This document shows positions 1 through 64,000 of a stretch of DNA of 64,000 bases, one piece after another. This stretch comes from an uncultured virus (IMG/VR IMGVR_UViG_3300011725_000001). Lineage: Duplodnaviria; Heunggongvirae; Uroviricota; Caudoviricetes. The stretch lies in IMG/VR virus record IMGVR_UViG_3300011725_000001, positions 1 to 64,000 of that record. One strand, 5' to 3'. The translations under genes and the position numbers were made by a program. How positions within the stretch are numbered: position 1 is the first letter of the stretch; the number at the start of each line of letters is the position of its first letter. The notes beneath the pieces were generated by a model. That model did not search any database, was not told the origin of the DNA, and saw only the letters and a list, made by a program, of their open reading frames with translations.

Positions 1-320
1 AGCTCTTCCAGAGCATTACCTTCCGGGTTCAAATCTATACCGTTACGGCGCAGGAAAAGCATCATTGCGAAAAATGCGGTTCGCTTATTATAGTCAGCGA
101 ACACATGGCCACGCGCTACGGCTTCAGGATGCGCTGCTGCAATGTGCCATACGTCAGGCAGTTCGCCGTACAGGTAGAGTGTGGTAACACGGTCTATCAC
201 TGCTTTAGCTTTACTGCGGTCTGCTATACCAGGCAATCTCGGCGCGGTGCTCTCCAGCCTGTCATGAAGCTTGATCAGTTCGTCTGCTGTGACAGGACGG
301 TATTCTAATTCCAGCTTCAT
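1..320 (-). CDS. doc: Doc (Fic-family) toxin, 3' end beyond the window
   Basis: Not in the ORF track. Manual translation from the ATG at 320, which overlaps the phd stop (ATGA), gives MKLELEYRPVTADELIKLHD...ARGHVFADYNKRTAFFAMMLFLRRNG. This contains a Doc-type HxFxDxNKR motif. Confidence 0.9.
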   Translation of the reverse strand, partial: MKLELEYRPVTADELIKLHDRLESTAPRLPGIADRSKAKAVIDRVTTLYLYGELPDVWHIAAAHPEAVARGHVFADYNKRTAFFAMMLFLRRNGIDLNPEGNALEE

Positions 321-538
321 CGGTCGGCTAAAGCCTTAAACGTATTGGCATGGCGATCCAGAATGTAGTCCATGTCCTTTTCAAGCTGGATGCGCTTTAA
401 CGTCTCAAACTCACTCTTGGAAAGCATTACAACGCTTTCTTTGCCACCATTGCGGGTAACTTCGATTGGTTCAACCAGTGCCGCATCAAGCGTAGCAGCC
501 CACGTATCACGCGCTGCCCTGCTGTTAACTGTATTCAT
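317..538 (-). CDS. phd: Phd/YefM antitoxin
   Basis: 73 aa, MNTVNSRAARDTW...EPIEVTRNGGKESVVMLSKSEFE, P1 Phd-like, directly upstream of doc. Confidence 0.92.
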   Translation of the reverse strand: MNTVNSRAARDTWAATLDAALVEPIEVTRNGGKESVVMLSKSEFETLKRIQLEKDMDYILDRHANTFKALADR

Positions 539-552
539 GATGACCTCTTAAA

Positions 553-590
553 TGTGGTATGCATTTGTGTACGCATTTGCAATGTACTCT
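553..590. promoter_or_regulatory. Probable phd/doc operator
   Basis: GTGTACGC (567-574) is one mismatch from the P1 Phd palindrome GTGTACAC. Related copies flank it, just upstream of phd. Confidence 0.5.
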
Positions 591-599
591 CAGCACTAT

Positions 600-919
600 G
601 TTGCTGGTTTCATGGCAAACGTTAGTCTATTCATGGTAGCCCACTCAGTTAGCAGGCAAATGTTCGTCTATTCATGGTAAACACGCTCAATTTGTACATA
701 TTGCAAGCACATTTGGTGGCTGCGCTCTCCTTCACCATGAAACCAGCAACACTCACCATGAATAGACTAACGATGTTTGCAAACATGATAGCCACCAGCG
801 ACAGGGCCGATTGTGGGATTGTGAGAAGTGTAGAAATCGCCCTCAAGGCCTGAACGGCCAATCGCTGCGGTATTGCTGGTTTCATGGCAAGCGTCAGCCG
901 TTGCCATGAATAGACTAAC
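600..919. repeat. Repeat family B: seven 16-bp sites ending TTCATGG, both orientations
   Basis: GTTGCTGGTTTCATGG-type at 600-615, 735-750 (rc) and 872-887. GTTAGTCTATTCATGG-type at 621-636, 662-677, 756-771 (rc) and 904-919 (rc). Two pairs are 21 bp apart. Confidence 0.85.
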
Positions 920-1401
920 AGTGTTTATAAACATGATGGGATCGGGTGCCAGGCTGAAAAGTGTTTGTAAACATGATGACGAGCGTGCCGCCCAATTGCG
1001 TCAGGGTGATGTATCGTGCCTGAGTAGCGTCCAGCATGTTTATAAACACTTTCCGGCGGAATGCTGGTGGCTGTCATGTTTGCAAACATCATTGCCGGCG
1101 TTCTGCGCCACCAGCACGATTACTATAAGTAGGTCACAATGTTTATAAACATGATGGAGATCTCGGATAGCGGTAAAAATGTTTGCAAACATGCCAGTCG
1201 CACTGAAGTTACCCGGCAAAGATGTTTGCAATCATGATGGCGCGTTAGAGAATACCAAATCTGCTGTTATTTTCATCGCATCAATCACTGCCTGCCATGT
1301 TTACAAACACTTTTAACGTCGTGAGGCCTCAAAAGCATGTTTGCAAACATTCCCAGCATGTTTACAAACACTTTTTCTTCGCTGCATCATGTTTGCAAAC
1401 A
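774..1401. repeat. incA-like copy-control iteron cluster (family A, core TGTTTRYAAACA)
   Basis: 12 cores starting at 774, 922, 962, 1037, 1077, 1140, 1180, 1223, 1298, 1338, 1359 and 1390, downstream of repA as for P1 incA. Same motif as the origin iterons. Confidence 0.88.
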
Positions 1402-1406
1402 TCATT

Positions 1407-2291
1407 TTATTCTTCCGTCAGCATCGAAGGGTCAGTTCCGATCTTCTTCCGAGCATGAATGCAAACATGCCATTCTTTGTTCTTTTTGATGACCGACGCA
1501 TCCAAGTAACCTGCTTCAATCAAATCGTCGATTGCTTTCTTGATGGTTCTGTTCTGCTGCCCATCAGATGACGTGAGCATTAAACGTCGCTTGATACGCT
1601 CAAATGAGAGCGGCAATGGCTTTTCAGGCAGGCTATGAATAAACGTGTACAGTGCTTGTGCGGTGCCTTTGTTGGACAATTTGCGGAGCAGTAGCATCTG
1701 CAAAAGTACTTGATTGTCATAGCGGTACAGTTCCCACAGGGATTCATCGGCCTGTAGACGAATCACATCTTTTTCAACGTCCCACTTACCCATCTGGAGT
1801 AAGCCAGTAACATTGAATTTTTTTCGATCTTTGGTTGAAAGGTCGATGGCGGTACGCCTCAATCGCACCAGTGATTCAGAAATCTTTTCCCGCAACACAT
1901 GATTTTTAAGGTTGTCAGGATATCCGGCCATACTGGCAAATTCCGAGAATGGCAGCTCTATAGTGTTACTGGACAAACCATATTTAGAGAACGACAGGAT
2001 CACAGCGACCCATACTTTAAAATCAGTCTCCATAGACAGGCGTGGGCCAGTAATCTTAATAGTCTGATAACCTTCCGCTTTAGCGATCTCCAGCTGAGAA
2101 AGCTCGTTTGACGCGTCAATGACGATACCGTCTACATCTGCACCTTTACGCTTTAGCGTTGGCACAAATAGTCCTAATCGCATTAAAGCTACAGGCTGAA
2201 TTGTGCTGCTATGGGTGGGGATAAGTTTGTCACCACTTTTACTTTCAGCCAGTACGTCCACTAACAATAACTCACTGTTTTCGCTTTCCAT
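1407..2291 (-). CDS. repA: Plasmid replication initiator RepA (P1/RepFIB family)
   Basis: TIQPVALMRLGLFVP, SQLEIAKAEGY, ITGPRLSMETDFKVW and LPLSFERIKRRL closely match P1 RepA. Confidence 0.96.
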   Translation of the reverse strand: MESENSELLLVDVLAESKSGDKLIPTHSSTIQPVALMRLGLFVPTLKRKGADVDGIVIDASNELSQLEIAKAEGYQTIKITGPRLSMETDFKVWVAVILSFSKYGLSSNTIELPFSEFASMAGYPDNLKNHVLREKISESLVRLRRTAIDLSTKDRKKFNVTGLLQMGKWDVEKDVIRLQADESLWELYRYDNQVLLQMLLLRKLSNKGTAQALYTFIHSLPEKPLPLSFERIKRRLMLTSSDGQQNRTIKKAIDDLIEAGYLDASVIKKNKEWHVCIHARKKIGTDPSMLTEE

Positions 2292-2341
2292 TTTTCACCT
2301 ATCCACACCCCAAAAGGTTAATCACAGCCCATAGTCAAGCT

Positions 2342-2445
2342 ATCATGTTTACAAACATCGTCTAGCATGTTTATAAACACTTTTATCATGCAAGCAAACA
2401 CTTTTATCATGTTTATAAACACTTTTATCATGTTTACAAACATCG
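2342..2445. repeat. Origin (incC-like) iterons, five tandem copies
   Basis: ATCATGTTTRYAAACA-type cores at 2346, 2368, 2389 (variant), 2410 and 2431, spaced 22/21/21/21 bp, upstream of repA. Confidence 0.92.
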
Positions 2446-2489
2446 TAACTCCTCTGCAGGCCTTGCCAGCACTGGATTTCCGAGCGCCT

Positions 2490-2585
2490 GGATCTTTTAG
2501 GATCTACTAGGTTCTATTTGGATATTTATTTGGATCTATACAGTTGATAAGTGGATAACTCATGAGGCTAAGCAGTTACCCACAC
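2490..2585. promoter_or_regulatory. oriR melting region: GATC repeats and DnaA-box-like sites
   Basis: GATC at 2491, 2501 and 2533, with GTTC/GATA variants at 10-bp period. DnaA-like boxes at 2542-2558 (rc TTATCAACT and TTATCCACT) and 2576-2584 (TTACCCACA). Same layout as P1 oriR. Confidence 0.8.
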
Positions 2586-2594
2586 TCCAGCGCC

Positions 2595-3044
2595 CTATGC
2601 TGACCGGTTCGGAGCGTAAACCTCAACGGCAGTGAGTCTTATTGCACGTCCGAGCTGGTGGATAGCTTTTTCAACTAACTCCACCTTTGATGGATAGTGC
2701 AAATCCAGTAGCCGCTCTATCTGCGGGTTTTTCAGGTTGAGGCTGCGCCCCAAGTCTGCTTTGCGCATGCCCTTCTCAATCATCGTGTTGTGCAGAACTA
2801 CTTTCATGGCCACCAGCACCGGGATGCTGACCAGATGCTCCCCTCTCTGCACCTTGCTGCCCGTTGGCACCATGCGCCTCTCTCCCATCACTACGCTGAT
2901 TGCCAGAATTACGGCCTCAGAAGCGTTCTGCAGCGTTTTGTCTGCCGTATCGCCTGTGGCATGCACGAAAGGCAGATCGCGGCAGGCAATAGCGTATATG
3001 CTCGCTGACGTGTTCTGAACGAGCCGTACCGGGTAAACAAACAT
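2595..3044 (-). CDS. hicB: HicB-family antitoxin/HTH regulator (no hicA partner)
   Basis: N-terminal YPVRL...DLPFVHATGDT HicB fold and C-terminal HTH (MRKADLGRSL...IERLLDLHYPSKVE), like E. coli HicB. Confidence 0.82.
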   Translation of the reverse strand: MFVYPVRLVQNTSASIYAIACRDLPFVHATGDTADKTLQNASEAVILAISVVMGERRMVPTGSKVQRGEHLVSIPVLVAMKVVLHNTMIEKGMRKADLGRSLNLKNPQIERLLDLHYPSKVELVEKAIHQLGRAIRLTAVEVYAPNRSA

Positions 3045-3183
3045 GCTCCGCTCCTTTTTTAAAATCCTGAATGTGTGGCACTTCTGACAAGGAAGGTAAC
3101 ACGCACGTTACTAAATCAGAGCATGCAGATTGTCCACTGGACAATTTCATATTGCTTTACAGCGCCCTGCAAACGATCAACAA

Positions 3184-3204
3184 TTCTAAACTAAATTTTT
3201 AGAA
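3184..3204. promoter_or_regulatory. Putative repressor operator TTCTAAA-N7-TTTAGAA upstream of ref
   Basis: Perfect inverted half-sites; the same architecture recurs at 10594, 14435 and 60323. Confidence 0.65.
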
Positions 3205-3215
3205 TTGAATGTTTT

Positions 3216-3866
3216 ATGGAAGCCTCACAGTATCAGGCAGCACGGGAAAAGCAGGCCAGAACGCAGCAGCGACAACGTGAAAGGCAGGCGGCAAAGCAGG
3301 CCGATCCGGAGTACCGCCAGCAGCAGTACGATAAGCAGCAGGCCAGCGCCAGCAGAATGCTTGTCAGGCAGATTGAACGTCGTAGCTCCCCGGAGTGGAA
3401 AGCAGAGCAAAAAGCCAAAGCAGAAAAACGCGCTGTAAGCGCCTCTGAGCGTCTAAAGGAGAAAAAGCCTGCACGGATAACAGCGAAGCCGCAAACGCGC
3501 GCCAGCGCGTCAGGAAAAGGGCTTAAAGGGCGAACGCCCACGGCAGCAGAGCGCGTGGTTATGGATGCGTTAGGCAAGCTACCCTGCATTGCCTGCCTGC
3601 AGCACGGGAAGGAATCACCGCTAATCAGCCTGCATCACATTGACGGTCGCACAAAACCCGGCGCGCACCTGCTGCAGATCCCCCTTTGCAATCATCACCA
3701 CCAGCACGCCGCGCCGGCACACGTCCGTGCAGAGTTCCCCTGGCTGGTGCCGGTACATGCGGACGGCATAACAGGCGGCAAAGCGGAGTTCACTAGGTAT
3801 AACGGAACCGAAAAAGAACTAATGGATAAAGCGTATAGTCTCGCAGGGTTATCACTTAATGCATAA
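3216..3866 (+). CDS. ref: Recombination enhancement function HNH nuclease
   Basis: Basic N-terminal arm, GLKGRTPT, LPCIAC, SLHHIDGRT, PLCNHHHQHAAPA and WLVPVHADG, as in P1 Ref. Confidence 0.95.
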   Translation: MEASQYQAAREKQARTQQRQRERQAAKQADPEYRQQQYDKQQASASRMLVRQIERRSSPEWKAEQKAKAEKRAVSASERLKEKKPARITAKPQTRASASGKGLKGRTPTAAERVVMDALGKLPCIACLQHGKESPLISLHHIDGRTKPGAHLLQIPLCNHHHQHAAPAHVRAEFPWLVPVHADGITGGKAEFTRYNGTEKELMDKAYSLAGLSLNA

Positions 3867-3942
3867 AGTGTGGTTTAAGCCAGTAGACTAAACCTACCAG
3901 TTGGTTATTATAACCAACTCAAAAAAATAAAAGGGAAATCAA

Positions 3943-4275
3943 ATGGGCGCGATTGCACGGAACAAGTGGCAGGCGAAGGACAATTATGGTGTTACTTTTA
4001 AGTACATAGCAGAACTGAGTTTTGAACGTTCAGATAACGTGATACCTGGGCAAGAAAAAAACAAAGAAGATAATAGTGAATTTATATACTTTGTAAGAAT
4101 ACAGGCCTATGAGATTGGAACTCCATCCAGTGATTCTTTCTGCCTTTACAAAGATGAATACAAAACGCTTCCCGAAGCGTTAGCTTTCTTCAAAAATCTT
4201 GGCAGAGCCACGCGGGCTGTACCATACGAAGATTCTGACAAAGATTTTTTTTGCGTTAATCTCTACGGCAAATAA
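3943..4275 (+). CDS. Hypothetical AT-rich accessory protein (110 aa)
   Basis: ORF with RBS (aaaggg), low GC, no recognisable motif. Confidence 0.65.
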   Translation: MGAIARNKWQAKDNYGVTFKYIAELSFERSDNVIPGQEKNKEDNSEFIYFVRIQAYEIGTPSSDSFCLYKDEYKTLPEALAFFKNLGRATRAVPYEDSDKDFFCVNLYGK

Positions 4276-4357
4276 TCGCTAGCTAAAAATCATTTTGTAG
4301 TAACTGAGATAATTTTACTTTAAATCAACCAAATGGAACAATGGTGGGGGTGTCAGC

Positions 4358-4999
4358 ATGCAAGAATACTTGGGTCTTATTTTATCAACAATGCCTGTGA
4401 ATGTATTGGCGATATTACCAGTGCTTTTATTAAAAATCGGTAAGCACGAAAAAATAGGGGTTGCTGTTCGTTTATATATCTTCTCTATTCTTTTTGTTGC
4501 TTCTGCGACTACTTTTGCGAGCTTTTGCGACAAACGTTTTATATCGCCTCCATTATGGGTTTTGTTATTATCTGTTGTACTGTTCACTATTGCGCTAACT
4601 GTTTATGCTAAGTACTCACGCAAATTTTTGACTAGATGGAAAAGGCGCTCCCTGATCTTAGCTTGTTTGCTGATTTTACTCGCTACAAGGGTAAGCTTTT
4701 TAGGCTACAACATATATGAAATGAGAGCCTTTTCTATAATGTGGTACATCTCTTTTATTTATGCTTTTATTTTCGCCTACATAATCACCTCCAACGCGAG
4801 CGATATAGATGCATTTAACGCTGGTTTAACGAGCGCAACTTCACAAACCAGAGTAGATAAAAGCTATGCCCCCCAGCATGAAATTGATTACGACGTACAT
4901 ATCAAAGGGAAAGATGTACTGAATGATCCAAGTGCCGGCCTTATTGAGCGGCAGCGGTATATTGATGCATTAAAGAAAAGAGAAGATCAGCAAGACTAA
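4358..4999 (+). CDS. Hypothetical multi-pass membrane protein with soluble C-terminal tail
   Basis: About 5 hydrophobic segments, low GC, followed by a terminator. Confidence 0.7.
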   Translation: MQEYLGLILSTMPVNVLAILPVLLLKIGKHEKIGVAVRLYIFSILFVASATTFASFCDKRFISPPLWVLLLSVVLFTIALTVYAKYSRKFLTRWKRRSLILACLLILLATRVSFLGYNIYEMRAFSIMWYISFIYAFIFAYIITSNASDIDAFNAGLTSATSQTRVDKSYAPQHEIDYDVHIKGKDVLNDPSAGLIERQRYIDALKKREDQQD

Positions 5000-5014
5000 A
5001 CGTTGTTGTCTATG

Positions 5015-5048
5015 AAAGGTCGCCACTGAGCGGCCTTTTTTTATTTTT
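5015..5048 (+). terminator. Rho-independent terminator
   Basis: aaaggtcgc-cactga-gcggccttt plus T-run. Confidence 0.75.
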
Positions 5049-5074
5049 AAAAAAAATGCTTGACCTGTAACACT

Positions 5075-5097
5075 GCAAATTACAAACCGCTTAAAGT
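5075..5097 (+). promoter_or_regulatory. Putative late promoter
   Basis: GCAAATTACAAAC-N4-TAAAGT; the motif recurs before seven structural or lysis units. Confidence 0.75.
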
Positions 5098-5226
5098 CGC
5101 CCCAAGCTGTTAGCGGTTCCCTGATGGAATTTTTGACAACTTACCTAATCTGCAACGCGCGGTTGGGAACGTTAAAAGCCAGAGAGGCCGCTATATGCGG
5201 CCTTTCGCCTTTTCAGGGGTACAGAC

Positions 5227-5880
5227 GTGAAACAGAAAATCGCAGTAATCAGTCTCTCAACCAGTCAGCCAATGGCTATCACCGCCATTTATGAAGATCA
5301 CACGCTGGTCATGTCAAAGCCGCAGCCGCTGCCAAAAGGCATGCGGACGCAGGTAGCCAAACTCACGCCCTACATTGAAACACTGCGCGCGCAGGGCTTT
5401 AAGGTGCTGGTGGATGAAGCCACGGGCAAGGTGTCCGGCGTCGTGGGCGGCAATCACGTTTCTCTCAAAGCAAAAGGCAGCGATGGCCGCGCGGCGGTGC
5501 TGATCGGTATTGAGCGTTACAACGAGCTCATGCTGCAGGAAAATCTCGCGCTGCCGAAAGAGAACAAAGGCGCTTTTGAGATCCCCGATTCCATCGTGGA
5601 GGTGGAGTACAACGCCAGCGGCGAGGAGGTGTACCGCATCAACTGGCGCGATATACGCCCGGAGCATGTGCTCACCATCCTGTGCTGCTTTGCCGTGGGC
5701 TATAACAACGTGGCGTCAGCGGACTACGTTAACGCCATGAGTGCTGCTGCTGCAGAAGAAAAGCCGTCCGTCATGGACGCGTTTAAGCGCCTTATCGGCT
5801 ATGAGAAAATCAAAGCCGCAGAGGCCGTGCCGGAGACGCTGGCCGGGATGCGCATCAGCGACGAGGAGCGGATTCTGTGA
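5227..5880 (+). CDS. mat: Probable particle maturation control protein
   Basis: 217 aa, under a late promoter, follows ref as in P1; resemblance recalled from memory. Confidence 0.6.
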   Translation: MKQKIAVISLSTSQPMAITAIYEDHTLVMSKPQPLPKGMRTQVAKLTPYIETLRAQGFKVLVDEATGKVSGVVGGNHVSLKAKGSDGRAAVLIGIERYNELMLQENLALPKENKGAFEIPDSIVEVEYNASGEEVYRINWRDIRPEHVLTILCCFAVGYNNVASADYVNAMSAAAAEEKPSVMDAFKRLIGYEKIKAAEAVPETLAGMRISDEERIL

Positions 5881-6209
5881 GTTATAACCGCCTCGACGAT
5901 CGCTCTATTGAGGATGTGGTGCTGCGCAGCCTCTTTCACCAGAAAGTCATAAAGCGTTCCGCCTCTTTTCACGAAGAGAATCAGGACTACACCATCCGTC
6001 TCGACGAGATATTCCGCGCTGACCTGGCGGCATACCGCGCCTATGAGGGCAACGCGGATTTGCGCTGGATCTTCCGGCTGCTGTGCGGGATTGAGTCAGA
6101 GATGGAGCCGCTGCCCGCCGGCCAGACGCTTTCCCTGCCGGATATGGCGTGGCTGCGTAACCGCATGCGCGAATACGCGGGCGGCAAGCCGGAGTTAATC
6201 AGTGGCTGA
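5877..6209 (+). CDS. Baseplate protein gp26-like (LysM-like)
   Basis: YTIRLDEIFRADLAAYRAY...LPAGQTLSLP LysM/gp53-like pattern; first gene of the P1 26-25-7-24-6-5 block. Confidence 0.75.
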   Translation: MSYNRLDDRSIEDVVLRSLFHQKVIKRSASFHEENQDYTIRLDEIFRADLAAYRAYEGNADLRWIFRLLCGIESEMEPLPAGQTLSLPDMAWLRNRMREYAGGKPELISG

Positions 6210-7416
6210 TACTCCGTTTGCCCGCACCGAATCCGGGCGCTACGACACCGCCGGGCTCTCCTCTAAAGAGTTCTCCCGCGTTTTCGACCAGATAGACAAA
6301 GACCGCCGGCGTTCGCGCCGCATTGCGCACCGCACGCTTAACCCTCTCACCCTGAAGAACAAGGCGCTCGACGACATTATTGCCCTGGGCAAAAAGAAGT
6401 CCGGCACCTTCTACACCAGAGAGGATCTTAAAGGGTTTGAGAAAAACCGCGCCGGCGCACGCCAGCAGTTTAATGCGGCTGTTGCGGGGATCACGTATGC
6501 GCAGCTGGTGGCGGGCAGTCAGCAGATCGACATTAAGCGCGCCAATAACCGCGTGGATGACGGTTCCGGTATTAAGCGTGCCACGCCAACCACGCTCAAA
6601 CACAACGTGCTTACGGTAAGCGTGGAGGCGTCCGCCGTATCGGTTGATAAACATCACCGCGTGAAGTTCCGCTTTGAGGAGTGGGATCAGCTGATCGAGG
6701 AGGTCACTGATGGCAAAGACAGCGCCAAAATTGCCAAGCGACTCTGCGCTGGCCGCGTCTCTTTTGATTGCGATTGTGGCCGTCACCAGTACTGGTACCG
6801 CTACATTGCCACGGCGGGCAACTTCGCCCTTGCCCCGCCAAAAGAGTACGCCTACCCGAAAGAGAAAAACCCGAATCTGAAAGGCGTGGCCTGTAAGCAC
6901 GTCATTCACGCCTTCACCCGCCTGCAGTCCGCCTCATGGCAGGTGCGGATCGGCCAGGCGATGCTCAAAAGCGCCGGCAACAACGCCTACGGCGACGATC
7001 CGCGCAAAACCACTGAGCACTTCACCGACGCCGACAAAGCGAAGTTCAACCGCAACCGCAACTCGCAGACCAACGCCGCCGCCGTAAAGCGCGAGCATGA
7101 GAAATATCAGAAGCGCATGGGCGCGCTGGCGAAGCGGCTGAACAACGACGATGGCCGGATCGATAAGCTGCGCGGCCAGCTGACCCGCGCCAAAAAGGTC
7201 ACCGCTACGGAGCGCGCCCGCGCGGCGAAAAAGCAGGCGCAGCTGGCGGACGAAAAGGCGAAAAACGTGCTGCTGCGTCAGCAGCTGGCCGACCAGGCGA
7301 AGATCCAGCGCCAGACGTTCATTGATGCCCTGGTGCTGAGCGGCACGCCGCGCGCGCAGGCGGAAAAAATGTTTATGGACTACGCAAAGAACCAGACAAA
7401 AGCAGGTAATCAGTAA
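6202..7416 (+). CDS. gp25-like tail/morphogenesis protein with SWIM-like Zn finger
   Basis: FDCDCGRHQYW...ACKH motif, basic C-terminus, synteny. Confidence 0.75.
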   Translation: MADTPFARTESGRYDTAGLSSKEFSRVFDQIDKDRRRSRRIAHRTLNPLTLKNKALDDIIALGKKKSGTFYTREDLKGFEKNRAGARQQFNAAVAGITYAQLVAGSQQIDIKRANNRVDDGSGIKRATPTTLKHNVLTVSVEASAVSVDKHHRVKFRFEEWDQLIEEVTDGKDSAKIAKRLCAGRVSFDCDCGRHQYWYRYIATAGNFALAPPKEYAYPKEKNPNLKGVACKHVIHAFTRLQSASWQVRIGQAMLKSAGNNAYGDDPRKTTEHFTDADKAKFNRNRNSQTNAAAVKREHEKYQKRMGALAKRLNNDDGRIDKLRGQLTRAKKVTATERARAAKKQAQLADEKAKNVLLRQQLADQAKIQRQTFIDALVLSGTPRAQAEKMFMDYAKNQTKAGNQ

Positions 7417-8210
7417 TGGGACGCTACGACGAATTTCTTAATGACACGCCCCCTTCCACCAGCGAGGAAACCCGCAGTGAAACAGAGCAGACCGCGCCTG
7501 CAGCGCCTGCAGAAGATGTGCCGGACAGCAGCAGCGCTGCAACCGATCTGGAAGCGTCTGGCGAATCCGCCGCCGCCTCACCCGATGGCGCTGCCACTGG
7601 CGGTGCTGATGACCCTGACGGCAGCAGCAGTGAAGATTATGACCCGCTGAGCGCACCACTGCCGGATGCCCTGGCGGCACGCGAGCAGAGCATGGCGATT
7701 AAGCCCCGCTTCAAAGGTCACGCCCCCTTCAACAACATGGTCCGCCGCGACTGGGTTAAGGCAATAGAGAGCGACTACAGCGCGTTTCAGGCGCTGCTGT
7801 ACCTGCCGGATATGCGCGACGTGGGCGAGGTGGACGACGAAACCGGCTTTGAACAATCCGCGTTTACCGAACTGAACAACAACCAGCGCACGTTGAGTTA
7901 TCAGGATGCCGATCCGGCCATTGTCACGGTGCTGGACTGCCCGGACGAGCGCGAGAGTTTCCAGGTGCTCGATGCCGGCGACGAGCAGGACGGTTTAACC
8001 GATGACGTGCTGATCCTGCGCATTGCCGCAGAAGGCGTGCCGGTTGGCTCAATCCTTGAGTGGAATGAAGAGATGGCCAGCGGCACCCTAGCGCGCCGCT
8101 GGTGGTACGTCCACCGCATTTACGGCTTTGGCACGCAGAACGTCGGATCGCTCTACTACTGCATTCCCGCCCGCAACTTTGACACCACCAGCAACGGACG
8201 TATCGAATGA
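7416..8210 (+). CDS. gp7-like tail/neck protein
   Basis: Acidic disordered N-terminus, size and synteny with P1. Confidence 0.7.
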   Translation: MGRYDEFLNDTPPSTSEETRSETEQTAPAAPAEDVPDSSSAATDLEASGESAAASPDGAATGGADDPDGSSSEDYDPLSAPLPDALAAREQSMAIKPRFKGHAPFNNMVRRDWVKAIESDYSAFQALLYLPDMRDVGEVDDETGFEQSAFTELNNNQRTLSYQDADPAIVTVLDCPDERESFQVLDAGDEQDGLTDDVLILRIAAEGVPVGSILEWNEEMASGTLARRWWYVHRIYGFGTQNVGSLYYCIPARNFDTTSNGRIE

Positions 8211-8980
8211 AACAATTACTCGCCCGCACCCGCGAATGGGAAACCACGCGCACCGGCCAGATGCAGAGTACGGGCTTTACCGCTGCTGATGCCGCCATTG
8301 CAAAGGCGCTGAATGAAGTGTTCCGCGGTGCTGTCATTGTCGCACCGCGCCCGCATGAAGCGCGCTACGCCTCCTTCCTGGCGCGCAAACCGGAGGATCG
8401 GGTATTCGTCGGCAAGTTTGATGACGTGCTGGAGTTTCTGCGCGCCGTCCGCCTGGCGGGCGCCGGACGCCACAGCGTAAAGCAGGAAGATATGCCGAAC
8501 CTCAACCGCGACGCGCTGCCGGTTATCAACCTCTCCCGCGGGTTCGATATCACCTACGACAACAACGATCATGAGATTGACCGCCGCAACTACGCCAATG
8601 TGATCGTGTCTGAGCAGGATGCTAAACCGCTGGCGGAGATCGAAGCCGCGCAGGCCTCGCTGAACTACACCATCACGCTGATTGCCAGCGACAAAGATAC
8701 GCTGTCGCTGATGTGCAATACGCTGGCCGCTAACTTCCGCTCCCGCCTTTCCACCCGCTTTATTGCGCATGACAAGCTGGCTGGCTGGCCTGTTGAGCTC
8801 AACTGCAGCATTCAGGACGCAAAATCCATCATGTACAGCGATATGTCGCCGCCGTTCACTCAGGAGCGAATCTACGCCTGCCAGACCTCAATGATCGTCA
8901 TGGTGGACGTGCTGACGGCATACGAAGTCACGGCGCGCAGCGTGCGCCACGACACACAGCTTGCGCCGGCGGGGGCATAA
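8207..8980 (+). CDS. gp24-like tail terminator
   Basis: LPVINLSR motif typical of tail terminators; synteny. Confidence 0.72.
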   Translation: MKQLLARTREWETTRTGQMQSTGFTAADAAIAKALNEVFRGAVIVAPRPHEARYASFLARKPEDRVFVGKFDDVLEFLRAVRLAGAGRHSVKQEDMPNLNRDALPVINLSRGFDITYDNNDHEIDRRNYANVIVSEQDAKPLAEIEAAQASLNYTITLIASDKDTLSLMCNTLAANFRSRLSTRFIAHDKLAGWPVELNCSIQDAKSIMYSDMSPPFTQERIYACQTSMIVMVDVLTAYEVTARSVRHDTQLAPAGA

Positions 8981-8983
8981 CGG

Positions 8984-9976
8984 ATGGCAGCAGAGCAGAA
9001 GAACAAGCCCATGCAGTACTTCCTGCAGTCGGTGATCATCAATGACAAAGAACTGCCGCGCAGCTGGATAACGTCGGCGCTCTACATTGAGAAAACCGCC
9101 CTTACTGCCCCGCTGCTGGTGCTGGAGGCGCACGATCCGGAAGGCAAGCTGATGGACGAAATGGGCGCCCGCTACGGCGCAACGCTGGTGGCGGAGCTGG
9201 GCGACCCGACCGGGAAGCGCGGCGCGTACCGTGAGACGTTTTTCGTTACGTCCGCGCCGGCCAGCGGCGACGTGGTGTGCATTATCGCCGTGTCAGCCGA
9301 CCTGAAGCGTCTGAAAACGCCCTCAGCCCGCGTGCGCCTGTACGCCGATCGTCAGCCTGGCGACGTCATGAAAGAGTTCGCCGGCACACTGACGATCGAG
9401 GCTGATGCGTTCAAAAAAGCGATGACCTATCACCTGAATATGAGCGAGAAGCCGTCAGGCGTTCTGCGCCAGATGGCAGAGGATCATGGCGCGCTGGTGT
9501 GGTGCGCCCGCGGCATGTTCTGCATGAAGGAGATAGGCAAACTCATTGGCACGAAACCGGCGGTTGTCTACGAGGCCAATAACCCGAAAGCGGAATACAC
9601 GATAAGCAAGCTGAGCCATATCAACCAGGACGCCGCCGCCACCAGCAGCGCTGATTATCAGTTTGTGGGTTACTCCATGACTGACGGCTACATTGCCGTG
9701 GGCGATAAATCCAAACCGGTTAAATATATCTCTGATGCCGACGTGGCCACGCTCACCAATATGGGGCGCGTGCTTATTCCAAAGCTGGATATTGAGGTCA
9801 GCGGCAACGCGGACATTACCGCCGGCATGGTGATAGGCGTGCAGATCCACCGCTATGACCCGGAAAACCAGACTGACGAGACGCTGCCGAAAAACTTTAT
9901 CGTTACCGCGGCTATTCATCATGAGGATCGCATCGGCTACACCACGCGCATGATTTTAGGAGTACCCAACCAGTGA
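8984..9976 (+). CDS. gp6-like baseplate hub
   Basis: 330 aa, hub-type C-terminus (IEVSGNADITAGMVI...YTTRMIL), precedes the spike gene. Confidence 0.72.
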   Translation: MAAEQKNKPMQYFLQSVIINDKELPRSWITSALYIEKTALTAPLLVLEAHDPEGKLMDEMGARYGATLVAELGDPTGKRGAYRETFFVTSAPASGDVVCIIAVSADLKRLKTPSARVRLYADRQPGDVMKEFAGTLTIEADAFKKAMTYHLNMSEKPSGVLRQMAEDHGALVWCARGMFCMKEIGKLIGTKPAVVYEANNPKAEYTISKLSHINQDAAATSSADYQFVGYSMTDGYIAVGDKSKPVKYISDADVATLTNMGRVLIPKLDIEVSGNADITAGMVIGVQIHRYDPENQTDETLPKNFIVTAAIHHEDRIGYTTRMILGVPNQ

Positions 9977-10581
9977 GTAAGCAACGCGCCGTAATCACGG
10001 CCACCAAAGACCCGGCAGGACACATGCGCGCGCAGATCCGCCTGACGCCGCAATGGGCGGACGTCGAAGCGGAGACGCTGCCCTGGGCTGAATACCAGCT
10101 GCCGATAGGCAACGCGTTCGTTCCCTGCAAAACGGGGGATGAAGTGTGGGTAGAGTTCCCGTATACCGACGCGCGCGGGCGCCCGGACACGCGCCGGCCG
10201 CTTATCACCGGTGCGGCACAATCAGCGCCAGGCGGTGTGCCGAGTGTGGCACCTGAAGCCTCCGGACAGGGCAGCGCCTACGAGCCACCAGCCGTTGACG
10301 GCGCACCGGCGCGCCCTGCCCTGAGCGCAACGGATGATTTTGTCTCGCATCGTAATAATCTGCTGGAACTCCGGTCTGCTGGTGGCGGGTATGAAATTAC
10401 CAACACGGCCAGCGGTTCACGCATAGGCATGAATGAAAGCGGGCAGATATACATGCTGGGGCCAGGTGATCTGGTTATCGACGTGGGCGGTAATGTGAAG
10501 GTCAAAGCAGGCGGGAAAACCGTGTTTGATTCAGGCGATACCTTCAGCGCTAAAGCGCCTCAGTTTGAGTTCAGTCAGTGA
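9973..10581 (+). CDS. gp5-like baseplate spike (gpV/OB fold plus beta-helix)
   Basis: KDPAGHMRAQIR...LPWA...VPCKTGDEVWVEF and C-terminal beta repeats. Confidence 0.85.
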   Translation: MSKQRAVITATKDPAGHMRAQIRLTPQWADVEAETLPWAEYQLPIGNAFVPCKTGDEVWVEFPYTDARGRPDTRRPLITGAAQSAPGGVPSVAPEASGQGSAYEPPAVDGAPARPALSATDDFVSHRNNLLELRSAGGGYEITNTASGSRIGMNESGQIYMLGPGDLVIDVGGNVKVKAGGKTVFDSGDTFSAKAPQFEFSQ

Positions 10582-10593
10582 TTTTAAGTGTAA

Positions 10594-10614
10594 TTCTAAA
10601 ACATTAATTTAGAA
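10594..10614. promoter_or_regulatory. Putative repressor operator upstream of hrdC-dmt
   Basis: TTCTAAA-ACATTAA-TTTAGAA. Confidence 0.65.
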
Positions 10615-10647
10615 TGGCGGTTATTGTTATCTAAGAGACATAGCCGC

Positions 10648-11556
10648 ATGAAATCTCCCTTCTTCAAAAACATCATGGTCTACAGCCTGAGCCGGGATAT
10701 TCCGTTAGACGCGGAAGAACTGGCGCAGCAGCTGCAGACGATGGCGTTTACCCCCTGTGCCGCGCAGGACATGGCGAAATCAGGCTGGATCAACATTACC
10801 TCAGATGAATTGCTGCTGGCTGAAAACGGTCAGTACCTGCTGTGCTGTCAGACTGAAAGCAAAATCATGCCCGCCGCCACGCTTAACGAGTTTGTGGCTG
10901 ACCGCGTGGCGAAAATTGAGCAGGAAGAGGCGCGCAAGGTGCGTCGCAGCGAACGCGTTTCCCTGAAGGATGAAGCCCTTCACACGCTGCTGCCGCGCGC
11001 CTTTACCCGCCGCACGCAGGCTTATATCTGGATCGACAGCGTAAATAGCCGCATCTACGTTGACGCGGCCAGCGCCAAAGCGGCAGAGGATATGCTCGCC
11101 ATGCTGCGCAAAACTATCGGCTCGCTGCCGGTTGTGCCGTTGATGGCTGAGGAGCCTGTCGAGCTCACGCTGACTGAATGGCTGCGCTCCGGCGACCTGC
11201 CGGCGGGCTTTTTGCTGGGCGACGAGGCCGAGCTCGCGGCGATTCTGGAAGAAGGCGGCAAAATCCGCTGTAAGAAGCAGGATCTAATCAGCGATGAAGT
11301 GCGCGCGCATATTGAGGCCGGAAAGGTAGTCACGCACCTGAGTCTTGACTGGCAGGAGCGCATTTTCTGCCGTGTGGCGGACGATTTGAGCATTAAGGGC
11401 ATTAAGTATGCCGACATGCTCACTGAGCAGAACGACGATATTGACCGTGAGGATCAGCGCGCACGCATGCTGGCTGATTTTATGCTGTTCACGTCCGAGT
11501 TTTCTGCTTTCTTCTCCGGGCTGGTGGATGCGCTGGGCGGTGAGGCAAAACGATGA
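10648..11556 (+). CDS. hrdC: RdgC-family recombination-associated protein
   Basis: FFKNIMVYSL, FTPCAAQDMAKSGW, TLLPRAF and LRKTIGSLPVVP are RdgC motifs; ATG at 10648 preferred. Confidence 0.93.
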   Translation: MKSPFFKNIMVYSLSRDIPLDAEELAQQLQTMAFTPCAAQDMAKSGWINITSDELLLAENGQYLLCCQTESKIMPAATLNEFVADRVAKIEQEEARKVRRSERVSLKDEALHTLLPRAFTRRTQAYIWIDSVNSRIYVDAASAKAAEDMLAMLRKTIGSLPVVPLMAEEPVELTLTEWLRSGDLPAGFLLGDEAELAAILEEGGKIRCKKQDLISDEVRAHIEAGKVVTHLSLDWQERIFCRVADDLSIKGIKYADMLTEQNDDIDREDQRARMLADFMLFTSEFSAFFSGLVDALGGEAKR

Positions 11557-13910
11557 TCACTTACGGCTCTGTCTGTTCCGGCATTGAAGCGGCCAGCGTG
11601 GCCTGGGACGGGCTGGGATGGACAGCCGCATGGTTTGCTGAAATAGAAAAGTTTCCTGCAGCCGTGCTGGCTCACCGTTACCCGGACGTGCCGAACCTGG
11701 GCGACATGACAAAGATTGCGGCCGGCGTTCGCGCCGGTTCCATTCCGGCGCCGGCCGTCATGGTTGGCGGTACCCCTTGCCAGGCATTTTCAATCGCCGG
11801 GCTCCGTAAGAGCCTTGATGACCCGCGCGGTCAGCTCACACTTGCTTATGTAGATTTAGCAAATGCCATTGATGCAAAACGAATTGAAAACGGCGAGCAG
11901 CCTGCCGTCCACCTGTGGGAAAACGTGCCGGGAAGCCTTAGCACACCCGACAACGCCTTTGGATTCTTCCTTGCCGGAATGGCTGGCGAAAATGAAGCGT
12001 TTGAACCAGGCCCAAGACCTGAGCACGGCAAAAGCGGACCGGGCTGGCGCTGGAACAAAAGCGAGCGTAAGCATGTTCCGAAGTGGCCAAAGTCTGGTTG
12101 CGTTTATGGGCGACAGCGCAAACTCGCCTGGCGACTCCTTGATGCCCAATACTTCGGAGTGGCCCAACGCCGCCGTCGCATCTTCGTTGTCGCAAGTGCT
12201 CGAAACGATGTTGATCCCGCAGAAATACTTCTTGAGTTCGATGGCCTGCGCCGGGATTCTCCGCCGTGCCGAAATACGAGGAAGGCAGTTGCCGCCCCTA
12301 CTGCAAGTGGCGCTGGAATCAGTGGCTCTGACTTCGCACACGCCGCAGCCGGTCATTTAGTTTCTGAGTGCGATAACGGCCTTAAATCAGCAGATTGTGA
12401 CGTCAGCTATTCTCCTCCTGTTGCATTTGGTGGCGGTAACTGTTCCGGCGCGCTGGATGTGGCAGCGTGTCTGACGGCTAAAGGGCAGCGTAATGACTTT
12501 GACGTTGAGACGTTCGCAGTACAGAGCGCCACGGGCGAACTGTGCCACGCGCTTAACGCTGAATCCGGCGAAACGTGCAAGGGTGATGCAGCGCCATGTG
12601 TTGCCCGCTGTGAGGAGCACGCAGCGTTTGCTGAAAACACCCGTGGTGAAGTCCGCCTGTTCAACGGAGACGGGCAAATAACGGGCGCACTGTCGGCCGG
12701 CGGCGGAAAGCCTGGACAGGGCTACCCTTCTGTTGTCACCCGTAGCGAAGTCCGGCGCCTGACGCCCAAAGAATGTGAGCGCTTACAGGGCTTCCCGGAT
12801 GGCTGGACACTGATACCGGAGAAGAAACGCAACACGCTTGCTGCTGACGAAATGGCTTACCTGCGCCTGACGCACCCTGACATGCCTGAAGAAGAGGCGC
12901 ACCGCCTGGCGGCTGATGGTCCGCGTTATAAAGCAATTGGTAACTCTATGGCGGTACCGGTTATGCGCTGGATTGGCGATCGTATTGCTAATCAGATCAT
13001 GCTGGCGGCCAGCGTAGTAGAGACCCGGCCTGTGGACCTCCCCGCTCTGCCGGCAGCAAAGAAAAAGCGTGCGGCGGCGCGAAAGGTTGCAGAGGATAAA
13101 TACCCGCGTTCATTTCTGAAATGGGCGGGCGGCAAACATTCCGTGCTTGATGAAATACTGGCGGTAATGCCAGCCGGGAAGCGCCTGATTGAGCCGTTTG
13201 TTGGCAGCGGTACCGTATTCATCAACGCAGGCTTTAAGCGCAACCTGCTGGGGGATATCAACCCGGATCTGATTAACCTCTTCAATCAGCTGCAGGGCAA
13301 CCCGGACACCGTGATTAATACGGCTCACCAGCTGGAAAAGAGCTGTCTCACCAACGAAGCCTACGTGGCCATGCGCAATGAATTTAACGGACGCCAGGCG
13401 CACGCGGTGCGGCATGCAGCGCTGTTCCTGGCGCTGATGCGCACCTGCTTTAACGGGCTGTGCCGGTATAACCTGAAAGGCCTGTTTAACGTGGGCTGGA
13501 ACAAAAAGGCAGGAGCAAACTACTTTCCGCTGGATGAATTGCAGCACTTCGCTGGCCTGCAGAAAGAAATGACGTTCATCTGCGCCGGGTTTGAGGAGGT
13601 AATCGGCCAGGCGGGCGAAGGTGACGTGATTTTCTGCGATCCGCCTTATGAGCCGATGCCGGACGAAAACGGCTTTACTGCCTACAGCGGCAACGCCTTT
13701 ACGTTTGAGCACCAGACTCGGCTGGTGGAGTGCCTGGTGGCAGCGCGCAAGCGCGGCGCTAAGGTAGTCATTACCAACAGCAGCGCGCCGTCAGTCGTGG
13801 ATTTGTACACGCGCAACGGCTTCAGGATCATGCCGCTGGCCGCACGCCGATCCGTGTCCTGTAAGGGCGACACACGTAAAACAGCAGACGACATAATTGC
13901 CGTGCTCTGA
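11553..13910 (+). CDS. dmt: Bifunctional C5-cytosine plus Dam-like adenine DNA methyltransferase
   Basis: N-terminal half has SVCSGI, GGTPCQAFS, ENV, QRRRR and GNSM. C-terminal half has FLKWAGGK, EPFVGSG and DPPY. Confidence 0.95.
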   Translation: MITYGSVCSGIEAASVAWDGLGWTAAWFAEIEKFPAAVLAHRYPDVPNLGDMTKIAAGVRAGSIPAPAVMVGGTPCQAFSIAGLRKSLDDPRGQLTLAYVDLANAIDAKRIENGEQPAVHLWENVPGSLSTPDNAFGFFLAGMAGENEAFEPGPRPEHGKSGPGWRWNKSERKHVPKWPKSGCVYGRQRKLAWRLLDAQYFGVAQRRRRIFVVASARNDVDPAEILLEFDGLRRDSPPCRNTRKAVAAPTASGAGISGSDFAHAAAGHLVSECDNGLKSADCDVSYSPPVAFGGGNCSGALDVAACLTAKGQRNDFDVETFAVQSATGELCHALNAESGETCKGDAAPCVARCEEHAAFAENTRGEVRLFNGDGQITGALSAGGGKPGQGYPSVVTRSEVRRLTPKECERLQGFPDGWTLIPEKKRNTLAADEMAYLRLTHPDMPEEEAHRLAADGPRYKAIGNSMAVPVMRWIGDRIANQIMLAASVVETRPVDLPALPAAKKKRAAARKVAEDKYPRSFLKWAGGKHSVLDEILAVMPAGKRLIEPFVGSGTVFINAGFKRNLLGDINPDLINLFNQLQGNPDTVINTAHQLEKSCLTNEAYVAMRNEFNGRQAHAVRHAALFLALMRTCFNGLCRYNLKGLFNVGWNKKAGANYFPLDELQHFAGLQKEMTFICAGFEEVIGQAGEGDVIFCDPPYEPMPDENGFTAYSGNAFTFEHQTRLVECLVAARKRGAKVVITNSSAPSVVDLYTRNGFRIMPLAARRSVSCKGDTRKTADDIIAVL

Positions 13911-13914
13911 AACG

Positions 13915-13942
13915 AAAAACCCCGCTCTGTGCGGGGTTCTTT
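13915..13942. terminator. Bidirectional terminator
   Basis: aaaaaccccgc-tctgt-gcggggttcttt between convergent genes. Confidence 0.75.
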
Positions 13943-13956
13943 GTATTCATGGTGCA

Positions 13957-14349
13957 TCACATTGGATTGTGAGCGGGCAGAAACTCTACCGGGATGCCGC
14001 GCGGTGTGTTCTGCTGCGCCAGCGCGTCACTAAGCGTTATGCGGTCATTGGCATAATCCCGCACGCGATACCCGCTCAGCCCTGCTGACTCTGCCTCTCT
14101 GACCTTAGCGTTATAGCTGGCCTGGCTTTCAGCGCTGATGCGGGCGCTCTCTTTAAAGTAGTAATCACTCGCTTTCGTGTAATTGTCGGTGCAGGCCACC
14201 AGCACGCCCTGAGAAACCACCTCATAACGGCCCTGAAACTCTTCGCCACAGTCCAGCAGCTGCACGCCGGATTTGCCGGACGACGCCAGCACGGTTTTAT
14301 CGACAGGCAGACCACTTACCGGCACAACGTTTCCAAAAAGGTTTTTCAT
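13957..14349 (-). CDS. Hypothetical protein (130 aa)
   Basis: RBS taagga, upstream TTGCAG..TATAGT promoter and an operator-like site. Confidence 0.7.
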   Translation of the reverse strand: MKNLFGNVVPVSGLPVDKTVLASSGKSGVQLLDCGEEFQGRYEVVSQGVLVACTDNYTKASDYYFKESARISAESQASYNAKVREAESAGLSGYRVRDYANDRITLSDALAQQNTPRGIPVEFLPAHNPM

Positions 14350-14434
14350 TTAATGTTCCTTATTTTTTATGCGCAGGCACTACCTGCCCGCAGGCCAGAC
14401 TATAAGTCAAAATATACAAAAACTGCAACATGGT

Positions 14435-14455
14435 TTCTAAATAAATTAATCAGAA
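14435..14455. promoter_or_regulatory. Putative repressor operator
   Basis: TTCTAAA-TAAATTA-ATCAGAA. Confidence 0.55.
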
Positions 14456-14490
14456 ACTATGTATATAAATTCCCTTCTTGTTCTCCGCCT

Positions 14491-14513
14491 GCAAATTACA
14501 AACTGGTTAAGGT
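14491..14513 (+). promoter_or_regulatory. Putative late promoter
   Basis: GCAAATTACAAAC-N4-TAAGGT. Confidence 0.75.
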
Positions 14514-14543
14514 GCCGCTTCCTTTAATTCTATTGAGTTAATT

Positions 14544-15122
14544 ATGAGCAACCGTAAGCCCACCGCATTTGAGCTTTTCCACAACCTGAGCATGGCGCTG
14601 CGCGAAGATCCGCAGTTCCAGTATGAATATAACTACTCTCCTGAAACCCGCGTGCTGCTGGAAACGCCTTACTGGCGTCTTACCCCGTCGCAGCGCGCCA
14701 CGCGCAACATCATGATTGAGCAGATCATGGCAAACGCCACGGCAGAAGATACCCGCGTGCGCCTGATGGCCATGCGCCCGGAATCGCGCTACTTGCTGAC
14801 ACCAACCTACGTCTGCCAAGTCGCGTATGAGTTCTATCTGGAAGCGCAGGCAGAGCTGCCGGACGAGCCGGAAACTGTCGAGCTGATGCCGGTAATGTGG
14901 GCCACCATGTACGCCCTTAACCTAGCACGCGAAATGGCAACGGATAAGTGGGATGAAATGTCACCGCTTGACCAGCGCACGCAGACCAAATGGGTCAGTA
15001 ACGTGCTGTCTACCGTCAAAATGTCGCGCTATATCACCGATGCAAGCCGTGCTGTCTGGCTGGGTATGTTCATGTCGTTCAGCGATATCCCTGATGACTT
15101 CTACGAGCTGCTGGAATCCTGA
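14544..15122 (+). CDS. Hypothetical late protein (192 aa)
   Basis: First ORF after the late promoter; its stop overlaps the next start. Confidence 0.7.
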   Translation: MSNRKPTAFELFHNLSMALREDPQFQYEYNYSPETRVLLETPYWRLTPSQRATRNIMIEQIMANATAEDTRVRLMAMRPESRYLLTPTYVCQVAYEFYLEAQAELPDEPETVELMPVMWATMYALNLAREMATDKWDEMSPLDQRTQTKWVSNVLSTVKMSRYITDASRAVWLGMFMSFSDIPDDFYELLES

Positions 15123-15319
15123 TGGTCACAGCTGAGAAGCCGATCCGCAAAGGTTCCCGCGTGCGCATACGCGGCAACCTGTTTAACGGTGAAATGTGCG
15201 TAGTTGACCGGGTGGACTGGCTGGAGAACGGGCAGCGCTACGTGCTGAAACACCCGTACTACACCTGCCCGCTTAACTACACCCGCGGGGATCTGGAGCT
15301 GATACCTGATGACGAATAA
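15122..15319 (+). CDS. Small KOW/SH3-like protein
   Basis: IRKGSRVRIRGNLFNGEMCVVDRVD fits the KOW consensus. Confidence 0.6.
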   Translation: MVTAEKPIRKGSRVRIRGNLFNGEMCVVDRVDWLENGQRYVLKHPYYTCPLNYTRGDLELIPDDE

Positions 15320-15346
15320 AACGCGCTCCGGCGCCGGGGCAGTCTG

Positions 15347-15631
15347 ATGCCTGCCGCCGGCACGCTGGACTCGGTTTGTTCCGGACACGATGGCTTCCCC
15401 TCGCGTCAGACCGCTGAGGCTGACGCGGGGCTCACCATCAACGGCAAGCCCGTGCTGGTGGACGGCAAGCTGTTTCCGGATCACACCGACGGCAGCAGTA
15501 CTCACAACGGCACGGCTGTTACGGGCCGTCCGTGGTTCACCATCAACGGCAAAGGCATTGTGTGCGTCAACGATCCGGTTTCGTGCGGATCGGTGGTCGC
15601 CACGGGCGAAGCCGGATTCGAGGTTAAGTAA
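15347..15631 (+). CDS. upfC: PAAR-like spike tip protein
   Basis: MPAA..DSVCSGH, TINGKPV, H..H..C metal ligands, DPVSCGS. Confidence 0.85.
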   Translation: MPAAGTLDSVCSGHDGFPSRQTAEADAGLTINGKPVLVDGKLFPDHTDGSSTHNGTAVTGRPWFTINGKGIVCVNDPVSCGSVVATGEAGFEVK

Positions 15632-16398
15632 TGCTCGACAACGACAAACAGATCAACGCGTTCGCTGCCCTCTCCGCCTCCGGCATGGTTACGCCAGCGC
15701 CGGTCGTAGTGTGCGAGGGGGCGCAGGCGCGCGCTGAGCAGCTGGCCGCATCTGTCAGGGCGCTGCTGTTGCCGGACGTCACCTATCCGACGGACGTCTC
15801 CGGTTATACCGGGAAGCTGTCAGGCTATGCGGCGAGCCTGGACGCTGCAGCAGGCGCTGCTGCTGGATTCGTAGCAGCGGTTAAGCCCTTTAGCAGCCCG
15901 TCAGAGCTGCTGCAGCTGAAAACCGGATGGGAGTGTCACGTAAAGGGTAATCGTCTCTCTCCGGCTCCGGCGTTCGCGCTGGTGGCCGCAATGGGGGATC
16001 AAGCCATTACAGGCGCAGTGGGCGATCTGCTGCAGGCTGTATCGCTCTCCGCGCTCTCCGGGGCAATGGGGGCAATTAACGCAAAAGCAGGTGCTGCTGC
16101 AGCACCGGGCGCTACGGGAAGTGCCGCAACCGCGCCGGCGTTCACCGAAGAGGAAACAGCCGCGCTGAGCGAGGCTACCAGCGCGCTCGATGCACTGCTG
16201 TTGCCCCTTCCCGGCAGTACGTCTGCACTTGCCCGCCTGGCGGATCAGGTCAGCGCGTCCACCAGCACGGCAAAAAAAGCCATGTCGGATGCGGTGGCCA
16301 TTGCGCTTACGTCCGGCCTGAGCGGCGATCCGGTTATGGGTCAGGCCGTCAGCGCCATTATGCCCGCGGCCGTTCTGGCTGCGCTCAACGAGGAGTAA
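15631..16398 (+). CDS. upfB: UpfB-like Ala-rich virion protein
   Basis: 255 aa, syntenic upfC-upfB-ppfA-mlp block. Confidence 0.6.
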   Translation: MLDNDKQINAFAALSASGMVTPAPVVVCEGAQARAEQLAASVRALLLPDVTYPTDVSGYTGKLSGYAASLDAAAGAAAGFVAAVKPFSSPSELLQLKTGWECHVKGNRLSPAPAFALVAAMGDQAITGAVGDLLQAVSLSALSGAMGAINAKAGAAAAPGATGSAATAPAFTEEETAALSEATSALDALLLPLPGSTSALARLADQVSASTSTAKKAMSDAVAIALTSGLSGDPVMGQAVSAIMPAAVLAALNEE

Positions 16399-16400
16399 CT

Positions 16401-16925
16401 ATGTTCAGTCAAATCACCCTGACCGGCTGGCTCAAGCGTGCGGTAGCCGTGGCGCTCTGCGTCGTGCTGCTGACCGCAGGCCATAAGGGATATGTGATTG
16501 TCACGGATCACTTTGCGCACGTTGCGCAGCTGGAGGCGGCAAACAGCACGCTTACTGCGAACAACAAAACGCTGACCGGTAATAACAGCACGCTTAAAAC
16601 CTCGCTCTCTGAGCAGCAGGCGCAGCTGCAGACGCTGCAGCAGGCGCTGGAGAAACGGGAAAAAGAACGCCAGGACTACGCGCAGAAACAGGCGCAGCTT
16701 GAGCAGGATCTGCAGAGACTTAAAGAGGATAGTCAGAATGAAATTGATGAAATTAACCGGGCGATACTGCTTGCCGGCGTTAATCATACTGCTTTGCCTG
16801 CCAGCGTTATTCGCATGCTCCGGGACAAAGCCCGCGCCGTTAATTCCCGAAGTCGTGACGGTCACAAAGCTGGTGGAACTGCCGCCTCAAAAGGCGCTGG
16901 CCTACCAGCCGTGCCAGGTGGATGA
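16401..16925 (+). CDS. Inner-membrane spanin (Rz/PpfA-like)
   Basis: One N-terminal TM segment plus coiled coil; overlaps a lipoprotein gene. Confidence 0.8.
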   Translation: MFSQITLTGWLKRAVAVALCVVLLTAGHKGYVIVTDHFAHVAQLEAANSTLTANNKTLTGNNSTLKTSLSEQQAQLQTLQQALEKREKERQDYAQKQAQLEQDLQRLKEDSQNEIDEINRAILLAGVNHTALPASVIRMLRDKARAVNSRSRDGHKAGGTAASKGAGLPAVPGG

Positions 16926-17040
16926 AAACATCCCCGGATTCACCGACAGGTTACCCGCTTATGTGGCAGGAATACTGGCCTCAGTCGATGAATGCAACCG
17001 GCGAAACGGTCTGATATCAGACTATAACGCCAGTCGCTGA
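16738..17040 (+). CDS. Outer-membrane lipoprotein spanin (Rz1/Mlp-like)
   Basis: Lipobox LFAC, Pro-rich, LASVDECN motif; RBS aagagga before ATG 16738. Confidence 0.8.
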   Translation: MKLMKLTGRYCLPALIILLCLPALFACSGTKPAPLIPEVVTVTKLVELPPQKALAYQPCQVDENIPGFTDRLPAYVAGILASVDECNRRNGLISDYNASR

Positions 17041-17063
17041 AAGCAGCCCTTCGGGGCTGTTTT
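17041..17063. terminator. Terminator between convergent genes
   Basis: aagcagccc-ttcg-gggctgtttt. Confidence 0.75.
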
Positions 17064-17646
17064 ACCTAGAGAATGAATCAACTAACTTAGAGCTAAGATG
17101 CCCCACTTTATCGTTGGTTTCTTTATCCAACGTATATATCCCAAGCACATTGTACAAAGATGAACCCGATTTTCTCAGGTAAAGTATAAATCCGTGGTCT
17201 GGCTTACTTATTAAGTAGCCGGATGCAAACCATGTTAATTCGTTTTTGTAATTAAAAAATTCTGAATGAGTAAAATGGTACTCGCCGTTACCGTTAGTGT
17301 TCAAAAGGTATTCTGCGTTACTTTTTAAATCTTCCTGACTTTGACCAATTACTACACTCAATCCACCAGATATAGTTGGATCATTAAAGGTGCTGACTGG
17401 GTTTCCATTCTCATACTTTGTAGTAATGTTCCAGGAAGAATCCATATAAACTCTGTTGTGAGTAATGGGATTAGTCCAGATTGCCTGATAGTAGCTGCTA
17501 ACTTTCTGATATTGAAATGCTGCCATATCGTTTTGCGCCACCGCTGGTGTGCCAGCGAAGGCAGTTGATGCTAATGCAGCCAGTAGTATGCTTCGGCAGT
17601 AGTTACGATTGGATTTATTTTTATTCTGAGTAGAAATAATAGCCAT
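17062..17646 (-). CDS. AT-rich putative periplasmic protein (moron)
   Basis: Signal peptide RSILLAALASTAFAGTPAVA, low GC; start at MAIIST assumed. Confidence 0.65.
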   Translation of the reverse strand: MAIISTQNKNKSNRNYCRSILLAALASTAFAGTPAVAQNDMAAFQYQKVSSYYQAIWTNPITHNRVYMDSSWNITTKYENGNPVSTFNDPTISGGLSVVIGQSQEDLKSNAEYLLNTNGNGEYHFTHSEFFNYKNELTWFASGYLISKPDHGFILYLRKSGSSLYNVLGIYTLDKETNDKVGHLSSKLVDSFSR

Positions 17647-17744
17647 GTGTGTTCCTTGCAAGGCGCAAATCGCGCGCAAAAAAAGCCGCTGACATAGCGG
17701 CTTATGATTTATTAATGTATGGCTATTTTATTTTATTCAGACTT

Positions 17745-18179
17745 TCAATTCACTGGCTGCGCGGCAGTTTCAGAATTACCCGCTGTGTCTGCCATATACG
17801 CTGCTGTGATTTCCGGCCTGCCTGTTTCCAGCATGATTTTACGCATTCCTGCCGCCAGATTGCCCTCACCCGCCAGCAGCAGAAAATCACGCGCCGCGCT
17901 TGGCATGTAAATAGACGCCGTAACCGGGTTGTGCATCTGCTGCGTATTCCCGGCTTTGCGCCAGCGAGGCAGTGCGCGAATCCCGTCATCATCTAATGTC
18001 GGGCTGACTTCCATAATAATTTCTGAGCCGTACATGATGATGATCTGCTGCGCCAGTGAGCGGGGTTCGGCTTCACTCAGAAGGTAATCAAGATGCTGCT
18101 GGGCGTCGCGCCGGCTGCCGGTCGAAAGCATGTGCGATCTGGAGCCATTTGCGTATTGAAAGTAGAGCTTATAAGCCAT
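17745..18179 (-). CDS. Hypothetical protein, possible C-terminal ribbon-helix-helix
   Basis: VTASIYMPSAARDFLLLAGEGNLAAGMRKIM beta-alpha-alpha pattern. Confidence 0.6.
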   Translation of the reverse strand: MAYKLYFQYANGSRSHMLSTGSRRDAQQHLDYLLSEAEPRSLAQQIIIMYGSEIIMEVSPTLDDDGIRALPRWRKAGNTQQMHNPVTASIYMPSAARDFLLLAGEGNLAAGMRKIMLETGRPEITAAYMADTAGNSETAAQPVN

Positions 18180-18273
18180 GAGGTATACCAGTGGTCAAAT
18201 TCATCGCGTAAATGTACATGCATTTCTAAAATAAATCCTCATAATTACAATTTTTTCTTGCCTATCGCACAAC

Positions 18274-18296
18274 GCAAATTACAAACCGCCTAAATT
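18274..18296 (+). promoter_or_regulatory. Putative late promoter (capsid operon)
   Basis: GCAAATTACAAAC-N4-TAAATT. Confidence 0.78.
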
Positions 18297-18347
18297 TGCC
18301 CCGTCAAAAGTTCCCTCGCAGCCGCGCCCTGAAAAAAGGGTCTACTT

Positions 18348-20087
18348 GTGAGTAAAGATATTTCCCCGGCTCGCCAGCGCGAGCAGGACGTTATGCAGCG
18401 TGCATCGCGCGTTATGGCTTTCACCGTTGACGCACAGCGCAACGCAGATGGCTCAATGATTTCTGACCGCCAGTCTATGTCCGTCAGTATTGGCGCGGCG
18501 GCTGGCCGTGATCCGATGTTTGAAGGCGTTAACCCGGAGTTTTGCCGTCTGGTAGGCACCGCGTGGGCGTCAAGCATGATCGAGTACAAAGAGCGTAACG
18601 GTCATTACCCACCAGCTGACCAGCTGGCGAACGCCAGCCGCGCGCTTGAAAACCTGATGATCGAATCAGCGGCTGAAAAGCATGAAGGCAACGGCAAAGC
18701 GATGTTTGAGTCCGTGGCTGCTGATATGCGCACCTCTGACGGCGTAATGCGTCAGGCGCAGTTTGCCGCGCTGATCCTGCCAGCGGTGCTGGGCGCTGCC
18801 ACCAGCGACGCATGTACCTTTGTTCCGTGCGAGCGCGACGAAGCGAAGATTTACGAGCTGATGAACGTGGCCGGTACCAGCTTTGGCACCTTCCAGAAGG
18901 GTGATGAAATGCATATGCAGTCTGCGGCGGTTTACTCGCAGATGAAACGCCTGTACCTGTTCCCTACCGCTATGCAGCCGGACGGCACCAAGAAAACCTT
19001 CACCTTCAGCATTAAGGCGATTGAGAACGCGGATATGCCGATCCGTGCTGGCCGCACCAAGCTGCTGATCAATCGTCGTCCGAGTAAAGTCGATGATACT
19101 GACGGCAACCTGTTTTTCTCCGACAAAGACGTCAAAGGCAACCAGTTCCAGGCTACCTGTAAAGTCGATTACGACAAAGGCACCATTGCTGTGACCTTTA
19201 CCGATGCGCCGGCTAAAGGTACTGAGCTGGCCGCACAGGTCGAGATCAACGTTGAAAAAGCGCCAGGCCTGATCCCGGTTATCAACCAGTCAATGCGTGA
19301 GTTCACCATCAAGCCGTCGCAGTTCGTTATTGCGTCTGAGCATACCGTGATGTCTGCGTCCGATCTGAGCCGTGAATTTGGCATCAACCTGTCGTCCACG
19401 CAGTTTACTGCAATGCGTAACTGGCTGAGCCATGAGCAGGACATGATGCGTCTGCGCACTATGGCATTCCACACCGTATACGGTCGTGAGTTTGACGTAG
19501 CGCTGCCGGAAGGCCAGACCTACGAATCATGGGTAACGCTGCTGAAGCACGCTGTTACGCAGCTGAGCACGGACATGGTGAACCGTACCCGTAAGGCGGG
19601 CATCCGTGGCGGCTTTGCGGGTGGCGAGGCTGCGAACTTCCTGAAAAGCCTTCCGGCCAACGTGTTCCAGGCCGATCCTAACTTCGTCCAGTCGCCGTAC
19701 ATTCAGCGCATCGGCACCCTGTTTGGCATCTACCCGATCTACGAAGTGCCGACCGCTATCTGCGATCAGTTTGTGGCCAACGGCGTCGCGCTGAGCAAAG
19801 AGGACATTCTGTTTTACGGCCGCGGCGATTCCATCGGTGACGCTGGCCTGATCGCCGGTGACGCCGTTCCGGCAATCCCGTATGTCCACGAAACCAACCC
19901 GTCTCTGGTCAACCGCACCACGCTTTGGGGTTCGTCCCTCAACGAGCTGCACCCGCGCAATGGTGAAAACTACTTCGCCAAGCTGACGCTGACCAATGCG
20001 AAAGAAGGCGCGTACGACATGCTGACCGGCAAGAAAATTCAGAGCGAAACCGCACCTGAAGCTGCCACTACCAGTACTGCCAGCTAA
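18348..20087 (+). CDS. Major capsid protein gp23
   Basis: 579 aa, P1 gp23-like, followed by a terminator and the sheath gene. Confidence 0.88.
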   Translation: MSKDISPARQREQDVMQRASRVMAFTVDAQRNADGSMISDRQSMSVSIGAAAGRDPMFEGVNPEFCRLVGTAWASSMIEYKERNGHYPPADQLANASRALENLMIESAAEKHEGNGKAMFESVAADMRTSDGVMRQAQFAALILPAVLGAATSDACTFVPCERDEAKIYELMNVAGTSFGTFQKGDEMHMQSAAVYSQMKRLYLFPTAMQPDGTKKTFTFSIKAIENADMPIRAGRTKLLINRRPSKVDDTDGNLFFSDKDVKGNQFQATCKVDYDKGTIAVTFTDAPAKGTELAAQVEINVEKAPGLIPVINQSMREFTIKPSQFVIASEHTVMSASDLSREFGINLSSTQFTAMRNWLSHEQDMMRLRTMAFHTVYGREFDVALPEGQTYESWVTLLKHAVTQLSTDMVNRTRKAGIRGGFAGGEAANFLKSLPANVFQADPNFVQSPYIQRIGTLFGIYPIYEVPTAICDQFVANGVALSKEDILFYGRGDSIGDAGLIAGDAVPAIPYVHETNPSLVNRTTLWGSSLNELHPRNGENYFAKLTLTNAKEGAYDMLTGKKIQSETAPEAATTSTAS

Positions 20088-20097
20088 TCCCCTTTAA

Positions 20098-20120
20098 CGC
20101 CCCCGTTAAGGGGGCATTTC
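20098..20120 (+). terminator. Terminator after the capsid gene
   Basis: gccccc-gttaa-gggggc then attt. Confidence 0.6.
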
Positions 20121-20133
20121 ATGGAAATATCAC

Positions 20134-21711
20134 ATGAATAAGATCCCTTTTGCAGTAGGCCAGGCGGCTGGCGTCGGCATAAGCGAAGTCAATGCTGACG
20201 CAACGACGTCGGTCACATCCGGCGGCGCGTCCGTCTTTGCAGGCCTGGTCATTTCCCGCCGCGGTAAAATCGGCTCCGTACTGCGCGTTACGGCTGACAA
20301 CTTTCAGGCGGTGCTGGGCGCGCCTATTCACCCGCGCAGTGGCGCGGCCTTTGAACCTCTGCGCCATGTTGCAACGGCGGTAAACGGCGGCGACGGTTAT
20401 GTGGTACGCGTGCCGGCGCCGGGAATGAAGATCCCTGCTCTGACCCTGACTGCTGATACCACCATGCAGGAGCTGAGCGTGGTGGCCACCAACTTCGCGC
20501 CGGGAATCGATCCGGTTCTGGCGGCTGGCGCTGCGGCCATGATTTACATCGAGGACGGCGACGCCTCTGCAGACCGCACGCTGAGCATGGAGGCGGATAA
20601 AACCGCTCCGGGCTTCTACATCCTGACGCTGAAGCAGGTTGACGCGGCCGGCGGTGAAACGGAGCTGGAGTCACACCAGATCTCCTTTAATCCCGACGCC
20701 TCAAGCGATATGGGATCTCCGGCGTTCCTGCCGACCGCGCTGGAAAACGGCTCTACCCGTCTGCGCGCCGTGGTAGCTGATGACGTTGAAACGCAGATGC
20801 TGCAGATCACCGAAGGCTTCGAGGATATGCAGTTCAGCGGCGGTACCGACGGCGATCTGTCTGCGATTGAAACGGCGGATTACTCCAAAGCGCTGACCGT
20901 GCTGCGCAAGTCCATGTTCACCTGGACCGCCGTGCTGTCGCTGGGCTGCTATGACCCGACCATCCTCGCCGCGCTGGTGAAGCTGGCTGAAGATACCCGT
21001 ACCGATATGTTTTATGACATTCACGGGGCGCAGCTGTCAGCCGCCGCTATTGCCGAAGCGCAGAGCCATAGTTTCGGCGGTTCGCATCAGGCGGCGCGTT
21101 ACTACTGGCCGTACACCGCGCGCGACGCGTTTACCGGGACCAACGTCAGCTGGGGGATCTCCTGCGATGCGTTTGTGGCGAAAGCGAAAGGTGTTGCGCT
21201 GGTCTCCGACGTCGGCGGCTGGCACTACGCGCCGGCAGGCGTGTCGCGCGCCATTATCGGACGCCAGAACATCAAGCCGATCCCGAGCCTGGATGAAATC
21301 GACCGCGAAGCCTTTGTAAATGCGCGTATTAACCCGGTCAGCCTGGACAAGAACGGGAATATGTACATTGACGATTCCCTGACCACCTTCGCCAAAAACA
21401 ACTACCTGCGCCTGCAGCACATCAGTTCGCTGATGAACGCGATTGCACGCAGTTTTTACGACGTGGCGGAAGCGCTCAAGCATGAGCCGGACGGTATCAC
21501 CTTTAAAGGCCTCACGGATGGCCTGAAAGACGTTCTGGAGCGCTTCGTTGCCGCTGAGGCGCTGGTTAAGCCGCGTGACGCCACGCAGGGTACCGAGCCG
21601 TTTGTCATCGCCGTTGTGCAGAAAGATATCGACCTGTGGGAAGCCACCTGGTCTGTCTGCCCTACCGGTTCTTCACGCCGCATCGTCGGTAAGCCAACCC
21701 TGCTCCGCTAA
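20134..21711 (+). CDS. Tail sheath protein gp22
   Basis: FSGGTDG, WHYAPAG and ARINPV sheath motifs. Confidence 0.92.
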   Translation: MNKIPFAVGQAAGVGISEVNADATTSVTSGGASVFAGLVISRRGKIGSVLRVTADNFQAVLGAPIHPRSGAAFEPLRHVATAVNGGDGYVVRVPAPGMKIPALTLTADTTMQELSVVATNFAPGIDPVLAAGAAAMIYIEDGDASADRTLSMEADKTAPGFYILTLKQVDAAGGETELESHQISFNPDASSDMGSPAFLPTALENGSTRLRAVVADDVETQMLQITEGFEDMQFSGGTDGDLSAIETADYSKALTVLRKSMFTWTAVLSLGCYDPTILAALVKLAEDTRTDMFYDIHGAQLSAAAIAEAQSHSFGGSHQAARYYWPYTARDAFTGTNVSWGISCDAFVAKAKGVALVSDVGGWHYAPAGVSRAIIGRQNIKPIPSLDEIDREAFVNARINPVSLDKNGNMYIDDSLTTFAKNNYLRLQHISSLMNAIARSFYDVAEALKHEPDGITFKGLTDGLKDVLERFVAAEALVKPRDATQGTEPFVIAVVQKDIDLWEATWSVCPTGSSRRIVGKPTLLR

Positions 21712-21722
21712 CAGAGGAAATT

Positions 21723-22427
21723 ATGAACAACATTTTTAACCACAAGTCTCATGGCCTCCTGGGCGCGGCGTTTGCCGCGCCGGCAGCTGAGCCCGTAAAA
21801 CAGGACTTCATGGCGGAAGGCGTCAACGACGACAAAGCGGCAGAGTCGCGCGTCATGGCGATGTTTGAAGCCGTGGAGCGTCGCGCCGGTGAGGATGCCC
21901 GCTCTGTTGCAGCGTCCCTGCTGGCGGGCTGGATTGCCGACGGCGAAGCCGACGCTGAAAGTTTTGAAGCGCTGGCGCTGGTGCTGGCCGGTCTGGATGG
22001 CATTGCAGAGGACGACGATCTGACTGATGACCAGGTAGATCAGTTTAACGACGCGCTGGGCCAGCTGGCCAACGCTGCCGTTGCCCTGGGTGCCGATCAG
22101 GATGACGTCACCAGCATGATCGACGACGACGACGACAGCGCCGCTGAGAGCGTTTTCGAGGCGCTTTCCGGTCTGAGCGACGACGACGAAGCCATTGCTG
22201 ACTACACCATTGCCGGCGGCAAAGGTGGCGAAGCCATGCTTGAGTCAGCCACGTTCAAAGCCGTGCGCGATGGCGTGGTAACGCTTATCCGCAAGCGTCC
22301 GAAGAAGCGCCGCATGACGTCTCTGCAGAAGCAGGCGCTTAAAAAAGCCCGCATGAAGGCGCACAGCTCAGTGGCGAACGCGCACCGTAAGAAGTCGATG
22401 AAGCTGCGCAAAAAGCGCGGCCTGTAA
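21723..22427 (+). CDS. gp21-like protein, acidic body with K/R-rich tail (prohead-core-like)
   Basis: Synteny 23-22-21; C-terminus RKKSMKLRKKRGL. Confidence 0.7.
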   Translation: MNNIFNHKSHGLLGAAFAAPAAEPVKQDFMAEGVNDDKAAESRVMAMFEAVERRAGEDARSVAASLLAGWIADGEADAESFEALALVLAGLDGIAEDDDLTDDQVDQFNDALGQLANAAVALGADQDDVTSMIDDDDDSAAESVFEALSGLSDDDEAIADYTIAGGKGGEAMLESATFKAVRDGVVTLIRKRPKKRRMTSLQKQALKKARMKAHSSVANAHRKKSMKLRKKRGL

Positions 22428-22470
22428 GGGATAGCCGCCGGTTAACGCCGGCGGCAATGAGGATAGCGCG

Positions 22471-23061
22471 ATGATCTGCGGTGCAATCATGCCGGACGGG
22501 GTAAGCCCATTCCTGAAGCTCTACATCACGTCTCAGACGGCGATGGTCGTGGGCTATATCGGGGAAGGGTCGAGCGCCAGTCTCGAATCCATGTGGGAAT
22601 CCCCTTTTGCCAATGACTCGCTTGGCGGCGTGGCCGGTGCGGTCAGCACGGCAGCGGGCAAGCTGGCGAGCGGTACGCAGGCGGCAACCGGGAATACCTC
22701 AAAGTCTGAATTTAACTCCCTGCTTATCTGGGAAGGCCAGCAGCCGCCAGAGTTCAGCATCGTGGTAGACCTGATGGCCACCGTGAACGCGAAGGTCGAA
22801 GTTATGGACGCAATCATGGCGCTTCAGCAGATGGCTTCGCCTGAGCTGAACGCCGCCCTCCCCGGCGGTCGCCGTCCTCTCCCCGTCATTCTGGATATCG
22901 GGCGCCGCCTGAAGATCATGGACGTTGTGATCAAAAGCGTCAGCTACCAGCTGGACGCGCCCCGCACCGCTGAGGGGTATTACACGCACAACACCGTCAC
23001 GCTGCAGTGCTCCGGCCAGAGCGTCCAGAACCAGTCTGATATTCCATTTATGTTTATCTGA
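22471..23061 (+). CDS. pmgG: PmgG tube/baseplate protein
   Basis: DGVSPFLK, WESPF, IGRRLKI and LDAPR motifs; synteny. Confidence 0.75.
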   Translation: MICGAIMPDGVSPFLKLYITSQTAMVVGYIGEGSSASLESMWESPFANDSLGGVAGAVSTAAGKLASGTQAATGNTSKSEFNSLLIWEGQQPPEFSIVVDLMATVNAKVEVMDAIMALQQMASPELNAALPGGRRPLPVILDIGRRLKIMDVVIKSVSYQLDAPRTAEGYYTHNTVTLQCSGQSVQNQSDIPFMFI

Positions 23062-23071
23062 GGAACAATTT

Positions 23072-23563
23072 ATGTCCGGCTTTTCCAACACAAAACCCGA
23101 TGTGGCATTTCTGAAAAAGCGCTTTAACCAGAACCTTGCCGCCGGTGAAAAACTTATCGGCTCCGAGTACTGGATGACCGTTAAGGGCTACCCGAACCTG
23201 TCTATTCTGATCCGCACAACTCAGCTGCCTGAAATGGCGCGTGAGGATGTTGAGGACGTTGCGCCAGGCGGCATGAAGTTTAACCAGCACGGCGTACTGA
23301 AAAACTCTGGCGAGTTCCAGATGACCTGCGTTGAAACCATTAAGGGCGACGTCTTTGCAGCCGTCCGCAAGATGGTGCTCAACAAAGAGTATCTGGATCT
23401 CACCTTTGCCGCCGCCGCCGAGTCAAACAGCGGCGCTGACGCTGGCCTGACGCGCAATTACCTGCACTGCAAAATCTACTCAGATGCCGTGGACTTTGGC
23501 TCCGAGGACACGACTGCAGCCGTCAAGCTGCCGCTGCGCGTAGTGTATAACTGGGCTGAATAA
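23072..23563 (+). CDS. bplB: Tail tube protein BplB
   Basis: PEMAREDVED...KFNQHG...CKIYSDAVDF...VYNW match P1 BplB. Confidence 0.88.
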   Translation: MSGFSNTKPDVAFLKKRFNQNLAAGEKLIGSEYWMTVKGYPNLSILIRTTQLPEMAREDVEDVAPGGMKFNQHGVLKNSGEFQMTCVETIKGDVFAAVRKMVLNKEYLDLTFAAAAESNSGADAGLTRNYLHCKIYSDAVDFGSEDTTAAVKLPLRVVYNWAE

Positions 23564-23565
23564 TC

Positions 23566-24117
23566 ATGACGCCGGCCGAACTGCTTGAAGCCGTAAAAGC
23601 GCGCTTCACGACGCTGCTGGTGGACGAGGCGCCGCTGCTGCAAAGCCTTCTCCGCCAGGCACTGGGCGTCTATCAGGATCGGGCCGGCGTAACCGGTCGC
23701 ACACGCATTGAAAAAACGGGGGGCGCAAGCCTCCCGTTTCCGTCTGATTACCTCTCGCTGGTAAACGTGAACGACTTCAATGGCGCGCTGGTATACGCCG
23801 ATCCGTGGGAATCCACCATAGAGCTTGAGCTGACTGGCCGCGAAAAATGGCCGCTCACCCTGCTCTACTTTCGCAATATCCGCGACTGCGATTATGACGT
23901 GGCGACGCTGCCGCCGGACATTACCGGGCTGATTGAAGATTACCTTGAAGCGCTGATAGCGATTCCTAACGTGGAGCGCCTGCGCCGGCTGCACATCGCC
24001 GGAAAGTTTGATGCAACGTTTCTGCCGGATGAAGCCACGCTGCACCAGCGCAAAACCGATCTGGAAGCGCAGATCTCCGCTAACCGGGCAATTATCCCCG
24101 CAATGAGTTCCTGGTAA
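23566..24117 (+). CDS. pmgC: PmgC-like head-tail adaptor
   Basis: MTPAELLEAVKARFT...YQDRAG; synteny. Symbol from memory. Confidence 0.62.
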   Translation: MTPAELLEAVKARFTTLLVDEAPLLQSLLRQALGVYQDRAGVTGRTRIEKTGGASLPFPSDYLSLVNVNDFNGALVYADPWESTIELELTGREKWPLTLLYFRNIRDCDYDVATLPPDITGLIEDYLEALIAIPNVERLRRLHIAGKFDATFLPDEATLHQRKTDLEAQISANRAIIPAMSSW

Positions 24118-24126
24118 GGAGACTGC

Positions 24127-24846
24127 ATGAGCTTTTTTGACGGGCTGGCCGGGAACATCAAAGGCCTGGCTTCCAGTACGGCCAGACAGGCTGGCAGTAG
24201 CCTGATATCCAACATTCTGGCGCGTGCCTCCTCAAACATGAGCGGCGGTGGCGCGTCTTATGCAGGCCTGCCGCCTGAGCTCTCCAGTGCTAAAGCCATT
24301 CTGGAAATGGCAATGCGTATTCGCTACGCGCAAGGCTGGCAATGGAACATCGAAATAGACGGCTTCTCGCGCGTGGATATGTACGTGAAAGATATCACCT
24401 ACAGCGCTAACAACGTGGAGACCGAGAGCAAGCTGATTGGCGGCGTGGAGTTCGTGAAGCCAACCCACGTTACGGCGGGCTCTGTCACCATGACGCTCCG
24501 CGACAACGAAAGCGGCGAACTGCTGCAGAAATTCAAGGAGAAGCGGGCGCGCATATCCAACGGCGACGGCACCTTTAACCTCCCTCCTGCCTACCTGTTA
24601 AACATCCGGATTTACCGGGTGACGCAGGATGGTCAGGCCTCACTGGAAGAAGAAATGAAGGGTTTCATTACCACGATTGGCGAGATCTCCCGCGCGCGCG
24701 ATGCCGTGGGCGAGTTTGCCACCTTCCCTGTGACTTTTGTGAAGTACACCAGTGCCGGCGGCGCGCTGAACGGACTGGCAAAAGGATTAACCGGAGGAAT
24801 TACAAACCAGGTTCAATCATCCGTATCAAACCTCATTAAATTCTGA
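24127..24846 (+). CDS. tub: Tub, tube-like baseplate protein
   Basis: Tube-fold motifs; position before pmgB-sit. Confidence 0.72.
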   Translation: MSFFDGLAGNIKGLASSTARQAGSSLISNILARASSNMSGGGASYAGLPPELSSAKAILEMAMRIRYAQGWQWNIEIDGFSRVDMYVKDITYSANNVETESKLIGGVEFVKPTHVTAGSVTMTLRDNESGELLQKFKEKRARISNGDGTFNLPPAYLLNIRIYRVTQDGQASLEEEMKGFITTIGEISRARDAVGEFATFPVTFVKYTSAGGALNGLAKGLTGGITNQVQSSVSNLIKF

Positions 24847-24857
24847 AGGACACTGCC

Positions 24858-25676
24858 GTGAATATTCCCCCGCTTCCCCTGGCCTCGCGTCCGGGTACCG
24901 AAATCCAGTTTCGCCAGCCGGTCATGAAAGACGCTCTCAAATACAGCACGCCGGATGAAATCAGTGACGAACGCCGCGTGACTGAATACCTCAATCACCT
25001 GCAGGAAGGCCCGCTGAGCGACAGCCGCGACTGGACTGCGCAGGAACGGCGCACCGCGCTCTGGTGGATCATGATTAACAGCCGCGCAGATAACCTTGAG
25101 GCGTTTCACTACACCTGCGAACACTGCCGCGAAGTGCATACCTACGACTTTGACCTGTCAGACCTGGCGGAAACCGTCGAGCTGCTGACCATTGAGCCAT
25201 ACGAGCGCGTGAGCGTGCCGGTCAACGGCGTGGCAACCAACTGGACGCTAAAGCCGCTTACCGGGCGCGGTCAGGAGATGCTGGAGCGCCTGCGCGTGAG
25301 CCTGCCGGATGCAGACGCGCCGGAGTATGAGGCAGCGCTTGTACGCATGCGCATTGCTGAATTCGCGCTTTGCACCGCGCTGGATGATGATCCGGAGGAT
25401 TTTGAAGCTGCCGCAAACCGTCGCTTCGACATTATGGAAAACATGGTTCCCGATCTGGAGTTTGCACCACTGGTGGCGCATATCCAGCTGATGCAGAGAA
25501 ACCTGCGTCACGGTCTGCGCATGCAGATCACACAGGGTCAGGTGCGCCTGCTGCTTCCGCCAACACCATGCGAAAAGGAGGGCATGCAGATGAACACCAC
25601 TCAACTGTTTATCCCCTTTCGCTCTGGATTATTTATTCCGAAATTTTCAACTCAGTGGATGGCTAACCATCATTGA
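24858..25676 (+). CDS. pmgB: PmgB tail/hub assembly chaperone
   Basis: CEHC Zn knuckle, T4 gp26-like; immediately before the tape measure gene. Confidence 0.72.
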   Translation: MNIPPLPLASRPGTEIQFRQPVMKDALKYSTPDEISDERRVTEYLNHLQEGPLSDSRDWTAQERRTALWWIMINSRADNLEAFHYTCEHCREVHTYDFDLSDLAETVELLTIEPYERVSVPVNGVATNWTLKPLTGRGQEMLERLRVSLPDADAPEYEAALVRMRIAEFALCTALDDDPEDFEAAANRRFDIMENMVPDLEFAPLVAHIQLMQRNLRHGLRMQITQGQVRLLLPPTPCEKEGMQMNTTQLFIPFRSGLFIPKFSTQWMANHH

Positions 25677-25800
25677 CAACCTGACGCTGGTTGCGCGCCA
25701 GCCTGTCAGTGACGTGGATGCCCTGCCGCTATGGCGGGCAATCCAGATGAACAAAACGCTTATCGACCAACTGCAAAGGAGCCGGGGCGGATCGGAATGA
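25594..25800 (+). CDS. Start-less +1-frame ORF, putative frameshift extension of PmgB
   Basis: Open from 25594 to TGA 25798-25800, which overlaps the sit ATG. Reads ...SPFALDYLFRNFQLSGWLTIIDNLTLVARQPVSDVDALPLWRAIQMNKTLIDQLQRSRGGSE. Confidence 0.6.
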   Translation, partial: TPLNCLSPFALDYLFRNFQLSGWLTIIDNLTLVARQPVSDVDALPLWRAIQMNKTLIDQLQRSRGGSE

Positions 25801-28800
25801 AAAACGTAGAAGAATTTTCACAAATAATTTCAGCCATAGAGCATGCCAGCCGCGAGGAACTGAAAGAACTGGCGATAATCAGGCGCGCCCTGCTTAATAA
25901 TGCTGGAAAGATAATAGAAAAAAGCAGTAAAGATACGGGCGGGTTAACAGTAAGGCGATCCCTTTCACAGCGGACTTCAGACAGGGAAAATGAGAAAAAA
26001 CTGCCAAAAAATGACGCAGGAAACGATAAAAAAGAGAGAAGAAAATCCACGAATAATACAAATGAGAAAATTAATCACAAAAATGAAAATTCAGGTGATA
26101 AAAAAGTCAGATCATCCGTCAAAAATTTGCGCGTTAATGTGTCTTATAACGACAATGCAGTAACGCTTTCAGAATTTAGACGTAATGAAAGACAAAAAAA
26201 TGAAAAAAATAAGCAACAATCAGGGCATAAAAATAGAATTACGCGCATAAATAGCGGCACAAATTTAGCAGGAAGCAGTGCGCCTGCAGCCCGTGATTCC
26301 GCGGCTAAAAATTCTGATCCGCAGGCTGGGGGGCAGTCCAACCGGGACGCTAACGGACGCTTCAGATCGCGCACTGAGTCAGGTGATGCATCGGCTGCGC
26401 AGCAGGAGAAAAATGCCCGTCGCGCCGAGCATAAGCAGCAGCAGGGCTTTTACCGATCGCTAACCAGCATGATGAAATCTGCTACTGAAACAAACAGCGA
26501 TGCCATGTCATCAGGGACAGACATTGCCGGTACCGCCGCAGGGGGGCCGCTCTGGATGATGGGTAAAGGCATGTACGACATTTCCGCCGAAGTCGGTAAA
26601 AACGTCGTCTCGCTGAAAAACTTCATGCAGGGAAAAACCGAAGGCAACGCCGCGCTGAAAATAGAACCGCCGGTGACGCACCCGCCAGTTACCGCAGCAG
26701 CGAAGCAGCCGCCGGCCGTCGGCAAGCCAAAATCAGCTGATGGCTATAAGAGCGCGCAGCAGGCAAAGGCCGTACAGGTCACGCAGGAGCAGACCAAAAT
26801 ACTCGCCGCCAATGACGATCGCATCATCAGCGGCCTGGACGACGTGCGCGACGAAATCAAAAAGCTCGCGCATGCGTCGGGTGGCAAAGAGGGCGGACTG
26901 CTGGACTCGCTCATACCCGGCAGGCGTAAACGACGCTCCCGCGGGCGCAAGCGTGGTGCGGTTACTGCCGCTGCAGGGGCGCTTGAAACCGCAGGCGATC
27001 TGCTGCCGGACGGCAAGAAAAAGCCTCATGGGGAAAAAAACCGGCCTGAGCCGAAAAAGAAAAGCCTGCTGACAAAGGCAATGGAAGCCCTGAAAGGCGG
27101 CAAAAAAGCGGCAACTGTTGCCGGCGCTGGCGCTGCAGCAGCAACAGCGGCCACCGGCGCAACAGTGCTCACCAGTACGAAAGCAGCAGGCGAGGCCGCC
27201 GCAAAGGAAGGGACTAAAGCCGCGGCAAACACTGCCGGGAAGGTCGTGGCCAAAGAGGGCATTGCTGTATCTGAGAAAGCCGCTGCCGCCGCCGCTGAGC
27301 AAACCGCTGAGAAAGGTGGCCTCAAAGTGGCCGGGAAGGTTGCCGGAAAAACCGCGCTGAAAGCGATCCCGCTGGTGGGTACCGCAATAGGTGCGGGAAT
27401 GGACGCCTACGAAGGCTTTCACGATACCGACGGCCAGAAAAAGGCGTTTGGCCTGAAAGAGAATCAGGCTGTCAGCGGCAGACAGAAAGGCGAATACACC
27501 GCTGCCAACGTGCTGAATATGGGCGGGCTGCTGTCGGGCGGCGCCGGGCTGCTGGCGAAGGGCGCAAGCGCGCTGGGTATGGATGGCGCAGCTAAGGCGC
27601 TGACGTTTAACACGGGGGATATGGCTAAGGGGCTGGATTCGGGGCTGAGCAAGGTAGGTGACGTGTTCACCTCGTTTTCTACCAGCGCCGTCAGCGCCTA
27701 TGACAAGCTCACCGGCACCAGCGCTGAGCAGACGAAAGCGATCACGGACGGAACTGAAAAAACCGTTACGGCGATCAACCGGCTGGGCTCACAGCTGCAG
27801 GGCGGTACATGGGGTGAGGATGGCGTAGGTGCGCAGGGTAAAAGCACGGCTGACTATGCCGATGTGGCGAAAAACAGCATCGGCGCGGATCTCAACATCG
27901 GCGGCGCCAACGCGAAAACCCGATCCTTCCGCAACAACAATTTTGGCAACCTGAATTTTGTCGGGCAGGAGGGCGCAAGCCTGGAAGCGAAGAACGCCAA
28001 AGGCGAGGCGCGCTTTGCGAAATTCAACACGCCGGAGGAAGGTTTCAGGGCGCTGGCCAACCAGCTTACCAGCTATTCCGAAGGCACCTCTAAAGCTGCC
28101 GGTTACAAGAAGCTCAATACCGTTGAGGACATTATCAAGCTGTATGCCCCGCAGAGTGAAAATGACACGTCGAATTACGTCGATTCACTCTCTAAAAAGC
28201 TGGGTGTGAAAAGCAATCAGCAGCTTGACCTCAAAGATCCCAAAGTCATGACGCAGATGATGCGGGGTATCGCCACCATCGAGGGCGGCAACCCGCAGGT
28301 GACGAATGACTTCATGATGAATGCCATTGGCCACAATGAAAACGGCAAGTGGGTAGGGGGCAAATTCAGCGATGAATCCCTGAAATCGGTAAACGAAGCG
28401 CGGACAAAGCAGGGGCTGGCACCCGTTGCCGCCGATTCGCTTTATTCAGCCGGCGACAAGGTAAAAGTAACGCCTGGTGCAGTGGCACCCGCTGCCGCAC
28501 CCGTCCAGGCGGCATCTGCCGTCGTGGTAAATGCGCCCGCTGCGCCAACCGGATCACAGGTTGCAGCAGCAGCCGCGAAATCTGACAAAGACAAACCCTC
28601 CACGGGCTTAACCGACAAAATCAAACAGGGTGCGTCGTCCGCCTGGGGCGGCGTGAAAGGCCTTAACCAGTGGGCTGACGGAAAGTTACAGGGCGCTGCT
28701 GAATCACTGGGCGTGGAAGGTCTGGCCCGCAACCGGCCAACCAGCGGCCTCTCACTGCCGGCGGGTGACTCGCTTCCGGCTGGCCTGCAGATGGCGGCGC

Positions 28801-29558
28801 TCTCACCGGGCCAGATTGCCACGCGCTCACGTCCTGTCGCTACGTCAGGCGCATCGTTTGGCCGCGCCCGCGTCCGTCCGAACTCTGCCACGTCCGGCAG
28901 TGTTGTTGATGCGGCGAAAGAGCAGGTCATCAACAGGGCTATGGAGGCTGACAGCGCGTCGGCACAGCCTGCAGCAGAAGCCGGATTTTTTGATCGCATG
29001 ATGGGTGGCGCGATGGACGGCGTGAAAGCCGTTGGCTCTGCCGTCATGCCTGCCCTGGGCGACACCTTCAGCCAGACGCTGGGAGGCTTCAGCGGTAACG
29101 ACATGATAAGCGGCGTGCTGGGTCAGGCGGGCATAACCGATCCGGGGATTCTCAGCGCCGTGTCACCGCTCACCAGCAAAGCGGGCGGTTTTCTGGACAG
29201 CGGCATAGAGTCGCTGGCCAGCGCCGGCCAGTCATTTTTTGCAGGCGGCAGCGCATCCCCGGTACGTTCCGCACCGCAGCAGCCGCTGCTGAGTCACCCG
29301 GCACAAATCCCGAACGTCACTGATTTAGGCGCCAGCGGCATGCGTCCGATGATGAAGGGCGACAGCGCCGGTCAGGATTCAGACATGCTCAAAGAGCTGA
29401 AAGCCATGCGCACGCAGCTGGAGGCGCTGCTGGGCGTCACCAAGAAAAAAGGCGAAGAAGCACCGGATAAAGTGGTCAATACCGCGCAGCCGGCGCCGCG
29501 CCAGTCGTCGTCGCTGAGCATCAGCGATCCGGCGCTCAACGAATTACTGAGGGATTAA
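25797..29558 (+). CDS. sit: Tape measure protein with lytic transglycosylase-like domain
   Basis: Ala/Gly-rich, with RNNNFGNL...FAKFNTPEEG...YAPQSENDT muramidase-like domain. Start moved to ATG 25797. Confidence 0.88.
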   Translation: MKNVEEFSQIISAIEHASREELKELAIIRRALLNNAGKIIEKSSKDTGGLTVRRSLSQRTSDRENEKKLPKNDAGNDKKERRKSTNNTNEKINHKNENSGDKKVRSSVKNLRVNVSYNDNAVTLSEFRRNERQKNEKNKQQSGHKNRITRINSGTNLAGSSAPAARDSAAKNSDPQAGGQSNRDANGRFRSRTESGDASAAQQEKNARRAEHKQQQGFYRSLTSMMKSATETNSDAMSSGTDIAGTAAGGPLWMMGKGMYDISAEVGKNVVSLKNFMQGKTEGNAALKIEPPVTHPPVTAAAKQPPAVGKPKSADGYKSAQQAKAVQVTQEQTKILAANDDRIISGLDDVRDEIKKLAHASGGKEGGLLDSLIPGRRKRRSRGRKRGAVTAAAGALETAGDLLPDGKKKPHGEKNRPEPKKKSLLTKAMEALKGGKKAATVAGAGAAAATAATGATVLTSTKAAGEAAAKEGTKAAANTAGKVVAKEGIAVSEKAAAAAAEQTAEKGGLKVAGKVAGKTALKAIPLVGTAIGAGMDAYEGFHDTDGQKKAFGLKENQAVSGRQKGEYTAANVLNMGGLLSGGAGLLAKGASALGMDGAAKALTFNTGDMAKGLDSGLSKVGDVFTSFSTSAVSAYDKLTGTSAEQTKAITDGTEKTVTAINRLGSQLQGGTWGEDGVGAQGKSTADYADVAKNSIGADLNIGGANAKTRSFRNNNFGNLNFVGQEGASLEAKNAKGEARFAKFNTPEEGFRALANQLTSYSEGTSKAAGYKKLNTVEDIIKLYAPQSENDTSNYVDSLSKKLGVKSNQQLDLKDPKVMTQMMRGIATIEGGNPQVTNDFMMNAIGHNENGKWVGGKFSDESLKSVNEARTKQGLAPVAADSLYSAGDKVKVTPGAVAPAAAPVQAASAVVVNAPAAPTGSQVAAAAAKSDKDKPSTGLTDKIKQGASSAWGGVKGLNQWADGKLQGAAESLGVEGLARNRPTSGLSLPAGDSLPAGLQMAALSPGQIATRSRPVATSGASFGRARVRPNSATSGSVVDAAKEQVINRAMEADSASAQPAAEAGFFDRMMGGAMDGVKAVGSAVMPALGDTFSQTLGGFSGNDMISGVLGQAGITDPGILSAVSPLTSKAGGFLDSGIESLASAGQSFFAGGSASPVRSAPQQPLLSHPAQIPNVTDLGASGMRPMMKGDSAGQDSDMLKELKAMRTQLEALLGVTKKKGEEAPDKVVNTAQPAPRQSSSLSISDPALNELLRD

Positions 29559-29561
29559 CGC

Positions 29562-29921
29562 ATGCAAAACGAAATCGACTGCCTGATGCGCGTGGATCAG
29601 GGCGGCGTCGTGCTGAAAGAGGGCGATTCTCAGGCGTGGCTTGCCCGTCTTGAGGAGTGGCTGAGAACCCCGCAGGGCAGCGTCTATGGCCTGCCTGGCT
29701 GGGGGAACACCATGCAGGACTACAAACATGAGCCGGTCGGATCTGAGACCGGCCATTTAACCGAAGTCGCCATAGAAGCGGCGCTGCTGCGCAAGCTGCG
29801 TATCGATCTGCCGGGGCTGGGGCTGCGTGCTATCCGCTGCGCCCCGGAGAACGTTGATACCTGGCAAATCACATTCGTCACATCAAACGGCACGCTGGCC
29901 GTGTCCATGAACAAAAGTTAA
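29562..29921 (+). CDS. pmgA: PmgA (gp25/gpW-like sheath initiator)
   Basis: WLRTPQGSVYGLPGWG motif; synteny. Confidence 0.8.
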   Translation: MQNEIDCLMRVDQGGVVLKEGDSQAWLARLEEWLRTPQGSVYGLPGWGNTMQDYKHEPVGSETGHLTEVAIEAALLRKLRIDLPGLGLRAIRCAPENVDTWQITFVTSNGTLAVSMNKS

Positions 29922-29933
29922 CCGGGGAATATC

Positions 29934-31367
29934 GTGAACATTCAGGCATTACAGGACAAATTTAACGGGCTGCTGCAGAGCAACAGCTGGTGGAGAAAGT
30001 TTACCAATAGTCAGTTCATTCAGATGATGGCCGTGTTTGGCGCGCAGATCATTTATGCCGCGCAGAGCACCGCCGAACGCGGGCTGACTGAGGGCTTTAT
30101 CTCCACGGCAACGAAGCGATCGAGCATTCTGGCCGCAGCTGAAGATCGTAACTACATTGGCCACTTAATCACGCCGTCCTGGGGCAGCGTGAAGATCACC
30201 AATAAAACGGATCAGGACATTCAGCTGCCGATTTATGCAGAATTACTGTCGCTGGCGCAGCTGCCCTACGTCACAACCGACGTGATTTATATCCCCGCAG
30301 GTAAAAGCGTGACTGTGAATGACGTGCGCCAGATGGAGTACGTCAACGTGTCCACCACAATTGAGGCTGAATCGGCGTTTTACACGGTTATGCTGCCGCG
30401 TGACATTACCGAGGAGGCCGTTTCACTCGACGTTTTTGTAACGGAAAACGAGGACAAAACGCAGTGGACAAATAATCCGTTGTTTCGCCTGTCGCGCGGC
30501 TCCAGTAAACATTATGTGATGGTCTATAAGCCGTCCGAACAGCTGGGCGTTCGCTTTGGCGACGGTGCAATCGGCAAAATGCCAACAACCGGCAGCAAAG
30601 TCGATCTGGACGTCTGGTGCAGCCGGGGCGATACCACGCTGACGCAGGGCCAGAAGCTGACGCCGGCGGGCAATATTGCCGATTTGAGCGGCAAAATTGA
30701 GGTAGTGACAACCACGCCAATAACGGGAGGCAGCGGCTTTGAAACGACTGAAGAAACCCGCAACCGGGCGCAGTACTACGTTGCCTATGACGAGCAGGTT
30801 GTGTGGGGCGGTGATTATAAATATTTCCTGAATCGTAAAGTGCCAGGTATGTCGTGGATCAGCGCCTGGGGTGAGCAGGAGCAGGAGAAGTCAACCGGCG
30901 TAAAATCGCTTTCCAACATCAACACGATTTTCTTTTGCGGCCATAAACCAGGTTACACGCAGGCAGAGCTCGAAGAACTGATCATGACCGCCGTCCTGTC
31001 GGTACCCAACGAGCTGAATAAAACCTTCCGCTACGTGCGCACGCAGGAGGAGCCTTTCACGGTAAGCATTAACGCCGTGGCGAAGAAGAACATCATTATT
31101 TCTGATGCGAAAGACGAGGTGCAGAAGCTGCTAGAGGCGCAATTCGGGCGCGACGCGACTACGTTTGGCGACAGCTATCAGAGTGATGTCGCCGCCGGCA
31201 AACAGTTTGCGCAGGTGCAGGTAAAAGACCTGTGGCGCGTCATTGAGGAGCTGGGTCTGTTTATCTCCTATGACGTGCAGACAAACAATCTGAAAACTGC
31301 CGTGCAGCTGAATGACTTTATCTATCTCGACGTTGCTAACTCCACCATTGAAATTAACTATCTCTGA
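29934..31367 (+). CDS. bplA: Baseplate wedge BplA
   Basis: ISTATKRSSI, RFGDG and GGSGFET (T4 gp6/gpJ-like); 477 aa. Confidence 0.88.
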   Translation: MNIQALQDKFNGLLQSNSWWRKFTNSQFIQMMAVFGAQIIYAAQSTAERGLTEGFISTATKRSSILAAAEDRNYIGHLITPSWGSVKITNKTDQDIQLPIYAELLSLAQLPYVTTDVIYIPAGKSVTVNDVRQMEYVNVSTTIEAESAFYTVMLPRDITEEAVSLDVFVTENEDKTQWTNNPLFRLSRGSSKHYVMVYKPSEQLGVRFGDGAIGKMPTTGSKVDLDVWCSRGDTTLTQGQKLTPAGNIADLSGKIEVVTTTPITGGSGFETTEETRNRAQYYVAYDEQVVWGGDYKYFLNRKVPGMSWISAWGEQEQEKSTGVKSLSNINTIFFCGHKPGYTQAELEELIMTAVLSVPNELNKTFRYVRTQEEPFTVSINAVAKKNIIISDAKDEVQKLLEAQFGRDATTFGDSYQSDVAAGKQFAQVQVKDLWRVIEELGLFISYDVQTNNLKTAVQLNDFIYLDVANSTIEINYL

Positions 31368-31376
31368 GGCTGAGGC

Positions 31377-32468
31377 ATGATCAGAAACTGGGTAAAAGAC
31401 CGGCTCACCAAAGAGAAAAGCACGTCAGAGCTGTGGTCGGGTTTTGCAAATATCCTGCAGTCAGTATTTGAGCAGGCGGTAGAGCCGACGCTTGAGCGCA
31501 TAACCAACCGCAAAAGCTATTTCACGATGAACAAAGACGATCTGACGCTGCGCATGAGCGAATATGGCCGCTTTTTCATCGTGGCGGAAACCACGGACAC
31601 CAGCAGGCCGGTGCTGCTGGCGCAGCGCCTGGACGAAGTGCATTTTAAGGGGACCGATAAGCCGATCACGTCAACGTTCTGGCGCGAGTTCGATAACCTG
31701 CCCGTGACCTGGCAACCGCTCTATGCGCCGGTGGATCAGGAGAAAGCGCCTTACGGCTCATTCTTTACCACAAAAGAGGGCGTGGACGTCGCGCAGGAGC
31801 ATTACGGCGAGTTTTTCCTGACGTCGCGCGCGCAAATCTCCGTGGCGCTCAACGAGCTGTACGAGCGCTACGGCTATCAGGAGCAGACGGAGGCGGTGAA
31901 CAAGCTGCTGAGTCAGTTTGACCAGATTATCGAGCCGCTGCTGCCGCTGCACATCGTGTTTGACGGGGTAGCGCTCTTTATCTCGTTTGAAATGACCGCG
32001 GACCGGGATCGCATCCGGCTTATCAGCGCCGGCATCGACTACCAGGCCAAAATGACCTACGCGGATCTTCAGTCGGAGATTAAAAACCTGCACATGGCCA
32101 CACGGCATCAGTATGCGGTCCCTGCCGTGCCGGTGCGGGAGGTGAAGCGGTGCGAGCGCTACGATATGTTTGCGGCGGACGCGTGGTGGAATGACTACCG
32201 GAGCAAACCCGACGCTGCCCCGGCGCCGGTTGTTATTGCCAGCGCTGGCGACGACAGCCGCGCGCGGCTGTTTACAGAGGAGGGCGTGGAGTATATCGCT
32301 ATCCTGAAAAGCGATTATCAGGGCGTTACGATCGCGCGCGACGACGGCAGCAGGGAAACAGTGGCGTTTCCCTTTGATGGCACGCCGGAGTTTATTCTGG
32401 CGCTGCCCGCGGGCGACAGCGGTAGCAGCACGATCACGACACTTTTTTATGAGCAATTCGTCTCATAG
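31377..32468 (+). CDS. Baseplate protein gp16-like
   Basis: Between bplA and R; PLLPLHIVFDG. Confidence 0.75.
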   Translation: MIRNWVKDRLTKEKSTSELWSGFANILQSVFEQAVEPTLERITNRKSYFTMNKDDLTLRMSEYGRFFIVAETTDTSRPVLLAQRLDEVHFKGTDKPITSTFWREFDNLPVTWQPLYAPVDQEKAPYGSFFTTKEGVDVAQEHYGEFFLTSRAQISVALNELYERYGYQEQTEAVNKLLSQFDQIIEPLLPLHIVFDGVALFISFEMTADRDRIRLISAGIDYQAKMTYADLQSEIKNLHMATRHQYAVPAVPVREVKRCERYDMFAADAWWNDYRSKPDAAPAPVVIASAGDDSRARLFTEEGVEYIAILKSDYQGVTIARDDGSRETVAFPFDGTPEFILALPAGDSGSSTITTLFYEQFVS

Positions 32469-32477
32469 TTGACCTGC

Positions 32478-32500
32478 GGATTTTACAAACTCCTTACCCT
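32478..32500 (+). promoter_or_regulatory. Putative late promoter (tail-fibre operon)
   Basis: GGATTTTACAAAC-N4-TACCCT. Confidence 0.65.
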
Positions 32501-32529
32501 CTGGCCTCTTAACTCTGAGAGGCTTTTTT

Positions 32530-32973
32530 ATGGCTGATACTATCTCCGTCAGCAGTAAGCTGTTTAAGGCGAAGCTGCTGGACTACTACTACATCCGACG
32601 CGCTGAATCATCCATCGGCAAGGGTAGCCGCTTCCAGATGGCCAAAGCCTACTGGGGCAAGTCTGCGTTAGTCACCAGCAATCCGACCGGCGGCTGGAAC
32701 ATTGCGGATATTCCTTCCACCTTCAGCAACGCCAACCTGACGGGAAAATTCACGGAAACGCCGCTGATCCTGACCAGCACGGGCGCGGATATCTCTATCT
32801 CTATCCAGCTGAATGACGCTGCGCTGGCCGCTGATAAGTCCTATGACCTGAATACCCTCACGCTGGTGGACGGCGACGGCAACGCCTTTGCCGTGCTCTG
32901 TCTGCAGCAGGACAGCGTATTCCGCGGCAAGGCCTATAACCTGCTGGTTACTATTGAACAGAAAACGGCGTAA
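32530..32973 (+). CDS. Tail fibre adaptor gpR-like
   Basis: 147 aa, LLDYYYIRRAESSIGKG; precedes the fibre gene. Confidence 0.8.
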   Translation: MADTISVSSKLFKAKLLDYYYIRRAESSIGKGSRFQMAKAYWGKSALVTSNPTGGWNIADIPSTFSNANLTGKFTETPLILTSTGADISISIQLNDAALAADKSYDLNTLTLVDGDGNAFAVLCLQQDSVFRGKAYNLLVTIEQKTA

Positions 32974-32978
32974 CGCAC

Positions 32979-35900
32979 ATGACTGAAAACGAAATTACCG
33001 ACGTAGGCGTTATGTCCGGCATTCCTTATGGTACCGCGCCGCTGTCAGCGGATATGCAGTACCTGGAGACCTACACCAGTTCCGCGCTTAACAGGAAGTT
33101 AAAAGGTTTAGTGCGCCCCGGCTTTTACCTGGGCTTCTCGCCGGTTGCCGGGACCGGGCTGAATGTTGTCGTCACCTCAAAAGGGGCGGAGGACGGGCAG
33201 GGCGCCGCCTCCATTGACGTGAACGCGCACCAGATCACGGTACAGCACCTGGCGGATCTCACGCTGCCGGTAGTGGCGGGCAAAACCACCCGCATAGTGC
33301 TGGAGGCGAACTACAAAGTCGGCACTGTGACAGAACAGGTTAACCGCGATTCCGCCGTTAAGGCCGCGCGCGTCTTTGCGCAGGATCTGTCGGTTGCGCT
33401 GGCGCCGAACCAGCTGGAGCTTTGCCGCGTGCTTGTGCCAACCGGCACCACGCAGGTGACGCAGGCAATGATCGTCACGAACTACCGCATCAACCGGCAG
33501 GTAGGTATCACCCTCGACTCCGTGAACGACAGCGACGACGAACTGACCGCCGCTAACCTGAAGGGGCTGAAAATCCTGAAGGCCTTGATCGATAACAACA
33601 TGGTCAGCGCCAACAACGGCTCGGACATTGAGGATAAAGCGCTTTTTCGTCAGAACATCGAGCTCGATCAGGTAACCAATGACAAACAGCTGAAGGCCTC
33701 TGAAAATCTGGGGGATCTGCCGGACGTTCCGGAAGCCCGTAAAAATCTTGGGCTCGGTACCGCCGCGCTGGCGAACGTCCAGCAATCAACGATTGATAAT
33801 ACGGCAGGCGCGCTGATGGCCGTGGGGGCGTTTGGCCTGGGTGCAGCGTCTGCCGTGCTGGACAGCAAAATTACTTCGCTGTCCAACATAGCCGTCACCC
33901 GCCTGAGTGCCTTCTGGACGCTGAGCGGCAGCTTTACGGACGGTCCGGTTGAACTTGGTAAAGCGCCACTGGCGCTGAGCGGGCAGCTGATTAACATGCG
34001 CCGCAGCTATGATGCCGGCGCGTCGCTGGTGCAGCTGCTGGCCGCGCAGAACGGCACGGTGTATATCCGCACCGCAGGCGGCGGTAACGGCTCCTGGGCG
34101 TGGCATGGCCTGACAAGCGGCGCTGATGCAAACGGCTGGCGTAAACAGATGGACACGGCCAGCATGACGCTGACCGATCTGCTGAACCTGGGCGCCGCAA
34201 GGGCGGGCTGGAACAACGACATTACCAGCCTGAACAGCCTGACAGATATCAATACGGCAAAGGTGAGGCTGGCAAAGAATCTGGAGGTTAATTCACAGAT
34301 TCAGGCCGGATTCCGTATCGGTGTGATCCGCTCTGAGCCGTCAACGCCGGTCATGACGTTTGTGCGCACCGATCAGCCTGAAGATACGCCGACGGCGTAT
34401 GACACCGACGTGATGAACATCTTCGGGCGTCTGGCGTCCACGACGACCGATACCTGGGGCGGAAGGGTGCTCGGCAGTATCACTATCACGAACATGACGC
34501 ACGGCGGCGGACAGCTTGCGCTCGATGCGCGCGCGCGTTCCGGCGCGACCACGGCGCGCTTTGCTCTCAACAGCGGCGACGGTACCGCCACGCTGCAGGG
34601 GTCCGGCGGGCTTTCAGTGCTTGGCGGCGGCGGTCTCCGGTCAGATGGCGCAGGCCTGTTTACGGCTGATGAAATCGCGCTGCAGCTGAAGCCTGCAACC
34701 AGAGACAAGGCTTACTACCTGCGCGGGCGTAAGCAGGATAATACGCTGCACTGGTATCTTGGCCAGTCAGTTGATAACACCGATACCGTGACCTGGGGAA
34801 ATTCGGTCCCGAATACGTGGATCAGCCTCTCAGCCGACGGCACGGGCGACACCAACGTCTCGACAATGAAGTTTCGGGGCGGGGCTTCAGTCGCCGGCAG
34901 TCTGACCGTTGCAGCCGGCGCTGACTTTACCGGACCCGTGACCGTGCTGGCGAAAGGCTCAACTGCCATTGGCGATCTTACTAATGCGGCGCTGGTGGTG
35001 AACGGCAGCAACAGCGACGGCAGTCAGGGCATTACCGTTAACAGCTTTTCGCCTGCGCTGGCGCTCGTCGATCGCACTACAAATAACCCGTCATATCGCT
35101 GGCGAACCTCTGGCTCTAATCTGCTGCTGGAAGCGGATAACCGTGATAACGGGAAAACGTGGAGTAAGTATTGCGCGGCCTTTGGTTCTAAAGGTCAGCT
35201 GTCAATTGGCCTGGGAGCTGGCGCGTCCGCTTCACGATTGCTGACGCTGGGTAACGGTACCGCCGGCAACGGTAATCTGACAGGCACCACGCAGCTGATG
35301 GCGATGGCCTATGCGAATATCGGCGCAGACGCGACGACGCGCGCTATAGGCTTTGGTACTGAAATAACGTTCGGTGACGGGCAAACGGAGCATATGCTGG
35401 GTGACGCGGTGGAGTTCTGGGCGAACTCCGGTACCGTTAACAGCACCACGAAAATCAGCAATTTTTCGTCGTTCCGCGCTTACGATAAAGCCAGCACAAA
35501 TATTCTTTCGGCTGTCGCGTTTGACGGACGCCTGAATGCGCGCGATGGCGTAACCCGCTGGAACCTTTGCATGCAGGGTACCGCGCCAAACCTTCTGATG
35601 GGACAGACAGTCGTTGGTGGCACCAGCTATGGCCTGCCTGACAGTGCTTATGCGATGGAAGTCAGGGGGAACCTGAAAAGCGACAGCATCAGTCTTGGCA
35701 AGATTGCCGCAGGGGTATTTACTGGTACTACACCGTCGATAAATATTGGCGATGGCGACAGCGGATTTGTTGGCTCTGCTGATGGCACGATTGACCTTTA
35801 TCTCAACAACGAAAAGTACATCAGCTTTATCAGTCCTGACGGGCCACGGGCTGAAATGAGCATGCAACTGATCAGTTCCGTACCTGACAATTACCGCATT

Positions 35901-36584
35901 GCTTATGGCGATTACGCCTCATTCTTTCGTAACGATGGCACCAGACTTTATCTCATGTTTACGGATAAAGATGATCAAAAAGGTACCTGGAACTCACTGA
36001 GGCCAATGTTCTTCGACCTTGCTACAGGTAATGCGGGTTTTGGTCAACAAGTTGACTTCCGGGGCGATATAAGAATCAACGCGCATACCACTCATGTGAA
36101 AAACGGTGAAAGCATCGTACTCAGGCCAGCGGAGCTCAATCAGGGCTACTGGATGAAAGGAGAAAAATACGATGGCACTAAACACTGGTACTTAGGTCAG
36201 GGGTCAGCCAACTCAGATAACATCGCTTTTACCAACTATATCGGAGATAGCTCTGTATCTCTGCATGATAGCGCTGTTTTTATTGGCGGAACGGGTGGTC
36301 TTTATATCGGGGCAGCACGCGTTCCGCCTGACGGCAACCTGTATGGCACAAAGTGGGGCAACACCTGGCTTTATGACTGGATTATGGCTCGTATGGTTAC
36401 CGCTGTCCGGCTTGGTGCGGTCCGATATGCAACAGCCTGGAAAGGGCCGGGTTTACAAGAGCTGAAGGGCTATGTGTTAACCGCCGCCACGAATGGCAAT
36501 CAGGATGAATACATTGATGGCCTTTATTCCCGTCCGCTTCAGTACTGCATTAAAGGCGGCTGGTATACAGCTACCTCAACATGA
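32979..36584 (+). CDS. Tail fibre protein gpS-like (1201 aa)
   Basis: P1 Sc-like N-terminus (YTSSALNRKLKG), ARKNLGLG, GAFGLG, GDGDSG, C-terminal RPLQY. Confidence 0.92.
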   Translation: MTENEITDVGVMSGIPYGTAPLSADMQYLETYTSSALNRKLKGLVRPGFYLGFSPVAGTGLNVVVTSKGAEDGQGAASIDVNAHQITVQHLADLTLPVVAGKTTRIVLEANYKVGTVTEQVNRDSAVKAARVFAQDLSVALAPNQLELCRVLVPTGTTQVTQAMIVTNYRINRQVGITLDSVNDSDDELTAANLKGLKILKALIDNNMVSANNGSDIEDKALFRQNIELDQVTNDKQLKASENLGDLPDVPEARKNLGLGTAALANVQQSTIDNTAGALMAVGAFGLGAASAVLDSKITSLSNIAVTRLSAFWTLSGSFTDGPVELGKAPLALSGQLINMRRSYDAGASLVQLLAAQNGTVYIRTAGGGNGSWAWHGLTSGADANGWRKQMDTASMTLTDLLNLGAARAGWNNDITSLNSLTDINTAKVRLAKNLEVNSQIQAGFRIGVIRSEPSTPVMTFVRTDQPEDTPTAYDTDVMNIFGRLASTTTDTWGGRVLGSITITNMTHGGGQLALDARARSGATTARFALNSGDGTATLQGSGGLSVLGGGGLRSDGAGLFTADEIALQLKPATRDKAYYLRGRKQDNTLHWYLGQSVDNTDTVTWGNSVPNTWISLSADGTGDTNVSTMKFRGGASVAGSLTVAAGADFTGPVTVLAKGSTAIGDLTNAALVVNGSNSDGSQGITVNSFSPALALVDRTTNNPSYRWRTSGSNLLLEADNRDNGKTWSKYCAAFGSKGQLSIGLGAGASASRLLTLGNGTAGNGNLTGTTQLMAMAYANIGADATTRAIGFGTEITFGDGQTEHMLGDAVEFWANSGTVNSTTKISNFSSFRAYDKASTNILSAVAFDGRLNARDGVTRWNLCMQGTAPNLLMGQTVVGGTSYGLPDSAYAMEVRGNLKSDSISLGKIAAGVFTGTTPSINIGDGDSGFVGSADGTIDLYLNNEKYISFISPDGPRAEMSMQLISSVPDNYRIAYGDYASFFRNDGTRLYLMFTDKDDQKGTWNSLRPMFFDLATGNAGFGQQVDFRGDIRINAHTTHVKNGESIVLRPAELNQGYWMKGEKYDGTKHWYLGQGSANSDNIAFTNYIGDSSVSLHDSAVFIGGTGGLYIGAARVPPDGNLYGTKWGNTWLYDWIMARMVTAVRLGAVRYATAWKGPGLQELKGYVLTAATNGNQDEYIDGLYSRPLQYCIKGGWYTATST

Positions 36585-37174
36585 GAAACTTTATGAAATT
36601 TTCTGAATTTGCAGCTTATATGCCAGAGCTGCCGGTTATTACCGATGAATCTACAGACGAGCAAAAAGAAGAAGCCCATTTTCTGAACACTCTGCTTGAG
36701 CGCAATATTTCCTTCACACGGTGCGCAAATAACGTCTGCTGGTATGAGGCGCAACATCAGTTTGCCGAACACACCATTAAACTCATGGTATGTGCTGACG
36801 ATCGTATCTGGGCGCTGGATAAAGACGCATCAAAACTCTGGCCGGACGGTTATTCCGTTACAGAGGTGGATGAAAGCCTGGTACCTGCTGATATTCAGCC
36901 CAACGGCGAGTGGGCGTATAAAAATGGCGTTATCGCACCACGCGCACTGCTTCAGGAAGAAATCACGGAGCGATTCGATAAACAGCGTGATCGTCTTTTG
37001 AAAGAGGCGCGGGCAGTGATTACTGAATGGCAGGCGGAATTATCACTGGATATCCTGCCTGATCATGAAAAGGTGCTGCTTGTCCGCTGGCTGAGCTATA
37101 TCCGGGCGCTTAAAGGCATGGAACCGGGGCCGGTTGACAGCGCAGCCTGGCCGGAAGTGCCGCCCACCAGCTAA
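36581..37174 (+). CDS. Tail fibre assembly chaperone (gpU/Tfa)
   Basis: DASKLWP, W..YIRALK...WPEVP Tfa motifs. Confidence 0.88.
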   Translation: MRNFMKFSEFAAYMPELPVITDESTDEQKEEAHFLNTLLERNISFTRCANNVCWYEAQHQFAEHTIKLMVCADDRIWALDKDASKLWPDGYSVTEVDESLVPADIQPNGEWAYKNGVIAPRALLQEEITERFDKQRDRLLKEARAVITEWQAELSLDILPDHEKVLLVRWLSYIRALKGMEPGPVDSAAWPEVPPTS

Positions 37175-37181
37175 CCTCCTC

Positions 37182-37212
37182 AAAAAACAGCGCCTCCGGG
37201 CGCTGTTTTTCT
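37182..37212 (+). terminator. Terminator after the fibre operon
   Basis: aaaaaacagcgcc-tccg-ggcgctgttttt. Confidence 0.8.
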
Positions 37213-37220
37213 TTACCTCT

Positions 37221-37243
37221 CTAAATTACAGACTGCTTACCCT
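37221..37243 (+). promoter_or_regulatory. Putative late promoter (lyd-dar operon)
   Basis: CTAAATTACAGAC-N4-TACCCT. Confidence 0.68.
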
Positions 37244-37279
37244 CTCGCCACCTGATAACCAGGTACCAAAGGGGGGTAT

Positions 37280-37597
37280 GTGACCGATGTAGAAAAAATG
37301 CTTGCGGTTTCGCTTCTCCTGTCTCTGCTGAGTGGCACAGGCGTTTTCCTGCTGGGAGTGCGCGAATACCGGATCAAACCGAACGTATTCAACTTTGTCA
37401 CTGAGCTGGTGCTGGCGCTGATTACCGGCCTCACGGCCTACTTTTTTGCGCGGCAGCAGGGACTGGACGAAATCGTGATTTACCTCGCCGTGCTGGTGGC
37501 GAGCAACAACTGGCGTGAACTTTCAACTGTATTCAAAGAACGACTCATTGCGGCAATAAACGGCGTGCTTGGGTCAAAAGGAGGCCACGGCCAATGA
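37280..37597 (+). CDS. lydA: Holin
   Basis: 105 aa, 2-3 TM segments, head of the lydA-lydB-hdf-darA operon. Confidence 0.8.
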   Translation: MTDVEKMLAVSLLLSLLSGTGVFLLGVREYRIKPNVFNFVTELVLALITGLTAYFFARQQGLDEIVIYLAVLVASNNWRELSTVFKERLIAAINGVLGSKGGHGQ

Positions 37598-38049
37598 TTG
37601 ATTATCAGAACCTGTTTATTACGGCGATGGCTGCAGCAATGGTGGCGGATCGCTGCGTATTTGCCCGTAAAAAGGTGGAATTGCTGGGGTGCGGTACCGC
37701 CGTGGTGCGCGATAACGCGCTGGCGTTCCCGGTCCGGCTTAACATCGCCTGCGCCGGCAAGCTGGCGGGCGCAAAAATTGAGTACTGGCTGCGCGACAGC
37801 AACGATCCGACGGTGGTTATTTCCGGCAAGCAGCGCACGCTCGACCTCTCGCCAAAAGGCGTGAGCGAGGAATTTTTGCTGATCGACACGCGTTATCTTG
37901 AGCCGGGTGAATGGCTGCTTACCGTGCGCGTGACGCACGGCAACAGCCGCCTGAACCCGCTTTACCGGATCTTCCCGCTGCAGGACACCATTTCCAGAAA
38001 GTACCAGCTGAGCAAGTCAGAGCAGGGGGTATTCAGTGTCGAATCCTAA
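37594..38049 (+). CDS. lydB: Antiholin
   Basis: 151 aa, NPLYRIFP; synteny. Confidence 0.75.
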   Translation: MIDYQNLFITAMAAAMVADRCVFARKKVELLGCGTAVVRDNALAFPVRLNIACAGKLAGAKIEYWLRDSNDPTVVISGKQRTLDLSPKGVSEEFLLIDTRYLEPGEWLLTVRVTHGNSRLNPLYRIFPLQDTISRKYQLSKSEQGVFSVES

Positions 38050-38653
38050 AGGCTACGTGCTGCTGAATTTTGACGAACTCAACGATAAGGGCCTGGCGAA
38101 GCTGAAGAAGGCGATCGCCACCGGCGGCTATGAGATTGCCAAAGTCACCGCCGCCGGCACCGCGCGCAGGAAAGACGGCGTGCCGACCAAAACTTTCAGC
38201 CTCACCGGCATGGACGAGCAGGTTATGACCGTGCAGGTCAATGACAGCGGCGACATTTCCGGCCTGAAGCTGAACGGGAAAAACGTGCCGTTTACCCACG
38301 TCACCACGATCCCTGAGCTCGGGCGCCAGCTGGCCACGCTATTCAGCAAAGGCTCAACGGCTTTTCAGAAATCCCTGGCGCGCAAGATGGCGCGCGCGGC
38401 TGCCACCAGCGATGACACTGCGCAGCCCAAACGCGGCGTGAAATCCTCGGTGCAGCTGCTGGCCGAAGTGCGCCAGCAGCGTGACGCCTATAAGTCAGGC
38501 ATCGCGGAAACCAAAGCGAAGGTGGAGCAGCTGACGCGCAGCGCGGACGACGCGCAGAAAAATGCGGACAGCCTGCAGACTGAGCTTAATCAGGAGCAGG
38601 CACTGACGCGCCAGCTTAAAGAGCAGATCGCCCAACTGGAGGAGACAGCGTAA
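38036..38653 (+). CDS. hdf: Hdf antirestriction/head protein
   Basis: DarA-N-like domain plus coiled coil; synteny. Confidence 0.8.
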   Translation: MSNPKGYVLLNFDELNDKGLAKLKKAIATGGYEIAKVTAAGTARRKDGVPTKTFSLTGMDEQVMTVQVNDSGDISGLKLNGKNVPFTHVTTIPELGRQLATLFSKGSTAFQKSLARKMARAAATSDDTAQPKRGVKSSVQLLAEVRQQRDAYKSGIAETKAKVEQLTRSADDAQKNADSLQTELNQEQALTRQLKEQIAQLEETA

Positions 38654-40839
38654 TGAGTGAGATCCTTAAAAACCGTATGGTGCTGGACTTCCAGCGCCGC
38701 ACGCAGGGCGCAGAGCTGGCGCAGGCGGTGTATGACGGCCTGATGACCGGCAGCAGCGCGGATATGATGCTGGAAAGCGCCACTATCGACGATATCGATC
38801 ACGCCTACCTGGGTGAAGAAAGCGTGTTACCGGGCGCGATGTTTGAGGCGATCAGCACGGAGCGTATACGCCTGGCGCAGACCATGCGCGCATTTGTGAA
38901 GGCGCTGAACCGTGGCCTGAACGGCACCGACATTATCGCCGGGACCGACGACGCCGGCGCGGACACGACCGGGCAGAAAACCGTGGGCGGCGCGGTGATC
39001 GGCAAAGTGCGCCGCGTGGCCAGCATTCCGGTTCTGAGCGCGCTTATCCCGTTATCCGACGGGCAAACCGTGTCGCTGGTGTTCCACTCACCGACCGCTG
39101 ACAACGGCAAGATCCGTAACCAGGACACGCTGGTAGCCTTTCAGTTCCTGATCAACAAGCGCGACGTGACGCACATCGTTGCGCCGATTGGCGGGCGTGA
39201 CGTGTCGCTGCAGCAGGTGACGCAGGCGCTTTCCAACCTGATCGAGAAGAACAGCGGCAAATTTACGAAGCAGAAGGACGCACAGGCGAAGCTGCGCGCG
39301 GAAGTGGAAACCACGCAGGCTGAGACCGATCAGCTGGCAGAGCAGCAGTCAGCGCTGCTGGAGCAGGTGGACACTCAGACCGCACGCGCGCAGCAGATGC
39401 AGGGCAATGAGCAGACGCTGCGCGGCAAACTCGCCAGCCAGAAACAGCTGAATGCCGACCTTACCGGGCAGCTGGCCGCGCTGCAGCAGGCAAAAGCCAG
39501 CGAGCCGGAAAACACGGACACCTTCAGCGATCGCACTATTCAGGTTAAAGCGCGCCTGAACATGGACGGGCAGGCCACGCTGAGCAACGGCGCGACGGTT
39601 CGTTATCACGTCGATGACCAGAACGGCGAACTGGAAGGCAAAGTGATCATCACCGAAGCCGACGGCACCACGTATGAAATGCCTTCTAAATCCAGCCAGG
39701 GTGCGGAGATGGGTAAAACGGCAACAAAGATGCTGAAAGCCTACCGCACCGGCGCGGCGGAAAAGTACCGCGTTGCTGCTGCTGAGCCAGCCCCGGCACC
39801 GGAACCCGCGCCACAGCCGGAACCTGAGCCATCACCAGCCCCTGAGCCACAGCCGGAACCCGTTACGCCGGCAACCGTCTGGCGCTATGCGCTGGTTAAC
39901 CGTCCGGCAGGTATCGGGGCGGTACCGCCGAACTTTGCCGCCGTGGCGGATCAGCCAGCAGCAGGCGAGCCGTACAGCGGCGTTGCCCGTAACGGCATCA
40001 TTTCCTATGACCGTCCGCTGACTGACAAAGAGATTGCTGACTTTGAGCTGAAGCTGATCCCGACGCATGCGGATCTCGATGCGCTGGCCGCAACCGTGGC
40101 GGAGAAAATGAGCGACTACGCCGCGCAGTATCTGGAAATGTCAGAAGAAGATCCGGAAACCTACGCCAAACAGGTGCGCATGGTGGCCCGTAAGCAACTG
40201 ACCGGCGTGGCATATCCGGAAGGGGAAGATGAGGCCTATTTCACGGGCGCTATCAAAGCCGCGCTGCAGCAGCTGGCAGCAGGTGAAGGAGAAGAGACCG
40301 ACGTGACTGACGATCGTGAAACCAGAGACCCGTTCTGGATTGCTGCCAAACGCGTGGGCGATCTGGTGGGATGGGCGTCTGACCTGGTTAACGCCTGGGC
40401 TCAAATGCGGGGGTATGGCAGTGAGCAGCTGAAGCAGGTAGCGGACATCGTGGAGGCTAATCAGAGTCCTGAGTATCTGAAGGCAGTAGAAACCGCGATG
40501 ATCTCCGGCAAGCGTATTCCGCTGGTGGAGGAACTGAACACTCCGAAACCGGCACCAGAACCACAGCCAGAGCCTGAGCCAGCACCACAGCCGGAACCGG
40601 AGCCCGTGCCGGAAGCAGACTCTGAAGCGCAGAAGGCGATCGACTACCTGCAGGGGCTGACCTCACTTGATACCGACGACATGGACGTGATCCGCGCCGG
40701 CCGCAATCAGGTGCGCGAGGCGATTGCCGCGCTGACGGCTGCAGGCGTGTTTGATGAAAACGAAGCGCTGGTGAACGGCGCGGTGCAGCACCTGAGCGAT
40801 CTGCTGGTGGCCGTACAGCGTAAAGGGGTAGCAGCATGA
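38653..40839 (+). CDS. darA: Defence against restriction protein A
   Basis: LSDGQTVSLVFHSP, coiled coil, WRYALVNRPAGIGAVP domain, PE linkers. Confidence 0.88.
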   Translation: MSEILKNRMVLDFQRRTQGAELAQAVYDGLMTGSSADMMLESATIDDIDHAYLGEESVLPGAMFEAISTERIRLAQTMRAFVKALNRGLNGTDIIAGTDDAGADTTGQKTVGGAVIGKVRRVASIPVLSALIPLSDGQTVSLVFHSPTADNGKIRNQDTLVAFQFLINKRDVTHIVAPIGGRDVSLQQVTQALSNLIEKNSGKFTKQKDAQAKLRAEVETTQAETDQLAEQQSALLEQVDTQTARAQQMQGNEQTLRGKLASQKQLNADLTGQLAALQQAKASEPENTDTFSDRTIQVKARLNMDGQATLSNGATVRYHVDDQNGELEGKVIITEADGTTYEMPSKSSQGAEMGKTATKMLKAYRTGAAEKYRVAAAEPAPAPEPAPQPEPEPSPAPEPQPEPVTPATVWRYALVNRPAGIGAVPPNFAAVADQPAAGEPYSGVARNGIISYDRPLTDKEIADFELKLIPTHADLDALAATVAEKMSDYAAQYLEMSEEDPETYAKQVRMVARKQLTGVAYPEGEDEAYFTGAIKAALQQLAAGEGEETDVTDDRETRDPFWIAAKRVGDLVGWASDLVNAWAQMRGYGSEQLKQVADIVEANQSPEYLKAVETAMISGKRIPLVEELNTPKPAPEPQPEPEPAPQPEPEPVPEADSEAQKAIDYLQGLTSLDTDDMDVIRAGRNQVREAIAALTAAGVFDENEALVNGAVQHLSDLLVAVQRKGVAA

Positions 40840-41249
40840 CGTTAACCGCCCTTGAAAAGCTGGATTTAGCCGACCAGCTGGACGAACTGATTATCAAAGC
40901 CCCGACGGTAAAGGGGCTGGACCTTCTGGATCTTAATGACCAGATGGAAGCAATCATGCTGAAGCTGGGTTATGGCGCAGCGCCGGCACCGGCCACCAGC
41001 GCTCCCGATCCGGTACCGGAGCCAGCGCCCGCCCCGGCGCCGGAGCCACAGCCGGACCCTGCTAAAGAGGATCAGCCCGTCCCGGAAGTGGTTAAAGACT
41101 TTCTGGCCGGGAAGTTTACGCATCAGGCGCAGCTGGATTTTGTAGAGACGCTGCGCAAAGTCGGTGACTACATCGGTGTTTACTTGGCGCTGGACGATGC
41201 GAAAGAGCAAACCGCCAGCTGGATAGCCGCCAGCGGCCTCGCAGCTTAA
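40836..41249 (+). CDS. ddrA: DdrA
   Basis: MTLTALEKLDLADQLDEL; synteny. Confidence 0.78.
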   Translation: MTLTALEKLDLADQLDELIIKAPTVKGLDLLDLNDQMEAIMLKLGYGAAPAPATSAPDPVPEPAPAPAPEPQPDPAKEDQPVPEVVKDFLAGKFTHQAQLDFVETLRKVGDYIGVYLALDDAKEQTASWIAASGLAA

Positions 41250-41253
41250 TCAG

Positions 41254-41280
41254 TAACCCCGTTTCGGCGGGGTTTTTTAT
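41254..41280 (+). terminator. Terminator after ddrA
   Basis: aaccccg-tttcgg-cggggttttt. Confidence 0.7.
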
Positions 41281-41293
41281 TACCGGGATCACA

Positions 41294-42670
41294 ATGCTTA
41301 ACGAGAAATTAAAGAGCCTGCTGGGCGACGCTGGCAGCATTTTTGCCCTGATTGGGCTCGTTGGTTCACTGCGCAAAACAGAGACCCAAACAGGACGATC
41401 GTCCTACGTCGTGACCGGCAAAGGTCAGGAAGTGAAAACTGCGTTTAAGGTGGTGGATGCCCGCGACCTGATTATTTCAAACAACCTCGACGGCACCATT
41501 AATCCGGCGTTCCCGGCAGAGCTGCAGCCGCGCGACCGCACGCGCATGACCAGTAAAGTGCAGGTTTCAAAAATTGCGGGCAACCTGCGGCCGGCGAAGC
41601 TGACCGATTCCGGCATGAGCAGCCACGGCGCGCCCATCGTGGGCGCGGATAACGTGGTGGAGTCAGGCAACGGGCGCTCAATGGGGATCACGCGCGCTTA
41701 TGAGCAGGGGCAGGCCGATGAATACCGGCAGTACCTGATTGAGCACGCGAAAGACTACGGCCTGAAGGCGTCGGATATTGCGCAGATGGATATGCCCGTG
41801 CTGGTGCGTGAGCGCCTGACGGACGTTGACCGGGCGCAGTTTGCGAAAGACTCCAACCTCTCCGATCTGCAGGAAATGGCGGCGAGCGAAAAGGCGTTTG
41901 TGGATGCGGAAATGCTCGACGAACGCCTGATGGCCATCTTCAATCCGTCCGATGACGGCAACCTGCTGGCGCGCTCAAATGACGGCTATATCCGGGCATT
42001 CATGAAAGAGATAGGCGACACGGCAACAGCAGGCCTGCTGACCGACGACGGGCGCCCGACAAAGCAGCTGATTGACCGCATTCAGAATGCGATCTTTGCC
42101 CGCGCCTATAAGGATGAACGGCTGGTAAAGCTGGTATCTGAGGAACCCGATCCGGATATGCGCAACATCCTGACGGCGCTCAATACCGCTGCCAGTGAGT
42201 TTGCGCAAATGCAGACGCTCTCCGGAGACGTTCACCGCCAGGCTGTTACCGGGCTGGTGGACGGCGTGCAGTCGGTGAATGGGCTGGATCAGCAGGCGAT
42301 AGCCGCGCTGCAGGAGGCGATTAAGCTGGTGCGCCAGGCGAAGGACAGCGGGCAGGCGATACAGGAAGTGCTGGCGCAGCAGGGGCTTTTTGAAGAGGCC
42401 AGCAAAGAGGCCGAAGCCCTGGCGCTGTTTATCGTGGCCAACAACCGCAGCGCGAAGCGGATCGGCGCAGCGTTTAAAAAGATGGCGCAGAAGATCAACG
42501 ACGAGCTATTACACCAGCAGCAGGCGCTGGGGGATATGTTCGGCGGCGGTGAGCTGACGCTGAATGAAGTGCTGACGGCGGTATCAGGAGAAATTGAGGA
42601 GGAATTTGGCGAGGGAAAGGGGTTAAGTTTCGCCATGTTTGAATCTGTCAGCGCGCCGGCAACGAACTAA
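41294..42670 (+). CDS. ddrB: DdrB, N-terminal ParB-like portion only
   Basis: ELQPRDR, SSHGAPIVG and VESGNGR; 458 aa, about half of P1 DdrB. Confidence 0.85.
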   Translation: MLNEKLKSLLGDAGSIFALIGLVGSLRKTETQTGRSSYVVTGKGQEVKTAFKVVDARDLIISNNLDGTINPAFPAELQPRDRTRMTSKVQVSKIAGNLRPAKLTDSGMSSHGAPIVGADNVVESGNGRSMGITRAYEQGQADEYRQYLIEHAKDYGLKASDIAQMDMPVLVRERLTDVDRAQFAKDSNLSDLQEMAASEKAFVDAEMLDERLMAIFNPSDDGNLLARSNDGYIRAFMKEIGDTATAGLLTDDGRPTKQLIDRIQNAIFARAYKDERLVKLVSEEPDPDMRNILTALNTAASEFAQMQTLSGDVHRQAVTGLVDGVQSVNGLDQQAIAALQEAIKLVRQAKDSGQAIQEVLAQQGLFEEASKEAEALALFIVANNRSAKRIGAAFKKMAQKINDELLHQQQALGDMFGGGELTLNEVLTAVSGEIEEEFGEGKGLSFAMFESVSAPATN

Positions 42671-42828
42671 TTTTACTGGTTCATAATATGCGTCAGCTCA
42701 GACTTGAGCTGACGGTTTTCACTGGCTGCAAATCATTAAATTTGACCGTCTGCTTTGAGCGAGGAGCGGACATTCGCCCCTCTGTCGTATGTCCTTAAAG
42801 AGCGCACACCAGATATAAAAGAATTGCG

Positions 42829-44031
42829 TTAGTGTACCTTCCTATTTTGACGAGATGTTGCATATGTCATCACTACCGCCCCCAGTAGTAACAAACCACT
42901 TAAACCAAATGCACTTCTCCATCCCAGACTGTCGAATGCCAGACCTCCAGCCGTTGAACCAAGCGCAATCGATAGCTGGATCACCGCAACCATGAGGCCA
43001 CCACCCCTCTCTGCATCTTCGGGTAACGCTCGTGCTATCCATGTCCACCATCCTGTTGGCGCAGCCGTCGCAAGTAGCCCCCACAGGCTTAATAATACGG
43101 CAACGGCCCAGATGTGGTGTCCGACCAGCAGTAACGCACCAGTAATCGCGGCCATAAGCAACGGGATCATGATTAAGGTCTTGTAAAATTTGGCGTTCAG
43201 GAATGTTGAGACGATCATTGTGCCGACAAAACCTGCTATGCCTATTGCAAGCAAAATCAGAGAAAGGTTAGAAGGTCCCACTCTGGTGACGCTCTCCAGA
43301 AAGGGGCGCACGTAGGTAAACAAAGCAAACTGTCCCATAAAGAAGAGCCCGCAGGCAAGCATTCCCGTTGGTACGATGGCAACGCTGAACAGACGAAGCA
43401 CAGACCCCTGTGGTTTTTGTGTTTTATCGCTTTCCATTGAAGGCAGGCTGAACCATTGCCAGAAGAACGCAGCTATCGCAAGAGGGACGAGACATAAAAA
43501 GGCCCCACGCCAACCGACCGTTGTCCCCAGATAACTACCAAGCGGCGCAGCCACAACGGTGGCCAGCGCGTTACCGCCGTTAAAAATTGCCAGTGCGCGG
43601 GGAACCTGGTGCTGTGGCACGAGCCGAATGGCGGTTGCAGCCGACATTGACCAGAACCCTCCGATGACGACGCCAATCAGAGCCCTCCCCAGCATATAAA
43701 TCGGATAGTCAGGCGCCATGGTGATAACTAACCCTGATATGGCCATTAAGACCGTTAGCCCAAGCAGAAGATATTTACGATTCAGGTCTCCGGCAATATG
43801 GGAGATAGTCAGACTGGTCAGCACTGCCAGTGCGCCAGAGACGGCAATTCCTTGCCCTGCCAACCCTTCGGTAACGTGCAAATCGCGGGCAATGAGCGTA
43901 AGCAGGCTGACTGGCATAAACTCAGAAGCGATCAGCACAAACACGCAAAGCGTCATGGCAAATACGCCGCTCCAGTATGCATGCTTTTTTTCGTATGATG
44001 GTTTTAGACTTACAGTAGACATTATTAGCAT
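42829..44031 (-). CDS. MFS transporter (NepI/DHA1-like)
   Basis: About 12 TM segments, ASEFMPVSLL, GRALIG, GWRGAF. Confidence 0.93.
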   Translation of the reverse strand: MLIMSTVSLKPSYEKKHAYWSGVFAMTLCVFVLIASEFMPVSLLTLIARDLHVTEGLAGQGIAVSGALAVLTSLTISHIAGDLNRKYLLLGLTVLMAISGLVITMAPDYPIYMLGRALIGVVIGGFWSMSAATAIRLVPQHQVPRALAIFNGGNALATVVAAPLGSYLGTTVGWRGAFLCLVPLAIAAFFWQWFSLPSMESDKTQKPQGSVLRLFSVAIVPTGMLACGLFFMGQFALFTYVRPFLESVTRVGPSNLSLILLAIGIAGFVGTMIVSTFLNAKFYKTLIMIPLLMAAITGALLLVGHHIWAVAVLLSLWGLLATAAPTGWWTWIARALPEDAERGGGLMVAVIQLSIALGSTAGGLAFDSLGWRSAFGLSGLLLLGAVVMTYATSRQNRKVH

Positions 44032-44199
44032 CCCTTAATATCGAACCAGCCAGATTCAGGCGCAGTCGGGTCAGAAGTTATTCAGGGAATAACGACATAA
44101 TAGGTGGGTGAGAATATGGGGCGATGTGACATATTCTGCGTCACACCAGGCAGGTAAAAGCCACCCGTTTATGACAGGTGGCCTGGTAAACCTTTCGGG

Positions 44200-45336
44200 T
44201 TACCTTAAGTTTGCTTTGAAAAATTGCTCAAATTTGGCAAATGGGATCTTACCCGCAACGTTGTCGTACAGATCAACATGGTTTGCCCCAGGGACAATCA
44301 CTAACTCTTTCTCTTTGCTGCCGATTGCCTTAAAGGCATCTTCAGCAAAATAGCGTGAATGGGCTTTTTCGCCGGTCACGATGAGTGTAGGGATAGTAAC
44401 TTCATTGGCGTAACTCAGCAGCGGCATATTCATAAATGACAGCGGCATGGTTGCATTCCAGGCACCGGTTGAGTTGACCGAACGCTCATGGAAACCACGC
44501 GGCATGCGGTAATAATCAAAGAACTCTTTCAATACTGGGTTAGGATTCGCGGGCAGAGTTTCCGGCAGAATACGATCGGAAGCGGTGACGTTGCCCTTCT
44601 CATCAACATAAATGTCATGCCCGCCTGGCGCGAAAGCGCCATTTTCCGCATCCTTCCAGCGCTGCTTGTTCAGATACTGCAATACGGCACGACGATCGGC
44701 AGTGGTATAGCGGTCTTTGCCATCGCCCACGCCATGCCCCATCGCACGGCTCATGTCATACATCACGCTGGTCGCCACCGCCTTGACACGCGTGTCCATC
44801 GCGGCGTCGTTTAAGGCCATGCCGCCCCATCCGCAGATACCGAGCAGCCCGATACGGTTGCGATCCACCTCTTTTTGCAGGCCTAAGAAATCAACCGCCG
44901 CGCTGAAATCCTCGGTGTTGATATCCGGAGATGCGACGTTGCGCGGGTAGCCGCCGCTTTCGCCCGTGTATGAAGGGTCGAAAGCCAGAGTGACAAATCC
45001 CTGTTCAGCCAGCGTCTGCGCATACAGGCCGCTGGATTGCTCTTTCACCGCCCCGAAGGGGCCGCTAACAGCAATAGCTGCCAGCTTGCGATCCCCACGA
45101 TCCTTCGGGATGTAGAGATCCCCGACTAAGGTGATCCCGTATCGGTTCGGAAAGGTCACCTTACGGTGATCAACTTTCGTGCTCTCAGCAAAAGTTTTAT
45201 CCCATTTCTCGACCAGCGAAACGGGCGCGTTCGGATTGGCTGTATCAGCGTAACTCATATTTGTGACTCCACTTAATGATGCGCATAACAACAGGGCGGG
45301 TATCGCAGTTGTCAATTTTTGGGTGAAAGCAGTCAT
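44200..45336 (-). CDS. Alpha/beta hydrolase (YcjY-like) with probable signal peptide
   Basis: GPFGAVKEQ, FDPSYTGESGG, nucleophile elbow GICGWGG, HVDLYD; start at MTAFTQ assumed. Confidence 0.9.
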   Translation of the reverse strand: MTAFTQKLTTAIPALLLCASLSGVTNMSYADTANPNAPVSLVEKWDKTFAESTKVDHRKVTFPNRYGITLVGDLYIPKDRGDRKLAAIAVSGPFGAVKEQSSGLYAQTLAEQGFVTLAFDPSYTGESGGYPRNVASPDINTEDFSAAVDFLGLQKEVDRNRIGLLGICGWGGMALNDAAMDTRVKAVATSVMYDMSRAMGHGVGDGKDRYTTADRRAVLQYLNKQRWKDAENGAFAPGGHDIYVDEKGNVTASDRILPETLPANPNPVLKEFFDYYRMPRGFHERSVNSTGAWNATMPLSFMNMPLLSYANEVTIPTLIVTGEKAHSRYFAEDAFKAIGSKEKELVIVPGANHVDLYDNVAGKIPFAKFEQFFKANLR

Positions 45337-45497
45337 CAAAATCCCCTTCATAAAACGTGCCAGAAACAGGTTTCCTACGGACAACGCTGCTGTGCTTTGT
45401 TGCAATGCGCACATTATAGTTAGCAGAAATAGTACTGATTAGAGGGTGAAAAATGCTAAGATTGATAACATATTGTTCTGAATTGTGATGCGGCAGC

Positions 45498-46394
45498 ATG
45501 GGAAGGATGATGGCGAAACGGGAAAACTATAACGATCTCTATCTGTTTATGCAGGTCGTGCGAGAAGGGAGTTTTACTGCCGCCGCGCAGAGGCTTGGCC
45601 TGGCGCAGTCAGGAATTAGTCGTGCAGTGCGCGAGCTGGAAGAACGACTGGGCGTGCAGCTTCTGGTGCGTACCACGCGCAAGTTATCGCTCACCCATGC
45701 CGGCGAGTTGCTCTATCGAACCGTCGAATCTGGATTTGACGCTTTAGATATGGGGCTTGCCACGCTGGCCCATTATCGCCATACCCCATCGGGTACGGTC
45801 CGTATTAATGCCAGTCAGCACGCCATTGATAAAGTGCTGCTGCCGAAGCTGGCGGTGTTTAAACAACGCTACCCAGATATTCGGCTGGAGCTCATCAGCG
45901 AAAGCCGGTTTGTCGATATTATTGCTGAGCGCTTCGATGCCGGTATACGTCTGGGCTCGGAAGTAGGTAGCGGTATGGTCGCTGTGCGCATTTCGCCCGA
46001 TATGGAGATGGCCGTTGTCGGCACGCCCGAGCACTTTCGTCGCTACGGATTTCCGCAAACTCCCTCCGATTTAGTTATTCATCCCTGCATCGCTTACCAG
46101 TTTGGAGACGGCAGCCTGTATGCATGGGAACTCAATCAAGACGGTAAAAAGATAACCCATCAGCCTCAGGGACAATGGGCCTTTGCTGACAGCTATATGG
46201 AAGCCAAAGCAGCCCGGCTAGGCCTGGGACTGGCTTATGTTCCGGAGGAATTAGTTTCTGATGATATAGAACAGGGGGCGCTGATCAGAGTTTTGCAATG
46301 CTACAGTCAGCGCCTGGAAGGTTCATATATCTATTATCCGCACCGCAATGTGTCACCCGCTCTAAGAGCGGTTATCGATACATTGAGAATTTAA
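45498..46394 (+). CDS. LysR-family regulator, divergent
   Basis: GSFTAAAQRLG...ELEERLGVQLLVRTTRKLSLT HTH plus substrate-binding domain. Confidence 0.95.
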   Translation: MGRMMAKRENYNDLYLFMQVVREGSFTAAAQRLGLAQSGISRAVRELEERLGVQLLVRTTRKLSLTHAGELLYRTVESGFDALDMGLATLAHYRHTPSGTVRINASQHAIDKVLLPKLAVFKQRYPDIRLELISESRFVDIIAERFDAGIRLGSEVGSGMVAVRISPDMEMAVVGTPEHFRRYGFPQTPSDLVIHPCIAYQFGDGSLYAWELNQDGKKITHQPQGQWAFADSYMEAKAARLGLGLAYVPEELVSDDIEQGALIRVLQCYSQRLEGSYIYYPHRNVSPALRAVIDTLRI

Positions 46395-46535
46395 GGGATA
46401 AAGATGAGGTGGTTCGCAGGCCTGGGTAATAGTTGAAAAACAACGTCCGCTCCTGGCACAAAGCGGACTGCAGGTGCTTAATGCCCGCTATGAGCTAACA
46501 CACAATGGCCGCATCATGCGGCTTTTCTTCCCACC

Positions 46536-46558
46536 GCAAATTACAAACTCCATAAAGT
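46536..46558 (+). promoter_or_regulatory. Putative late promoter (endolysin)
   Basis: GCAAATTACAAAC-N4-TAAAGT. Confidence 0.78.
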
Positions 46559-46590
46559 CCCGCTCTCAATAATTACAGAGTGGTATCACA

Positions 46591-47082
46591 ATGGAGCAAT
46601 CCGCAAACCGTAAAGCCTTTGGCGACATGCTGGCGTTCTCAGAAGGCACCAGTACTCACCCATTAACCCGCATGCGTGGCTATGACGTTATCGTGACCGG
46701 GCTGGGCGACAAGCTGGGCGAAATATTCACTGACTTCACCGATCACCCGTTCACAAATCGCAGCCCGAAAAAACTCAATAAGCATGGTCTGGCCTCGACT
46801 GCAGCAGGGCGTTATCAGCAGCTTTACCGCTACTGGCCGGTTTACAAAAAACAGCTGAAACTGCCCGACTTCAGCCCCGTGTCACAGGAGCGCTTGCTTG
46901 ACCAGCTGCTGAAAGAGCAGGGCGCGTATGCCGACGTTCACGCCGGACGAATCCGCACGGCCATTGGCAAAACCAACGATATCTGGGCGTCGCTCACTGG
47001 ATCGCCGTATGGTCAGAAAACGCACGCGCTTGAAACGCTGCTGACTGCCTATCGTGATGCTGGTGGGACAGTTACCGATTAA
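46591..47082 (+). CDS. Lambda-R-type endolysin (lytic transglycosylase)
   Basis: RKAFGDMLAFSEGT, GYDVIV, STAAGRYQ, LPDFSPVSQ, IWASL..SPYGQ. Confidence 0.93.
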   Translation: MEQSANRKAFGDMLAFSEGTSTHPLTRMRGYDVIVTGLGDKLGEIFTDFTDHPFTNRSPKKLNKHGLASTAAGRYQQLYRYWPVYKKQLKLPDFSPVSQERLLDQLLKEQGAYADVHAGRIRTAIGKTNDIWASLTGSPYGQKTHALETLLTAYRDAGGTVTD

Positions 47083-47966
47083 GCGCCTCTGAACCCTTCC
47101 GGGATCGCGTAGTTATCGTGCTTCAGACCGTCGCCGGCAAAATTACCCGTCTGGCGGCGGCTTTCTGGTTTTCGGCCTGCAGCTGCTTTGGGCTTAAACG
47201 TGGATTTGATGTAGCCGTACACCTTGTGCATCAGCTGGCCGTTGCGCTGGTATGCCTCTGCGCGGCGCTGTTTGTCTGCTGCTGCTGATCCTGCTTCCAA
47301 GCTTTGCAGTGATTCCTGATAAATCCCGAATTTTTTCTCTGGCGCTGGTGGCTCTGACGCAATCTCTTTCGATTCCGAAATTGCTGACTCACTGTATTGT
47401 GTTTCTCTTGTTCTGGAGAGATCTCTTACTTCTTGTTGGTCATTTTGACCAGGGGTAGCCTGTTCATTCTGACCAGGGGTAGCGAGGGTGAAATTTAATT
47501 TTGAGAAGGTGTCAGCAACGATTCTCCGGACGAGACTCTGACGCCCCGCAGGCTGAAGATTAGCCGCTTTCAGTTCAGCCAGACTCGCCTGTACAAAAGC
47601 CAGTGCTTTGCTGGTGAACGTGTACTTGCTGGGCTTACTCCATTTGTGGTTATTTTTGCAGCGCTGCTCCTCATGAGTGAGGATGCCGAGTTTAACCGCC
47701 AGGCGATAAGCGCGCTGTACGGTAGAAACGCTCACGCCTGCTTCTTCTGCCAGGGTGCTGAGGGATTTGATGATCTCAAATCTGGACGTTGAACACGCCA
47801 GATTACACGCGAATTTCAGTACGCGAGTGAGTGATTTTGGAAGAGGTGAAAGCTCAATAACGTGGGTGAAATCATACCCGGTAATTCGTACAGGGTTTTG
47901 CTTATTATCTGAGCAATGCAAGGGAAAAGAGTTGCCGTGATCGGCGTTTTTAGCTACTATCTTCAC
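47079..47966 (-). CDS. repL: Lytic replication initiator
   Basis: HTH LAEEAGVSVSTVQRAY, TPGQN repeats, C-terminal IPEGFRG as in P1 RepL. Confidence 0.9.
   Translation of the reverse strand: MKIVAKNADHGNSFPLHCSDNKQNPVRITGYDFTHVIELSPLPKSLTRVLKFACNLACSTSRFEIIKSLSTLAEEAGVSVSTVQRAYRLAVKLGILTHEEQRCKNNHKWSKPSKYTFTSKALAFVQASLAELKAANLQPAGRQSLVRRIVADTFSKLNFTLATPGQNEQATPGQNDQQEVRDLSRTRETQYSESAISESKEIASEPPAPEKKFGIYQESLQSLEAGSAAADKQRRAEAYQRNGQLMHKVYGYIKSTFKPKAAAGRKPESRRQTGNFAGDGLKHDNYAIPEGFRGA
47441..47483. repeat. Probable oriL direct repeats within repL
   Basis: CATT(T/C)TGACCAGGGGTAGC at 47441-47459 and 47465-47483. P1 oriL lies inside repL. Confidence 0.65.
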
Positions 47967-48001
47967 TGGTTATTTCCTTCCCTGTGAATGGATATTTCCA
48001 T
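47963..48001 (-). CDS. Putative 12-aa repL leader peptide
   Basis: CAGGAG RBS, MEISIHREGNNQ*; the TGA overlaps the repL GTG (GTGA). Confidence 0.5.
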   Translation of the reverse strand: MEISIHREGNNQ

Positions 48002-48102
48002 TGATTTACTCCTGTAAGTAGGTAGTACGGCGCAATGCCGTTGTGGCGCTAACCACATAAAGTTGTAGAAAAATCGACTGTGTCCAGCAGGCGATTTTTT
48101 TT
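47967..48102 (+). ncRNA. Putative antisense RNA to the repL leader
   Basis: TTGCCG-N17-TACTAT at 47932-47960; hairpin plus T8 terminator at 48069-48102. Confidence 0.55.
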
Positions 48103-48137
48103 GTTCTGACCAGGTTTGCCGGTTTGGTCAGATGCGG

Positions 48138-48166
48138 ATAATAAACGTGATCTGTAAAAGGATCAA
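48138..48166 (-). promoter_or_regulatory. Sigma70 promoter for repL
   Basis: TTGATC-N17-TATTAT on the minus strand. Confidence 0.65.
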
Positions 48167-48243
48167 CACAGGTAAGAATTTTCCGGTGTTTTAGAATCCG
48201 CTCCGAGAAACGCCCTGTATAGGGCGTACTCTCCTTATACCCT

Positions 48244-49248
48244 TTATTTTACTGAATTTATCCATAAAAGCGGGTTACATTCCGTCGCTTTTTGACGCGT
48301 CTGCGGAAGCGAATGTTTTTGCTGCGCGCCAATAGGAAGCGTAGCCGTAACGTTTGATCCGATGGATTCCAGCATGGCGGCGACGATCTGCGCATCTTCC
48401 GGTGTGTCCATCCGGCACAGCGCGGCAGTCTGCTCTTTACTGATAAACAGCGGCAGGCTGGCCAGCGCCTCTTTCATAACTTTACGGCGGGCTTTTGCCA
48501 CGTTGCCGGCGTTCTCAATCATCAGATTGGCGCTGCGCAGCCGATCCTCCAGCTCCAGTCGCTTGCCGTGCTCGATGTGCAGCGCCGATTCCAGCAAAGA
48601 TGCATCCCCCGATTCAAACATTGCTGCCTGGCCGCGCATACTTTCAAAGTGCTGAAAAATGTCCGCTGCCTGATTCTCCGAATACCCTTTTTCCACCAGC
48701 CCTGCGCAAATCATACTTTCACGATCGCTGGCTGATTCCAGCATGGCTGATGGATGCTCCAGGCTGATGTAATTGGGAACGGTCACATAGTCGAACCCGT
48801 GAAAGCTGGTGACTTTTGACACGGCGTTATCGTCGCCGCCGGTCGCCCATGACCAGCCGCCGGCGCGTGAACGGCTCATGCCGTCTACGATGTTGCCGGG
48901 TTCAGTATCAAGAATTTCCTGAACATGGGTGACCACGCCGTTATCGTCCAGGCTTACCTCAAGCGTCCGGTTAGAAGGCACGTTTTCAATCGTCACCGGC
49001 TTGCCGTCCACCATGACCACAGCAAATTCCGGCAGGTTCAGACGTCCGGTTTTCGCATAGTAGGCGGCGCGTCGCCCGTGGCCGTAGTAGCCGAACATTT
49101 CCCCCAGCTGAATACGTTCCTGCGTTTCCGGGCTGCTGAACGTTTCCCGGACCGAGCGCAGCAGGTAATTGCGATCATTTTGCGGCGTGAAACGACGAAT
49201 TTTATCAATGAGTGAAAAACGATCCGTTACCGTGCGGAGTGCTTTCAT
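48244..49248 (-). CDS. pro: Prohead protease
   Basis: GYYGHGRR, GGWSW and FHGFDYVTVPNY (H/S/D protease pattern); RBS gagga before ATG 49248. Confidence 0.88.
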   Translation of the reverse strand: MKALRTVTDRFSLIDKIRRFTPQNDRNYLLRSVRETFSSPETQERIQLGEMFGYYGHGRRAAYYAKTGRLNLPEFAVVMVDGKPVTIENVPSNRTLEVSLDDNGVVTHVQEILDTEPGNIVDGMSRSRAGGWSWATGGDDNAVSKVTSFHGFDYVTVPNYISLEHPSAMLESASDRESMICAGLVEKGYSENQAADIFQHFESMRGQAAMFESGDASLLESALHIEHGKRLELEDRLRSANLMIENAGNVAKARRKVMKEALASLPLFISKEQTAALCRMDTPEDAQIVAAMLESIGSNVTATLPIGAQQKHSLPQTRQKATECNPLLWINSVK

Positions 49249-49317
49249 GTTGTCCTCATAACTACAGGTGATGCCCCGCAAAGCGGCGGCAGCGCTGGCG
49301 GTTGCCTGCGCGGACTG

Positions 49318-49340
49318 ATGGTAGGAAGGTTGTAATTTGC
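49318..49340 (-). promoter_or_regulatory. Putative late promoter (pro)
   Basis: GCAAATTACAACC-N4-TACCAT on the minus strand. Confidence 0.72.
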
Positions 49341-49542
49341 GTGGGTAACTTTTCTTGATTCATGCGTGGATCTAATGACCAGTGGATAATTTCACATTAG
49401 ACATATTGAATTTATCAGCGCGGCGGATATAGTGTGCGCGCCGCTGCAAAACAGTGGCCGGGATTGGAACCCTGAAAAAGCATGAGAGCTGGCACACAGT
49501 GCCTTCGGCGCTACCACGTCCGGAAAATTCCGGGCGTATCTA

Positions 49543-49620
49543 TGGTGGCGTTGGCGGGGCTACCTTCGGGTAGGCCGGTTTTCTTGTGCACCGGTAGTTC
49601 CAACCCTGTCAACGTCACCA
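49543..49620 (+). ncRNA. c4: C4 antisense RNA (P1 c4/P4 CI type)
   Basis: Outer stem TGGTGGCGTTGGCGGGG/CCCTGTCAACGTCACCA, inner hairpins CTACC-TTCG-GGTAG and CCGGT-TTTCTTGTGC-ACCGG, bulge GTTCCAA, with complementary targets on both sides. Confidence 0.88.
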
Positions 49621-49674
49621 CCCGGAGATTGGAACCTCCTGTCGTGACGCTTCTCAAAGCACAGGGAGCACACC

Positions 49675-49932
49675 ATGTCTGATATCCCTCACGCGCCACC
49701 CCCTGCGGCGTATCTGTACTGCCAGGCTATTTCAATTATCTGCGAGAACGCTGGTGTTATTTGCCGCCGCGCACTGTGGGGCAACACTCCCCGTCACGTA
49801 TCTTTCCAGGCTGACGCGCAGGATCTGCTGAGTCTCATCTTCATGAACGAGTCCGGCAGGCTGTCTGTTTACGTTCCGTCGCCTGCAGATCTGACTTCCG
49901 AGGACTGGCAGATTATCCGGGTTACAGAGTGA
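49675..49932 (+). CDS. DUF2829/Tad2-like small protein
   Basis: YCQAI...GVICRRALWG...YVPSPADLTSEDWQII fits the F.eA....G..v.R.gW / w.psq.D.laeDW family pattern, by eye. Confidence 0.65.
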   Translation: MSDIPHAPPPAAYLYCQAISIICENAGVICRRALWGNTPRHVSFQADAQDLLSLIFMNESGRLSVYVPSPADLTSEDWQIIRVTE

Positions 49933-50471
49933 CAGCTGGAGTCAGAAGTTTATCTAATCAGATGGTCTGACCACACAACGGCTTTGCTTACAGATTGTTG
50001 CCAGAGTGGATTATCATCTTTGTATGGAAAAAGTGAAGCGGCAAATATTCTGCTCATAAGCCTGCGTTTAAGTCAGAAATACTGAGGGAGTGAGCCCGTG
50101 GCGCGAGAGGGTAAATAAAGCACTCAGAAAGCGTCTGGTTTTTTTCAGCGGGGGTTTTCCTAATACTTCCGGTTACTACTGCGCGATAATGGTAACCGAA
50201 GCGCGAAAAATCATACGCTTACAGATTGTGTACCATTAAAAGAGACATTTTGATCCCCCTCTTTAAGGGCTGGACATTAATTTAGACCTGAAAAAGTGCT
50301 TCTTTAAATTAAATTAATGATGATACTTTTAGTTAACGCAAATTAGTTAATGTGTTGACGAAGTTAAATAAAAATCACGTAGCTTTTGCGGAAACTTTTC
50401 ACGCGTAAATTTACGCTGAAAAGTTTCATGTTCAACATGGAAGTTTTATGCACGCAGCAAGAGGATGAAGC

Positions 50472-50780
50472 ATGTACAAGGCTATGAAGTTTTATGTCAG
50501 CGACCATTTCCCGTCCGGGTTGCTCCTGCACCGCGCAGACTGCCCGCAGCTGCCGACCATTGAGGAGCGCACCTTTATCGGCAGCTGCTATACGCTGAAT
50601 CAGGCGCTGACCGTAGCCGGAATACACTTTTCGGGTGTTAAGGTTTGTCCGTTCTGTATTACCAGGCCGGACGAACAAGAAGGGCAGAATGAATACCTGG
50701 TACTTAATACCCCGAAAAAACCTAAAAAACCTGCCGAAAAAAAGATATTCAGACCGGTAAAGCATCTGGATAACAATTAA
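50472..50780 (+). CDS. Hypothetical small Zn-binding protein
   Basis: LHRADC...CPFC (H-C-C-C), RBS gagga. Confidence 0.65.
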   Translation: MYKAMKFYVSDHFPSGLLLHRADCPQLPTIEERTFIGSCYTLNQALTVAGIHFSGVKVCPFCITRPDEQEGQNEYLVLNTPKKPKKPAEKKIFRPVKHLDNN

Positions 50781-50914
50781 AGGTAGGGCAAGTAATCATC
50801 CCGGAGCGCAGATATATTTTCCTTCAGTTTTTATATCTGCTTTCGATGACGGATTTCATCAAGCCGCACACTCCCCTGTGAATTTGTGTGCGGCCTTTTT
50901 ATTTTTTCCGGAAA

Positions 50915-52624
50915 TTAACTTTCCGGCCTGACAACGTACCGGGCAAATGCCACCAGCTCCTCATGCGTCCAGCTGGCCGGATCGTCGCCGTCGGGTGCGG
51001 ACTCGTTCATCATGCTGCCGTTCTCTTCCTCCTGCGCATCGGCTTTGTCCCGGCTTTTGCTGAACTCCGCCAGCATTTTATCCAGAGTGCCGCCGTCCAT
51101 CTTCAGCTGATCGCTAAACAGGTAGCGCATGAACGTGTCATTCTCCGCCAGCTTGTTGTTAGCCTGCATCGCGTCCATAACCTGCACCATGAGCGTAATG
51201 AAGTTGGCGCGCGCGTCCATTTCGCGGCTTTCTTCTTCCTGAATCGCCGTGTTCATGGAGTTAAACTGTACAACGTAGGGCCGATCATTCACCGGGTAAA
51301 CCTTGCCGTATTTGAACGCCAGGTGAATATCTATGAGCCGGTAAATCATCTCCTGCGCACCCTGGCGCAGCCACTGCGCCCGCAGCGCCGCCTGTATGGC
51401 CGTCTGAATCCAGCCGCCTTCCCCCAGCCCGCCGGCCATCTGATCCGCCCAGCCCAGCATCGTTGAATCAATTCCGAGCGCGGCGCACAGCTGGCGCAGG
51501 TGAAACATCACGTCCTCGATGCCGGTAATGTCCGCGGGTATCGACTGCGTATCAATCGTGATCCCGTTTTTACCATCGCCCATAACCGGGATTACATGGT
51601 TCATCACGGTTGGCATGGTGTTCCCGTTCACCGCCTTTTTCTGCAGCGCCTCGCCGTGGCGTTTAAGCGTCTGCGATACGGTTCTGGTGTAGTTGGCACC
51701 CACAACCGGATCGAGTGAGTTGGTGGTCAGCGCAATCAGGCGGTCGATTTTGGCAGCATTGTAGCGCGTGGCTTTCAGCGCATTCAGTGCGCCCGTCAGG
51801 TTGAGGAACGGCTCATAAGCGTGCGCGAGGAAGCTGGTACCGTAGTTCTGCGTCTCCGCAACTTCCTTATCCTCCTCTTCACTCAGCAGCGAATAGCCCC
51901 GGTTGCCGGACGTTATGGGCTGCACGTTACGCGTGGGCGTCCAGTACGGGTTTTTCATGGGTACCAGAGACCAGGGCGAGGAAAGCGTGCGGGTATGCGT
52001 ATCGGGTGACAGCACGTAATCCCCGCCGAAGCCCACCAGCTGATCGCCCTTATAAAATTCCTGCACAAAGTAGGGCAGCGAGTAATAGCTGTTTTCCAGG
52101 CTGGTGATCCCCCTGCCAGTCCGGGCATAGGGACGCACATAAGCGACGCCAAAAATCGCCATGGTCATAGCCAGTGACGGCAGGTGTCTGTTAATCATCG
52201 CGCCCAAATCATCCTGCAGCTCTTTTGCCCGCGTCACACCTTCTTTGTCTGACGGGTCCACCGGAGCAATGCAGAACGCCAGCCCGGTTTTTTTGTCCGG
52301 TGCGAGCGCGTGGCCAATGTGGATATTCAGCGCGGCGGAGCAGGTCGGGCTGTTGGCCATTTCCTCAAGAATGGCGTAACGCTGCAGCCGGTCCAGCGGC
52401 AGCTCTGCGCCGAGGTAGAGGCTGTCGCCGGCCGTGGTCATTTCACCTGCCTTACCTTCCTGATACGCCAGTGCTGCCAGCCCGGAACGGGACACCACGA
52501 CGTTTTGTCCGTTACTCCACGGCAAACTTTCAGGCGCGTCAGCATCTGCGCCCCTGAATGCCTGCCTGAGCGCGCTCAATACGGAAAGCGTTTTATTTTT
52601 CTTTGCCAAAATATACCTCTGCAA
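50915..52624 (-). CDS. prt: Portal protein
   Basis: 569 aa, LPLDRLQRY, YGTSFL, ITGIEDVMFHL; divergent from darB as in P1. Confidence 0.9.
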   Translation of the reverse strand: MQRYILAKKNKTLSVLSALRQAFRGADADAPESLPWSNGQNVVVSRSGLAALAYQEGKAGEMTTAGDSLYLGAELPLDRLQRYAILEEMANSPTCSAALNIHIGHALAPDKKTGLAFCIAPVDPSDKEGVTRAKELQDDLGAMINRHLPSLAMTMAIFGVAYVRPYARTGRGITSLENSYYSLPYFVQEFYKGDQLVGFGGDYVLSPDTHTRTLSSPWSLVPMKNPYWTPTRNVQPITSGNRGYSLLSEEEDKEVAETQNYGTSFLAHAYEPFLNLTGALNALKATRYNAAKIDRLIALTTNSLDPVVGANYTRTVSQTLKRHGEALQKKAVNGNTMPTVMNHVIPVMGDGKNGITIDTQSIPADITGIEDVMFHLRQLCAALGIDSTMLGWADQMAGGLGEGGWIQTAIQAALRAQWLRQGAQEMIYRLIDIHLAFKYGKVYPVNDRPYVVQFNSMNTAIQEEESREMDARANFITLMVQVMDAMQANNKLAENDTFMRYLFSDQLKMDGGTLDKMLAEFSKSRDKADAQEEENGSMMNESAPDGDDPASWTHEELVAFARYVVRPES

Positions 52625-52684
52625 AACATTAACAATTTAGAATGTGAATTGTATTAGCTTTATGCAATCTGTAGATAAGGATGA

Positions 52685-55600
52685 TTGGTGGAAAACTCAG
52701 CAAATAAGGCCATACAGGAAGCGGGGACGGTCGAAGATCTGATCAGCCTGGTGATGCGTCTGCACAAACAGCGAACCGTTGTGGCGTTTGGCGTGACAAA
52801 ACGGGAAGGGGTAAGCCTTCAGCGCGGGCGCCGCACCGCAAATGATAACGCAGTGAGTCTGCTTAACTCGCTGCCGGCGGGTTTTGACGGGAACAAACTC
52901 ACTGATGAACAGCGCCGGATTCTGGCTGGGTACAGCGGCGAGGGTGGTCTGGAGGGCGGCGGCGGCAGTCAGTACGAATATTACACGCCGCCGTTTATGG
53001 CGGAGGGAATATGGGATCTGTTTGCGGACTACGGCATTACCGGCGGTCATATGCTGGAGCCGTCCGCCGGCACGGGCGTATTTCAGGAAACCAAGCCCGC
53101 CGGCGCAATGATGACGTCCGCGGAGATCTCCGACACGTCAGGACGTATTAACCAGCTGCTGCACCCGGAAGATGACGTGCGCATGGGCGCGTTTGAGAAG
53201 CTGGCCGCGTCGGTACCGGACAATAGCTATGACCACGCCGTCGGCAACGTGCCGTTTGGCGACTCGCGCACGGGCTTTGCCGAGCTCGATCCGGCCTATC
53301 GGGATGAAACCAACGTCGGGCATTACTTCGTGATGCGCACCATCGACAAGGTGAAATACGGCGGGCTGGTGGTGCTGGTGGTGCCAAACGGCATGACCGA
53401 CGGCGGCGGCGCTAACAAAAAGCTGCGCGATCGCGTTTCCCGCGTGGCGGAGTTCCTGGGCGCACACCGCATGCCGTCCGGCACGTTTGCCGAGAGCGGT
53501 ACCGCAACGGTGGTGGATGTGTGGGTGCTGCGAAAGCACACCGAGGCGCTGACGCAGCTGGTGCATGACAGCGATGAACAGTCACTTGAGGCGGCAAGCG
53601 TATTGTGGCCAACGTTTATCCGGGGCAAGTGGTTTGAAACCGAGGGGCGGCGCTTCGTTCACGGCGAAACCGAGCGGTCTGACTTCAATAACATCCTGGT
53701 GGTCAAAAAAGATGGCCAGCTGACCAACGCGGCGATGAAAGCCGCGCTGTCGCGTCGCTTTGACAGCCGCATCGACTGGGATCGGCTGGGTACGCCTGCT
53801 GCCGTCTGGCAGTCGCCGGTAGAGGGTGATAAGCGGCTTATGGCCGGCGTCTGGCACACCTACGACGGCACGCGGTTTATTAAGGATTCCACCACGGCAT
53901 CAAGCGGGATCGACGCGAAGCAGTTCGGTGCCGCCACGTTTGGCGAACTGCAGACGAAAACGCGCACGATTAACGGCATGCTTTCGCTGGACAGCCGCGC
54001 CCTGTACGCGGCCAGCGTGGAATATCCGCAGCTGTTTGACGATCGCATTCACGCGGCCATTCGCTTTGCGATGCAGCAGAAGCCGGGTCACCGCTGGCGC
54101 GTTATGCGCGCATCCATCATCGGCCTGCGCATCAACGACGCGCTCGATACACAGATGCTGGGTGGCGACGCCAGCGGCATTATCGCTGACGCCGCGCGCC
54201 TGGTGAGTGAGGAAGTCGGGCAGTACGGCACGCCGAAAGGCCTGAAGCTGGCCGGTCTCTCTGATACGAGCGCTAAAGGCTGGCTGAGTTTTCAGGCCAA
54301 CGTCAGCCGCGAAGGGGATTTGTCCGCGCTGCTGAACGGAACCATTGACCGCAGCGAGGCGGTGGCGGTGGACTTTGCCAGCCCGGAGCAGGTGGTATCG
54401 CACCTTTTCAGCGACGTGGATCTGGTACCGGTGGCGCTGGCCGCTTTCCGCGCCGCGTTTAAAGGCGAACTGCCGGAAGATGACGAGGCGCTACTGGCGC
54501 ACCTGGCGACCTTCCCGGAGATTGCGCTCGACGGCAACGGCAACATCATGCCGCTGGCGCGCGCCACAACCGGCAACGTGCGCGGCAAGGTGTCCCGTCT
54601 GGCGGCGCTGATTAACGACGCGCCGGACGGGCCGGTTAAGGCTAACTACGTCCGCCAGCTGGAAACGATCAACGAGAAGCGCAACCACACGCCGATTGAA
54701 GATATTACGGTCAACCTTAACGCCCGCTGGCTGGATCGCCGGCTGATTAAAGAGTTCCTGATTGACCAGGGTTTTGACGACTTTAAGTACACGCAGGATC
54801 TGGAAAACGAAAACGGCTACCTGACCGCGGAGGATAATTACGCGGGTAAAGACGGCGTATTTTCCGGCTACCAGGTGCGCTCCGTCACTGGTAAAGGTGG
54901 TGTGACTGAATTTAAGCGCGCCAGCTACAAAGACGGCTTCTACAACCAGCTCGAAAACTACCTGAACGGCGTGAAGCCGCGCGGCGTGAACGCTAACGTC
55001 TACCTGAAGCGCATCAGCGGCCTGGAGGCGCAGTTTAACCACTGGCTGCGCACGCATCCGGACGTTGAATCGGTTGTCAGCGACTACAACGACGCGTTTA
55101 ACGGCTACGTGCCGTTTGAGCATTCATCCTCGTCCCTGCAGCTGCAGCAGATCAGCGGCAAGCGCATACCGCTGAGCTACCAGAACGCCGAAGTGCGCCG
55201 CCTGTCGGAAGATGGCCGGGGCATTATGGGATTCGGTACCGGGCTGGGTAAAACCACAACCGCGCTGGCGCTGGAGGCCTATAACTACGAGGTGGGCCGC
55301 AGCAAGCGTACCGTGTACGTCGTGCCTAAAGCCGTGCTGCAGAACTGGTATCACGAAGCCCACGGTTTCTACAGCGCAGAGGCGTTTGAGAAAATCCTGT
55401 TTGTTGGCCTGGACGAAGTGCGCGGCGATGACGGCCAGATCATGCAGGCGCCGGAGCGCGACGAAAACAACGAGCCGAAGCTGGATAAAGATGGCCAGCC
55501 GGTCATGCGCAACGTGGTAAAAGAGTCCGCTGCCGCAACCGTGCTTGAACGCATGAACATGATCCCGGTCTCCAACTACCGCGCCGTGGTGATGACCAAA

Positions 55601-58600
55601 GAGCAGTTTGGCGATATCCCGATGCGCCCGGAGACGATTGAAGAAAACTCCAGCCAGGCAGTCTTTAACCAGATTGAGAATGGCCGCACGGATCTGATGA
55701 AGTCCACGCACCGCGCCGCCACGTCCCGCAACAAACTCCGCGATAAAGCCGCCGATACCGGCACGAAGAAAAAGAGCCAGATCCCCTACTTTGAGGACAT
55801 GCACTTTGACAGCGTGATCGCAGACGAAGGCCATAACTACCGCAACTCGCACAGCGCCGGCCGTGAAGCTGGCCAGCTGGCTTACCTGCCGAATCCGTCC
55901 GTCTCCAAAACAGCCCGTGATATGGCCGTAAAAAGCCAGTACATGATGAAAAAGTACAACGGGCGCGGGGTGGTGATGCTGACCGCAACGCCGCTGGTTA
56001 ACTCTCCGATCGACGCATTCAACATGCTCTCCCACGTCGTGTCGCTGGAAGAGTGGAAGGCGATGGGGATTCTGACGCCGGATGACTTTGTGCGGGTATT
56101 CGGGGAAACCGACACCGTAACCGTGCAGAAAATTTCCGGCGAGCTGGAGGATAAGCAGGGGCTGGTGGGCTTTAAAAACCTTGATGGCCTGCGCGGCATT
56201 TTCCACCGCTGGACGACGCTTAAATCTGCTGCTGACGTGAAAGACAGCGTGAAAATCCCCGGTCTGGACGAGAAAACCGTGGGCGTGCCGATGACGCGCG
56301 ATCAGCAGGTGCTCTATGAGGAGCTGCGCCTGCGTGCCAGCCGCATCGGGCAGAAAGAGAGCGTGCAGGATAACGGCGACGGCACCGTGTCCATCGTGCA
56401 GAACGATGATGACTTCATTTTCTCCGTGATCCGCGACATGGATAAGGTGGTGATTGACCCGGATCTGTACCGCTCCGCTATCACGTTCCGCTTCCGCGAA
56501 GAGGATTTTGAAAAGGTGAAGCAGGTTGCACGCGCGCTTCCGGGCGAAGCGGGCGGCGTGCAGCTGGCGGGCGACGAAGAAGAAGTGGCGGAGGACGCAG
56601 AGAGCGGCCTGACCGACACGCGCACCAGCAAGGTTGTCAAAACCACGCTGAAGAACCGCGGGGGCGTCGTGGAGCTGGTGGTAAGCGACACGCTGGAGCA
56701 GCAGGTGCTGGACGCGATCGCTGCCGCCGGCATTGATATGCAGCACGTCTCGCACCCGGTCCCGCCGAAGTACGCCGCGCTGATAGAAAACCTCAAAGCT
56801 GGCCTGCCGGACGGTAAGCAGATCATCTTCATGGATGAAAAGACGCAGCACAACAAACTGCGCCGTATCATCGCAAGCGCCCTGGGCCTGCAGGAGCAGC
56901 AGATAGGCATCATCAACGCCACAACGGTAGCGAAAGCATCCGGCGTGAAGGTGAAGCCCGTGAAGAAGCCCGCAGAGCCGGTGGAGAAAGCGGACGGCAG
57001 CTTTAAGGAGGGCGCGTGGGATAAGTACTATCAGGAGCTGGCACGCTATGAGGACTATCAGGCCGCGCTGAATGACGCCTCGCTTGCCGGGATGGAGGGG
57101 ATCGCCGCCGACTACAACGAAGGCCGCACGCCGATCATCATCTGCAACAAAAAGGCCGAGGTGGGGATCAACCTGCACAAAGGCACGGCTGATACACACC
57201 ATCTTACGCTGCCCTGGACGCCGGCCAGTATTGACCAGCGCAACGGGCGCGGCGCCCGCGTGGGCTCGGAGCGCGACAGCATGCGCGTGCATTACTACTG
57301 CGGCAAGGGTTCGTTTGACGAGTTCCGCCTGGAGACGCTGCAGCGCAAGAAAAACTGGATCAACGACGTCATGAAGTCTGACGTGTCCAGCATGAAAAAC
57401 GGCGATGTGGAATCCAAAGAGGAGCAGAGCCTGCTGCTGGCCGCAAATCCGGAAGAACGCCGCGCGCGCGTGGACGCACAGCTGAAGGCTAAACGCGAAG
57501 CGGAGCGCCAGCAGGCTGAGCGCGAAGCCGCCGCCGCGCTGGATATCTACCTGAAAGCGAGCGTTGCCGCCGCCACGCCGACAGAGGTACTGGAAGCGAA
57601 TATCGCTGACCTGTCAGCCACCTTTGATGAAATCAACGGCAGCATTGACGGGCTGCGTGCAGACGTCACAGACGCCGAAACGGCCTATAACATTGAGTTC
57701 GAAAGAGACGGCAAACGGTCTGCGGACAACTGGCGCGGGCAGGATCGCCGTAACGCGCGTGCCGCGCTCAAAGAAGGCCTGGCGAAGCAGAAGAAGCTGG
57801 AGCAAGAGCTGAACGGCGCACGCAAGGCGCTGACGCGCTCTAAAAGCGCCGCCAGCACCATTAAGCGCTCACGCGGTGAGGTTGAGCGTGCCATTCTGTC
57901 CGGCGCGCTGGAAGTCGATCCTGACGTGCTGCGCGCGCCAGAGCAGTACATGAAGCTGGCCGGCGGGCAGCTGGTGCGCATCGGGGCGTGCTATGAAATC
58001 TGGATGGATGACGATAAGCAGGAAAAGGGCGTATTCCAGATCCGCAAATTCTTCCCGGAAAAAGGCACGGTTGAGGTTGAGCTGATCCGCAAGCCGCTTC
58101 GCTGTTATACCAGGCCGGACATTGGCGGATTCGCGGAAATGCCGTCGGATCTGGTTGGCAATCGTGTGGAAATCACGACTGACCAGGCGAAAGCGCTGCA
58201 GAAGGCGGCAAAAGGTATCGATCCGGTCTCGCTGGCCGACACGCTGAGCCGCGCGGACTTCTACGCCGCCATTCGCGCCGGCGTGATGAACGTGAAGGCG
58301 GACGCCTGGATGTACCGCGACGCAGCCGGCGAGCTGAAGCATGAATATATTCACGCGGGCATTACCGTCCGGGACAGCATTAAAGCGGAGGACTGGCTCT
58401 ATCCGGATCACGGCGACGAGCAGCTGAAGCGCGAGCTGTATCAGTACAGCCTGACCAGAAACCTGTATTCAGTGCAGGCCGTATTTAAGGCTGTATTTGG
58501 CGGTAACTACAACACGGCAATGCAGGGCTACGGCGAACAGGCGGGCATGGAGGACGTCGTTAAGGTGTTCAGCCAGCTGGTAGCGGAATTTGAGGCAGGC

Positions 58601-59557
58601 GACGCACAGGGGCGCAAAGTGACCGGCGCAACAGACGCTGAGGCAAAGGCTTACTTCTTAGGCACCAGCCAGGACAGTTATTTCTGGAGCAACAGCATCA
58701 GCATCCGTCAGTTCCGTAATGCCATGTCGGGCTTTTCCAACAGCAACGAGTACGAGGCGATGTTTAACCAGCTGCGCAACGAGATGGGGCAAAGCAAGGT
58801 TAAAGCCGTCAGGGCGCTGGCTGATCAGTACGCCGCTGCGGCGCTGCGGCAGTTCCGTCAGTACACCCCGGAAAGCATTCAGGCGACCATTGCCACGGTG
58901 CTGGATAAAACGCGCCACGAAGCGATGGGCGATATTGATAACGCGGCCAACGTTACCGAGTCGCCTGCGGCACAGTTCCTGCGCGCCAGCGTGGCGCTGG
59001 GCGATCTGAGCGAATCAGAGGTGACGGCTGAAACCTTCCTGTCCTCCCGGACGGTTAAGGCGCTGGTGGGCGGTCTTTATACCTTCCTGGAGCAGATGGA
59101 GGAGGGGGGATATCGGGATCATGCGCCAACGTGGACGGACTACAAAGCGCTGATTACCGGCAAACTCTCGCCTGAAGAACTGGCTGCGCGCCGCGCGTCA
59201 GCGAACCTTGCGGCCACCACAGCGGCAACCGCCGTGCGGGCTGAGCAGTCGCAGAAACAGGCGTCCGGCTTCCAGGTGCTGAAAAACGAGCTGGAGCTGG
59301 TGGCCTCGCGCAAGTGGAAGAACCGCACCTTTAAAATCGACTTCCCGGCCGGCGGCGCCTACGTGCTGACGGACACCAGCGATAAGCCGGAGCTCAAGCG
59401 CAAAGCAGTGCGCGACCTGATGAAAGAGAAGTACGGCGCGAAATTCTGGAACTTTGAAGCCGATCCGGTAGCCGGGAACGAGTTCACGCAGCCTGCATGG
59501 CTTATCCCTTCCTCACACGATCTCGATGCGCTGCGCGCGGATATCGAAAACGCATAA
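52685..59557 (+). CDS. darB: DarB antirestriction protein (N6-MTase plus SNF2 helicase)
   Basis: EYYTP, LEPSAGTG, GNVPF; GTGLGKT, DEGH, TATP, QRNGRGAR; 2290 aa. Confidence 0.95.
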   Translation: MVENSANKAIQEAGTVEDLISLVMRLHKQRTVVAFGVTKREGVSLQRGRRTANDNAVSLLNSLPAGFDGNKLTDEQRRILAGYSGEGGLEGGGGSQYEYYTPPFMAEGIWDLFADYGITGGHMLEPSAGTGVFQETKPAGAMMTSAEISDTSGRINQLLHPEDDVRMGAFEKLAASVPDNSYDHAVGNVPFGDSRTGFAELDPAYRDETNVGHYFVMRTIDKVKYGGLVVLVVPNGMTDGGGANKKLRDRVSRVAEFLGAHRMPSGTFAESGTATVVDVWVLRKHTEALTQLVHDSDEQSLEAASVLWPTFIRGKWFETEGRRFVHGETERSDFNNILVVKKDGQLTNAAMKAALSRRFDSRIDWDRLGTPAAVWQSPVEGDKRLMAGVWHTYDGTRFIKDSTTASSGIDAKQFGAATFGELQTKTRTINGMLSLDSRALYAASVEYPQLFDDRIHAAIRFAMQQKPGHRWRVMRASIIGLRINDALDTQMLGGDASGIIADAARLVSEEVGQYGTPKGLKLAGLSDTSAKGWLSFQANVSREGDLSALLNGTIDRSEAVAVDFASPEQVVSHLFSDVDLVPVALAAFRAAFKGELPEDDEALLAHLATFPEIALDGNGNIMPLARATTGNVRGKVSRLAALINDAPDGPVKANYVRQLETINEKRNHTPIEDITVNLNARWLDRRLIKEFLIDQGFDDFKYTQDLENENGYLTAEDNYAGKDGVFSGYQVRSVTGKGGVTEFKRASYKDGFYNQLENYLNGVKPRGVNANVYLKRISGLEAQFNHWLRTHPDVESVVSDYNDAFNGYVPFEHSSSSLQLQQISGKRIPLSYQNAEVRRLSEDGRGIMGFGTGLGKTTTALALEAYNYEVGRSKRTVYVVPKAVLQNWYHEAHGFYSAEAFEKILFVGLDEVRGDDGQIMQAPERDENNEPKLDKDGQPVMRNVVKESAAATVLERMNMIPVSNYRAVVMTKEQFGDIPMRPETIEENSSQAVFNQIENGRTDLMKSTHRAATSRNKLRDKAADTGTKKKSQIPYFEDMHFDSVIADEGHNYRNSHSAGREAGQLAYLPNPSVSKTARDMAVKSQYMMKKYNGRGVVMLTATPLVNSPIDAFNMLSHVVSLEEWKAMGILTPDDFVRVFGETDTVTVQKISGELEDKQGLVGFKNLDGLRGIFHRWTTLKSAADVKDSVKIPGLDEKTVGVPMTRDQQVLYEELRLRASRIGQKESVQDNGDGTVSIVQNDDDFIFSVIRDMDKVVIDPDLYRSAITFRFREEDFEKVKQVARALPGEAGGVQLAGDEEEVAEDAESGLTDTRTSKVVKTTLKNRGGVVELVVSDTLEQQVLDAIAAAGIDMQHVSHPVPPKYAALIENLKAGLPDGKQIIFMDEKTQHNKLRRIIASALGLQEQQIGIINATTVAKASGVKVKPVKKPAEPVEKADGSFKEGAWDKYYQELARYEDYQAALNDASLAGMEGIAADYNEGRTPIIICNKKAEVGINLHKGTADTHHLTLPWTPASIDQRNGRGARVGSERDSMRVHYYCGKGSFDEFRLETLQRKKNWINDVMKSDVSSMKNGDVESKEEQSLLLAANPEERRARVDAQLKAKREAERQQAEREAAAALDIYLKASVAAATPTEVLEANIADLSATFDEINGSIDGLRADVTDAETAYNIEFERDGKRSADNWRGQDRRNARAALKEGLAKQKKLEQELNGARKALTRSKSAASTIKRSRGEVERAILSGALEVDPDVLRAPEQYMKLAGGQLVRIGACYEIWMDDDKQEKGVFQIRKFFPEKGTVEVELIRKPLRCYTRPDIGGFAEMPSDLVGNRVEITTDQAKALQKAAKGIDPVSLADTLSRADFYAAIRAGVMNVKADAWMYRDAAGELKHEYIHAGITVRDSIKAEDWLYPDHGDEQLKRELYQYSLTRNLYSVQAVFKAVFGGNYNTAMQGYGEQAGMEDVVKVFSQLVAEFEAGDAQGRKVTGATDAEAKAYFLGTSQDSYFWSNSISIRQFRNAMSGFSNSNEYEAMFNQLRNEMGQSKVKAVRALADQYAAAALRQFRQYTPESIQATIATVLDKTRHEAMGDIDNAANVTESPAAQFLRASVALGDLSESEVTAETFLSSRTVKALVGGLYTFLEQMEEGGYRDHAPTWTDYKALITGKLSPEELAARRASANLAATTAATAVRAEQSQKQASGFQVLKNELELVASRKWKNRTFKIDFPAGGAYVLTDTSDKPELKRKAVRDLMKEKYGAKFWNFEADPVAGNEFTQPAWLIPSSHDLDALRADIENA

Positions 59558-59587
59558 CACAGGAGCGGCCCGAAAGGGCCGTCACAC

Positions 59588-60037
59588 ATGACGACACTGA
59601 TTGATACCATTAAGCCAACCGAAACCTACATTGAAAGCCTGCTGCCGCTTGCCCTGGACGGGCGCACCGAAGAGGCGTTTGTCGCATATTATCTGGAAAA
59701 TCTTGTAAAGCGTACCAGCAGTACCAGACTGGCGTATCGCGCGTTTGGCCCGTGGTGGCCTGCAATCAAGCTACTATTACTGGAAAATGCTATTACTCAA
59801 TTCGGGCAGGTAGTCGAAAGCGACGTTGCCGAAATATACTCGCTCTCCCGGCCAGCCCTGACGGTAGTAGCAGCGCACCTGTACGCTGACGATCGAACAG
59901 AAAACGACGCGGTATACAGTGCAAACCACCTGCTGCCCGTTATCCCGTCAGCGGACGATACAGAGCCGTATTTGTATGTCAGTTATGACGAGTCCATAGA
60001 AAAACGAAGAATTAGGAGCCGCCGTGCCACGAATTAA
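59588..60037 (+). CDS. ulx: Ulx (aids DarB incorporation)
   Basis: 149 aa, YRAFGPWWPAIK; directly after darB. Confidence 0.78.
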   Translation: MTTLIDTIKPTETYIESLLPLALDGRTEEAFVAYYLENLVKRTSSTRLAYRAFGPWWPAIKLLLLENAITQFGQVVESDVAEIYSLSRPALTVVAAHLYADDRTENDAVYSANHLLPVIPSADDTEPYLYVSYDESIEKRRIRSRRATN

Positions 60038-60272
60038 TAAGCACATTAAGCAAGAGGAAATCGAGCAATACGTCAGCGCAGCGGGAGCACTTTTACACTT
60101 TAACCGGCCTAAAAATGTGTTTTACGTTTACGCCGAAGGTGACTTTGAGACCTGGGCATGGGTGATCAACCCAACTACACAGCTGCGCGTCAAAACGCTG
60201 CGTGAGCTGAATAAAGAGGAATGGTACATAGCGCTGGATGATGCAATCAGGCGTCTGAAAGAGTCACCGTAA
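60024..60272 (+). CDS. Possible Lxc-like modulator
   Basis: 82 aa in the lxc position after ulx; sequence resemblance weak. Confidence 0.5.
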   Translation: MPRINKHIKQEEIEQYVSAAGALLHFNRPKNVFYVYAEGDFETWAWVINPTTQLRVKTLRELNKEEWYIALDDAIRRLKESP

Positions 60273-60322
60273 GCCTTGCCACGCCTGAAAATATACAAAA
60301 ACCTGCACATTTATATTGATCT

Positions 60323-60343
60323 TTCTAAGGCAAGCATTTAGAT
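60323..60343. promoter_or_regulatory. Putative repressor operator
   Basis: TTCTAAG-GCAAGCA-TTTAGAT. Confidence 0.5.
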
Positions 60344-60463
60344 TTGCATTTGAAGTTTGGGGAGACCAGACGAAAAAGCCCGGCCAAATGGCCGGGCTTC
60401 AACAAATTGCAGGGGTTAAGTTGTGGCGACTGGCACCCCTGCACACAACAACGAGAATATATC

Positions 60464-60625
60464 ATGAAAAATTTTGCACAGCGCGACTTTGTTAACTCCA
60501 CCGTTTACCAGACAAAAACGTCTGAAGAGTCAGGCATGGCTAATGTATTCGGGAAGGTAGTCACGCTCGTTCTTTCAACTTTAGGTATCATTTTCAGCCT
60601 CTACTTTGTCTACCTGGCGCACTAA
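60464..60625 (+). CDS. Small single-TM peptide (53 aa, or 29 aa from an internal Met)
   Basis: C-terminal VVTLVLSTLGIIFSLYFVYL, flanked by hairpins. Confidence 0.55.
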   Translation: MKNFAQRDFVNSTVYQTKTSEESGMANVFGKVVTLVLSTLGIIFSLYFVYLAH

Positions 60626-60762
60626 TAGCCTGATAAAAGCCTGTAATTGCTAACTTCATGAAGATGTAAATTACAGGCTTGTTTTTTCCTTCCCAAGCGT
60701 TAAGAATACCCCCAGACGCAAATCCCTTTTAGAAACACTATCTACCGCTTAAGATTCCGGAC

Positions 60763-61350
60763 ATGCGTTTTACTGAAGATTGGCTTCACTCCTACAGGCA
60801 GAAAAAACAGACAGGCACTCACTCAGGGAAGAAAGCGGCTCCGGCAAAAGCGAAAGCAGGCAAGGCGGCGGACTGGTTAGCACCAGTTAAAGCGCTTTCC
60901 GCCCACGCAACAGCACTCGCTGCTCTCGTAAAAAACCCTGAAAAGCGTAAAGGCAAGCAGGAACACTACGATCAGGTCTTTATCTTCGACCATTTTCACC
61001 GTTCAGACAGCCATATCTACGATCACCTTTTTGCCATACCAAACGGAGGATTCCGTTTAAAGGCGACCGCGGCAGCTATTGAGGCCGAAGGAGCCAAGCG
61101 CGGTTACCCGGACATGGGGCTTGAGATCGCGTCGGGCATTTACCACGGCATGCGGATAGAGCAAAAGCACGGCAAGAGAATGCCTGCTGAGACACAGGTC
61201 ACATGGATGAACCGGCTTCGCGCCGGGGGATTTTATGTCCTGCTCTCGTTTTCACCGGAAGAAACCATCAGGGTTATCAGACAGTACGTGGCGCTTGAGC
61301 CTGGCGAAGCCATGCCGGCGCATGAGAATGAAAAGTTCTGGAGCAATTAA
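60763..61350 (+). CDS. VRR-NUC (PD-(D/E)XK) nuclease
   Basis: FAIPNGG...EGAKRGYPD...IEQK...Q..W...L...G. Confidence 0.88.
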   Translation: MRFTEDWLHSYRQKKQTGTHSGKKAAPAKAKAGKAADWLAPVKALSAHATALAALVKNPEKRKGKQEHYDQVFIFDHFHRSDSHIYDHLFAIPNGGFRLKATAAAIEAEGAKRGYPDMGLEIASGIYHGMRIEQKHGKRMPAETQVTWMNRLRAGGFYVLLSFSPEETIRVIRQYVALEPGEAMPAHENEKFWSN

Positions 61351-61905
61351 GTGCTGTTTAATGCAAATTTTTTTCTGCCATGTCCCGCCTTCAGAAACTC
61401 TGCGCGTCGTAAAAAAACGCGGGAAAGCCTGCAGCTGGGACTGGCGGTATTTGCCGAAATGGCAGCAGACGCTGGAACGTTGAGAGTGTCGAAAGACGAG
61501 CTTAAAGCCCGCAGTGGGTTAAGCGAACGCACGTTGTGTTACTACGGCGGCGTGAAGGGCATCGGTTTAATTTTACGCAAAACATTTACAGAAGGACGCG
61601 CACGCATGACAACGGTTCAGGTTGAGGGTTTAGGCAAAATTGGTATCGGTGCCATTAACGTAGACAGCCAGCCTGTCGCGCTTTTCGGGTACAACGACGC
61701 CATGAATCGCCTGCACGAAGATCTGGAGCTTGCCGTGAGGCGGACCGAATGGCCAGCGGGGCATTTTCTGATGGGGCGAAAAAAATCACGCAGCCAAAGG
61801 CCGAGCGCAATACAGCTGGTGCTTTATCAGGCTGACGGCAGTGAACACCCTTATGAGCCGAGCCTGCCGGACTTTGAAATGACAGACTGGCATACGGCGA
61901 CCTGA
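61351..61905 (+). CDS. Hypothetical protein, N-terminal TetR-like HTH
   Basis: VSKDELKARSGLSERTLCYY; start uncertain. Confidence 0.55.
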   Translation: MLFNANFFLPCPAFRNSARRKKTRESLQLGLAVFAEMAADAGTLRVSKDELKARSGLSERTLCYYGGVKGIGLILRKTFTEGRARMTTVQVEGLGKIGIGAINVDSQPVALFGYNDAMNRLHEDLELAVRRTEWPAGHFLMGRKKSRSQRPSAIQLVLYQADGSEHPYEPSLPDFEMTDWHTAT

Positions 61906-62204
61906 TGCGCCGCACGCCTCGTTTCCACTATCACTCCGTCTGCTTCGCCGGCGAATCGGGAAAAATGCGATCCGGCGTGGTTACCCTGACCACGCGCCAG
62001 GTGACGCGTCCTGCCCTGGAGCATCTGCGCGTAACGCTCGACTTTGACGAAAACGCCGTGCTGGTGGCCATGAGCTATCTTGGCTACATGACGCAGAAGG
62101 AATACGAAACCGGACGCGTGCGCCCGCCGTCCGTTTTACTGCAGGCATTCTGGTTGATTGTTGCAGCCGCTGCGCTTTACTGCGCGGTTCTCCTCGCAGG
62201 TTAA
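61905..62204 (+). CDS. Hypothetical phage protein with C-terminal TM segment
   Basis: AVLVAMSYLGYMT..EY, hydrophobic tail, coupled to the previous ORF. Confidence 0.6.
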   Translation: MRRTPRFHYHSVCFAGESGKMRSGVVTLTTRQVTRPALEHLRVTLDFDENAVLVAMSYLGYMTQKEYETGRVRPPSVLLQAFWLIVAAAALYCAVLLAG

Positions 62205-62346
62205 ATTTATACCAGGCAGGGGATCTCCCCCTGCCTCTTACAGTAACTCCCGCCAAAAATCACACGCAATTCTAAAACATTCTATAGACAGTGGTTAATT
62301 TCACGTTAGAATCAGCCGCAAATTTACAGCGGATCTGAAACCAATC

Positions 62347-63636
62347 ATGACTTCTCAAAATGTTCTCAAGCAGCTGCAGAAACTCCCTGAATGCCCCGTT
62401 GACGATGAAGTACTTCACCAGACGTTTGTAACGGCCTATGGCCAGCTGAGTTCTATGCGCAAACGCCTGAAACTCGACGATCTTGAAAAGCGCCTGCTGG
62501 ACAACTGCCTGTCTGCGCTGGAGCAGGTGCAGATTGATATCAACCTGCGCCTTAACCACGAAGCTGATACCTATAACGTGCTGGCAGATGCGCTGGAGCA
62601 CGTCCAGCAGGAGCTGGACGGCCATTCCGTGCTGGCCGCAGAGATAGCTCAGATTCGCCTTGAGGCGAAGAACGCCGCTGATGAAGCCATTCAGGAAGCC
62701 CGTATTCGTGAAGGTGAGGCCGAAAATCGCGCTATCAATGCTGAAAACGCCCGTGATCGCAACGCAGATGCGCTGGTTACCGCTCAGCTGGCGCTGACCA
62801 CTCTGAATCAGGAATTTACACACTACCGCCGCAAGAATCCTGAACGCCTGGCGTCGGATCTGCAGGAGCGCGACAAAACCATTTCTCAGCACCGCGCCGA
62901 CCGAAAAAAGCAGAGCGCACTGATACAGGAACTGCAGCAGAAGCTGAATATTGCAGATAAAGAAGTGGGTAAAGAGCGTCGCCTGCGAGGTGAGACGGCC
63001 AACGATCTCATTAAACTCACTGCCTCGCACAATCATTTGAAAGAGCGCGTGGAGTTTCACGACGGGCAGGAAGATGTGGCGCAATTCCTGCTGCAGCTGC
63101 CGGACGGCAGCGGTGACGTGGGCTGCTATATCTATAACTTCCACTTCGGGCTTAGCGTGTTTCACGGCATCCGTGACGTGTCCATTGAGACGGCAAATTT
63201 CCACTACCAGATCCGCACGGCGATGATGCTGGCAATGGACGTGGTGCCGGGTATATGGGGCAATCCGGTGTTCCGCATCCTGCCTGATTTACTCCCTATG
63301 TGGGACACGGCCATCAACGACGAACTGCATGAGCGCATCATGACCCGCCTGGCGCTGGACTTCCCACGACTCCACAAGCGCATCATGGACGGTAAGGCCG
63401 CGCCGGTCTCCGAGCTCGCTATCCCGGCGCGTGCGCTTAACGCGCTGGTAAAAGCCGGTTATGACACGGTGGCGGCTGTGGGCGGTGAGCTACCGCCGGA
63501 ACTGGTGAAGGTCAAAGGGCTAAGCGAGGCCACGGTAGACGAGATCCGCGCTGCTGTTAACAGCTGGTGCATTGCCTGGTCAAAAACCAATGGCGACATT
63601 GAAAACCTCAAAAACCCAAATACCAGACGTCGTTAA
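62347..63636 (+). CDS. pmgS: PmgS-like coiled-coil protein with C-terminal RNAP alpha-CTD-like domain
   Basis: 429 aa; PVSELAIPARALNALVKAGYDTVAAV...ELVKVKGLSEATVDEI. Confidence 0.7.
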   Translation: MTSQNVLKQLQKLPECPVDDEVLHQTFVTAYGQLSSMRKRLKLDDLEKRLLDNCLSALEQVQIDINLRLNHEADTYNVLADALEHVQQELDGHSVLAAEIAQIRLEAKNAADEAIQEARIREGEAENRAINAENARDRNADALVTAQLALTTLNQEFTHYRRKNPERLASDLQERDKTISQHRADRKKQSALIQELQQKLNIADKEVGKERRLRGETANDLIKLTASHNHLKERVEFHDGQEDVAQFLLQLPDGSGDVGCYIYNFHFGLSVFHGIRDVSIETANFHYQIRTAMMLAMDVVPGIWGNPVFRILPDLLPMWDTAINDELHERIMTRLALDFPRLHKRIMDGKAAPVSELAIPARALNALVKAGYDTVAAVGGELPPELVKVKGLSEATVDEIRAAVNSWCIAWSKTNGDIENLKNPNTRRR

Positions 63637-63860
63637 GGGCCAAAAAGCTGCCTGAAATAAACACATACATTTCTAAAATACAGAGCCATTTTTAATTGAT
63701 TTTTTCCGTATTTTTGTGTACATTTCTTCTCGCTGTAACATCGTGTCTTTAAAAATTTAGTGCAATCAGGCTGGACGGTAACATTTTGTTTAGCCTGTCT
63801 TTTTCCCCTCTCTAAAGCGCATTTTGTGAGTGCGCTTTATATTGGTTGGTAACATTTAAT

Positions 63861-63887
63861 GCCCGATAGTTTTCGGGCTTTTTTTTC
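63861..63887 (+). terminator. Rho-independent terminator
   Basis: gcccga-tagttt-tcgggc plus T-run. Confidence 0.7.
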
Positions 63888-64000
63888 AGGTTTAACCGTG
63901 AGCGCATGAGGTGTGCTCACGGCTAAATCGGAGAGAGGATTCAGCAGCGAGGCAGACGCAATGCAAATCTGGCAGGGGTGGTTCTTCCCTTTTGTTTCGC

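Follow-up and report, generated by a model that had tools for sequence, protein, structure and literature searches.

A cargo slot of a P1-like phage-plasmid is bounded by two different inverted sites and is probably swapped by a recombinase acting in trans

Anti-phage defence genes are now sought intensively in the variable hotspots of temperate phages, but the way in which cargo is exchanged there has mostly been left open. This question is raised by a locus of a P1-like phage-plasmid of the Pantoea type. DarA, ddrB, Lpa and ParM are present in this phage-plasmid, of which a stretch of 64,000 nucleotides (the window) was analysed. Three cargo genes lie there between ddrB and the endolysin gene, with short inverted repeats at both ends (Table 1). 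A Pfam search confirmed that the cassette contains only the genes of an MFS transporter, an alpha/beta hydrolase and a LysR-family regulator, and neither a recombinase nor a transposase; its mover must act in trans, as the initial annotation had supposed. We consider it probable (roughly 0.6) that the slot is bounded by two different inward-pointing recombination sites of 24-27 bp, and that its content is swapped by a trans-acting recombinase. Where the cassette recurs on a Yersinia phage and a Kosakonia plasmid, the first cargo gene is annotated as nepI or MFS transporter. The longest open reading frame of the second encodes 404 aa, and the relatives are annotated with 352-378 aa. The endolysin itself gave no match in the Pfam search.

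Table 1. Features of the cargo slot and its neighbours (window coordinates)
Feature	Position	Strand	Description
Short ddrB, left neighbour of the slot	41294..42670	+	458 aa; Pfam ddrB-ParB, E 1.9e-42
Terminator-like perfect hairpin of the backbone	42691..42714	+	10-bp stem, then GTTTT; -11.1 kcal/mol
Left boundary site	42748..42774	+	Type 1, centre GAGCGA; position-weight score 46.5
Left site subparts	42748-42756; 42757-42762; 42763-42774		Outer arm; centre; inner arm + ATT
Cargo gene 1, MFS transporter	42829..44031	-	400 aa; Pfam MFS_1, E 1.4e-38
Cargo gene 2, alpha/beta hydrolase	44200..45414	-	Pfam PETase-like, Hydrolase_4 and DLH matches
Cargo gene 3, LysR-family regulator	45498..46394	+	298 aa; Pfam LysR_substrate, E 6.4e-35; HTH_1, E 6.9e-24
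Right boundary site	46442..46468	-	Type 2, centre GTGCCA read inward; position-weight score 44.9
Truncated type-1 first half	46484..46496	+	12/13 positions equal type-1 outer arm + centre
Terminator-like hairpin	46507..46523	+	Common to all relatives; homology to site-less relatives restarts here
Endolysin, right neighbour of the slot	46591..47082	+	163 aa; orthologues: lysozyme / glycoside hydrolase family 104

The two 24-nt units described initially, at 42748-42771 and 46445-46468, are present, mutually inverted and identical at 21 of 24 positions (3 differences), and their inverted repeat extends to the full 27-nt sites of Table 1 with 85% complementarity. Both have 7-bp self-complementary arms and fold weakly as single-stranded DNA (-3.2 and -6.4 kcal/mol). 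Chance does not account for the units: in the 93-kb genome a position-weight scan found 4 sites, and five shuffles of the genome gave 0 scoring at least 5 bits. A reversed-pattern control gave 0 matches in this genome and 0 in five bacterial genomes with 4-73 real matches each. The cassette has no target duplication, in line with the initial annotation. Other elements that had been assigned to the cassette fared differently. The hairpin at 42691-42714 is indeed perfect, but it does not belong to the cassette, being kept in relatives with other cargo (L005 and L006). The supposed degenerate copy at 42789-42816 is no site in the position-weight scan, even with a 2-bit threshold. Its counterpart at 46481-46495 is related to the sites, and is really the truncated first half of a GAGCGA-type site, located 15 nt beyond the right site and conserved in the aligned backbone relatives L005 and L006. 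The position-weight scan does not call a full site at this half-site, which is probably the remnant of a cassette-cassette junction.

The boundary sites adjoin terminators at gene borders, and the right site scored terminator-like, with a T-rich run after it in the inward reading. Such features would suit hairpins that are mainly regulatory RNA or DNA signals, which act as insulators or terminators of transcription where foreign genes begin and end, and merely mark module borders where ordinary recombination is tolerated. However, no T-run after the site is conserved across the family, RTT alone being conserved, and an Rfam search of the site gave no match. This explanation, which we regard as extremely unlikely, also leaves unaccounted for the two site types, the swapping of arms and the fixed 16-18-nt junctions reported below.

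The boundary units belong to a site family with the 24-27-nt consensus GTCYGCT-N-TGWGCSA-RR-AGCGGAC-RTT. An exact-pattern scan located this family at no fewer than 136 loci in viruses and no fewer than 133 in species-representative genomes. Copies with up to 3 mismatches number 8, 22, 4 and 19 in four enteric genomes, where they cluster in few regions. The layout is 9-6-9, with the arms GTCYGCTNT and RRAGCGGAC(RTT) around an asymmetric 6-nt centre that occurs in two discrete types, GAGCGA (type 1) and GTGCCA (type 2). Among 141 unique sites, the centre has A..G in 80, T..C in 60 and a mixed form in 1. The two types are paired: 47 of 49 non-redundant convergent pairs combine type 1 with type 2, the centre is unclassifiable in the other 2, and none is homotypic. 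Short divergent junctions (n=12) measure 18 nt in seven cases and 16 nt in two, with single cases of 15, 0 and 49 nt. The exact length and the two exact centre sequences are kept without indels across hundreds of sites. A Nitrosomonadaceae genome carries same-orientation arrays of small open reading frames, in which a palindromic 34-nt variant of the site, with the layout 14-6-14, comes between the reading frames. As had been anticipated, sites of this family consistently bracket variable cargo.

The MFS-hydrolase-LysR cassette itself was found in other replicons, all evidence on occurrence and exchange being drawn from assembled contigs, in which neither a circular form nor an exchange event was seen directly. 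A Yersinia P2-like phage has the cassette in its G/FI slot (93% over 42735-46470), and further copies lie in a Kosakonia plasmid (99.6% over 42748-46462) and in a Klebsiella chromosome (84%). A contig of organism C contains exactly 42748-46466 within different flanks, and in a contig of organism B, which has the window's backbone slot, the cassette is the middle unit of an array. Conversely, eight relatives of the backbone carry other cargo in the same slot, such as a streptogramin acetyltransferase or restriction-type genes. Their homology with the window stops at 42771-42774 in 8/8 and restarts at 46441-46442. The proposal of a recombinase-free cargo cassette between specific inverted sites is borne out, and in unrelated replicons the borders of the cassette fall at the sites.

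Comparison of sites that share either context or cargo indicates where within the site the exchange occurs. In a restricted phage set of 98 unique sites, 323 pairs with the same context and different cargo agree in 99% and 94% at outer positions 3 and 7, but in just 45%, 45% and 33% at inner positions 15, 16 and 24; these pair counts, like those that follow, are non-independent and come from few slot families (the P2 G/FI slot, the lambdoid ren-hok slot and the window's P1-like slot). The background from 1931 unrelated pairs of this set is 48% and 38% at the outer and 50%, 46% and 34% at the inner positions. The pattern is reversed in the small class of 4 pairs with the same cargo and different contexts, which agree in 25% and 50% at positions 3 and 7 and in 100% at each of positions 15, 16 and 24. 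In a wider set, the corresponding values are 93% and 89% versus 48%, 52% and 35% for 495 same-context pairs, and 44% and 33% versus 67%, 72% and 72% for the likewise small class of 18 same-cargo pairs. At the left site, GTCTGCTTT-GAGCGA is identical in 8/8 backbone copies listed (the window and 7 relatives), and the inner arms of these copies vary with the cargo, which has at least 6 different starts. The outer arm and the centre thus stay with the backbone while the inner arm moves with the cargo, which places the exchange point in the central 6-7 nt. The crossovers are confined to the interval between site positions 7 and 15, at positions 8-14. The swapping of arms fits a conservative site-specific cassette exchange, and not attC, REP/RAYT or transposon ends.

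The birth of the slot appears to be a different matter. The gene order between ddrB and the endolysin was described correctly, but the cassette is not a plain insertion with respect to the site-less relatives: 42644-46506 stands in place of 1871 nt, which comprise the C-terminal half of a 970-aa ddrB and a 100-aa open reading frame. Homology to these relatives stops at 42643-42645. The expected coincidence of breakpoints and repeats thus holds against slot relatives with other cargo, but not against site-less relatives, where the breakpoints lie outside the sites by 104 and 38 nt here and by 65 and 55 nt at a second slot of the same genome (66870-69995, beyond the window, between a Tad2-like gene and lpa). 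Therefore, site-specific exchange does not explain how the slot arose. Its founding event seems to have been an illegitimate replacement of the ordinary kind, which would have brought in the sites together with 38-104 nt of extra flank.

An inserted segment that runs past the sites in this way could also be expected of a non-autonomous transposon (a mobile insertion cassette or MITE with cargo), with the sites as terminal inverted repeats and the transposase elsewhere. The inverted ends and the absence of an enzyme inside agree with this explanation, as do about 9 nt outside the left site that are alike between the P1-like and P2-like slots. However, a transposon end would move whole, whereas here its outer arm remains with the backbone. 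Neither slot has a target duplication, the ends of the second slot have no similarity past 27 nt, the two ends of a cassette differ in type with no homotypic pair, and no transposase recurs within 3 kb of the sites at the 80 genome loci covered. A transposon is thus very unlikely.

The initial annotation had suggested a hairpin-guided mechanism of the attC or REP/RAYT kind, in which an integron integrase or a Y1-HUH enzyme, supplied in trans, would recognise folded single strands as in the case of attC or of REP and IS200/IS605 ends. Every site is self-complementary. The paired positions 3 and 20 hold T.G in 45 sites and C.A in only 7, an asymmetry that would suit a strand-specific hairpin. 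A "<type 2 - 18 nt - type 1>" junction could fold as a 66-nt imperfect hairpin of attC size, and the Nitrosomonadaceae arrays with their longer palindromes would also suit such a mechanism. The enzymes of attC, REP/RAYT and IS200/IS605 cut beside or within the stem and are not known to cut at its centre. Here, in contrast, exchange falls in the loop or centre, and the stems are just 7 bp long with 10-nt loops and fold weakly. The Y1-HUH family PF01797 is missing from 4 of 5 site-bearing genomes, including one with 73 copies, no integron integrase over the cut-off was found beside the examined arrays and none adjoins the window cassette, and the enteric copy numbers of 4-22 compare with the hundreds typical of REP. 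The hairpin-guided mechanism is therefore not upheld, and we judge it very improbable.

The search for the enzyme gave few leads. No gene, transposases included, recurs within 3 kb of the sites at 80 genome loci, and no recombinase was found as a consistent neighbour. The sole PF00589 match in the 93-kb genome is a Cre-like tyrosine recombinase at 77879-78424, about 31 kb away. An Xer-like recombinase adjoins a site in one Nitrosomonadaceae genome, but the enteric genomes lack a close homologue of it. That several searches yielded no cognate recombinase would agree with there being no dedicated enzyme, the palindromes acting instead as hot spots for template switching, cruciform-centre breakage or short-homology recombination by phage annealing proteins, and persisting by carrying cargo along. 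In other systems, DNA is known to break at the centres of palindromes, and the slots seem to arise through illegitimate replacement. However, the exact length and the two exact centres without indels point to a precise conservative exchange, the crossovers are restricted to the central interval instead of spreading across the 24-nt homology, and the strict pairing of type 1 with type 2 has no obvious reason under random breakage. We consider this possibility unlikely.

In the exchange that we favour, a recombinase supplied in trans would cut and rejoin DNA within the centre of the site. The layout most resembles a tyrosine recombinase target, and such an enzyme may be involved; core sites of the lox/FRT kind have two inverted arms and a 6-8-bp asymmetric centre with the exchange in it, and the window sites match this design. 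Type 1 would recombine with type 1 only and type 2 with type 2 only. The two ends of one cassette would then neither excise nor invert it, and any two replicons with the site pair could exchange a cassette. Alternatively, a cassette might be added beside a resident one via a circular form with a "<type 2 - 16-18 nt - type 1>" joint. Beyond this locus, we propose tentatively, at slightly less than even odds, a widespread natural system of heterospecific cassette exchange, independent of integrons, through which accessory and defence genes would be swapped across P1-like phage-plasmids, P2-like and lambdoid prophages, plasmids and chromosomal islands of Enterobacterales, with related single-type arrays in Nitrosomonadaceae and soil Alphaproteobacteria. 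It would be run by a recombinase still to be recognised, perhaps a host housekeeping enzyme. The two types and the central exchange point give testable rules as to which sites should recombine and what form the circular joint should take, and they provide a simple sequence signature by which slots can be located and cassettes delimited in any genome. The enzyme, once found, would explain a route of gene flow between phages, plasmids and chromosomes, including that of resistance and defence genes.

Several known systems resemble this one in part. In recombinase-mediated cassette exchange, a laboratory technique, heterospecific lox or FRT sites flank a cassette. As here, these sites share inverted arms and differ in their asymmetric centres, which lets two molecules swap cassettes while neither excising nor inverting them. 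The resemblance is one of logic only, whereas the window system is natural and also forms arrays with 16-18-nt joints. The pdif modules of Acinetobacter plasmids, which depend on XerC/XerD, likewise combine recombinase-free cargo, inverted pairs of short arm-centre-arm sites, many plasmid contexts and an enzyme in trans. However, neighbouring pdif modules share one site, whereas each cassette here owns two and neighbours lie 16-18 nt apart; the window-type sites are not known to resemble dif. Integron cassettes are similarly promoter-poor, arrayed and accessory, with a palindromic boundary element and no enzyme inside. But attC spans about 57-141 nt with R and L boxes and a crossover in the R box, in contrast to 24-27 nt and central exchange here, and integrons have an adjacent intI, whereas these cassettes have two inverted sites and no such neighbour. 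The REP/RAYT and IS200/IS605-derived palindromes are also short, GC-rich and intergenic, of two kinds and sometimes arranged head to head. They differ in having a RAYT gene and a high copy number, with copies all over the chromosome, against PF01797 in 1/5 genomes and low enteric copy numbers here, and the palindrome halves here segregate with different neighbours. In IS200/IS605 both end hairpins move and have the same orientation on one strand, whereas here the ends are inverted and the context keeps the outer arm. MITEs and mobile insertion cassettes make a target-site duplication and move whole repeats, neither of which applies here. The promoter-stem-loop (PeSL) elements of T4-type phages are thought to work via homologous recombination between repeated regulatory elements. 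These cassettes, reportedly described by Arbiol, Comeau and Krisch in 2010, also have short conserved stem-loops bordering shuffled accessory genes in phage plasticity regions, but with another sequence and in other host phages.

The closest relative is the fun(Z) region of phage P2, in which a type-2 site (15335-15358, 32.1 bits) and a type-1 site (17432-17455, 21.4 bits) enclose fun(Z); a position-weight matrix scan of the P2 genome found those two sites only. The window's repeats match these and are not new. A passage of the review PMC8987985 credits the inverted repeats flanking Z/fun of P2-like coliphages to Nilsson, Karlsson and Haggard-Ljungquist 2004 (Mol Biol Evol 21:1), with site-specific recombination proposed. 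A term search of Rousset et al. 2022 and the iLund4u preprint found no mention of hairpin, inverted repeat, palindrom- or stem-loop. The P2-like G/FI slot holds 15-16 cargo groups, and the window shares with it the site family and variable, unrelated cargo between the repeats. The P2 slots sit between the tail genes G and FI, whereas the window's slot lies beside ddrB and the endolysin gene. The slot type is thus common to both, its location in a P1-like phage-plasmid is new, and the sites known from P2 fun(Z) also organise cargo slots in this P1-like phage-plasmid.

The initial annotation had described the MFS-hydrolase-LysR cargo between ddrB and the endolysin gene as a cassette bounded by an inverted pair of self-complementary 24-mers, and this observation was largely right. 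Both 24-mers were found where described, with 3 of 24 positions differing once one is reverse-complemented, and a repeat finder extended the pair to 27 nt at 85% complementarity, the longest inverted pair of the region. Each unit consists of 7-bp arms around 10 nt and folds weakly as single-stranded DNA (-3.2 and -6.4 kcal/mol). Only three ORFs lie between the sites, encoding an MFS transporter, an alpha/beta hydrolase and a LysR regulator. The perfect hairpin that had been counted with the repeats is real, but it is not part of the cassette: it is followed by GTTTT, is common to relatives with other cargo and belongs to the backbone, likely as the ddrB terminator. Of the two proposed degenerate copies, the one inside the cassette showed no site even at a very low threshold, and the other is a half-site that matches the opening 13 nt of a left-type site at all positions but one. 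This remnant lies 15 nt beyond the right site, is kept in relatives and fits the expectation for a cassette-cassette junction. An Rfam search of 42600-46600 (E up to 1) gave no match, and PADLOC recognized none of the three cargo proteins and neither protein of the second slot.

Features of the slots and related loci. Positions are those of the viral record unless a database locus (L number) is named.
Feature	Position	Remarks
ddrB, 458-aa form	41294-42670	window
ddrB, 970-aa form	L004 2494-5406	
Segment replacing site-less DNA	42644-46506	
Perfect hairpin	42691-42714	
Left site	42748-42774	type 1, centre GAGCGA; 24-mer 42748-42771
Divergence from slot relatives	42771-42774	
Proposed degenerate copy	42789-42816	no site
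Right site	46442-46468	type 2, centre GTGCCA, inverted; 24-mer 46445-46468
Half-site	46484-46496	
Second slot	66870-69995 (L010 2870-5995)	outside window; sites 66870-66893 and 69972-69995, one type 1, one type 2
Kosakonia plasmid NZ_CP107078, site run	L002 5261-13062	six sites
Pantoea agglomerans pFC61912-B_D, slot	L005 10665-16554	
Pantoea eucalypti pEuc3, slot	L006 13037-13669	
Lambdoid prophage, slot	L024 4001-5490	between ren and a hok/mokW-like gene
Xer-like gene of G003	L284 12233-13297	354 aa

The viral record is 93,023 bp long with direct terminal repeats, and the window is its first 64 kb. Because DarA, a ddrA-like ORF, a ddrB-ParB protein and the endolysin are encoded near the cassette, and a Tad2-like protein, the late promoter activator Lpa and ParM farther along, we regard the genome as a P1-like phage-plasmid. 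The nearest backbones in the plasmid collection are non-mobilizable plasmids of 87-95 kb, all but one labelled Pantoea. The odd label belongs to CP060164.1, a 95.6-kb plasmid named Acinetobacter venetianus, which gave scores identical to those of the Pantoea pPSP-26e backbone at both regions searched (97.2% and 96.1%); it represents a cross-family host or else a mislabelled or contaminant record.

Scans used the degenerate pattern GTCYGCTNTGWGCSARRAGCGGAC, which fits both units. The window's genome carries four sites, three matching exactly and the fourth with 3 mismatches, and a position-weight matrix picked out these four alone in 93 kb, against none across five shuffles. The pattern occurred at at least 136 loci in the viral collection and at least 133 in species-representative genomes, where by our own arithmetic roughly 0.4 and 2 matches, respectively, are expected by chance; the reversed pattern gave 0 matches in six genomes. 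The conserved block is 24 nt followed by RTT on the cargo side, with weak conservation outside it, and no terminal repeats beyond 27 nt were found at the second slot.

The sites fall into two discrete centre forms, TGAGCGA (type 1) and TGTGCCA (type 2), represented by 80 and 60, respectively, of the 141 unique sites listed, with 1 mixed. At loci with long flanks, convergent site pairs enclose 319-5359 nt of cargo (median 1442), and 47 of 49 non-redundant pairs have one site of each type; one centre was unclassifiable in the other 2, and homotypic pairs numbered 0 of 49. Adjoining cassettes are arranged head to tail with a short spacer, which at 12 short junctions measured 18 nt (seven times), 16 nt (twice), and 15, 0 and 49 nt (once each). 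The site run of Kosakonia plasmid NZ_CP107078 delimits a DUF523 gene, the MFS-hydrolase-LysR cassette and a block of aldo/keto reductase and AraC genes, with lpxP after it and a tyrosine recombinase gene 1.8 kb upstream of the first site.

The family extends beyond phages. Enteric chromosomes carry 4-22 sites each, grouped in a few regions. A 2.2-Mb Nitrosomonadaceae genome (G003) carries 73 sites, all of type 2 (loci L281, L282 and L284-L287), each a 34-nt palindrome of the form 14-6-14 with the centre GTGCCA. Most of them stand in runs of one orientation with small accessory-type ORFs between them, including glyoxalase, CMD, methyltransferase, GDSL lipase, ankyrin and Sel1 proteins; the runs look integron-like without an integron integrase. 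Soil Alphaproteobacteria have tandem sites with identical arms and other centres. Pseudolabrys and Xanthobacteraceae (L152, L155, L159, L161, L162 and others) have a second same-orientation site about 18 nt upstream, with the same arms and the centre ACCCCC or GGGTCA. These sites suggest centre classes beyond the two of enteric phages.

The proposal of a trans-acting cassette system was borne out. The cassette occurs in other replicons, and its slot holds other cargo in relatives. One copy of the MFS-hydrolase-LysR cassette sits in a Yersinia P2-like phage of 33.7 kb, where the tail-fibre assembly and tail-sheath genes flank it (93% over 42735-46470). Others lie in an 80-kb Kosakonia cowanii plasmid within a run of further sites (99.6% over 42748-46462) and in a Klebsiella chromosome (84%). 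In the 24 public sequencing runs searched, which are assembled contigs in which circles, rare joints and frequencies are invisible, a contig from an isolate species matched exactly 42748-46466 with unrelated flanks. A contig from another organism has the window's backbone with an array in the order left flank, site, 1064 nt of other cargo, site, 9 nt, site, cassette, about 1.9 kb, site and right flank. A phyllosphere metagenome contained joints from 42771-42777 to 46440-46445 with unknown letters between, which may simply be other cargo. Two more joints start from 46468, one reaching 42749 across 19 letters and the other 42743 across 9; they reflect array junctions or sequence that the sites of any cassette would match, and do not prove a circle. 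In the slot itself, the Pantoea agglomerans plasmid carries genes for an ImmA/IrrE peptidase, thymidylate synthase, restriction endonuclease and hydrolase, and the P. eucalypti plasmid one for a Vat-family streptogramin A acetyltransferase; resistance-type and defence-type genes alike occupy the ddrB-endolysin slot.

The neighbours of the second slot are the Tad2-like (anti-Thoeris) gene and lpa. Its two products, an unknown protein of 237 aa and an ORC/Cdc6-like AAA ATPase of 609 aa that carries a C-terminal zinc ribbon, could be an undescribed defence pair. A lambdoid slot uses the same site family in the order cII-O-P-ren-[slot]-hok-nin. One prophage has the same site pair there, enclosing genes for NUDIX-like and HAD-like hydrolases, and at least 8 different cargos occur in the ren-hok context among the viral loci listed.

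The initial annotation had expected breakpoints at the repeats. This held against slot relatives: eight backbone relatives (two Pantoea plasmids and six viral contigs) are homologous as far as the inner end of the left repeat and diverge beyond it. Against site-less relatives, however, the breakpoints fall outside the repeats. At the window's slot, the site-less pPSP-26e and pPA-MXU-90 have the 970-aa ddrB and a 100-aa ORF, and 1871 nt of their DNA is replaced by a segment bringing a new ddrB end, the terminator, both sites and the half-site. The family has two ddrB forms; the 458-aa form always accompanies the slot, and its final 27 nt have no homology to the long form. The second slot occupies 3246 nt versus 49 nt in pPSP-26e, with breakpoints 65 and 55 nt outside the sites, and this comparison revealed no site, duplication or extended terminal repeat. 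Because the breakpoints of site-less relatives fall outside the sites, the slots appear to have been seeded by illegitimate replacement, and exchange at the sites does not account for their origin. The stretch of about 9 nt bordering the left site on its outer side resembles the flank of the P2 slot, a hint that the seed was derived from the slot of another phage.

The point of exchange was mapped by aligning the left site of the window with those of seven slot relatives (L079 was left out, as the anchor did not pick it up). All 8 copies have the same backbone-side outer arm and the same centre (GTCTGCTTT-GAGCGA), whereas the cargo-side inner arm differs with cargo: GG, AA or GA, then AGCGGAC, then ATT, TTA, GTC, GCT or GTT. 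The Yersinia phage and Kosakonia plasmid copies match the window in the inner-arm start (GGAG) and in the cargo next to it, but each has outer flanks of its own. Agreement at variable site positions was then scored between pairs of sites, in a phage set of 98 unique sites without a neighbouring site in the outer flank and a wider set of 325 sites.

Agreement between site pairs at outer (3, 7) and inner (15, 16, 24) positions. Pairs are non-independent and come mainly from three slot families; the same-cargo/different-context class is small.
Set	Class	Pairs	Outer	Inner
Phage	Same context, different cargo	323	99%, 94%	45%, 45%, 33%
Phage	Unrelated (background)	1931	48%, 38%	50%, 46%, 34%
Phage	Same cargo, different context	4	25%, 50%	100%, 100%, 100%
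Wider	Same context, different cargo	495	93%, 89%	48%, 52%, 35%
Wider	Same cargo, different context	18	44%, 33%	67%, 72%, 72%

The direction of agreement is the same in every slot listed for the phage set. Because of this pattern, we place the backbone/cargo junction in the centre, between positions 7 and 15. If the cassette had transposon ends or IS200/IS605-like ends, the whole site should move with the cargo; the arm pattern says otherwise, and no target duplication was found in the comparisons at both slots. Joining at the palindrome centres without a recombinase is a less likely reading, which fits poorly with the exactly conserved length and centres of the sites.

The search for the enzyme covered 728 ORFs from 80 genome loci, which were clustered into families. 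The biggest (9, 7, 6, 6 and 5 loci) encode LysR, ABC substrate-binding protein, SDR, aldo-keto reductase and MFS proteins, all cargo types, and no DNA-exchange enzyme recurs beside sites at the 80 loci. The only tyrosine recombinase of the phage-plasmid is Cre-like and far from both slots. Slot-bearing P2-like phages are not known to have any such enzyme besides their integrase. Tyrosine recombinase genes lie near some G003 arrays, and the Xer-like gene ends 61 nt from a degenerate site; it has no close homologue in three enteric genomes (best matches E 1e-12 to 1e-17). Two candidates were rejected: recombinase remnants beside sites in Erwinia and an alphaproteobacterial genome are broken, and a small serine recombinase occurs at 3 distinct loci of 174 (4 hits, of which two come from loci that overlap on a single contig). 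Y1-HUH (PF01797) is present in only 1 of 5 site-bearing genomes. No integron integrase was found in the phage-plasmid genome or beside the arrays checked. Hairpin-guided capture of the attC or REP type, as first suggested, is not supported by these results or by the arm swap. A trans-acting enzyme, either the host's or a widely shared mobile one, is implied.

The boundary element is already known from P2, in which the position-weight matrix found exactly two sites, bracketing fun(Z); a review (PMC8987985) attributes the description of the inverted repeats at fun(Z), and a proposal of site-specific recombination, to Nilsson et al. 2004. Hairpins, inverted repeats and palindromes go unmentioned in Rousset et al. 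2022 and in the iLund4u preprint, according to term searches of both. Literature searches with 9-10-letter site pieces returned unrelated primer matches only, and a search on the exchange of cassettes in prophage hotspots brought up no relevant item among the titles and abstracts listed. The P1-like phage-plasmid host with two slots, the two-site-type rule, the exchange-point mapping and the reach beyond Enterobacterales may each be new, and the interest of the system rests on the enzyme question together with the clear rules of site types and exchange.

On our analysis, inverted arms around a short asymmetric centre, with exchange inside it, correspond in layout to the core-type sites of conservative site-specific recombinases, and look most like those of tyrosine recombinases. 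Centres unlike at 2 of 6 positions would prevent the two ends of a cassette from recombining with each other and leave each end free to recombine with its like on another molecule, probably through a circular intermediate bearing the array joint. Such heterospecific ends would explain the fixed orientation, the strict pairing and the head-to-tail arrays with a constant joint, and like-with-like exchange would explain how one cassette sits in different slots with swapped outer arms (for example, locus pairs L026/L058 and L030/L133). The pair of type 1 and type 2 centres thus would follow the same logic as laboratory cassette exchange with heterospecific lox or FRT sites.

Follow-up and report, generated by a model that had tools for sequence, protein, structure and literature searches.

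The closest described relative of the locus analysed here is bacteriophage P1's lytic replicon, in which a repressor operator, OrepL (Op53), is found at the sense promoter PkilA (P53), and the P1 record annotates an antisense promoter, PaskilA (P53as), in the first codons of kilA, with transcription beginning 20 nt into the gene. The P53as RNA has been assigned the task of keeping stray transcripts of the lytic replicon from yielding initiator, and repL itself is used in cloning vectors and biosensors to amplify copy number. Similar features are known from plasmids. In the IncFII replicons (R1/NR1) a short antisense RNA with stem-loops, CopA, opposes a long rep leader (CopT, in the tap-repA region), and the iteron plasmids F, pSC101 and R6K autoregulate their initiators (RepE, RepA and pi, respectively) through inverted partial iterons. 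Here, we describe the repL control region of a kilA-less P1-family phage-plasmid of Pantoea, carried in a 93-kb (93,023-bp) record of which the window, the whole 64-kb stretch of DNA that we analysed, forms part. On balance, its sequence favours a repL that a small antisense RNA most likely holds in check; we infer the transcript, its pairing and its effect from the sequence elements and their conservation described below.

Results

The element carries P1-like genes for Ref, DarB, Ulx, PmgS, portal, sheath and pro, and a DNA similarity search against phage records gave no match. repL (47079-47966, minus strand) starts with GTG and encodes a lytic replication initiator of 295 residues, which matches phrog_2418 (E 1.8e-69) and is 27% identical to P1 RepL over 284 aligned positions (BLASTP, E 3e-20) or 33.6% over residues 28-176 (tblastn, in which the repL genes of P1, P7 and SJ46 give E values of 2e-12 to 2e-13). 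Because the element has its own Rep_3 plasmid initiator, encoded separately at 1407-2291, repL is taken, in analogy to P1, to serve lytic replication, and we set aside a role for it as a plasmid-maintenance replicon.

The gene sits between two late genes, pro (48244-49281, minus strand) upstream and lyz (46591-47082, plus strand), which is convergent with repL and overlaps it by 4 nt. A hairpin behind the pro stop codon (ACGCCCT-ATAC-AGGGCGT, 48210-48227, minus strand) separates pro from the repL promoter, and the 60% identity group has a hairpin of other sequence at the same place (CGTGCCC..GGGCACG, then TTTT). A first-pass annotation of the window had noted that repL has no kilA upstream; indeed, pro and this hairpin stand there, and a search of the whole 93,023-bp record with P1 KilA gave no match, although an empty search of this kind is weak evidence. 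Five genes are preceded by the late-promoter-like motif CGCAAATTACAAAC, among them lyz (46536) and pro (49331, reverse). A C4 RNA at 49538-49625 constitutes a separate locus. All the sequence features listed in the first-pass annotation were recovered at the positions given there, and we followed them through a comparison set of about 65 related loci, which fall into few lineages and include some contigs held in two collections, so that the counts given here overstate independence.

Within repL lies a putative oriL core (47420-47483, plus strand), made up of a 13-mer-like element, GATCTCTTACTTC (47420-47432), and two 23-bp iterons (47437-47459 and 47461-47483) with the core TCAT(T/C)(T/C)TGACCAGGGG. 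The block is near-invariant in 7/7 plasmids, and synonymous entropy over codons 147-193 is 0-0.22 in 32 distinct genes. GATCTCTTACTTC and the two iterons fall at approximately codons 160-182 on the antisense strand, the place of the P1 AT2 13-mer; where PMC9948254 deals with the AT2 region it gives GATCTTTTTGTTT, whose gene position and strand match those of the window element, and in its account of oriL the exact P1 origin is still described as unknown (PMC9948254). The P1 repeats that match the window iterons are TCATCCTGACAGGGGG and TCATTTTGACATGGGGG. The comparison pins a conserved core of one 13-mer and two iterons that is common to P1, suggesting an oriL function for these elements.

On the minus strand repL has a promoter of its own, as had been proposed: TTGATC-17-TATTAT (48138-48166; -35 at 48166-48161, -10 at 48143-48138) matches the consensus at 9/12 positions, the threshold of our promoter scan, and is one of only two promoter-like sites listed in 47000-48700. 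TTGAT(C/T)-17-TA....-CCG occurs in 62/62 sequences examined, a count obtained with a regular expression that partly fixes the motif, and the -10 reads TATCAT in 34 of these, TATTAT in 26, and TAGAAT and TATTAC in one each. Both the -35 and the spacer contain GATC.

About 24 nt upstream of the -35 we find a candidate C1-type operator (48183-48199, minus strand), with the core ATTCTAAA at 48190-48197. This core has 10 copies in the 93-kb record, compared with 2.2 +/- 1.5 in 200 Markov simulations (maximum 7) and 0 copies of the reversed control; all 10 lie outside ORFs, in the 13.7% of the record that is not covered by them, and two inverted pairs precede ref and the gene at 10624. A distant C1 homologue (22% identical) is encoded at 76079-76801 of the record and may bind this site. 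The P1 C1 operator consensus has 0 matches in the window with up to 3 mismatches, and in five relatives from the 60% group the sequence upstream of the -35 is not repeated in their own records above a reversed-pattern control. The candidate operator did not feature in the first-pass annotation.

Opposite the start of the gene, and inside repL codons 3-12, is the candidate antisense promoter TTGCCG-N17-TACTAT (47932-47960, plus strand; -35 at 47932-47937, -10 at 47955-47960), with GATC in its 17-bp spacer. The site is weak, matching the consensus at 8/12 positions with no extended -10, and was unlisted by the scan because this falls below the 9/12 threshold. Approximately 0.35 matches as good are expected per 130 nt, so that the match alone is no better than chance and its support comes from conservation. 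TTGCCG-17-TA(C/A)(T/C)AT is found in 62/62 sequences by regular expression and, by eye, in loci L048 and L067. The hexamers and the 17-bp spacing are fixed, whereas six positions of the spacer vary, some of the changes altering the protein, and close relatives with a replaced repL 5' end retain TA..AT at the -10 (TAACAT, TACCAT). Synonymous entropy over repL codons 5-28 is 0.14-0.21, compared with a gene mean of 0.62 (32 distinct genes), and oriL is the only other stretch of repL in which it is low. The residues encoded at the hexamers are conserved (I V and G N), the low variation extends to codon 28, well past the promoter, and an anti-SD-like TTTTCCC occurs at codons 14-15; part of the low variation could stem from this motif or from structure near the start. 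A second plus-strand promoter-like site (48035-48063, 7/12) was dropped, as it would yield the terminator hairpin only.

An RNA started at this promoter would end at a two-way intrinsic terminator at 48069-48102 (stem 48069-48080/48088-48099), an inverted repeat with 12-nt arms, 92% complementary, followed by T8 on the plus strand (48095-48102) and T5 on the minus strand. It was unlisted by the terminator scan because the stem has an internal mismatch. Eight or more consecutive A/T are retained in 25/25 distinct sequences, against a minus-side T run of 4-6; the hairpin is more stable as plus strand in 24/25, and its internal pair is U.G or C-G in 18/25 on the plus strand but paired in only 2/25 on the minus strand. 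Between terminator and ribosome site are two stem-loops, A (48042-48057, sense TGTGG-TTAGCG-CCACA) and B (48027-48041, sense ACGGC-ATTGC-GCCGT). The stem of A is conserved around a variable loop and shows compensatory changes in three pairs (in the L051/L014/L015 lineage and in L066/L068), while the CGGC/GCCG core of B is nearly invariant, with 96% of cells paired and zero compensatory changes. Together, 96.8% of 500 cells are paired with 3 compensatory pairs, a result reached by 1/500 shuffles; the covariation is thin, amounting to 4 cells and probably two events. The loop sequences differ between lineages, and the two stem-loops are about equally good on both strands, so that they do not identify which strand is used.

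The predicted cis-antisense RNA (47966-48102, plus strand, ~133-137 nt) is delimited by this promoter and terminator. From its 5' end it would comprise a tail complementary to the repL Shine-Dalgarno (SD) sequence, then the complements of a short leader ORF, stem-loop B and stem-loop A, and finally the terminator, which forms the 3' hairpin in the fold of the 137-nt RNA (-38.4 kcal/mol, z -2.43). The first 18 nt, which face the repL SD, have a mean unpaired probability of 0.66; the sense leader fold has a z of -3.72. Neither antisense RNA nor leader matched Rfam 15, in a search of 47700-48400 with E up to 1. Of the first-pass proposal of a convergent RNA of about 135 nt, the promoter hexamers and spacing occur in every related sequence that extends over them and the plus-strand terminator is conserved, in the topology annotated for P1, and the transcript itself stands as a prediction. 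Four public runs compared with the region consist of assembled contigs, none of which spans 47874-48328. Such a cis-antisense RNA, of about 135 nt and lying over the repL ribosome site, is supported by the comparison of related loci.

Several of these observations could also be accommodated without a dedicated small antisense RNA. As lyz and repL overlap tail to tail, a lyz transcript has to cross the whole of repL in antisense, and the plus-strand terminator could simply end this late transcript; the hairpins would then act only in the sense leader, in mRNA stability or partial attenuation, and the low synonymous variation would reflect structure at the start codon, such as SD/anti-SD pairing. 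lyz is convergent with repL in 58/65 loci (the other seven have 32 bases or fewer beyond repL) and is preceded by the late-promoter-like motif, our scan found no convincing plus-strand terminator between lyz and 48069, and the antisense promoter match by itself is at chance level. Furthermore, when 66 nt of coding sequence are added to the sense fold, the ribosome-site region pairs with codons 12-20. Against such an arrangement stand the hexamers held at exactly 17 bp across a changing spacer and the TA..AT kept by relatives with swapped 5' ends. In L066-L068, moreover, lyz is reduced to a fragment, which in L066 adjoins a transposase gene, yet all three retain the antisense promoter hexamers, and L066 and L068, which alone reach the terminator, retain it with a perfect stem. 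With the short antisense RNA proven for P1 in the same topology also in view, we regard the reading without a dedicated small RNA as a possible but minority explanation; the two readings are not mutually exclusive. The antisense lyz transcript had been missed in the first-pass annotation.

That annotation had gone further, combining the antisense RNA with obligatory coupling to a leader peptide, as in tap-repA, and with autorepression by RepL at the palindrome described below. The proposed leader ORF, MEISIHREGNNQ (47963-48014, minus strand), is present as described: a CAGGAG SD (48014-48009) lies 7 bases upstream of an ATG (48001-47999) that opens 12 codons, and the TGA (47965-47963) overlaps the repL GTG as GTGA. 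The leader SD is good, with a duplex energy of -6.9 kcal/mol, and the ATG lies inside a small hairpin, AUGGA/UCCAU. The same ORF, of 12 or 24 codons, is found in the closest relatives of the window only, the longer form arising from a 36-nt duplication that preserves the frame; a duplication of this kind has a chance of ~0.56 of containing no stop. The leader ORF is lineage-specific. An upstream ORF with a ribosome site is missing in 10/26 distinct leaders, only 8/26 have one started by ATG, the peptides are unrelated between lineages, and the segment that holds the 12-codon ORF is hypervariable and duplication-prone. That the ORF ends at the repL start is automatic, because the invariant CTATAGTAGCTAA forces stops at +10 and +17. 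In L013, whose RepL is 96% identical, the repL ATG lies directly behind an SD hairpin and there is no leader ORF. repL also has its own SD, GGAAGGAAA with the GTG start (47964-47982, minus strand; duplex energy -7.3 kcal/mol), a GTG start with SD being common to the window group and to the 60% and 55% identity groups, and we saw no conserved stem that would hide it or make repL translation depend on the leader ORF. Translational coupling through a leader peptide is therefore not conserved, and we take the 12-codon ORF to be a side effect of the start region having been duplicated in tandem.

The third part of the proposed circuit concerns the palindrome TCTGACCA-N12-TGGTCAGA (48105-48132), which spans approximately +1 to +28 of the repL transcript and could act as RNA hairpin or protein site. 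It is exact, and it has an 11-mer, TTCTGACCAGG, in common with oriL repeat 2 (47467-47477). TCTGACCA occurs 5 times in the window (1.08 expected; 0/100 shuffles reached 5), and 5/6 of its copies in the 93-kb record, along with 11/72 copies of TGACCA, are clustered in the 3.2 kb around repL (46.9-50.1 kb). Every lineage retains a palindrome, with arms that have changed (TCTGACCA, TCTGACAC, TCTGATTC, TCAAATTC), including a compensatory switch from U-A (14) to A-U (6) with 3 intermediates. The iterons, on the other hand, are near-invariant, the 11/11 nt match to one of them is seen in the window lineage only, being absent in the 60% and 55% lineages that share the iterons, and the RepL recognition-helix region is nearly the same across lineages with different arms. 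Autorepression by RepL at the palindrome is thus unsupported family-wide and is a speculative option for the window's own lineage. A scheme in which the TGACCA-core repeats are the RepL sites of oriL and, in this lineage, RepL also uses their everted copy at the transcript start as an operator, giving plasmid-style feedback together with antisense RNA and a coupled leader, appears improbable to us; were it true, it would give a first sequence-level handle on RepL recognition, and a 'lytic' replicon with a full copy-control circuit. Least probable of the readings considered is the complete first-pass circuit, in which antisense RNA, obligatory leader-peptide coupling and RepL autorepression operate all together: the well-formed leader start, the frame-keeping duplication, the shared 11 nt and the clustering of TCTGACCA and TGACCA speak for it, but the leader ORF is lineage-specific, and the palindrome arms change between lineages whose iterons are invariant.

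This leaves the question of whether the palindrome is an operator for any protein, either RepL in the window's lineage or another dimeric repressor, rather than an RNA hairpin. Its position at the transcript start would suit an operator, its symmetry is maintained by two-sided change as a dimer site would require, and a third TGGTC/GACCA palindrome occurs at 49963-49973. However, only one such palindrome (up to 3 mismatches) is present in the window, lineages with common iterons differ in the arms, the palindrome is weak in L066, and one-sided changes are tolerated as G.U on either strand (13 versus 12, an asymmetry too even to assign the strand), which fits RNA better. We consider a protein operator here a real but lesser possibility, and one compatible with the antisense RNA that we favour.

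Discussion

If the antisense RNA is formed as predicted, the repL locus may work as follows. Sense transcription would start from the sigma-70 promoter (48166-48138), probably with a C1-like repressor operator alongside, and produce a leader of ~165 nt containing the palindromic hairpin, the two-way terminator, the two stem-loops and the variable ribosome-site segment; we take the palindrome to be a 5' hairpin of the mRNA and possibly also a protein site. A weak, probably constitutive antisense promoter in repL codons 3-12 would fire the opposite way, giving an RNA of ~135 nt that starts beside the repL start codon and ends at the T8 terminator, with a single-stranded 5' tail complementary to the repL Shine-Dalgarno and stem-loops that mirror those of the leader. 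The two RNAs could pair, first loop to loop and afterwards through the tail, which would block repL translation and probably make the duplex a target of RNase III. In the lysogen, stray repL transcripts would then yield no initiator, and lytic replication would follow only on strong derepression of the sense promoter.

This arrangement closely resembles that of P1, and the parallel drawn in the first-pass annotation with the P1 antisense RNA is apt, PaskilA/P53as being annotated in the same topology. The initiators are homologous, oriL lies at the same codon position and on the same strand with matching iterons, the sense promoter contains GATC sites, and the antisense promoter lies within the ~20 opening codons of the first gene and starts its RNA near the start codon. 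In both, a short RNA (predicted in the window) ends at a two-way terminator, a repressor operator (in the window a candidate) is found at the promoter, and the leader contains a hairpin, that of P1 being AATCACCA-N8-TGGTGATT. There are also differences. Without kilA, the window has its antisense promoter inside repL itself, and the locus lies in inverted orientation, flanked by the late genes pro and lyz, instead of behind ant. The candidate operator has a different sequence and stands upstream of the -35 and not over the -10, and the leader sequences cannot be aligned. Finally, the leader itself contains the antisense terminator, ~30 nt past the point where sense transcription begins, so that the predicted RNA stops short of the sense promoter, whereas the ~180-nt antisense RNA of P1 crosses it; the window RNA would instead act on the ribosome site.

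The IncFII CopA-CopT/tap-repA system was also invoked in the first-pass annotation. A short stem-loop RNA opposite a long rep leader, and in the window a short ORF that stops on the rep start codon, are found in both, but the initiator is unrelated, with no match to IncFII_repA (PF02387) in the 93-kb record, we saw no CopB-like second regulator at the window locus, and within the window's family conservation of the leader ORF fails, 10/26 leaders and L013 having none. With the iteron plasmids the window shares direct repeats in the origin and an inverted repeat at the initiator promoter that has 8-11 nt in common with a repeat, although RepL is not a Rep_3 protein and the repeat match is confined to one lineage.

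Control of repL matters in the P1-family phage-plasmids, as this gene is the trigger of runaway replication and its silencing in the prophage decides lysogen stability. From our comparison, the window most likely presents a variant of the P1 control design rather than control of a novel type, leaving the current understanding in place: the P1 idea of a repressor combined with a constitutive antisense RNA would here have been rebuilt in a kilA-less cassette and aimed at the ribosome site, and its lineage-specific loops could set the cross-reactivity between co-resident phage-plasmids.

Results

The phage-plasmid and the setting of repL

The virus record, 93,023 bp long, has direct terminal repeats. 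The window covers its first 64 kb and encodes a P1-like gene set of Ref, DarB-like, Ulx-like, PmgS-like, portal, sheath, baseplate and head-processing proteins. The nearest public DNA is that of six plasmids: pPSP-26e of Pantoea sp. PSNIH1 and one deposited as Acinetobacter venetianus, both ~95% identical to the window, and four from P. agglomerans or P. eucalypti, at ~70%. Across the repL locus the Acinetobacter plasmid (CP060164.1) is ~95% identical to the Pantoea phage-plasmids; a host jump is one possible reason, a wrong label or contamination of the assembly another. A Rep_3 initiator is encoded at 1407-2291, and the element therefore has a separate plasmid replicon. The lytic-replication gene repL (47079-47966, minus strand) encodes a RepL homologue (phrog_2418, E 1.8e-69; P1 RepL, E 3e-20) and is flanked by the late-type genes lyz (46591-47082, plus) and pro (48244-49281, minus); a search with P1 KilA gave no match across the 93,023-bp record. 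In every lineage a hairpin stands 3' of the pro stop codon, each time with its own sequence.

Adjoining lyz is a cargo block (42829-46394) with an alpha/beta hydrolase gene (44200-45414) and a LysR regulator gene (45498-46394); in relatives this spot holds other genes, including a Vat acetyltransferase gene in pEuc3 and other hypothetical genes. Beyond pro, a C4 antisense RNA (Rfam RF01695, 85.4 bits) lies at 49538-49625 (plus), and downstream of it, where P1 has icd/ant, is an 85-aa ORF (49675-49932, plus) with a Thoeris anti-defence Tad2-like domain (PF11195, E 3.9e-6); an anti-defence gene may be part of the C4-controlled operon. The motif CGCAAATTACAAAC occurs at 5075, 14491, 18274, 46536 and 49331 (reverse), and at record position 82723 (reverse), ahead of genes of structural or late type, lyz and pro among them; by comparison with the late promoters of P1, it may be a late (Lpa-type) promoter element.

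The repL promoter and leader

We compared 65 related loci (6 plasmids, 3 genome contigs, 31 viral contigs and 25 metagenome contigs, the same contig sometimes occurring in two of these collections), gathered by protein similarity rather than by the motifs later counted; a spurious genome match (L010) was left out. Measured against the window, RepL is ~95-98%, ~57-62% or ~55% identical, depending on the group. The most distant lineage, at 55%, comprises the metagenome contigs L066, L067 and L068, in which the upstream sequence available contains no pro and the repL control region is intact as far as the loci extend.

Every feature listed in the first-pass annotation exists in the sequence at the position given for it. 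The sense promoter TTGATC-17-TATTAT (48138-48166, minus) was matched by the promoter scan at 9/12, and TTGAT(C/T)-17-TA....-CCG occurs in 62/62 sequences examined, a motif partly fixed by the regular expression itself; five loci missed by a stricter earlier expression differ solely at the base after CCG. GATC occurs at 48146-48149 and 48161-48164, in the spacer and -35 of this promoter, and at 47940-47943, in the spacer of the candidate antisense promoter, with sense-side losses in L066 and L068 and an antisense-side loss in L059. PkilA (P53) of P1 is likewise annotated with three Dam sites, and the phage studied here encodes a large DNA methyltransferase (11553-13910).

Downstream of the -10 in every lineage is a 5' palindrome, exact in the window (48105-48132), with arms that vary (TCTGACCA, TCTGACAC, TCTGATTC, TCAAATTC, TCTCATAC). 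One of its pairs has switched cleanly on both sides (U-A in 14, A-U in 6, mismatch in 3), and its fold is more stable on the plus strand in 13 sequences and on the minus in 12. There follow an invariant A run of at least 8, a hairpin, a T run of 4-6 and two stem-loops (A, 48042-48057; B, 48027-48041) with near-invariant stems and lineage-dependent loops.

A candidate antisense promoter and a plus-strand terminator

The plus-strand TTGCCG-17-TACTAT (47932-47960) scores only 8/12, under the threshold of the promoter scan, and ~0.35 matches of this quality are expected per 130 nt. TTGCCG and TA(C/A)(T/C)AT, spaced by exactly 17 bp, were nevertheless found in 62/62 sequences by regular expression, and by eye in L048 and L067; two loci cut at or near the site (L050, L054) were left out of this reading. 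The spacer has six variable positions, several altering the protein, and relatives with a swapped 5' end and an ATG start keep TAACAT or TACCAT. Over 32 distinct repL genes mean synonymous entropy is 0.62, falling to 0.14-0.21 in codons 5-28 and 0-0.22 in codons 147-193, so that the 5' end and oriL are two stretches with extra DNA- or RNA-level constraint.

The predicted RNA (47966-48102, plus) folds with a z-score of -2.43, and its first 18 nt, mostly unpaired, are complementary to the repL Shine-Dalgarno sequence (SD). The public runs found consisted solely of assembled contigs, and the four compared with the window leave 47874-48328 uncovered. Its 3' hairpin, when the 137 nt are folded, is the terminator (48069-48102), a 12-nt inverted repeat of 92% complementarity followed by T8, which the scan did not list because the stem has an internal mismatch. 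On the plus strand the T run always reaches at least 8, and in 24/25 distinct sequences that strand gives the more stable hairpin; the internal position has U.G or C-G there in 18/25 (a full C-G pair in the 55% group), and on the minus strand is paired in only 2/25. The terminator is thus better on the plus strand. The three helices together pair in 484/500 cells on the plus strand and 467/500 on the minus. The named structure, with 96.8% of cells paired and compensatory changes at three pairs, all in stem-loop A, was matched by 1/500 shuffles; covariation is therefore thin. The stem-loops fit both strands, as expected of a sense/antisense pair.

The first-pass annotation had recognised this terminator and overlooked read-through from lyz. 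In the window and the six plasmids lyz and repL overlap tail-to-tail by 4 nt (47079-47082), and the genes are convergent in all relatives reaching lyz; with no room for a terminator of its own, the lyz transcript must run antisense through repL to the T8 terminator. The main rival explanation is accordingly that the terminator serves to end a late lyz transcript crossing repL. In L066-L068, however, where lyz is only a fragment (adjoining a transposase gene, PF01527, in L066), the promoter hexamers are intact in all three loci, as is the terminator in the only two that reach it (L066 and L068), which argues modestly for a function independent of lyz. Read-through could also add a late-stage means of shutting repL off.

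The leader ORF and the ribosome site

Coupling of repL to a leader peptide had been proposed from a 12-codon ORF with a CAGGAG ribosome site and a GTGA overlap (47963-48014, minus). These elements are exact in the window, but the ORF is not conserved. An SD-preceded ORF ending within -9 to +17 of the repL start occurs in 16 of the 26 distinct leaders; it begins with ATG in just 8 of these, the peptides are unrelated to one another, and the other 10 leaders have no such ORF. The invariant CTATAGTAGCTAA forces stops at +10 and +17, so an ending at the repL start is automatic. In L013 (RepL 96% identical) an SD hairpin immediately precedes the ATG of repL; the window repL is served by an SD of its own (-7.3 kcal/mol), and the leader-ORF ATG is located in a small hairpin.

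Past the stem-loops the alignment collapses, and the ribosome-site segment is hypervariable and rich in tandem duplications: pPSP-26e has a 36-nt repeat, L007, L014 and L015 have two SD hairpins in tandem, and the 60% group has repeated TAGCAAGGAA modules. Evolution of this segment (47967-48020 in the window) and its counterparts proceeds through tandem duplication of modules that carry an SD and have GGA motifs in their hairpin loops. We read the leader ORF as a by-product of start-region duplication; coupling is possible in the window lineage, neither needed nor conserved, and as an addition to the control of repL is weakly indicated.

The oriL core and candidate operators

The repeats within repL (47437-47459 and 47461-47483) belong to a block, near-invariant in 7/7 plasmids, that begins GATCTCTTACTTC. 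This has the same strand and codon position as GATCTTTTTGTTT of P1, and P1 repeats TCATCCTGACAGGGGG and TCATTTTGACATGGGGG match the window iterons. GATCTTTTTGTTT is a 13-mer-like motif of the AT2 region that RepL-driven replication has been shown to require (PMC9948254). The comparison is good evidence for a putative oriL core made up of the 13-mer-like motif and repeats.

RepL autorepression at the promoter palindrome fared less evenly. In the window lineage the palindrome shares TTCTGACCAGG, an 11-nt identity, with the second oriL repeat, and 5/6 record copies of TCTGACCA lie within 3.2 kb, as do 11/72 of TGACCA. Across lineages the arms vary, with both the iterons and the helix-turn-helix region of RepL nearly constant, so that binding of RepL to the palindrome is not a property of the family. 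We keep autorepression as a minority reading, weakly suggested by the window lineage. A third, perfect palindrome, TGGTC-T-GACCA (49963-49973), lies just past the Tad2-like ORF, its half-site that of the oriL iteron and promoter palindrome.

The motif ATTCTAAA, overlooked in the first-pass annotation, has 10 copies in the record (3183, 3198, 10593, 10608, 48190, 52636, 62269, 70524, 77139 and 78489) vs 2.2 expected, all outside ORFs. Two inverted pairs immediately precede ref and a gene at 10624, single copies lie near the C1 homologue (record 76079-76801, 22% identical to P1 C1) and between portal and darB, and one is 24 nt upstream of the repL -35. The P1 C1 operator consensus is absent from the window, and the ATTCTAAA set is likely to represent operators of the phage's diverged C1. 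Counts in a similar test of five relatives were not above control, and ATTCTAAA therefore remains a candidate operator.

Discussion

The closest precedent is P1 itself, annotated with the C1 operator OrepL across the -10 of P53 and with an antisense promoter, PaskilA (P53as), within kilA, whose transcript starts 20 nt into the gene. From that start it is ~175 nt to a two-way terminator behind ant, a distance that fits the ~180-nt antisense RNA which Heinrich et al. reportedly described in 1995. The window repL region has the same topology, but differs in being without kilA and in that its antisense RNA would end inside the leader, ~30 nt before the sense start, and so would cover the ribosome site and not the promoter.

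With slightly more confidence than doubt, we consider the most likely arrangement to be a repL promoter guarded by a repressor, together with a constitutive cis-antisense RNA of ~135 nt that would act on the repL ribosome site. Judged from conserved sequence and layout, the locus is most likely the P1 P53/P53as design rebuilt in a kilA-less cassette.

Follow-up and report, generated by a model that had tools for sequence, protein, structure and literature searches.

A C4 antisense-RNA module with a Tad2-like gene as its single cargo in a Pantoea plasmid-prophage related to P1 and D6

INTRODUCTION

What does a C4 antisense RNA control in a prophage where no antirepressor gene follows it? In phage P1, C4 silences icd and the ant1/ant2 antirepressor. 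In modules of the P1/P7 type the RNA is freed from the leader by RNase P, Rho-dependent polarity sets in once translation is blocked, and P1 and P7 differ in the specificity type of C4 loops and targets. The window analysed here (the whole stretch of DNA under study, 64 000 nt) comes from a Pantoea plasmid-prophage of 93 kb with 113 ORFs, kin of phages P1 and D6. In this element C4 precedes a gene for an 85-aa protein of the Tad2 (DUF2829) type, which we call Tad2L.

Tad2/DUF2829 proteins are sponges for immune nucleotide signals, e.g. Thoeris gcADPR; a Tad2 protein is recognized as a homotetramer with pockets between protomers that binds gcADPR or other immune nucleotides and rescues phage from Thoeris. 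Such anti-defence sponges are usually regarded as early genes of lytic phages; here a temperate plasmid-prophage carries a gene of the Tad2 family as the sole cargo of an antisense-RNA immunity switch that is well understood. Our literature search found no paper linking C4 RNA with Tad2. We read the locus as a secondary-immunity (immI) module of the P1/D6 type with a single cargo gene, a C4-gated protein of Tad2 fold and a likely nucleotide binder; this reading, taken as a whole, we believe and doubt in about equal measure.

RESULTS

The locus and its neighbours

Upstream of the module lie two conserved minus-strand genes (47079-49281), a flank kept in 25 of 25 relatives' loci: a RepL homologue (47079-47966; blastp to P1 RepL, 27% identity, E-value 5.7e-18) and the head-processing protease gene pro (48244-49281), annotated in the plasmid as 'head processing protein'. 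On the other side the portal gene prt (50915-52624, minus strand; a portal by annotation of relatives) is convergent with the module and separated from the Tad2-like gene by a variable accessory slot (49933-50914). The slot holds a 102-aa ORF in the window (50472-50780, plus strand) and a 159-aa ORF or an AAA_21 ATPase pair in other relatives; in some it is missing, and prt then lies within ∼55-65 nt of the Tad2-like gene. Elsewhere the element encodes a C1-like repressor (24% identity to P1 C1 in blastp) as well as Phd/Doc-like, HicB-like and PrlF-like modules, detected by blastp with P1 ORFs and by Pfam.

A blastp search with P1 ORFs brought up no homologue of icd, ant1 or kilA in the element, and Pfam no ANT, KilA-N, Bro-N, Rha or AntA domain in the 83 of 113 ORFs scanned. 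A P1-type immI can thus exist without a recognizable antirepressor.

The leader, C4 RNA and its targets

The module opens with a sigma-70-type promoter, TTGAAT-N16-TATAGT (49406-49433, plus strand), which matches the consensus at 9 of 12 positions. The scan that located it yielded two promoters with 2.0 expected by chance and so is no evidence by itself; the evidence is conservation, with an invariant −35 box, a −10 box that only one of 15 distinct relatives lacks, and a variable spacer. The distance from promoter to a1 is 31 nt, compared with 32 nt from the P1c4 promoter to a1 in P1.

C4 itself matches the Rfam model RF01695 over its full length (49538-49625, plus strand; model positions 1-87, 85.4 bits with a cut-off of 45, E-value 2.1e-15), the sole gathering-level Rfam match in the window. 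The mature RNA probably spans ∼49543-49620. Two plus-strand segments of it are available for pairing: the b′ loop (49580-49589) and the single-stranded a′ sequence GTTCCAA (49597-49603), which forms 7 bp with each a site. Target pairs complementary to these segments lie on either side of C4 on the plus strand. The upstream pair (49464-49488) is made of a1 (TTGGAAC, 49464-49470) and b1 (GCATGAGAG, 49480-49488), the downstream pair (49629-49668) of a2 (TTGGAAC, 49629-49635) and b2 (GCACAGGGAG, 49659-49668). The a sites are embedded in an exact repeat, GATTGGAACC, at 49462-49471 and 49627-49636, both copies of which complement GTTCCAA at 49597-49603; the bipartite a+b pattern occurs at just these two places in the whole 93-kb element. 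The Rfam model for the upstream site, c4-a1b1 (RF03163), stays below its cut-off of 46.7 bits with a score of 41.0 (49427-49478); complementary sites are present and co-vary.

The b′ loop is predicted to form 9 bp with 49480-49488 (b1; −10.6 kcal/mol) and 10 bp with 49659-49668 (b2; −13.5 kcal/mol). The second duplex covers the Shine-Dalgarno sequence GGGAG, contained in b2 and situated 7-11 nt before the ATG at 49675. Across 17 intermolecular pairs in 15 distinct sequences (255 alignment cells), 98% of the cells hold standard pairs, versus 35-49% when the partners are slid against each other. Two of the b′/b2 pairs show compensatory double changes, UA<->CG and GC<->AU, in five sequences. There are two types of C4 loop, each co-varying with its targets: relatives whose loop is CTCCTCGTAC have GTACGAGGAG as b1, and b2 follows the loop type in 14 of 15 distinct sequences. 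Cognate b′/b2 duplexes reach −13.4 to −18.3 kcal/mol; the type-2 loop pairs with cognate targets at −17 to −19 kcal/mol and with non-cognate ones at −5 to −7.5 kcal/mol. One natural recombinant (L040) combines a type-2 loop with a type-1 b2 (−7.5 kcal/mol), showing that strict loop/target pairing is not always kept.

The original prediction had described a promoter at 49406-49433, a complete C4 RNA, complementary a and b targets upstream and downstream of it, and an overlap of the last target with the ribosome-binding site of the 85-aa ORF. All four elements were found where they had been placed, the RNA scoring well above its Rfam cut-off, the targets co-varying, the promoter boxes conserved and b2 lying on GGGAG. 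It is therefore very probable that C4 gates translation of the 85-aa gene.

We recognized no C1 operator. A conserved 18-mer upstream of the −35 box is single copy in the window, a 12-mer enrichment scan of the element returned GC-rich coding words only, and the P1 operator consensus gave one distant site with four mismatches in the element.

Conservation of the wiring in relatives

Relatives were gathered with sub-alignments A3 and A4; P0019 and P0021 gave no usable locus, and L110-L112, with matches of 14-26 residues, were left out of the locus set. The scan of related viral loci places C4 ∼50 nt upstream of a Tad2-like homologue in every one of 26, including L109, whose protein is just 30% identical, and the arrangement recurs in three plasmid loci; in these loci C4 scores 77-85 bits. 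The ORF has the same frame and motifs in 25 alleles, the most distant of them at 29-30% identity. In elements with portal proteins 92-98% identical, the Tad2-like proteins share 43-53% identity, placing them among the most divergent shared genes; this degree of sequence divergence fits an arms-race gene.

Four runs from RNA libraries were compared with the locus. Two RNA-seq libraries have a 98-kb contig of a relative, with DNA carry-over possible. One run has a 201-nt contig within the ORF and one a 270-nt contig over 49457-49654 that runs into a relative's ORF. Such contigs give no level, start or strand and speak neither for nor against expression.

The 85-aa protein

Tad2L (49675-49932, plus strand) is the lone gene under C4 control. 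It matches PF11195 (DUF2829) with 27.7 bits at a gathering score of 25; all 13 family members match, the relatives scoring 26.6-30.4 bits. The best four PDB profile matches of the family are Tad2 chains (E-values 0.023-0.069). The predicted fold is soluble alpha/beta, with an N-terminal helix, an antiparallel sheet and short helices, the helix-then-sheet order being that of the published Tad2 description. A first AlphaFold model, built from a 13-sequence alignment, was weak (pLDDT 66.8), its Foldseek matches being Tad2, but with E-values of at least 0.02; it was replaced by a model from a 25-sequence alignment. No membrane-like segment is present, the highest 19-residue Kyte-Doolittle mean being 1.29.

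In SPO1 Tad2 the ligand is contacted by W25, N26, W73, D79 and T78, with water-mediated contacts from H71 and S76. In a weak HMM alignment W25, W73, S76 and D79 fall on W35, Y/F66, S/T69 and D/E72 of Tad2L, positions that rank with the most strongly conserved of the family, and N26, T78 and H71 fall on G36, A71 and S64. By this alignment the pocket appears to have kept, or conservatively replaced, its aromatic residues, the Ser and the Asp, and to have changed the three other SPO1 contacts. Tad2L is 15-20% identical to the known Tad2 proteins (SPO1 gp34.65, Myroides ModTad2, SptTad2 and HgmTad2/AcrIIA7) and differs from them in an invariant C-R-R motif and His41 of its own. It also differs in its setting, a temperate plasmid-prophage where an antisense-RNA switch precedes the gene. 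Tad2 relatives are reported to bind varied signals.

Other searches with the protein returned little: no match in the NCBIfam library, none in phage databases by megablast or tblastn, and its own cluster only in a word-index protein search. Phmmer matches to DARPins (E-values 0.08-2) and to eight long proteins were read as multi-repeat artefacts rather than as ankyrin kinship; two of the eight, checked by Pfam, are ankyrin and CHB_HEX_C repeat proteins, and Pfam detects no Ank domain in Tad2L. A fusion of icd and tad2 sequences was considered as well and left no sign: Tad2L has no similarity to P1 Icd, and its N-terminus is unlike that of P1 or D6 Icd.

The element encodes a second protein with a Tad2-like domain, of 192 aa, which outscores the 85-aa one (43.3 bits); given this better-scoring protein, Tad2L may have another role.

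Relation to the immI modules of P1, P7 and D6

Promoter, decoy sites, C4, targets and start codon follow one another in the same order as in P1 and P7, and the spacing of a1, b1, c4, a2, b2 and the start codon equals that of P1 immI within a few bases, apart from a C4 start ∼10 nt nearer to the −10 box. The placement of b2 on the ribosome-binding site and the existence of loop/target specificity types are shared too. The differences concern the cargo, a Tad2-fold protein without icd, ant1/ant2 or kilA; the position, between pro and prt rather than beside sim/kilA/repL; and the C1 operator, not recognizable in the Pantoea element.

Phage D6 has a neighbourhood in common with the Pantoea element (prt, pro, repL, lyz and darB) and an immI composed of c4, icd, a Rha/Roi-like ant and orf17, with 69.6 bits for C4 and 55.9 bits for c4-a1b1. 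The 65-aa product of orf17 aligns end to end with the Tad2L family (hhalign E-value 7.7e-5, probability 62%, 64 columns) and has CRRxxW and DW in common with it. It is shorter than Tad2L and scores 15.2 bits on PF11195; icd and a 235-aa antirepressor-like gene precede it, and its start overlaps the ant stop, whereas Tad2L starts at a ribosome-binding site masked by C4. Homology of orf17 and Tad2L is moderately supported by this sequence comparison. The D6 relative is thus the last gene of an antirepressor operon, which counts against our main reading.

Judged by gene content, the Pantoea operon looks like a D6-type operon cut down to its last gene. Since the corresponding neighbourhood of D6 contains c4-icd-ant-orf17, with an orf17 alignable to the family, the Tad2-like gene is probably not a fresh capture; loss of icd-ant, or its gain in D6, makes a simpler history than a new capture. 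The original prediction had assigned the protein to Tad2/DUF2829, had noted that neither ant nor kilA follows, and had proposed that the switch was reused for the Tad2-like gene. The family assignment is upheld by PF11195 and the PDB profile matches, and the absence of ant and kilA extends to the element within the searches given above. As to reuse, this locus has a complete C4 switch with a Tad2/DUF2829 gene as sole downstream target, and the proposed survey downstream of c4 found the wiring conserved in all 26 viral loci; the part of the idea that implies a new capture is what D6 orf17 speaks against.

DISCUSSION

How the module may work

A single promoter would give a transcript with a1/b1, C4, a2/b2 and the 85-aa ORF in this order, from whose leader C4 would be excised as in P1. 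The a′ (GUUCCAA) and b′ (UUUCUUGUGC) segments of the freed RNA would bind the a2 and b2 sites on other copies of the transcript and mask the Shine-Dalgarno sequence, so that the ORF would be translated only when C4 is scarce or outnumbered, presumably just after entry of the element or upon a surge in transcription of the operon. The a1/b1 copy probably holds the C4 loops in cis until processing. By analogy with P1, one would expect an early burst of protein, then silence in the lysogen. C4 processing and the timing of expression are given here as we infer them, as are the oligomeric state and the ligand of Tad2L.

Tad2L would most likely bind a small nucleotide signal of host immunity, e.g. 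a cyclic nucleotide or one of the isomers of cyclic ADP-ribose. That it acts as an anti-defence sponge we propose tentatively, with doubt slightly outweighing belief. A sponge silenced once C4 accumulates would be of little use in induction from the lysogen. Among the genomes sampled from the host genus signalling defences are uncommon: ThsB_TIR is present in 3 of 61 genomes and the SMODS domain of CBASS in 5 of 61. New, if true, would be either an anti-defence expression gated by a lysogeny RNA or a role of the Tad2 fold inside an immunity circuit. Both readings are directly testable, the system being ∼530 bp long and occurring in natural variants of differing specificity, with one mismatched recombinant among them.

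Other roles for the protein and for C4

The second of these readings is unlikely, but it deserves the most attention among the alternatives. The Tad2-fold protein would here be the effector of the immunity switch, or a component that the switch needs, antagonizing or modulating the C1-like repressor and possibly responding to a nucleotide that it binds; c4 and Tad2L would in that case form a complete minimal immI, with the Rha-type 'Ant' of D6 as an accessory. It is suggested by an element that has kept the C4 switch and a C1-like repressor, yet in which an antirepressor was not found, and by the coupled 65-aa homologue at the end of the D6 c4-icd-ant operon. Among 13 elements, moreover, the C1-like repressor falls into three allele groups (42-47% and 61-64% identity between groups), and the three deepest divisions of Tad2L follow the same lines. 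In a near-isogenic pair (G000 and G153) the 12 of 77 shared genes below 70% identity include those for C1, RepA, ParM/ParR and Tad2L, most of the divergent genes being specificity determinants. This co-variation, however, extends beyond C1, the same pattern being shown by RepA, Par, a 60-62 kb gene block and an HTH gene. Two elements of C1 group C (G157 and G158) have C1 proteins that are 100% identical, but their Tad2L proteins are 76% identical and their C4 loop types differ. Also against this reading, hhalign detected no Tad2-like tail in other C4-linked genes, with probabilities below 1% for P1 Ant1, for three proteins of the Rha type and for one of unknown family.

A more definite version, confined to the D6/Pantoea lineage and rather improbable, takes the Tad2-fold protein as the true output of the switch, a nucleotide-binding module acting on the C1-type repressor circuit. 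If true, the lysis-lysogeny decision would take input from host nucleotides of immunity or stress, and the Pantoea elements would be the minimal form, with C4 and a Tad2-fold protein and no classical antirepressor.

It is quite improbable that the module serves addiction or growth control in the manner of a type I toxin-antitoxin system, with a protein harmful in excess like P1 Icd and C4 as the antidote. The NCBI pipeline does label three homologues 'MW1434 family type I TA system toxin', and in such systems, as in this one, a small RNA pairing at the ribosome-binding site would keep a small protein from being translated; the gene also takes the place of icd, a cell-division inhibitor according to the P1 record. 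However, according to PMC6266405, the MW1434 label traces back to a purely bioinformatic listing, and the current NCBIfam library has no match to the protein. C4 comes from the same strand and transcript rather than from the opposite strand, and the predicted product is a soluble Tad2 fold with no membrane-like segment (top hydropathy 1.29), not a membrane peptide; it is unlike P1 or D6 Icd, and the element already has its Phd/Doc-like, HicB-like and PrlF-like modules.

Finally, it is very improbable that the main job of C4 lies elsewhere, on superinfecting relatives in trans or on c1-like mRNA, with the ORF as a passenger: two C4 specificity types are what heteroimmunity among relatives would lead one to expect, and in all 10 elements compared, which represent three allele groups, a 7-nt a-type site, UUGGAA(C/U), does precede the c1-like start codon by 6-13 nt, but this site may simply be the c1 ribosome-binding site and has no conserved b-type partner beside it, whereas the ORF has kept frame and motifs over its 25 alleles and b2 follows the loop in all but one of the 15 distinct sequences.

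A complete C4 switch upstream of a Tad2-like gene

The C4 antisense RNA was recovered at 49538-49625 by the full Rfam model (85.4 bits, cut-off 45) and is the only Rfam family to reach gathering level in the whole window. The sequence GATTGGAACC is present in exactly two copies, at 49462-49471 and 49627-49636, either of which can pair with GTTCCAA in a single-stranded segment of C4, and the C4 hairpin loop UUUUCUUGUGC has pairing partners at 49480-49488 (9 bp) and 49659-49668 (10 bp). This two-part target pattern has no further copy in the 93-kb element. Inside the target at 49659-49668 lies GGGAG, 7–11 nt 5′ of the ATG of the 85-aa ORF. The promoter, the C4 RNA, the duplicate complementary targets and the site overlapping the ribosome-binding site are where the original prediction had placed them. 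Of the two Rfam models that it proposed as a check, C4 exceeds its cut-off, and c4-a1b1 matches the upstream pair at 41.0 bits, under its cut-off of 46.7; a sub-threshold isrK match overlaps the same stretch. Measured from the −10 box, a1, b1, a2, b2 and the start codon agree with the P1 record within a few nucleotides, while C4 of the module starts ∼10 nt nearer to the −10 box.

A promoter-like site was returned by a consensus scan whose count equalled that in shuffled sequence; our promoter call is based not on the scan but on conservation, as the −35 box is invariant and the −10 box is retained in 14 of 15 distinct relatives, with a spacer that varies. Just 5′ of the −35 box there is an inverted repeat, TCTAATG/CATTAGA, with 17 nt between its arms (49371-49401), a candidate repressor site with no second copy within the window. 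Two short ORFs, one of 66 aa (49482-49682, + strand) and one of 62 aa (49511-49699, − strand), run across the C4 RNA gene and the sites that it targets. Both were rejected and should not be annotated as genes, because their conservation is only that of the C4 RNA.

Conservation and covariation of the switch

Relatives of the 85-aa protein were taken from viral contigs at 26 loci, namely 23 found with sub-alignment A3, two with sub-alignment A4 and one with the most distant family member, P0015; three loci with matches of 14–26 residues only were left out. C4 was found at all 26 (77–85 bits), ending ∼50 nt 5′ of the homologue start even at 30% protein identity, and three Pantoea plasmids have the same arrangement. 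The 15 distinct leaders have two loop types, CUUGUGC, paired with GCAUGAG at b1 and GCACA(A/G)G at b2, and CUCGUAC, paired with GUACGAG at b1 and b2 alike. For a′/a2 and b′/b2 together, standard pairs make up 98% of 255 cells, versus 35–49% with the partners slid by 1–3 columns, and double changes, UA to CG and GC to AU, affect two pairs and occur in five sequences. Duplexes of the type-2 loop have −17 to −19 kcal/mol with their own targets and −5 to −7.5 kcal/mol with foreign ones; discrimination by the type-1 loop is weaker because of G–U pairs.

One exception was observed in a Pantoea genome, on a plasmid contig (L040:1351-1658), where a type-2 C4 and b1 are joined to type-1 a2/b2 and gene, with the recombination joint between C4 and a2. 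The predicted b′/b2 duplex has only −7.5 kcal/mol, so constitutive expression of the Tad2-like gene is a possibility in this natural recombinant.

Both the RNA switch and its target thus exist, are complete and have been conserved and, as read from the alignments, the switch is under selection. It very probably controls translation of the 85-aa Tad2-like gene.

The cargo protein has a Tad2 fold and a probable, partly conserved pocket

The 85-aa protein matches a single Pfam family, Tad2-like PF11195 (27.7 bits, cut-off 25). An exhaustive HMMER search yielded 21 proteins: 13 short relatives, counting its own 99%-identical representative, and eight long proteins that were rejected as artefacts, the two searched against Pfam being repeat proteins. 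Alignment A2 combines the window protein with 12 of these short relatives, and each of its 13 members matches PF11195. Against PDB sequences, the four best matches of the A2 profile are Tad2 chains, at E-values of 0.023–0.069 only. With an AlphaFold model built from 25 sequences (pLDDT 81.9), Foldseek gave 12 matches at E ≤ 0.001, every one of them Tad2. The Pfam and Foldseek matches bear out the predicted Tad2/DUF2829 identity and place the protein in the Tad2 fold family.

Among the residues described for SPO1 Tad2 by Yirmiya et al. (10.1101/2023.05.01.538930), W25, N26, W73 and D79, and further T78, I63 and T65, contact the ligand, and D67, H71 and S76 coordinate water. In the HMM alignment of the A2 profile with the Tad2 chains W25 corresponds to W35, N26 to G36, H71 to S64, W73 to Y66, S76 to S69, T78 to A71 and D79 to D72. 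The best-conserved columns of the family include W35, an aromatic residue at 66, S/T69 and D/E72; C30, R31, R32 and H41 are invariant residues peculiar to this family. Since W35 and positions 66, 69 and 72 are kept or conservatively replaced and SPO1 N26, H71 and T78 are changed, the ligand pocket would, on this residue map from a weak alignment, be conserved in part, and no particular ligand, if the protein binds one at all, can be assigned to it. Tad2 relatives are described in a 2025 preprint as varying widely in the signal bound (10.1101/2025.08.24.671296).

Search for an antirepressor and the proposed origin of the module

No similarity was seen between the 85-aa ORF and P1 Icd. Searching the element by blastp with all ORFs of the P1 half that holds immI, the secondary-immunity operon, and c1 produced no homologues of icd, ant1/2 or kilA; the same search did recover RepL and C1 homologues. 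Pfam revealed no ANT, KilA-N, Bro-N, Rha or AntA domain in 83 of the 113 non-overlapping ORFs of the element, the other 30 having P1 structural or replication homologues or having been scanned already. To the extent of these searches, the claim that no ant or kilA follows the gene holds. In several relatives a convergent portal gene lies ∼55–65 nt past the Tad2-like gene, so that no other gene is possible in the operon there.

In phage D6 the gene order is prt, pro, repL, c4 with a1/b1 (69.6 and 55.9 bits, respectively), icd, a 235-aa Rha/Roi-like ‘Ant’, the 65-aa orf17, lyz and darB, with the start of orf17 overlapping ant by one base. Over 64 columns, D6 orf17 aligns with the Pantoea family profile (E-value 7.7e-5, probability 62%), and the aligned part takes in the CRRxxW specific to this family and the DW at its end; on PF11195 itself orf17 scores weakly (15.2 bits). 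The D6 operon and the Pantoea module have a common neighbourhood, and the latter carries a probable relative of the last gene of the former; icd and the 235-aa ‘Ant’, which in D6 separate c4 from orf17, were not found in the Pantoea module. Given the shared neighbourhood and the probable orf17 relative, the simplest history would be the loss of icd and ant from a D6-type operon, or their gain in D6. The same observations make it less likely that the switch was ‘reused’ through fresh capture of an anti-defence gene.

C4 was present in 19 of 151 sampled Enterobacterales genomes. At 31 C4 loci (30 in the sampled genomes, one in a Pantoea MAG) the downstream ORFs, read by Pfam, carry antirepressor-type domains at six loci (Rha 3, AntA 1, Bro-N 2), P4-like satellite genes at nine (DUF5375, primase, HTH_35, Derepression, AlpA), ankyrin-repeat genes at two, a Tad2-like gene at one (Pantoea plasmid only) and nothing recognisable at 13. 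The cargo of C4 RNAs is thus diverse, and within the sample the Tad2-like wiring is restricted to the Pantoea plasmid lineage. The Enterobacterales genome G049 has two C4 RNAs (L067:1643-2047 and L069:807-1502) with an ankyrin-repeat protein gene directly 3′ of each, another non-antirepressor cargo of the switch.

Function of the Tad2-like protein

By derivation from the P1 mechanism, the proposed ‘short early burst, then silence’ of expression would be plausible.

The Tad2-like protein may sponge an immune signal, a reading that we hold tentatively. Defences that use such signals are uncommon in the host genus: of 61 genomes sampled, three have a ThsB TIR domain and five a CBASS SMODS domain. 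The element has a second Tad2-like protein of 192 aa (L007:2072-2647, + strand; element 66072-66650, beyond the window), which outscores the C4-linked one (PF11195, 43.3 bits on residues 108–191), has no adjoining C4 RNA and is 97% identical in the near-isogenic element G153 and 56–60% identical in four other relatives.

Action of the protein within the repressor circuit is a less likely but serious alternative, and other functions are conceivable too. Across 13 elements, where the portal protein is 93–100%, Pro 77–100% and RepL 62–100% identical, Tad2-like proteins form three groups with identities down to 43–59% between them, and these match three groups of the C1-like repressor (42–47% and 61–64% between groups). 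The match is uncoupled within C1 group C: G157 and G158 have identical C1, Tad2-like proteins that are 76% identical and C4 loops of different types. Of the 77 genes common to G000 and G153 at ≥70% coverage, 12 are under 70% identity: RepA, ParM and its partner, C1 and a small neighbour, an HTH gene, five genes at 60–62 kb and the Tad2-like gene. The latter is therefore among the replaced ‘specificity’ genes, yet not tied to C1 alone. The allele pattern would suit a gene in an arms race as well as one for immunity specificity.

An a-type C4 target, UUGGAA(C/U), is located 6–13 nt 5′ of the start codon of the c1-like gene, which encodes the C1-like repressor, in 10/10 elements of three allele groups (element coordinates 76829-76840, − strand, beyond the window; loci L071-L075, L101, L102, L105 and L107), with no conserved b-type partner beside it in the 10 elements. 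This may be a place where C4 acts on the c1 mRNA, or just the ribosome-binding site of c1.

Element and gene neighbourhood

The virus record that includes the window is 93,023 bp long and has direct terminal repeats. Its nearest public relatives are 87–95-kb plasmids, from Pantoea in five of six records, and the two best matches are 96.6% identical across 49300-50900. With P1 homologues that comprise RepA, Par, tail, sheath, capsid, DarA/DarB, Lpa, PacA/B-like proteins, RepL and a C1-like repressor, the element is, by gene content, a P1/D6-type plasmid-prophage.

The C4/Tad2-like module (49406-49932, + strand) is preceded by lyz (46591-47082, +), the repL homologue (47079-47966, −) and pro (48244-49281, −), and followed by the portal gene prt (50915-52624, −) and darB (52685-59557, +). 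A variable accessory slot 3′ of the Tad2-like gene (49933-50914) separates the module from prt; it holds a 102-aa ORF in the window. In relatives there is an ORF of 159 aa or another unknown one, and in some the slot is empty. Two lineages (L032:2862-5257; L109:3384-5783) have a defence-system-like pair here, an ORF of 511–513 aa followed by one of 284–285 aa; the larger ORF of L032 is an AAA_21/ABC-type ATPase in Pfam, and the L109 pair was recognised from ORF sizes only.

Genes for an MFS transporter, an alpha/beta hydrolase and a LysR regulator (42829-46394) have counterparts in none of five complete relatives, and look like cargo that was inserted in this element alone. A P1-type anti-restriction set (38036-42670 and 52685-59557) includes two DarA_N-containing proteins, a ddrB-ParB protein and a 2290-aa DarB-like methyltransferase/helicase. 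The most repeated 12-mers of the element contain GCTGGTGG, the core of E. coli Chi, or the complement of this core, with ∼20 sites at ≤1 mismatch as a raw count.
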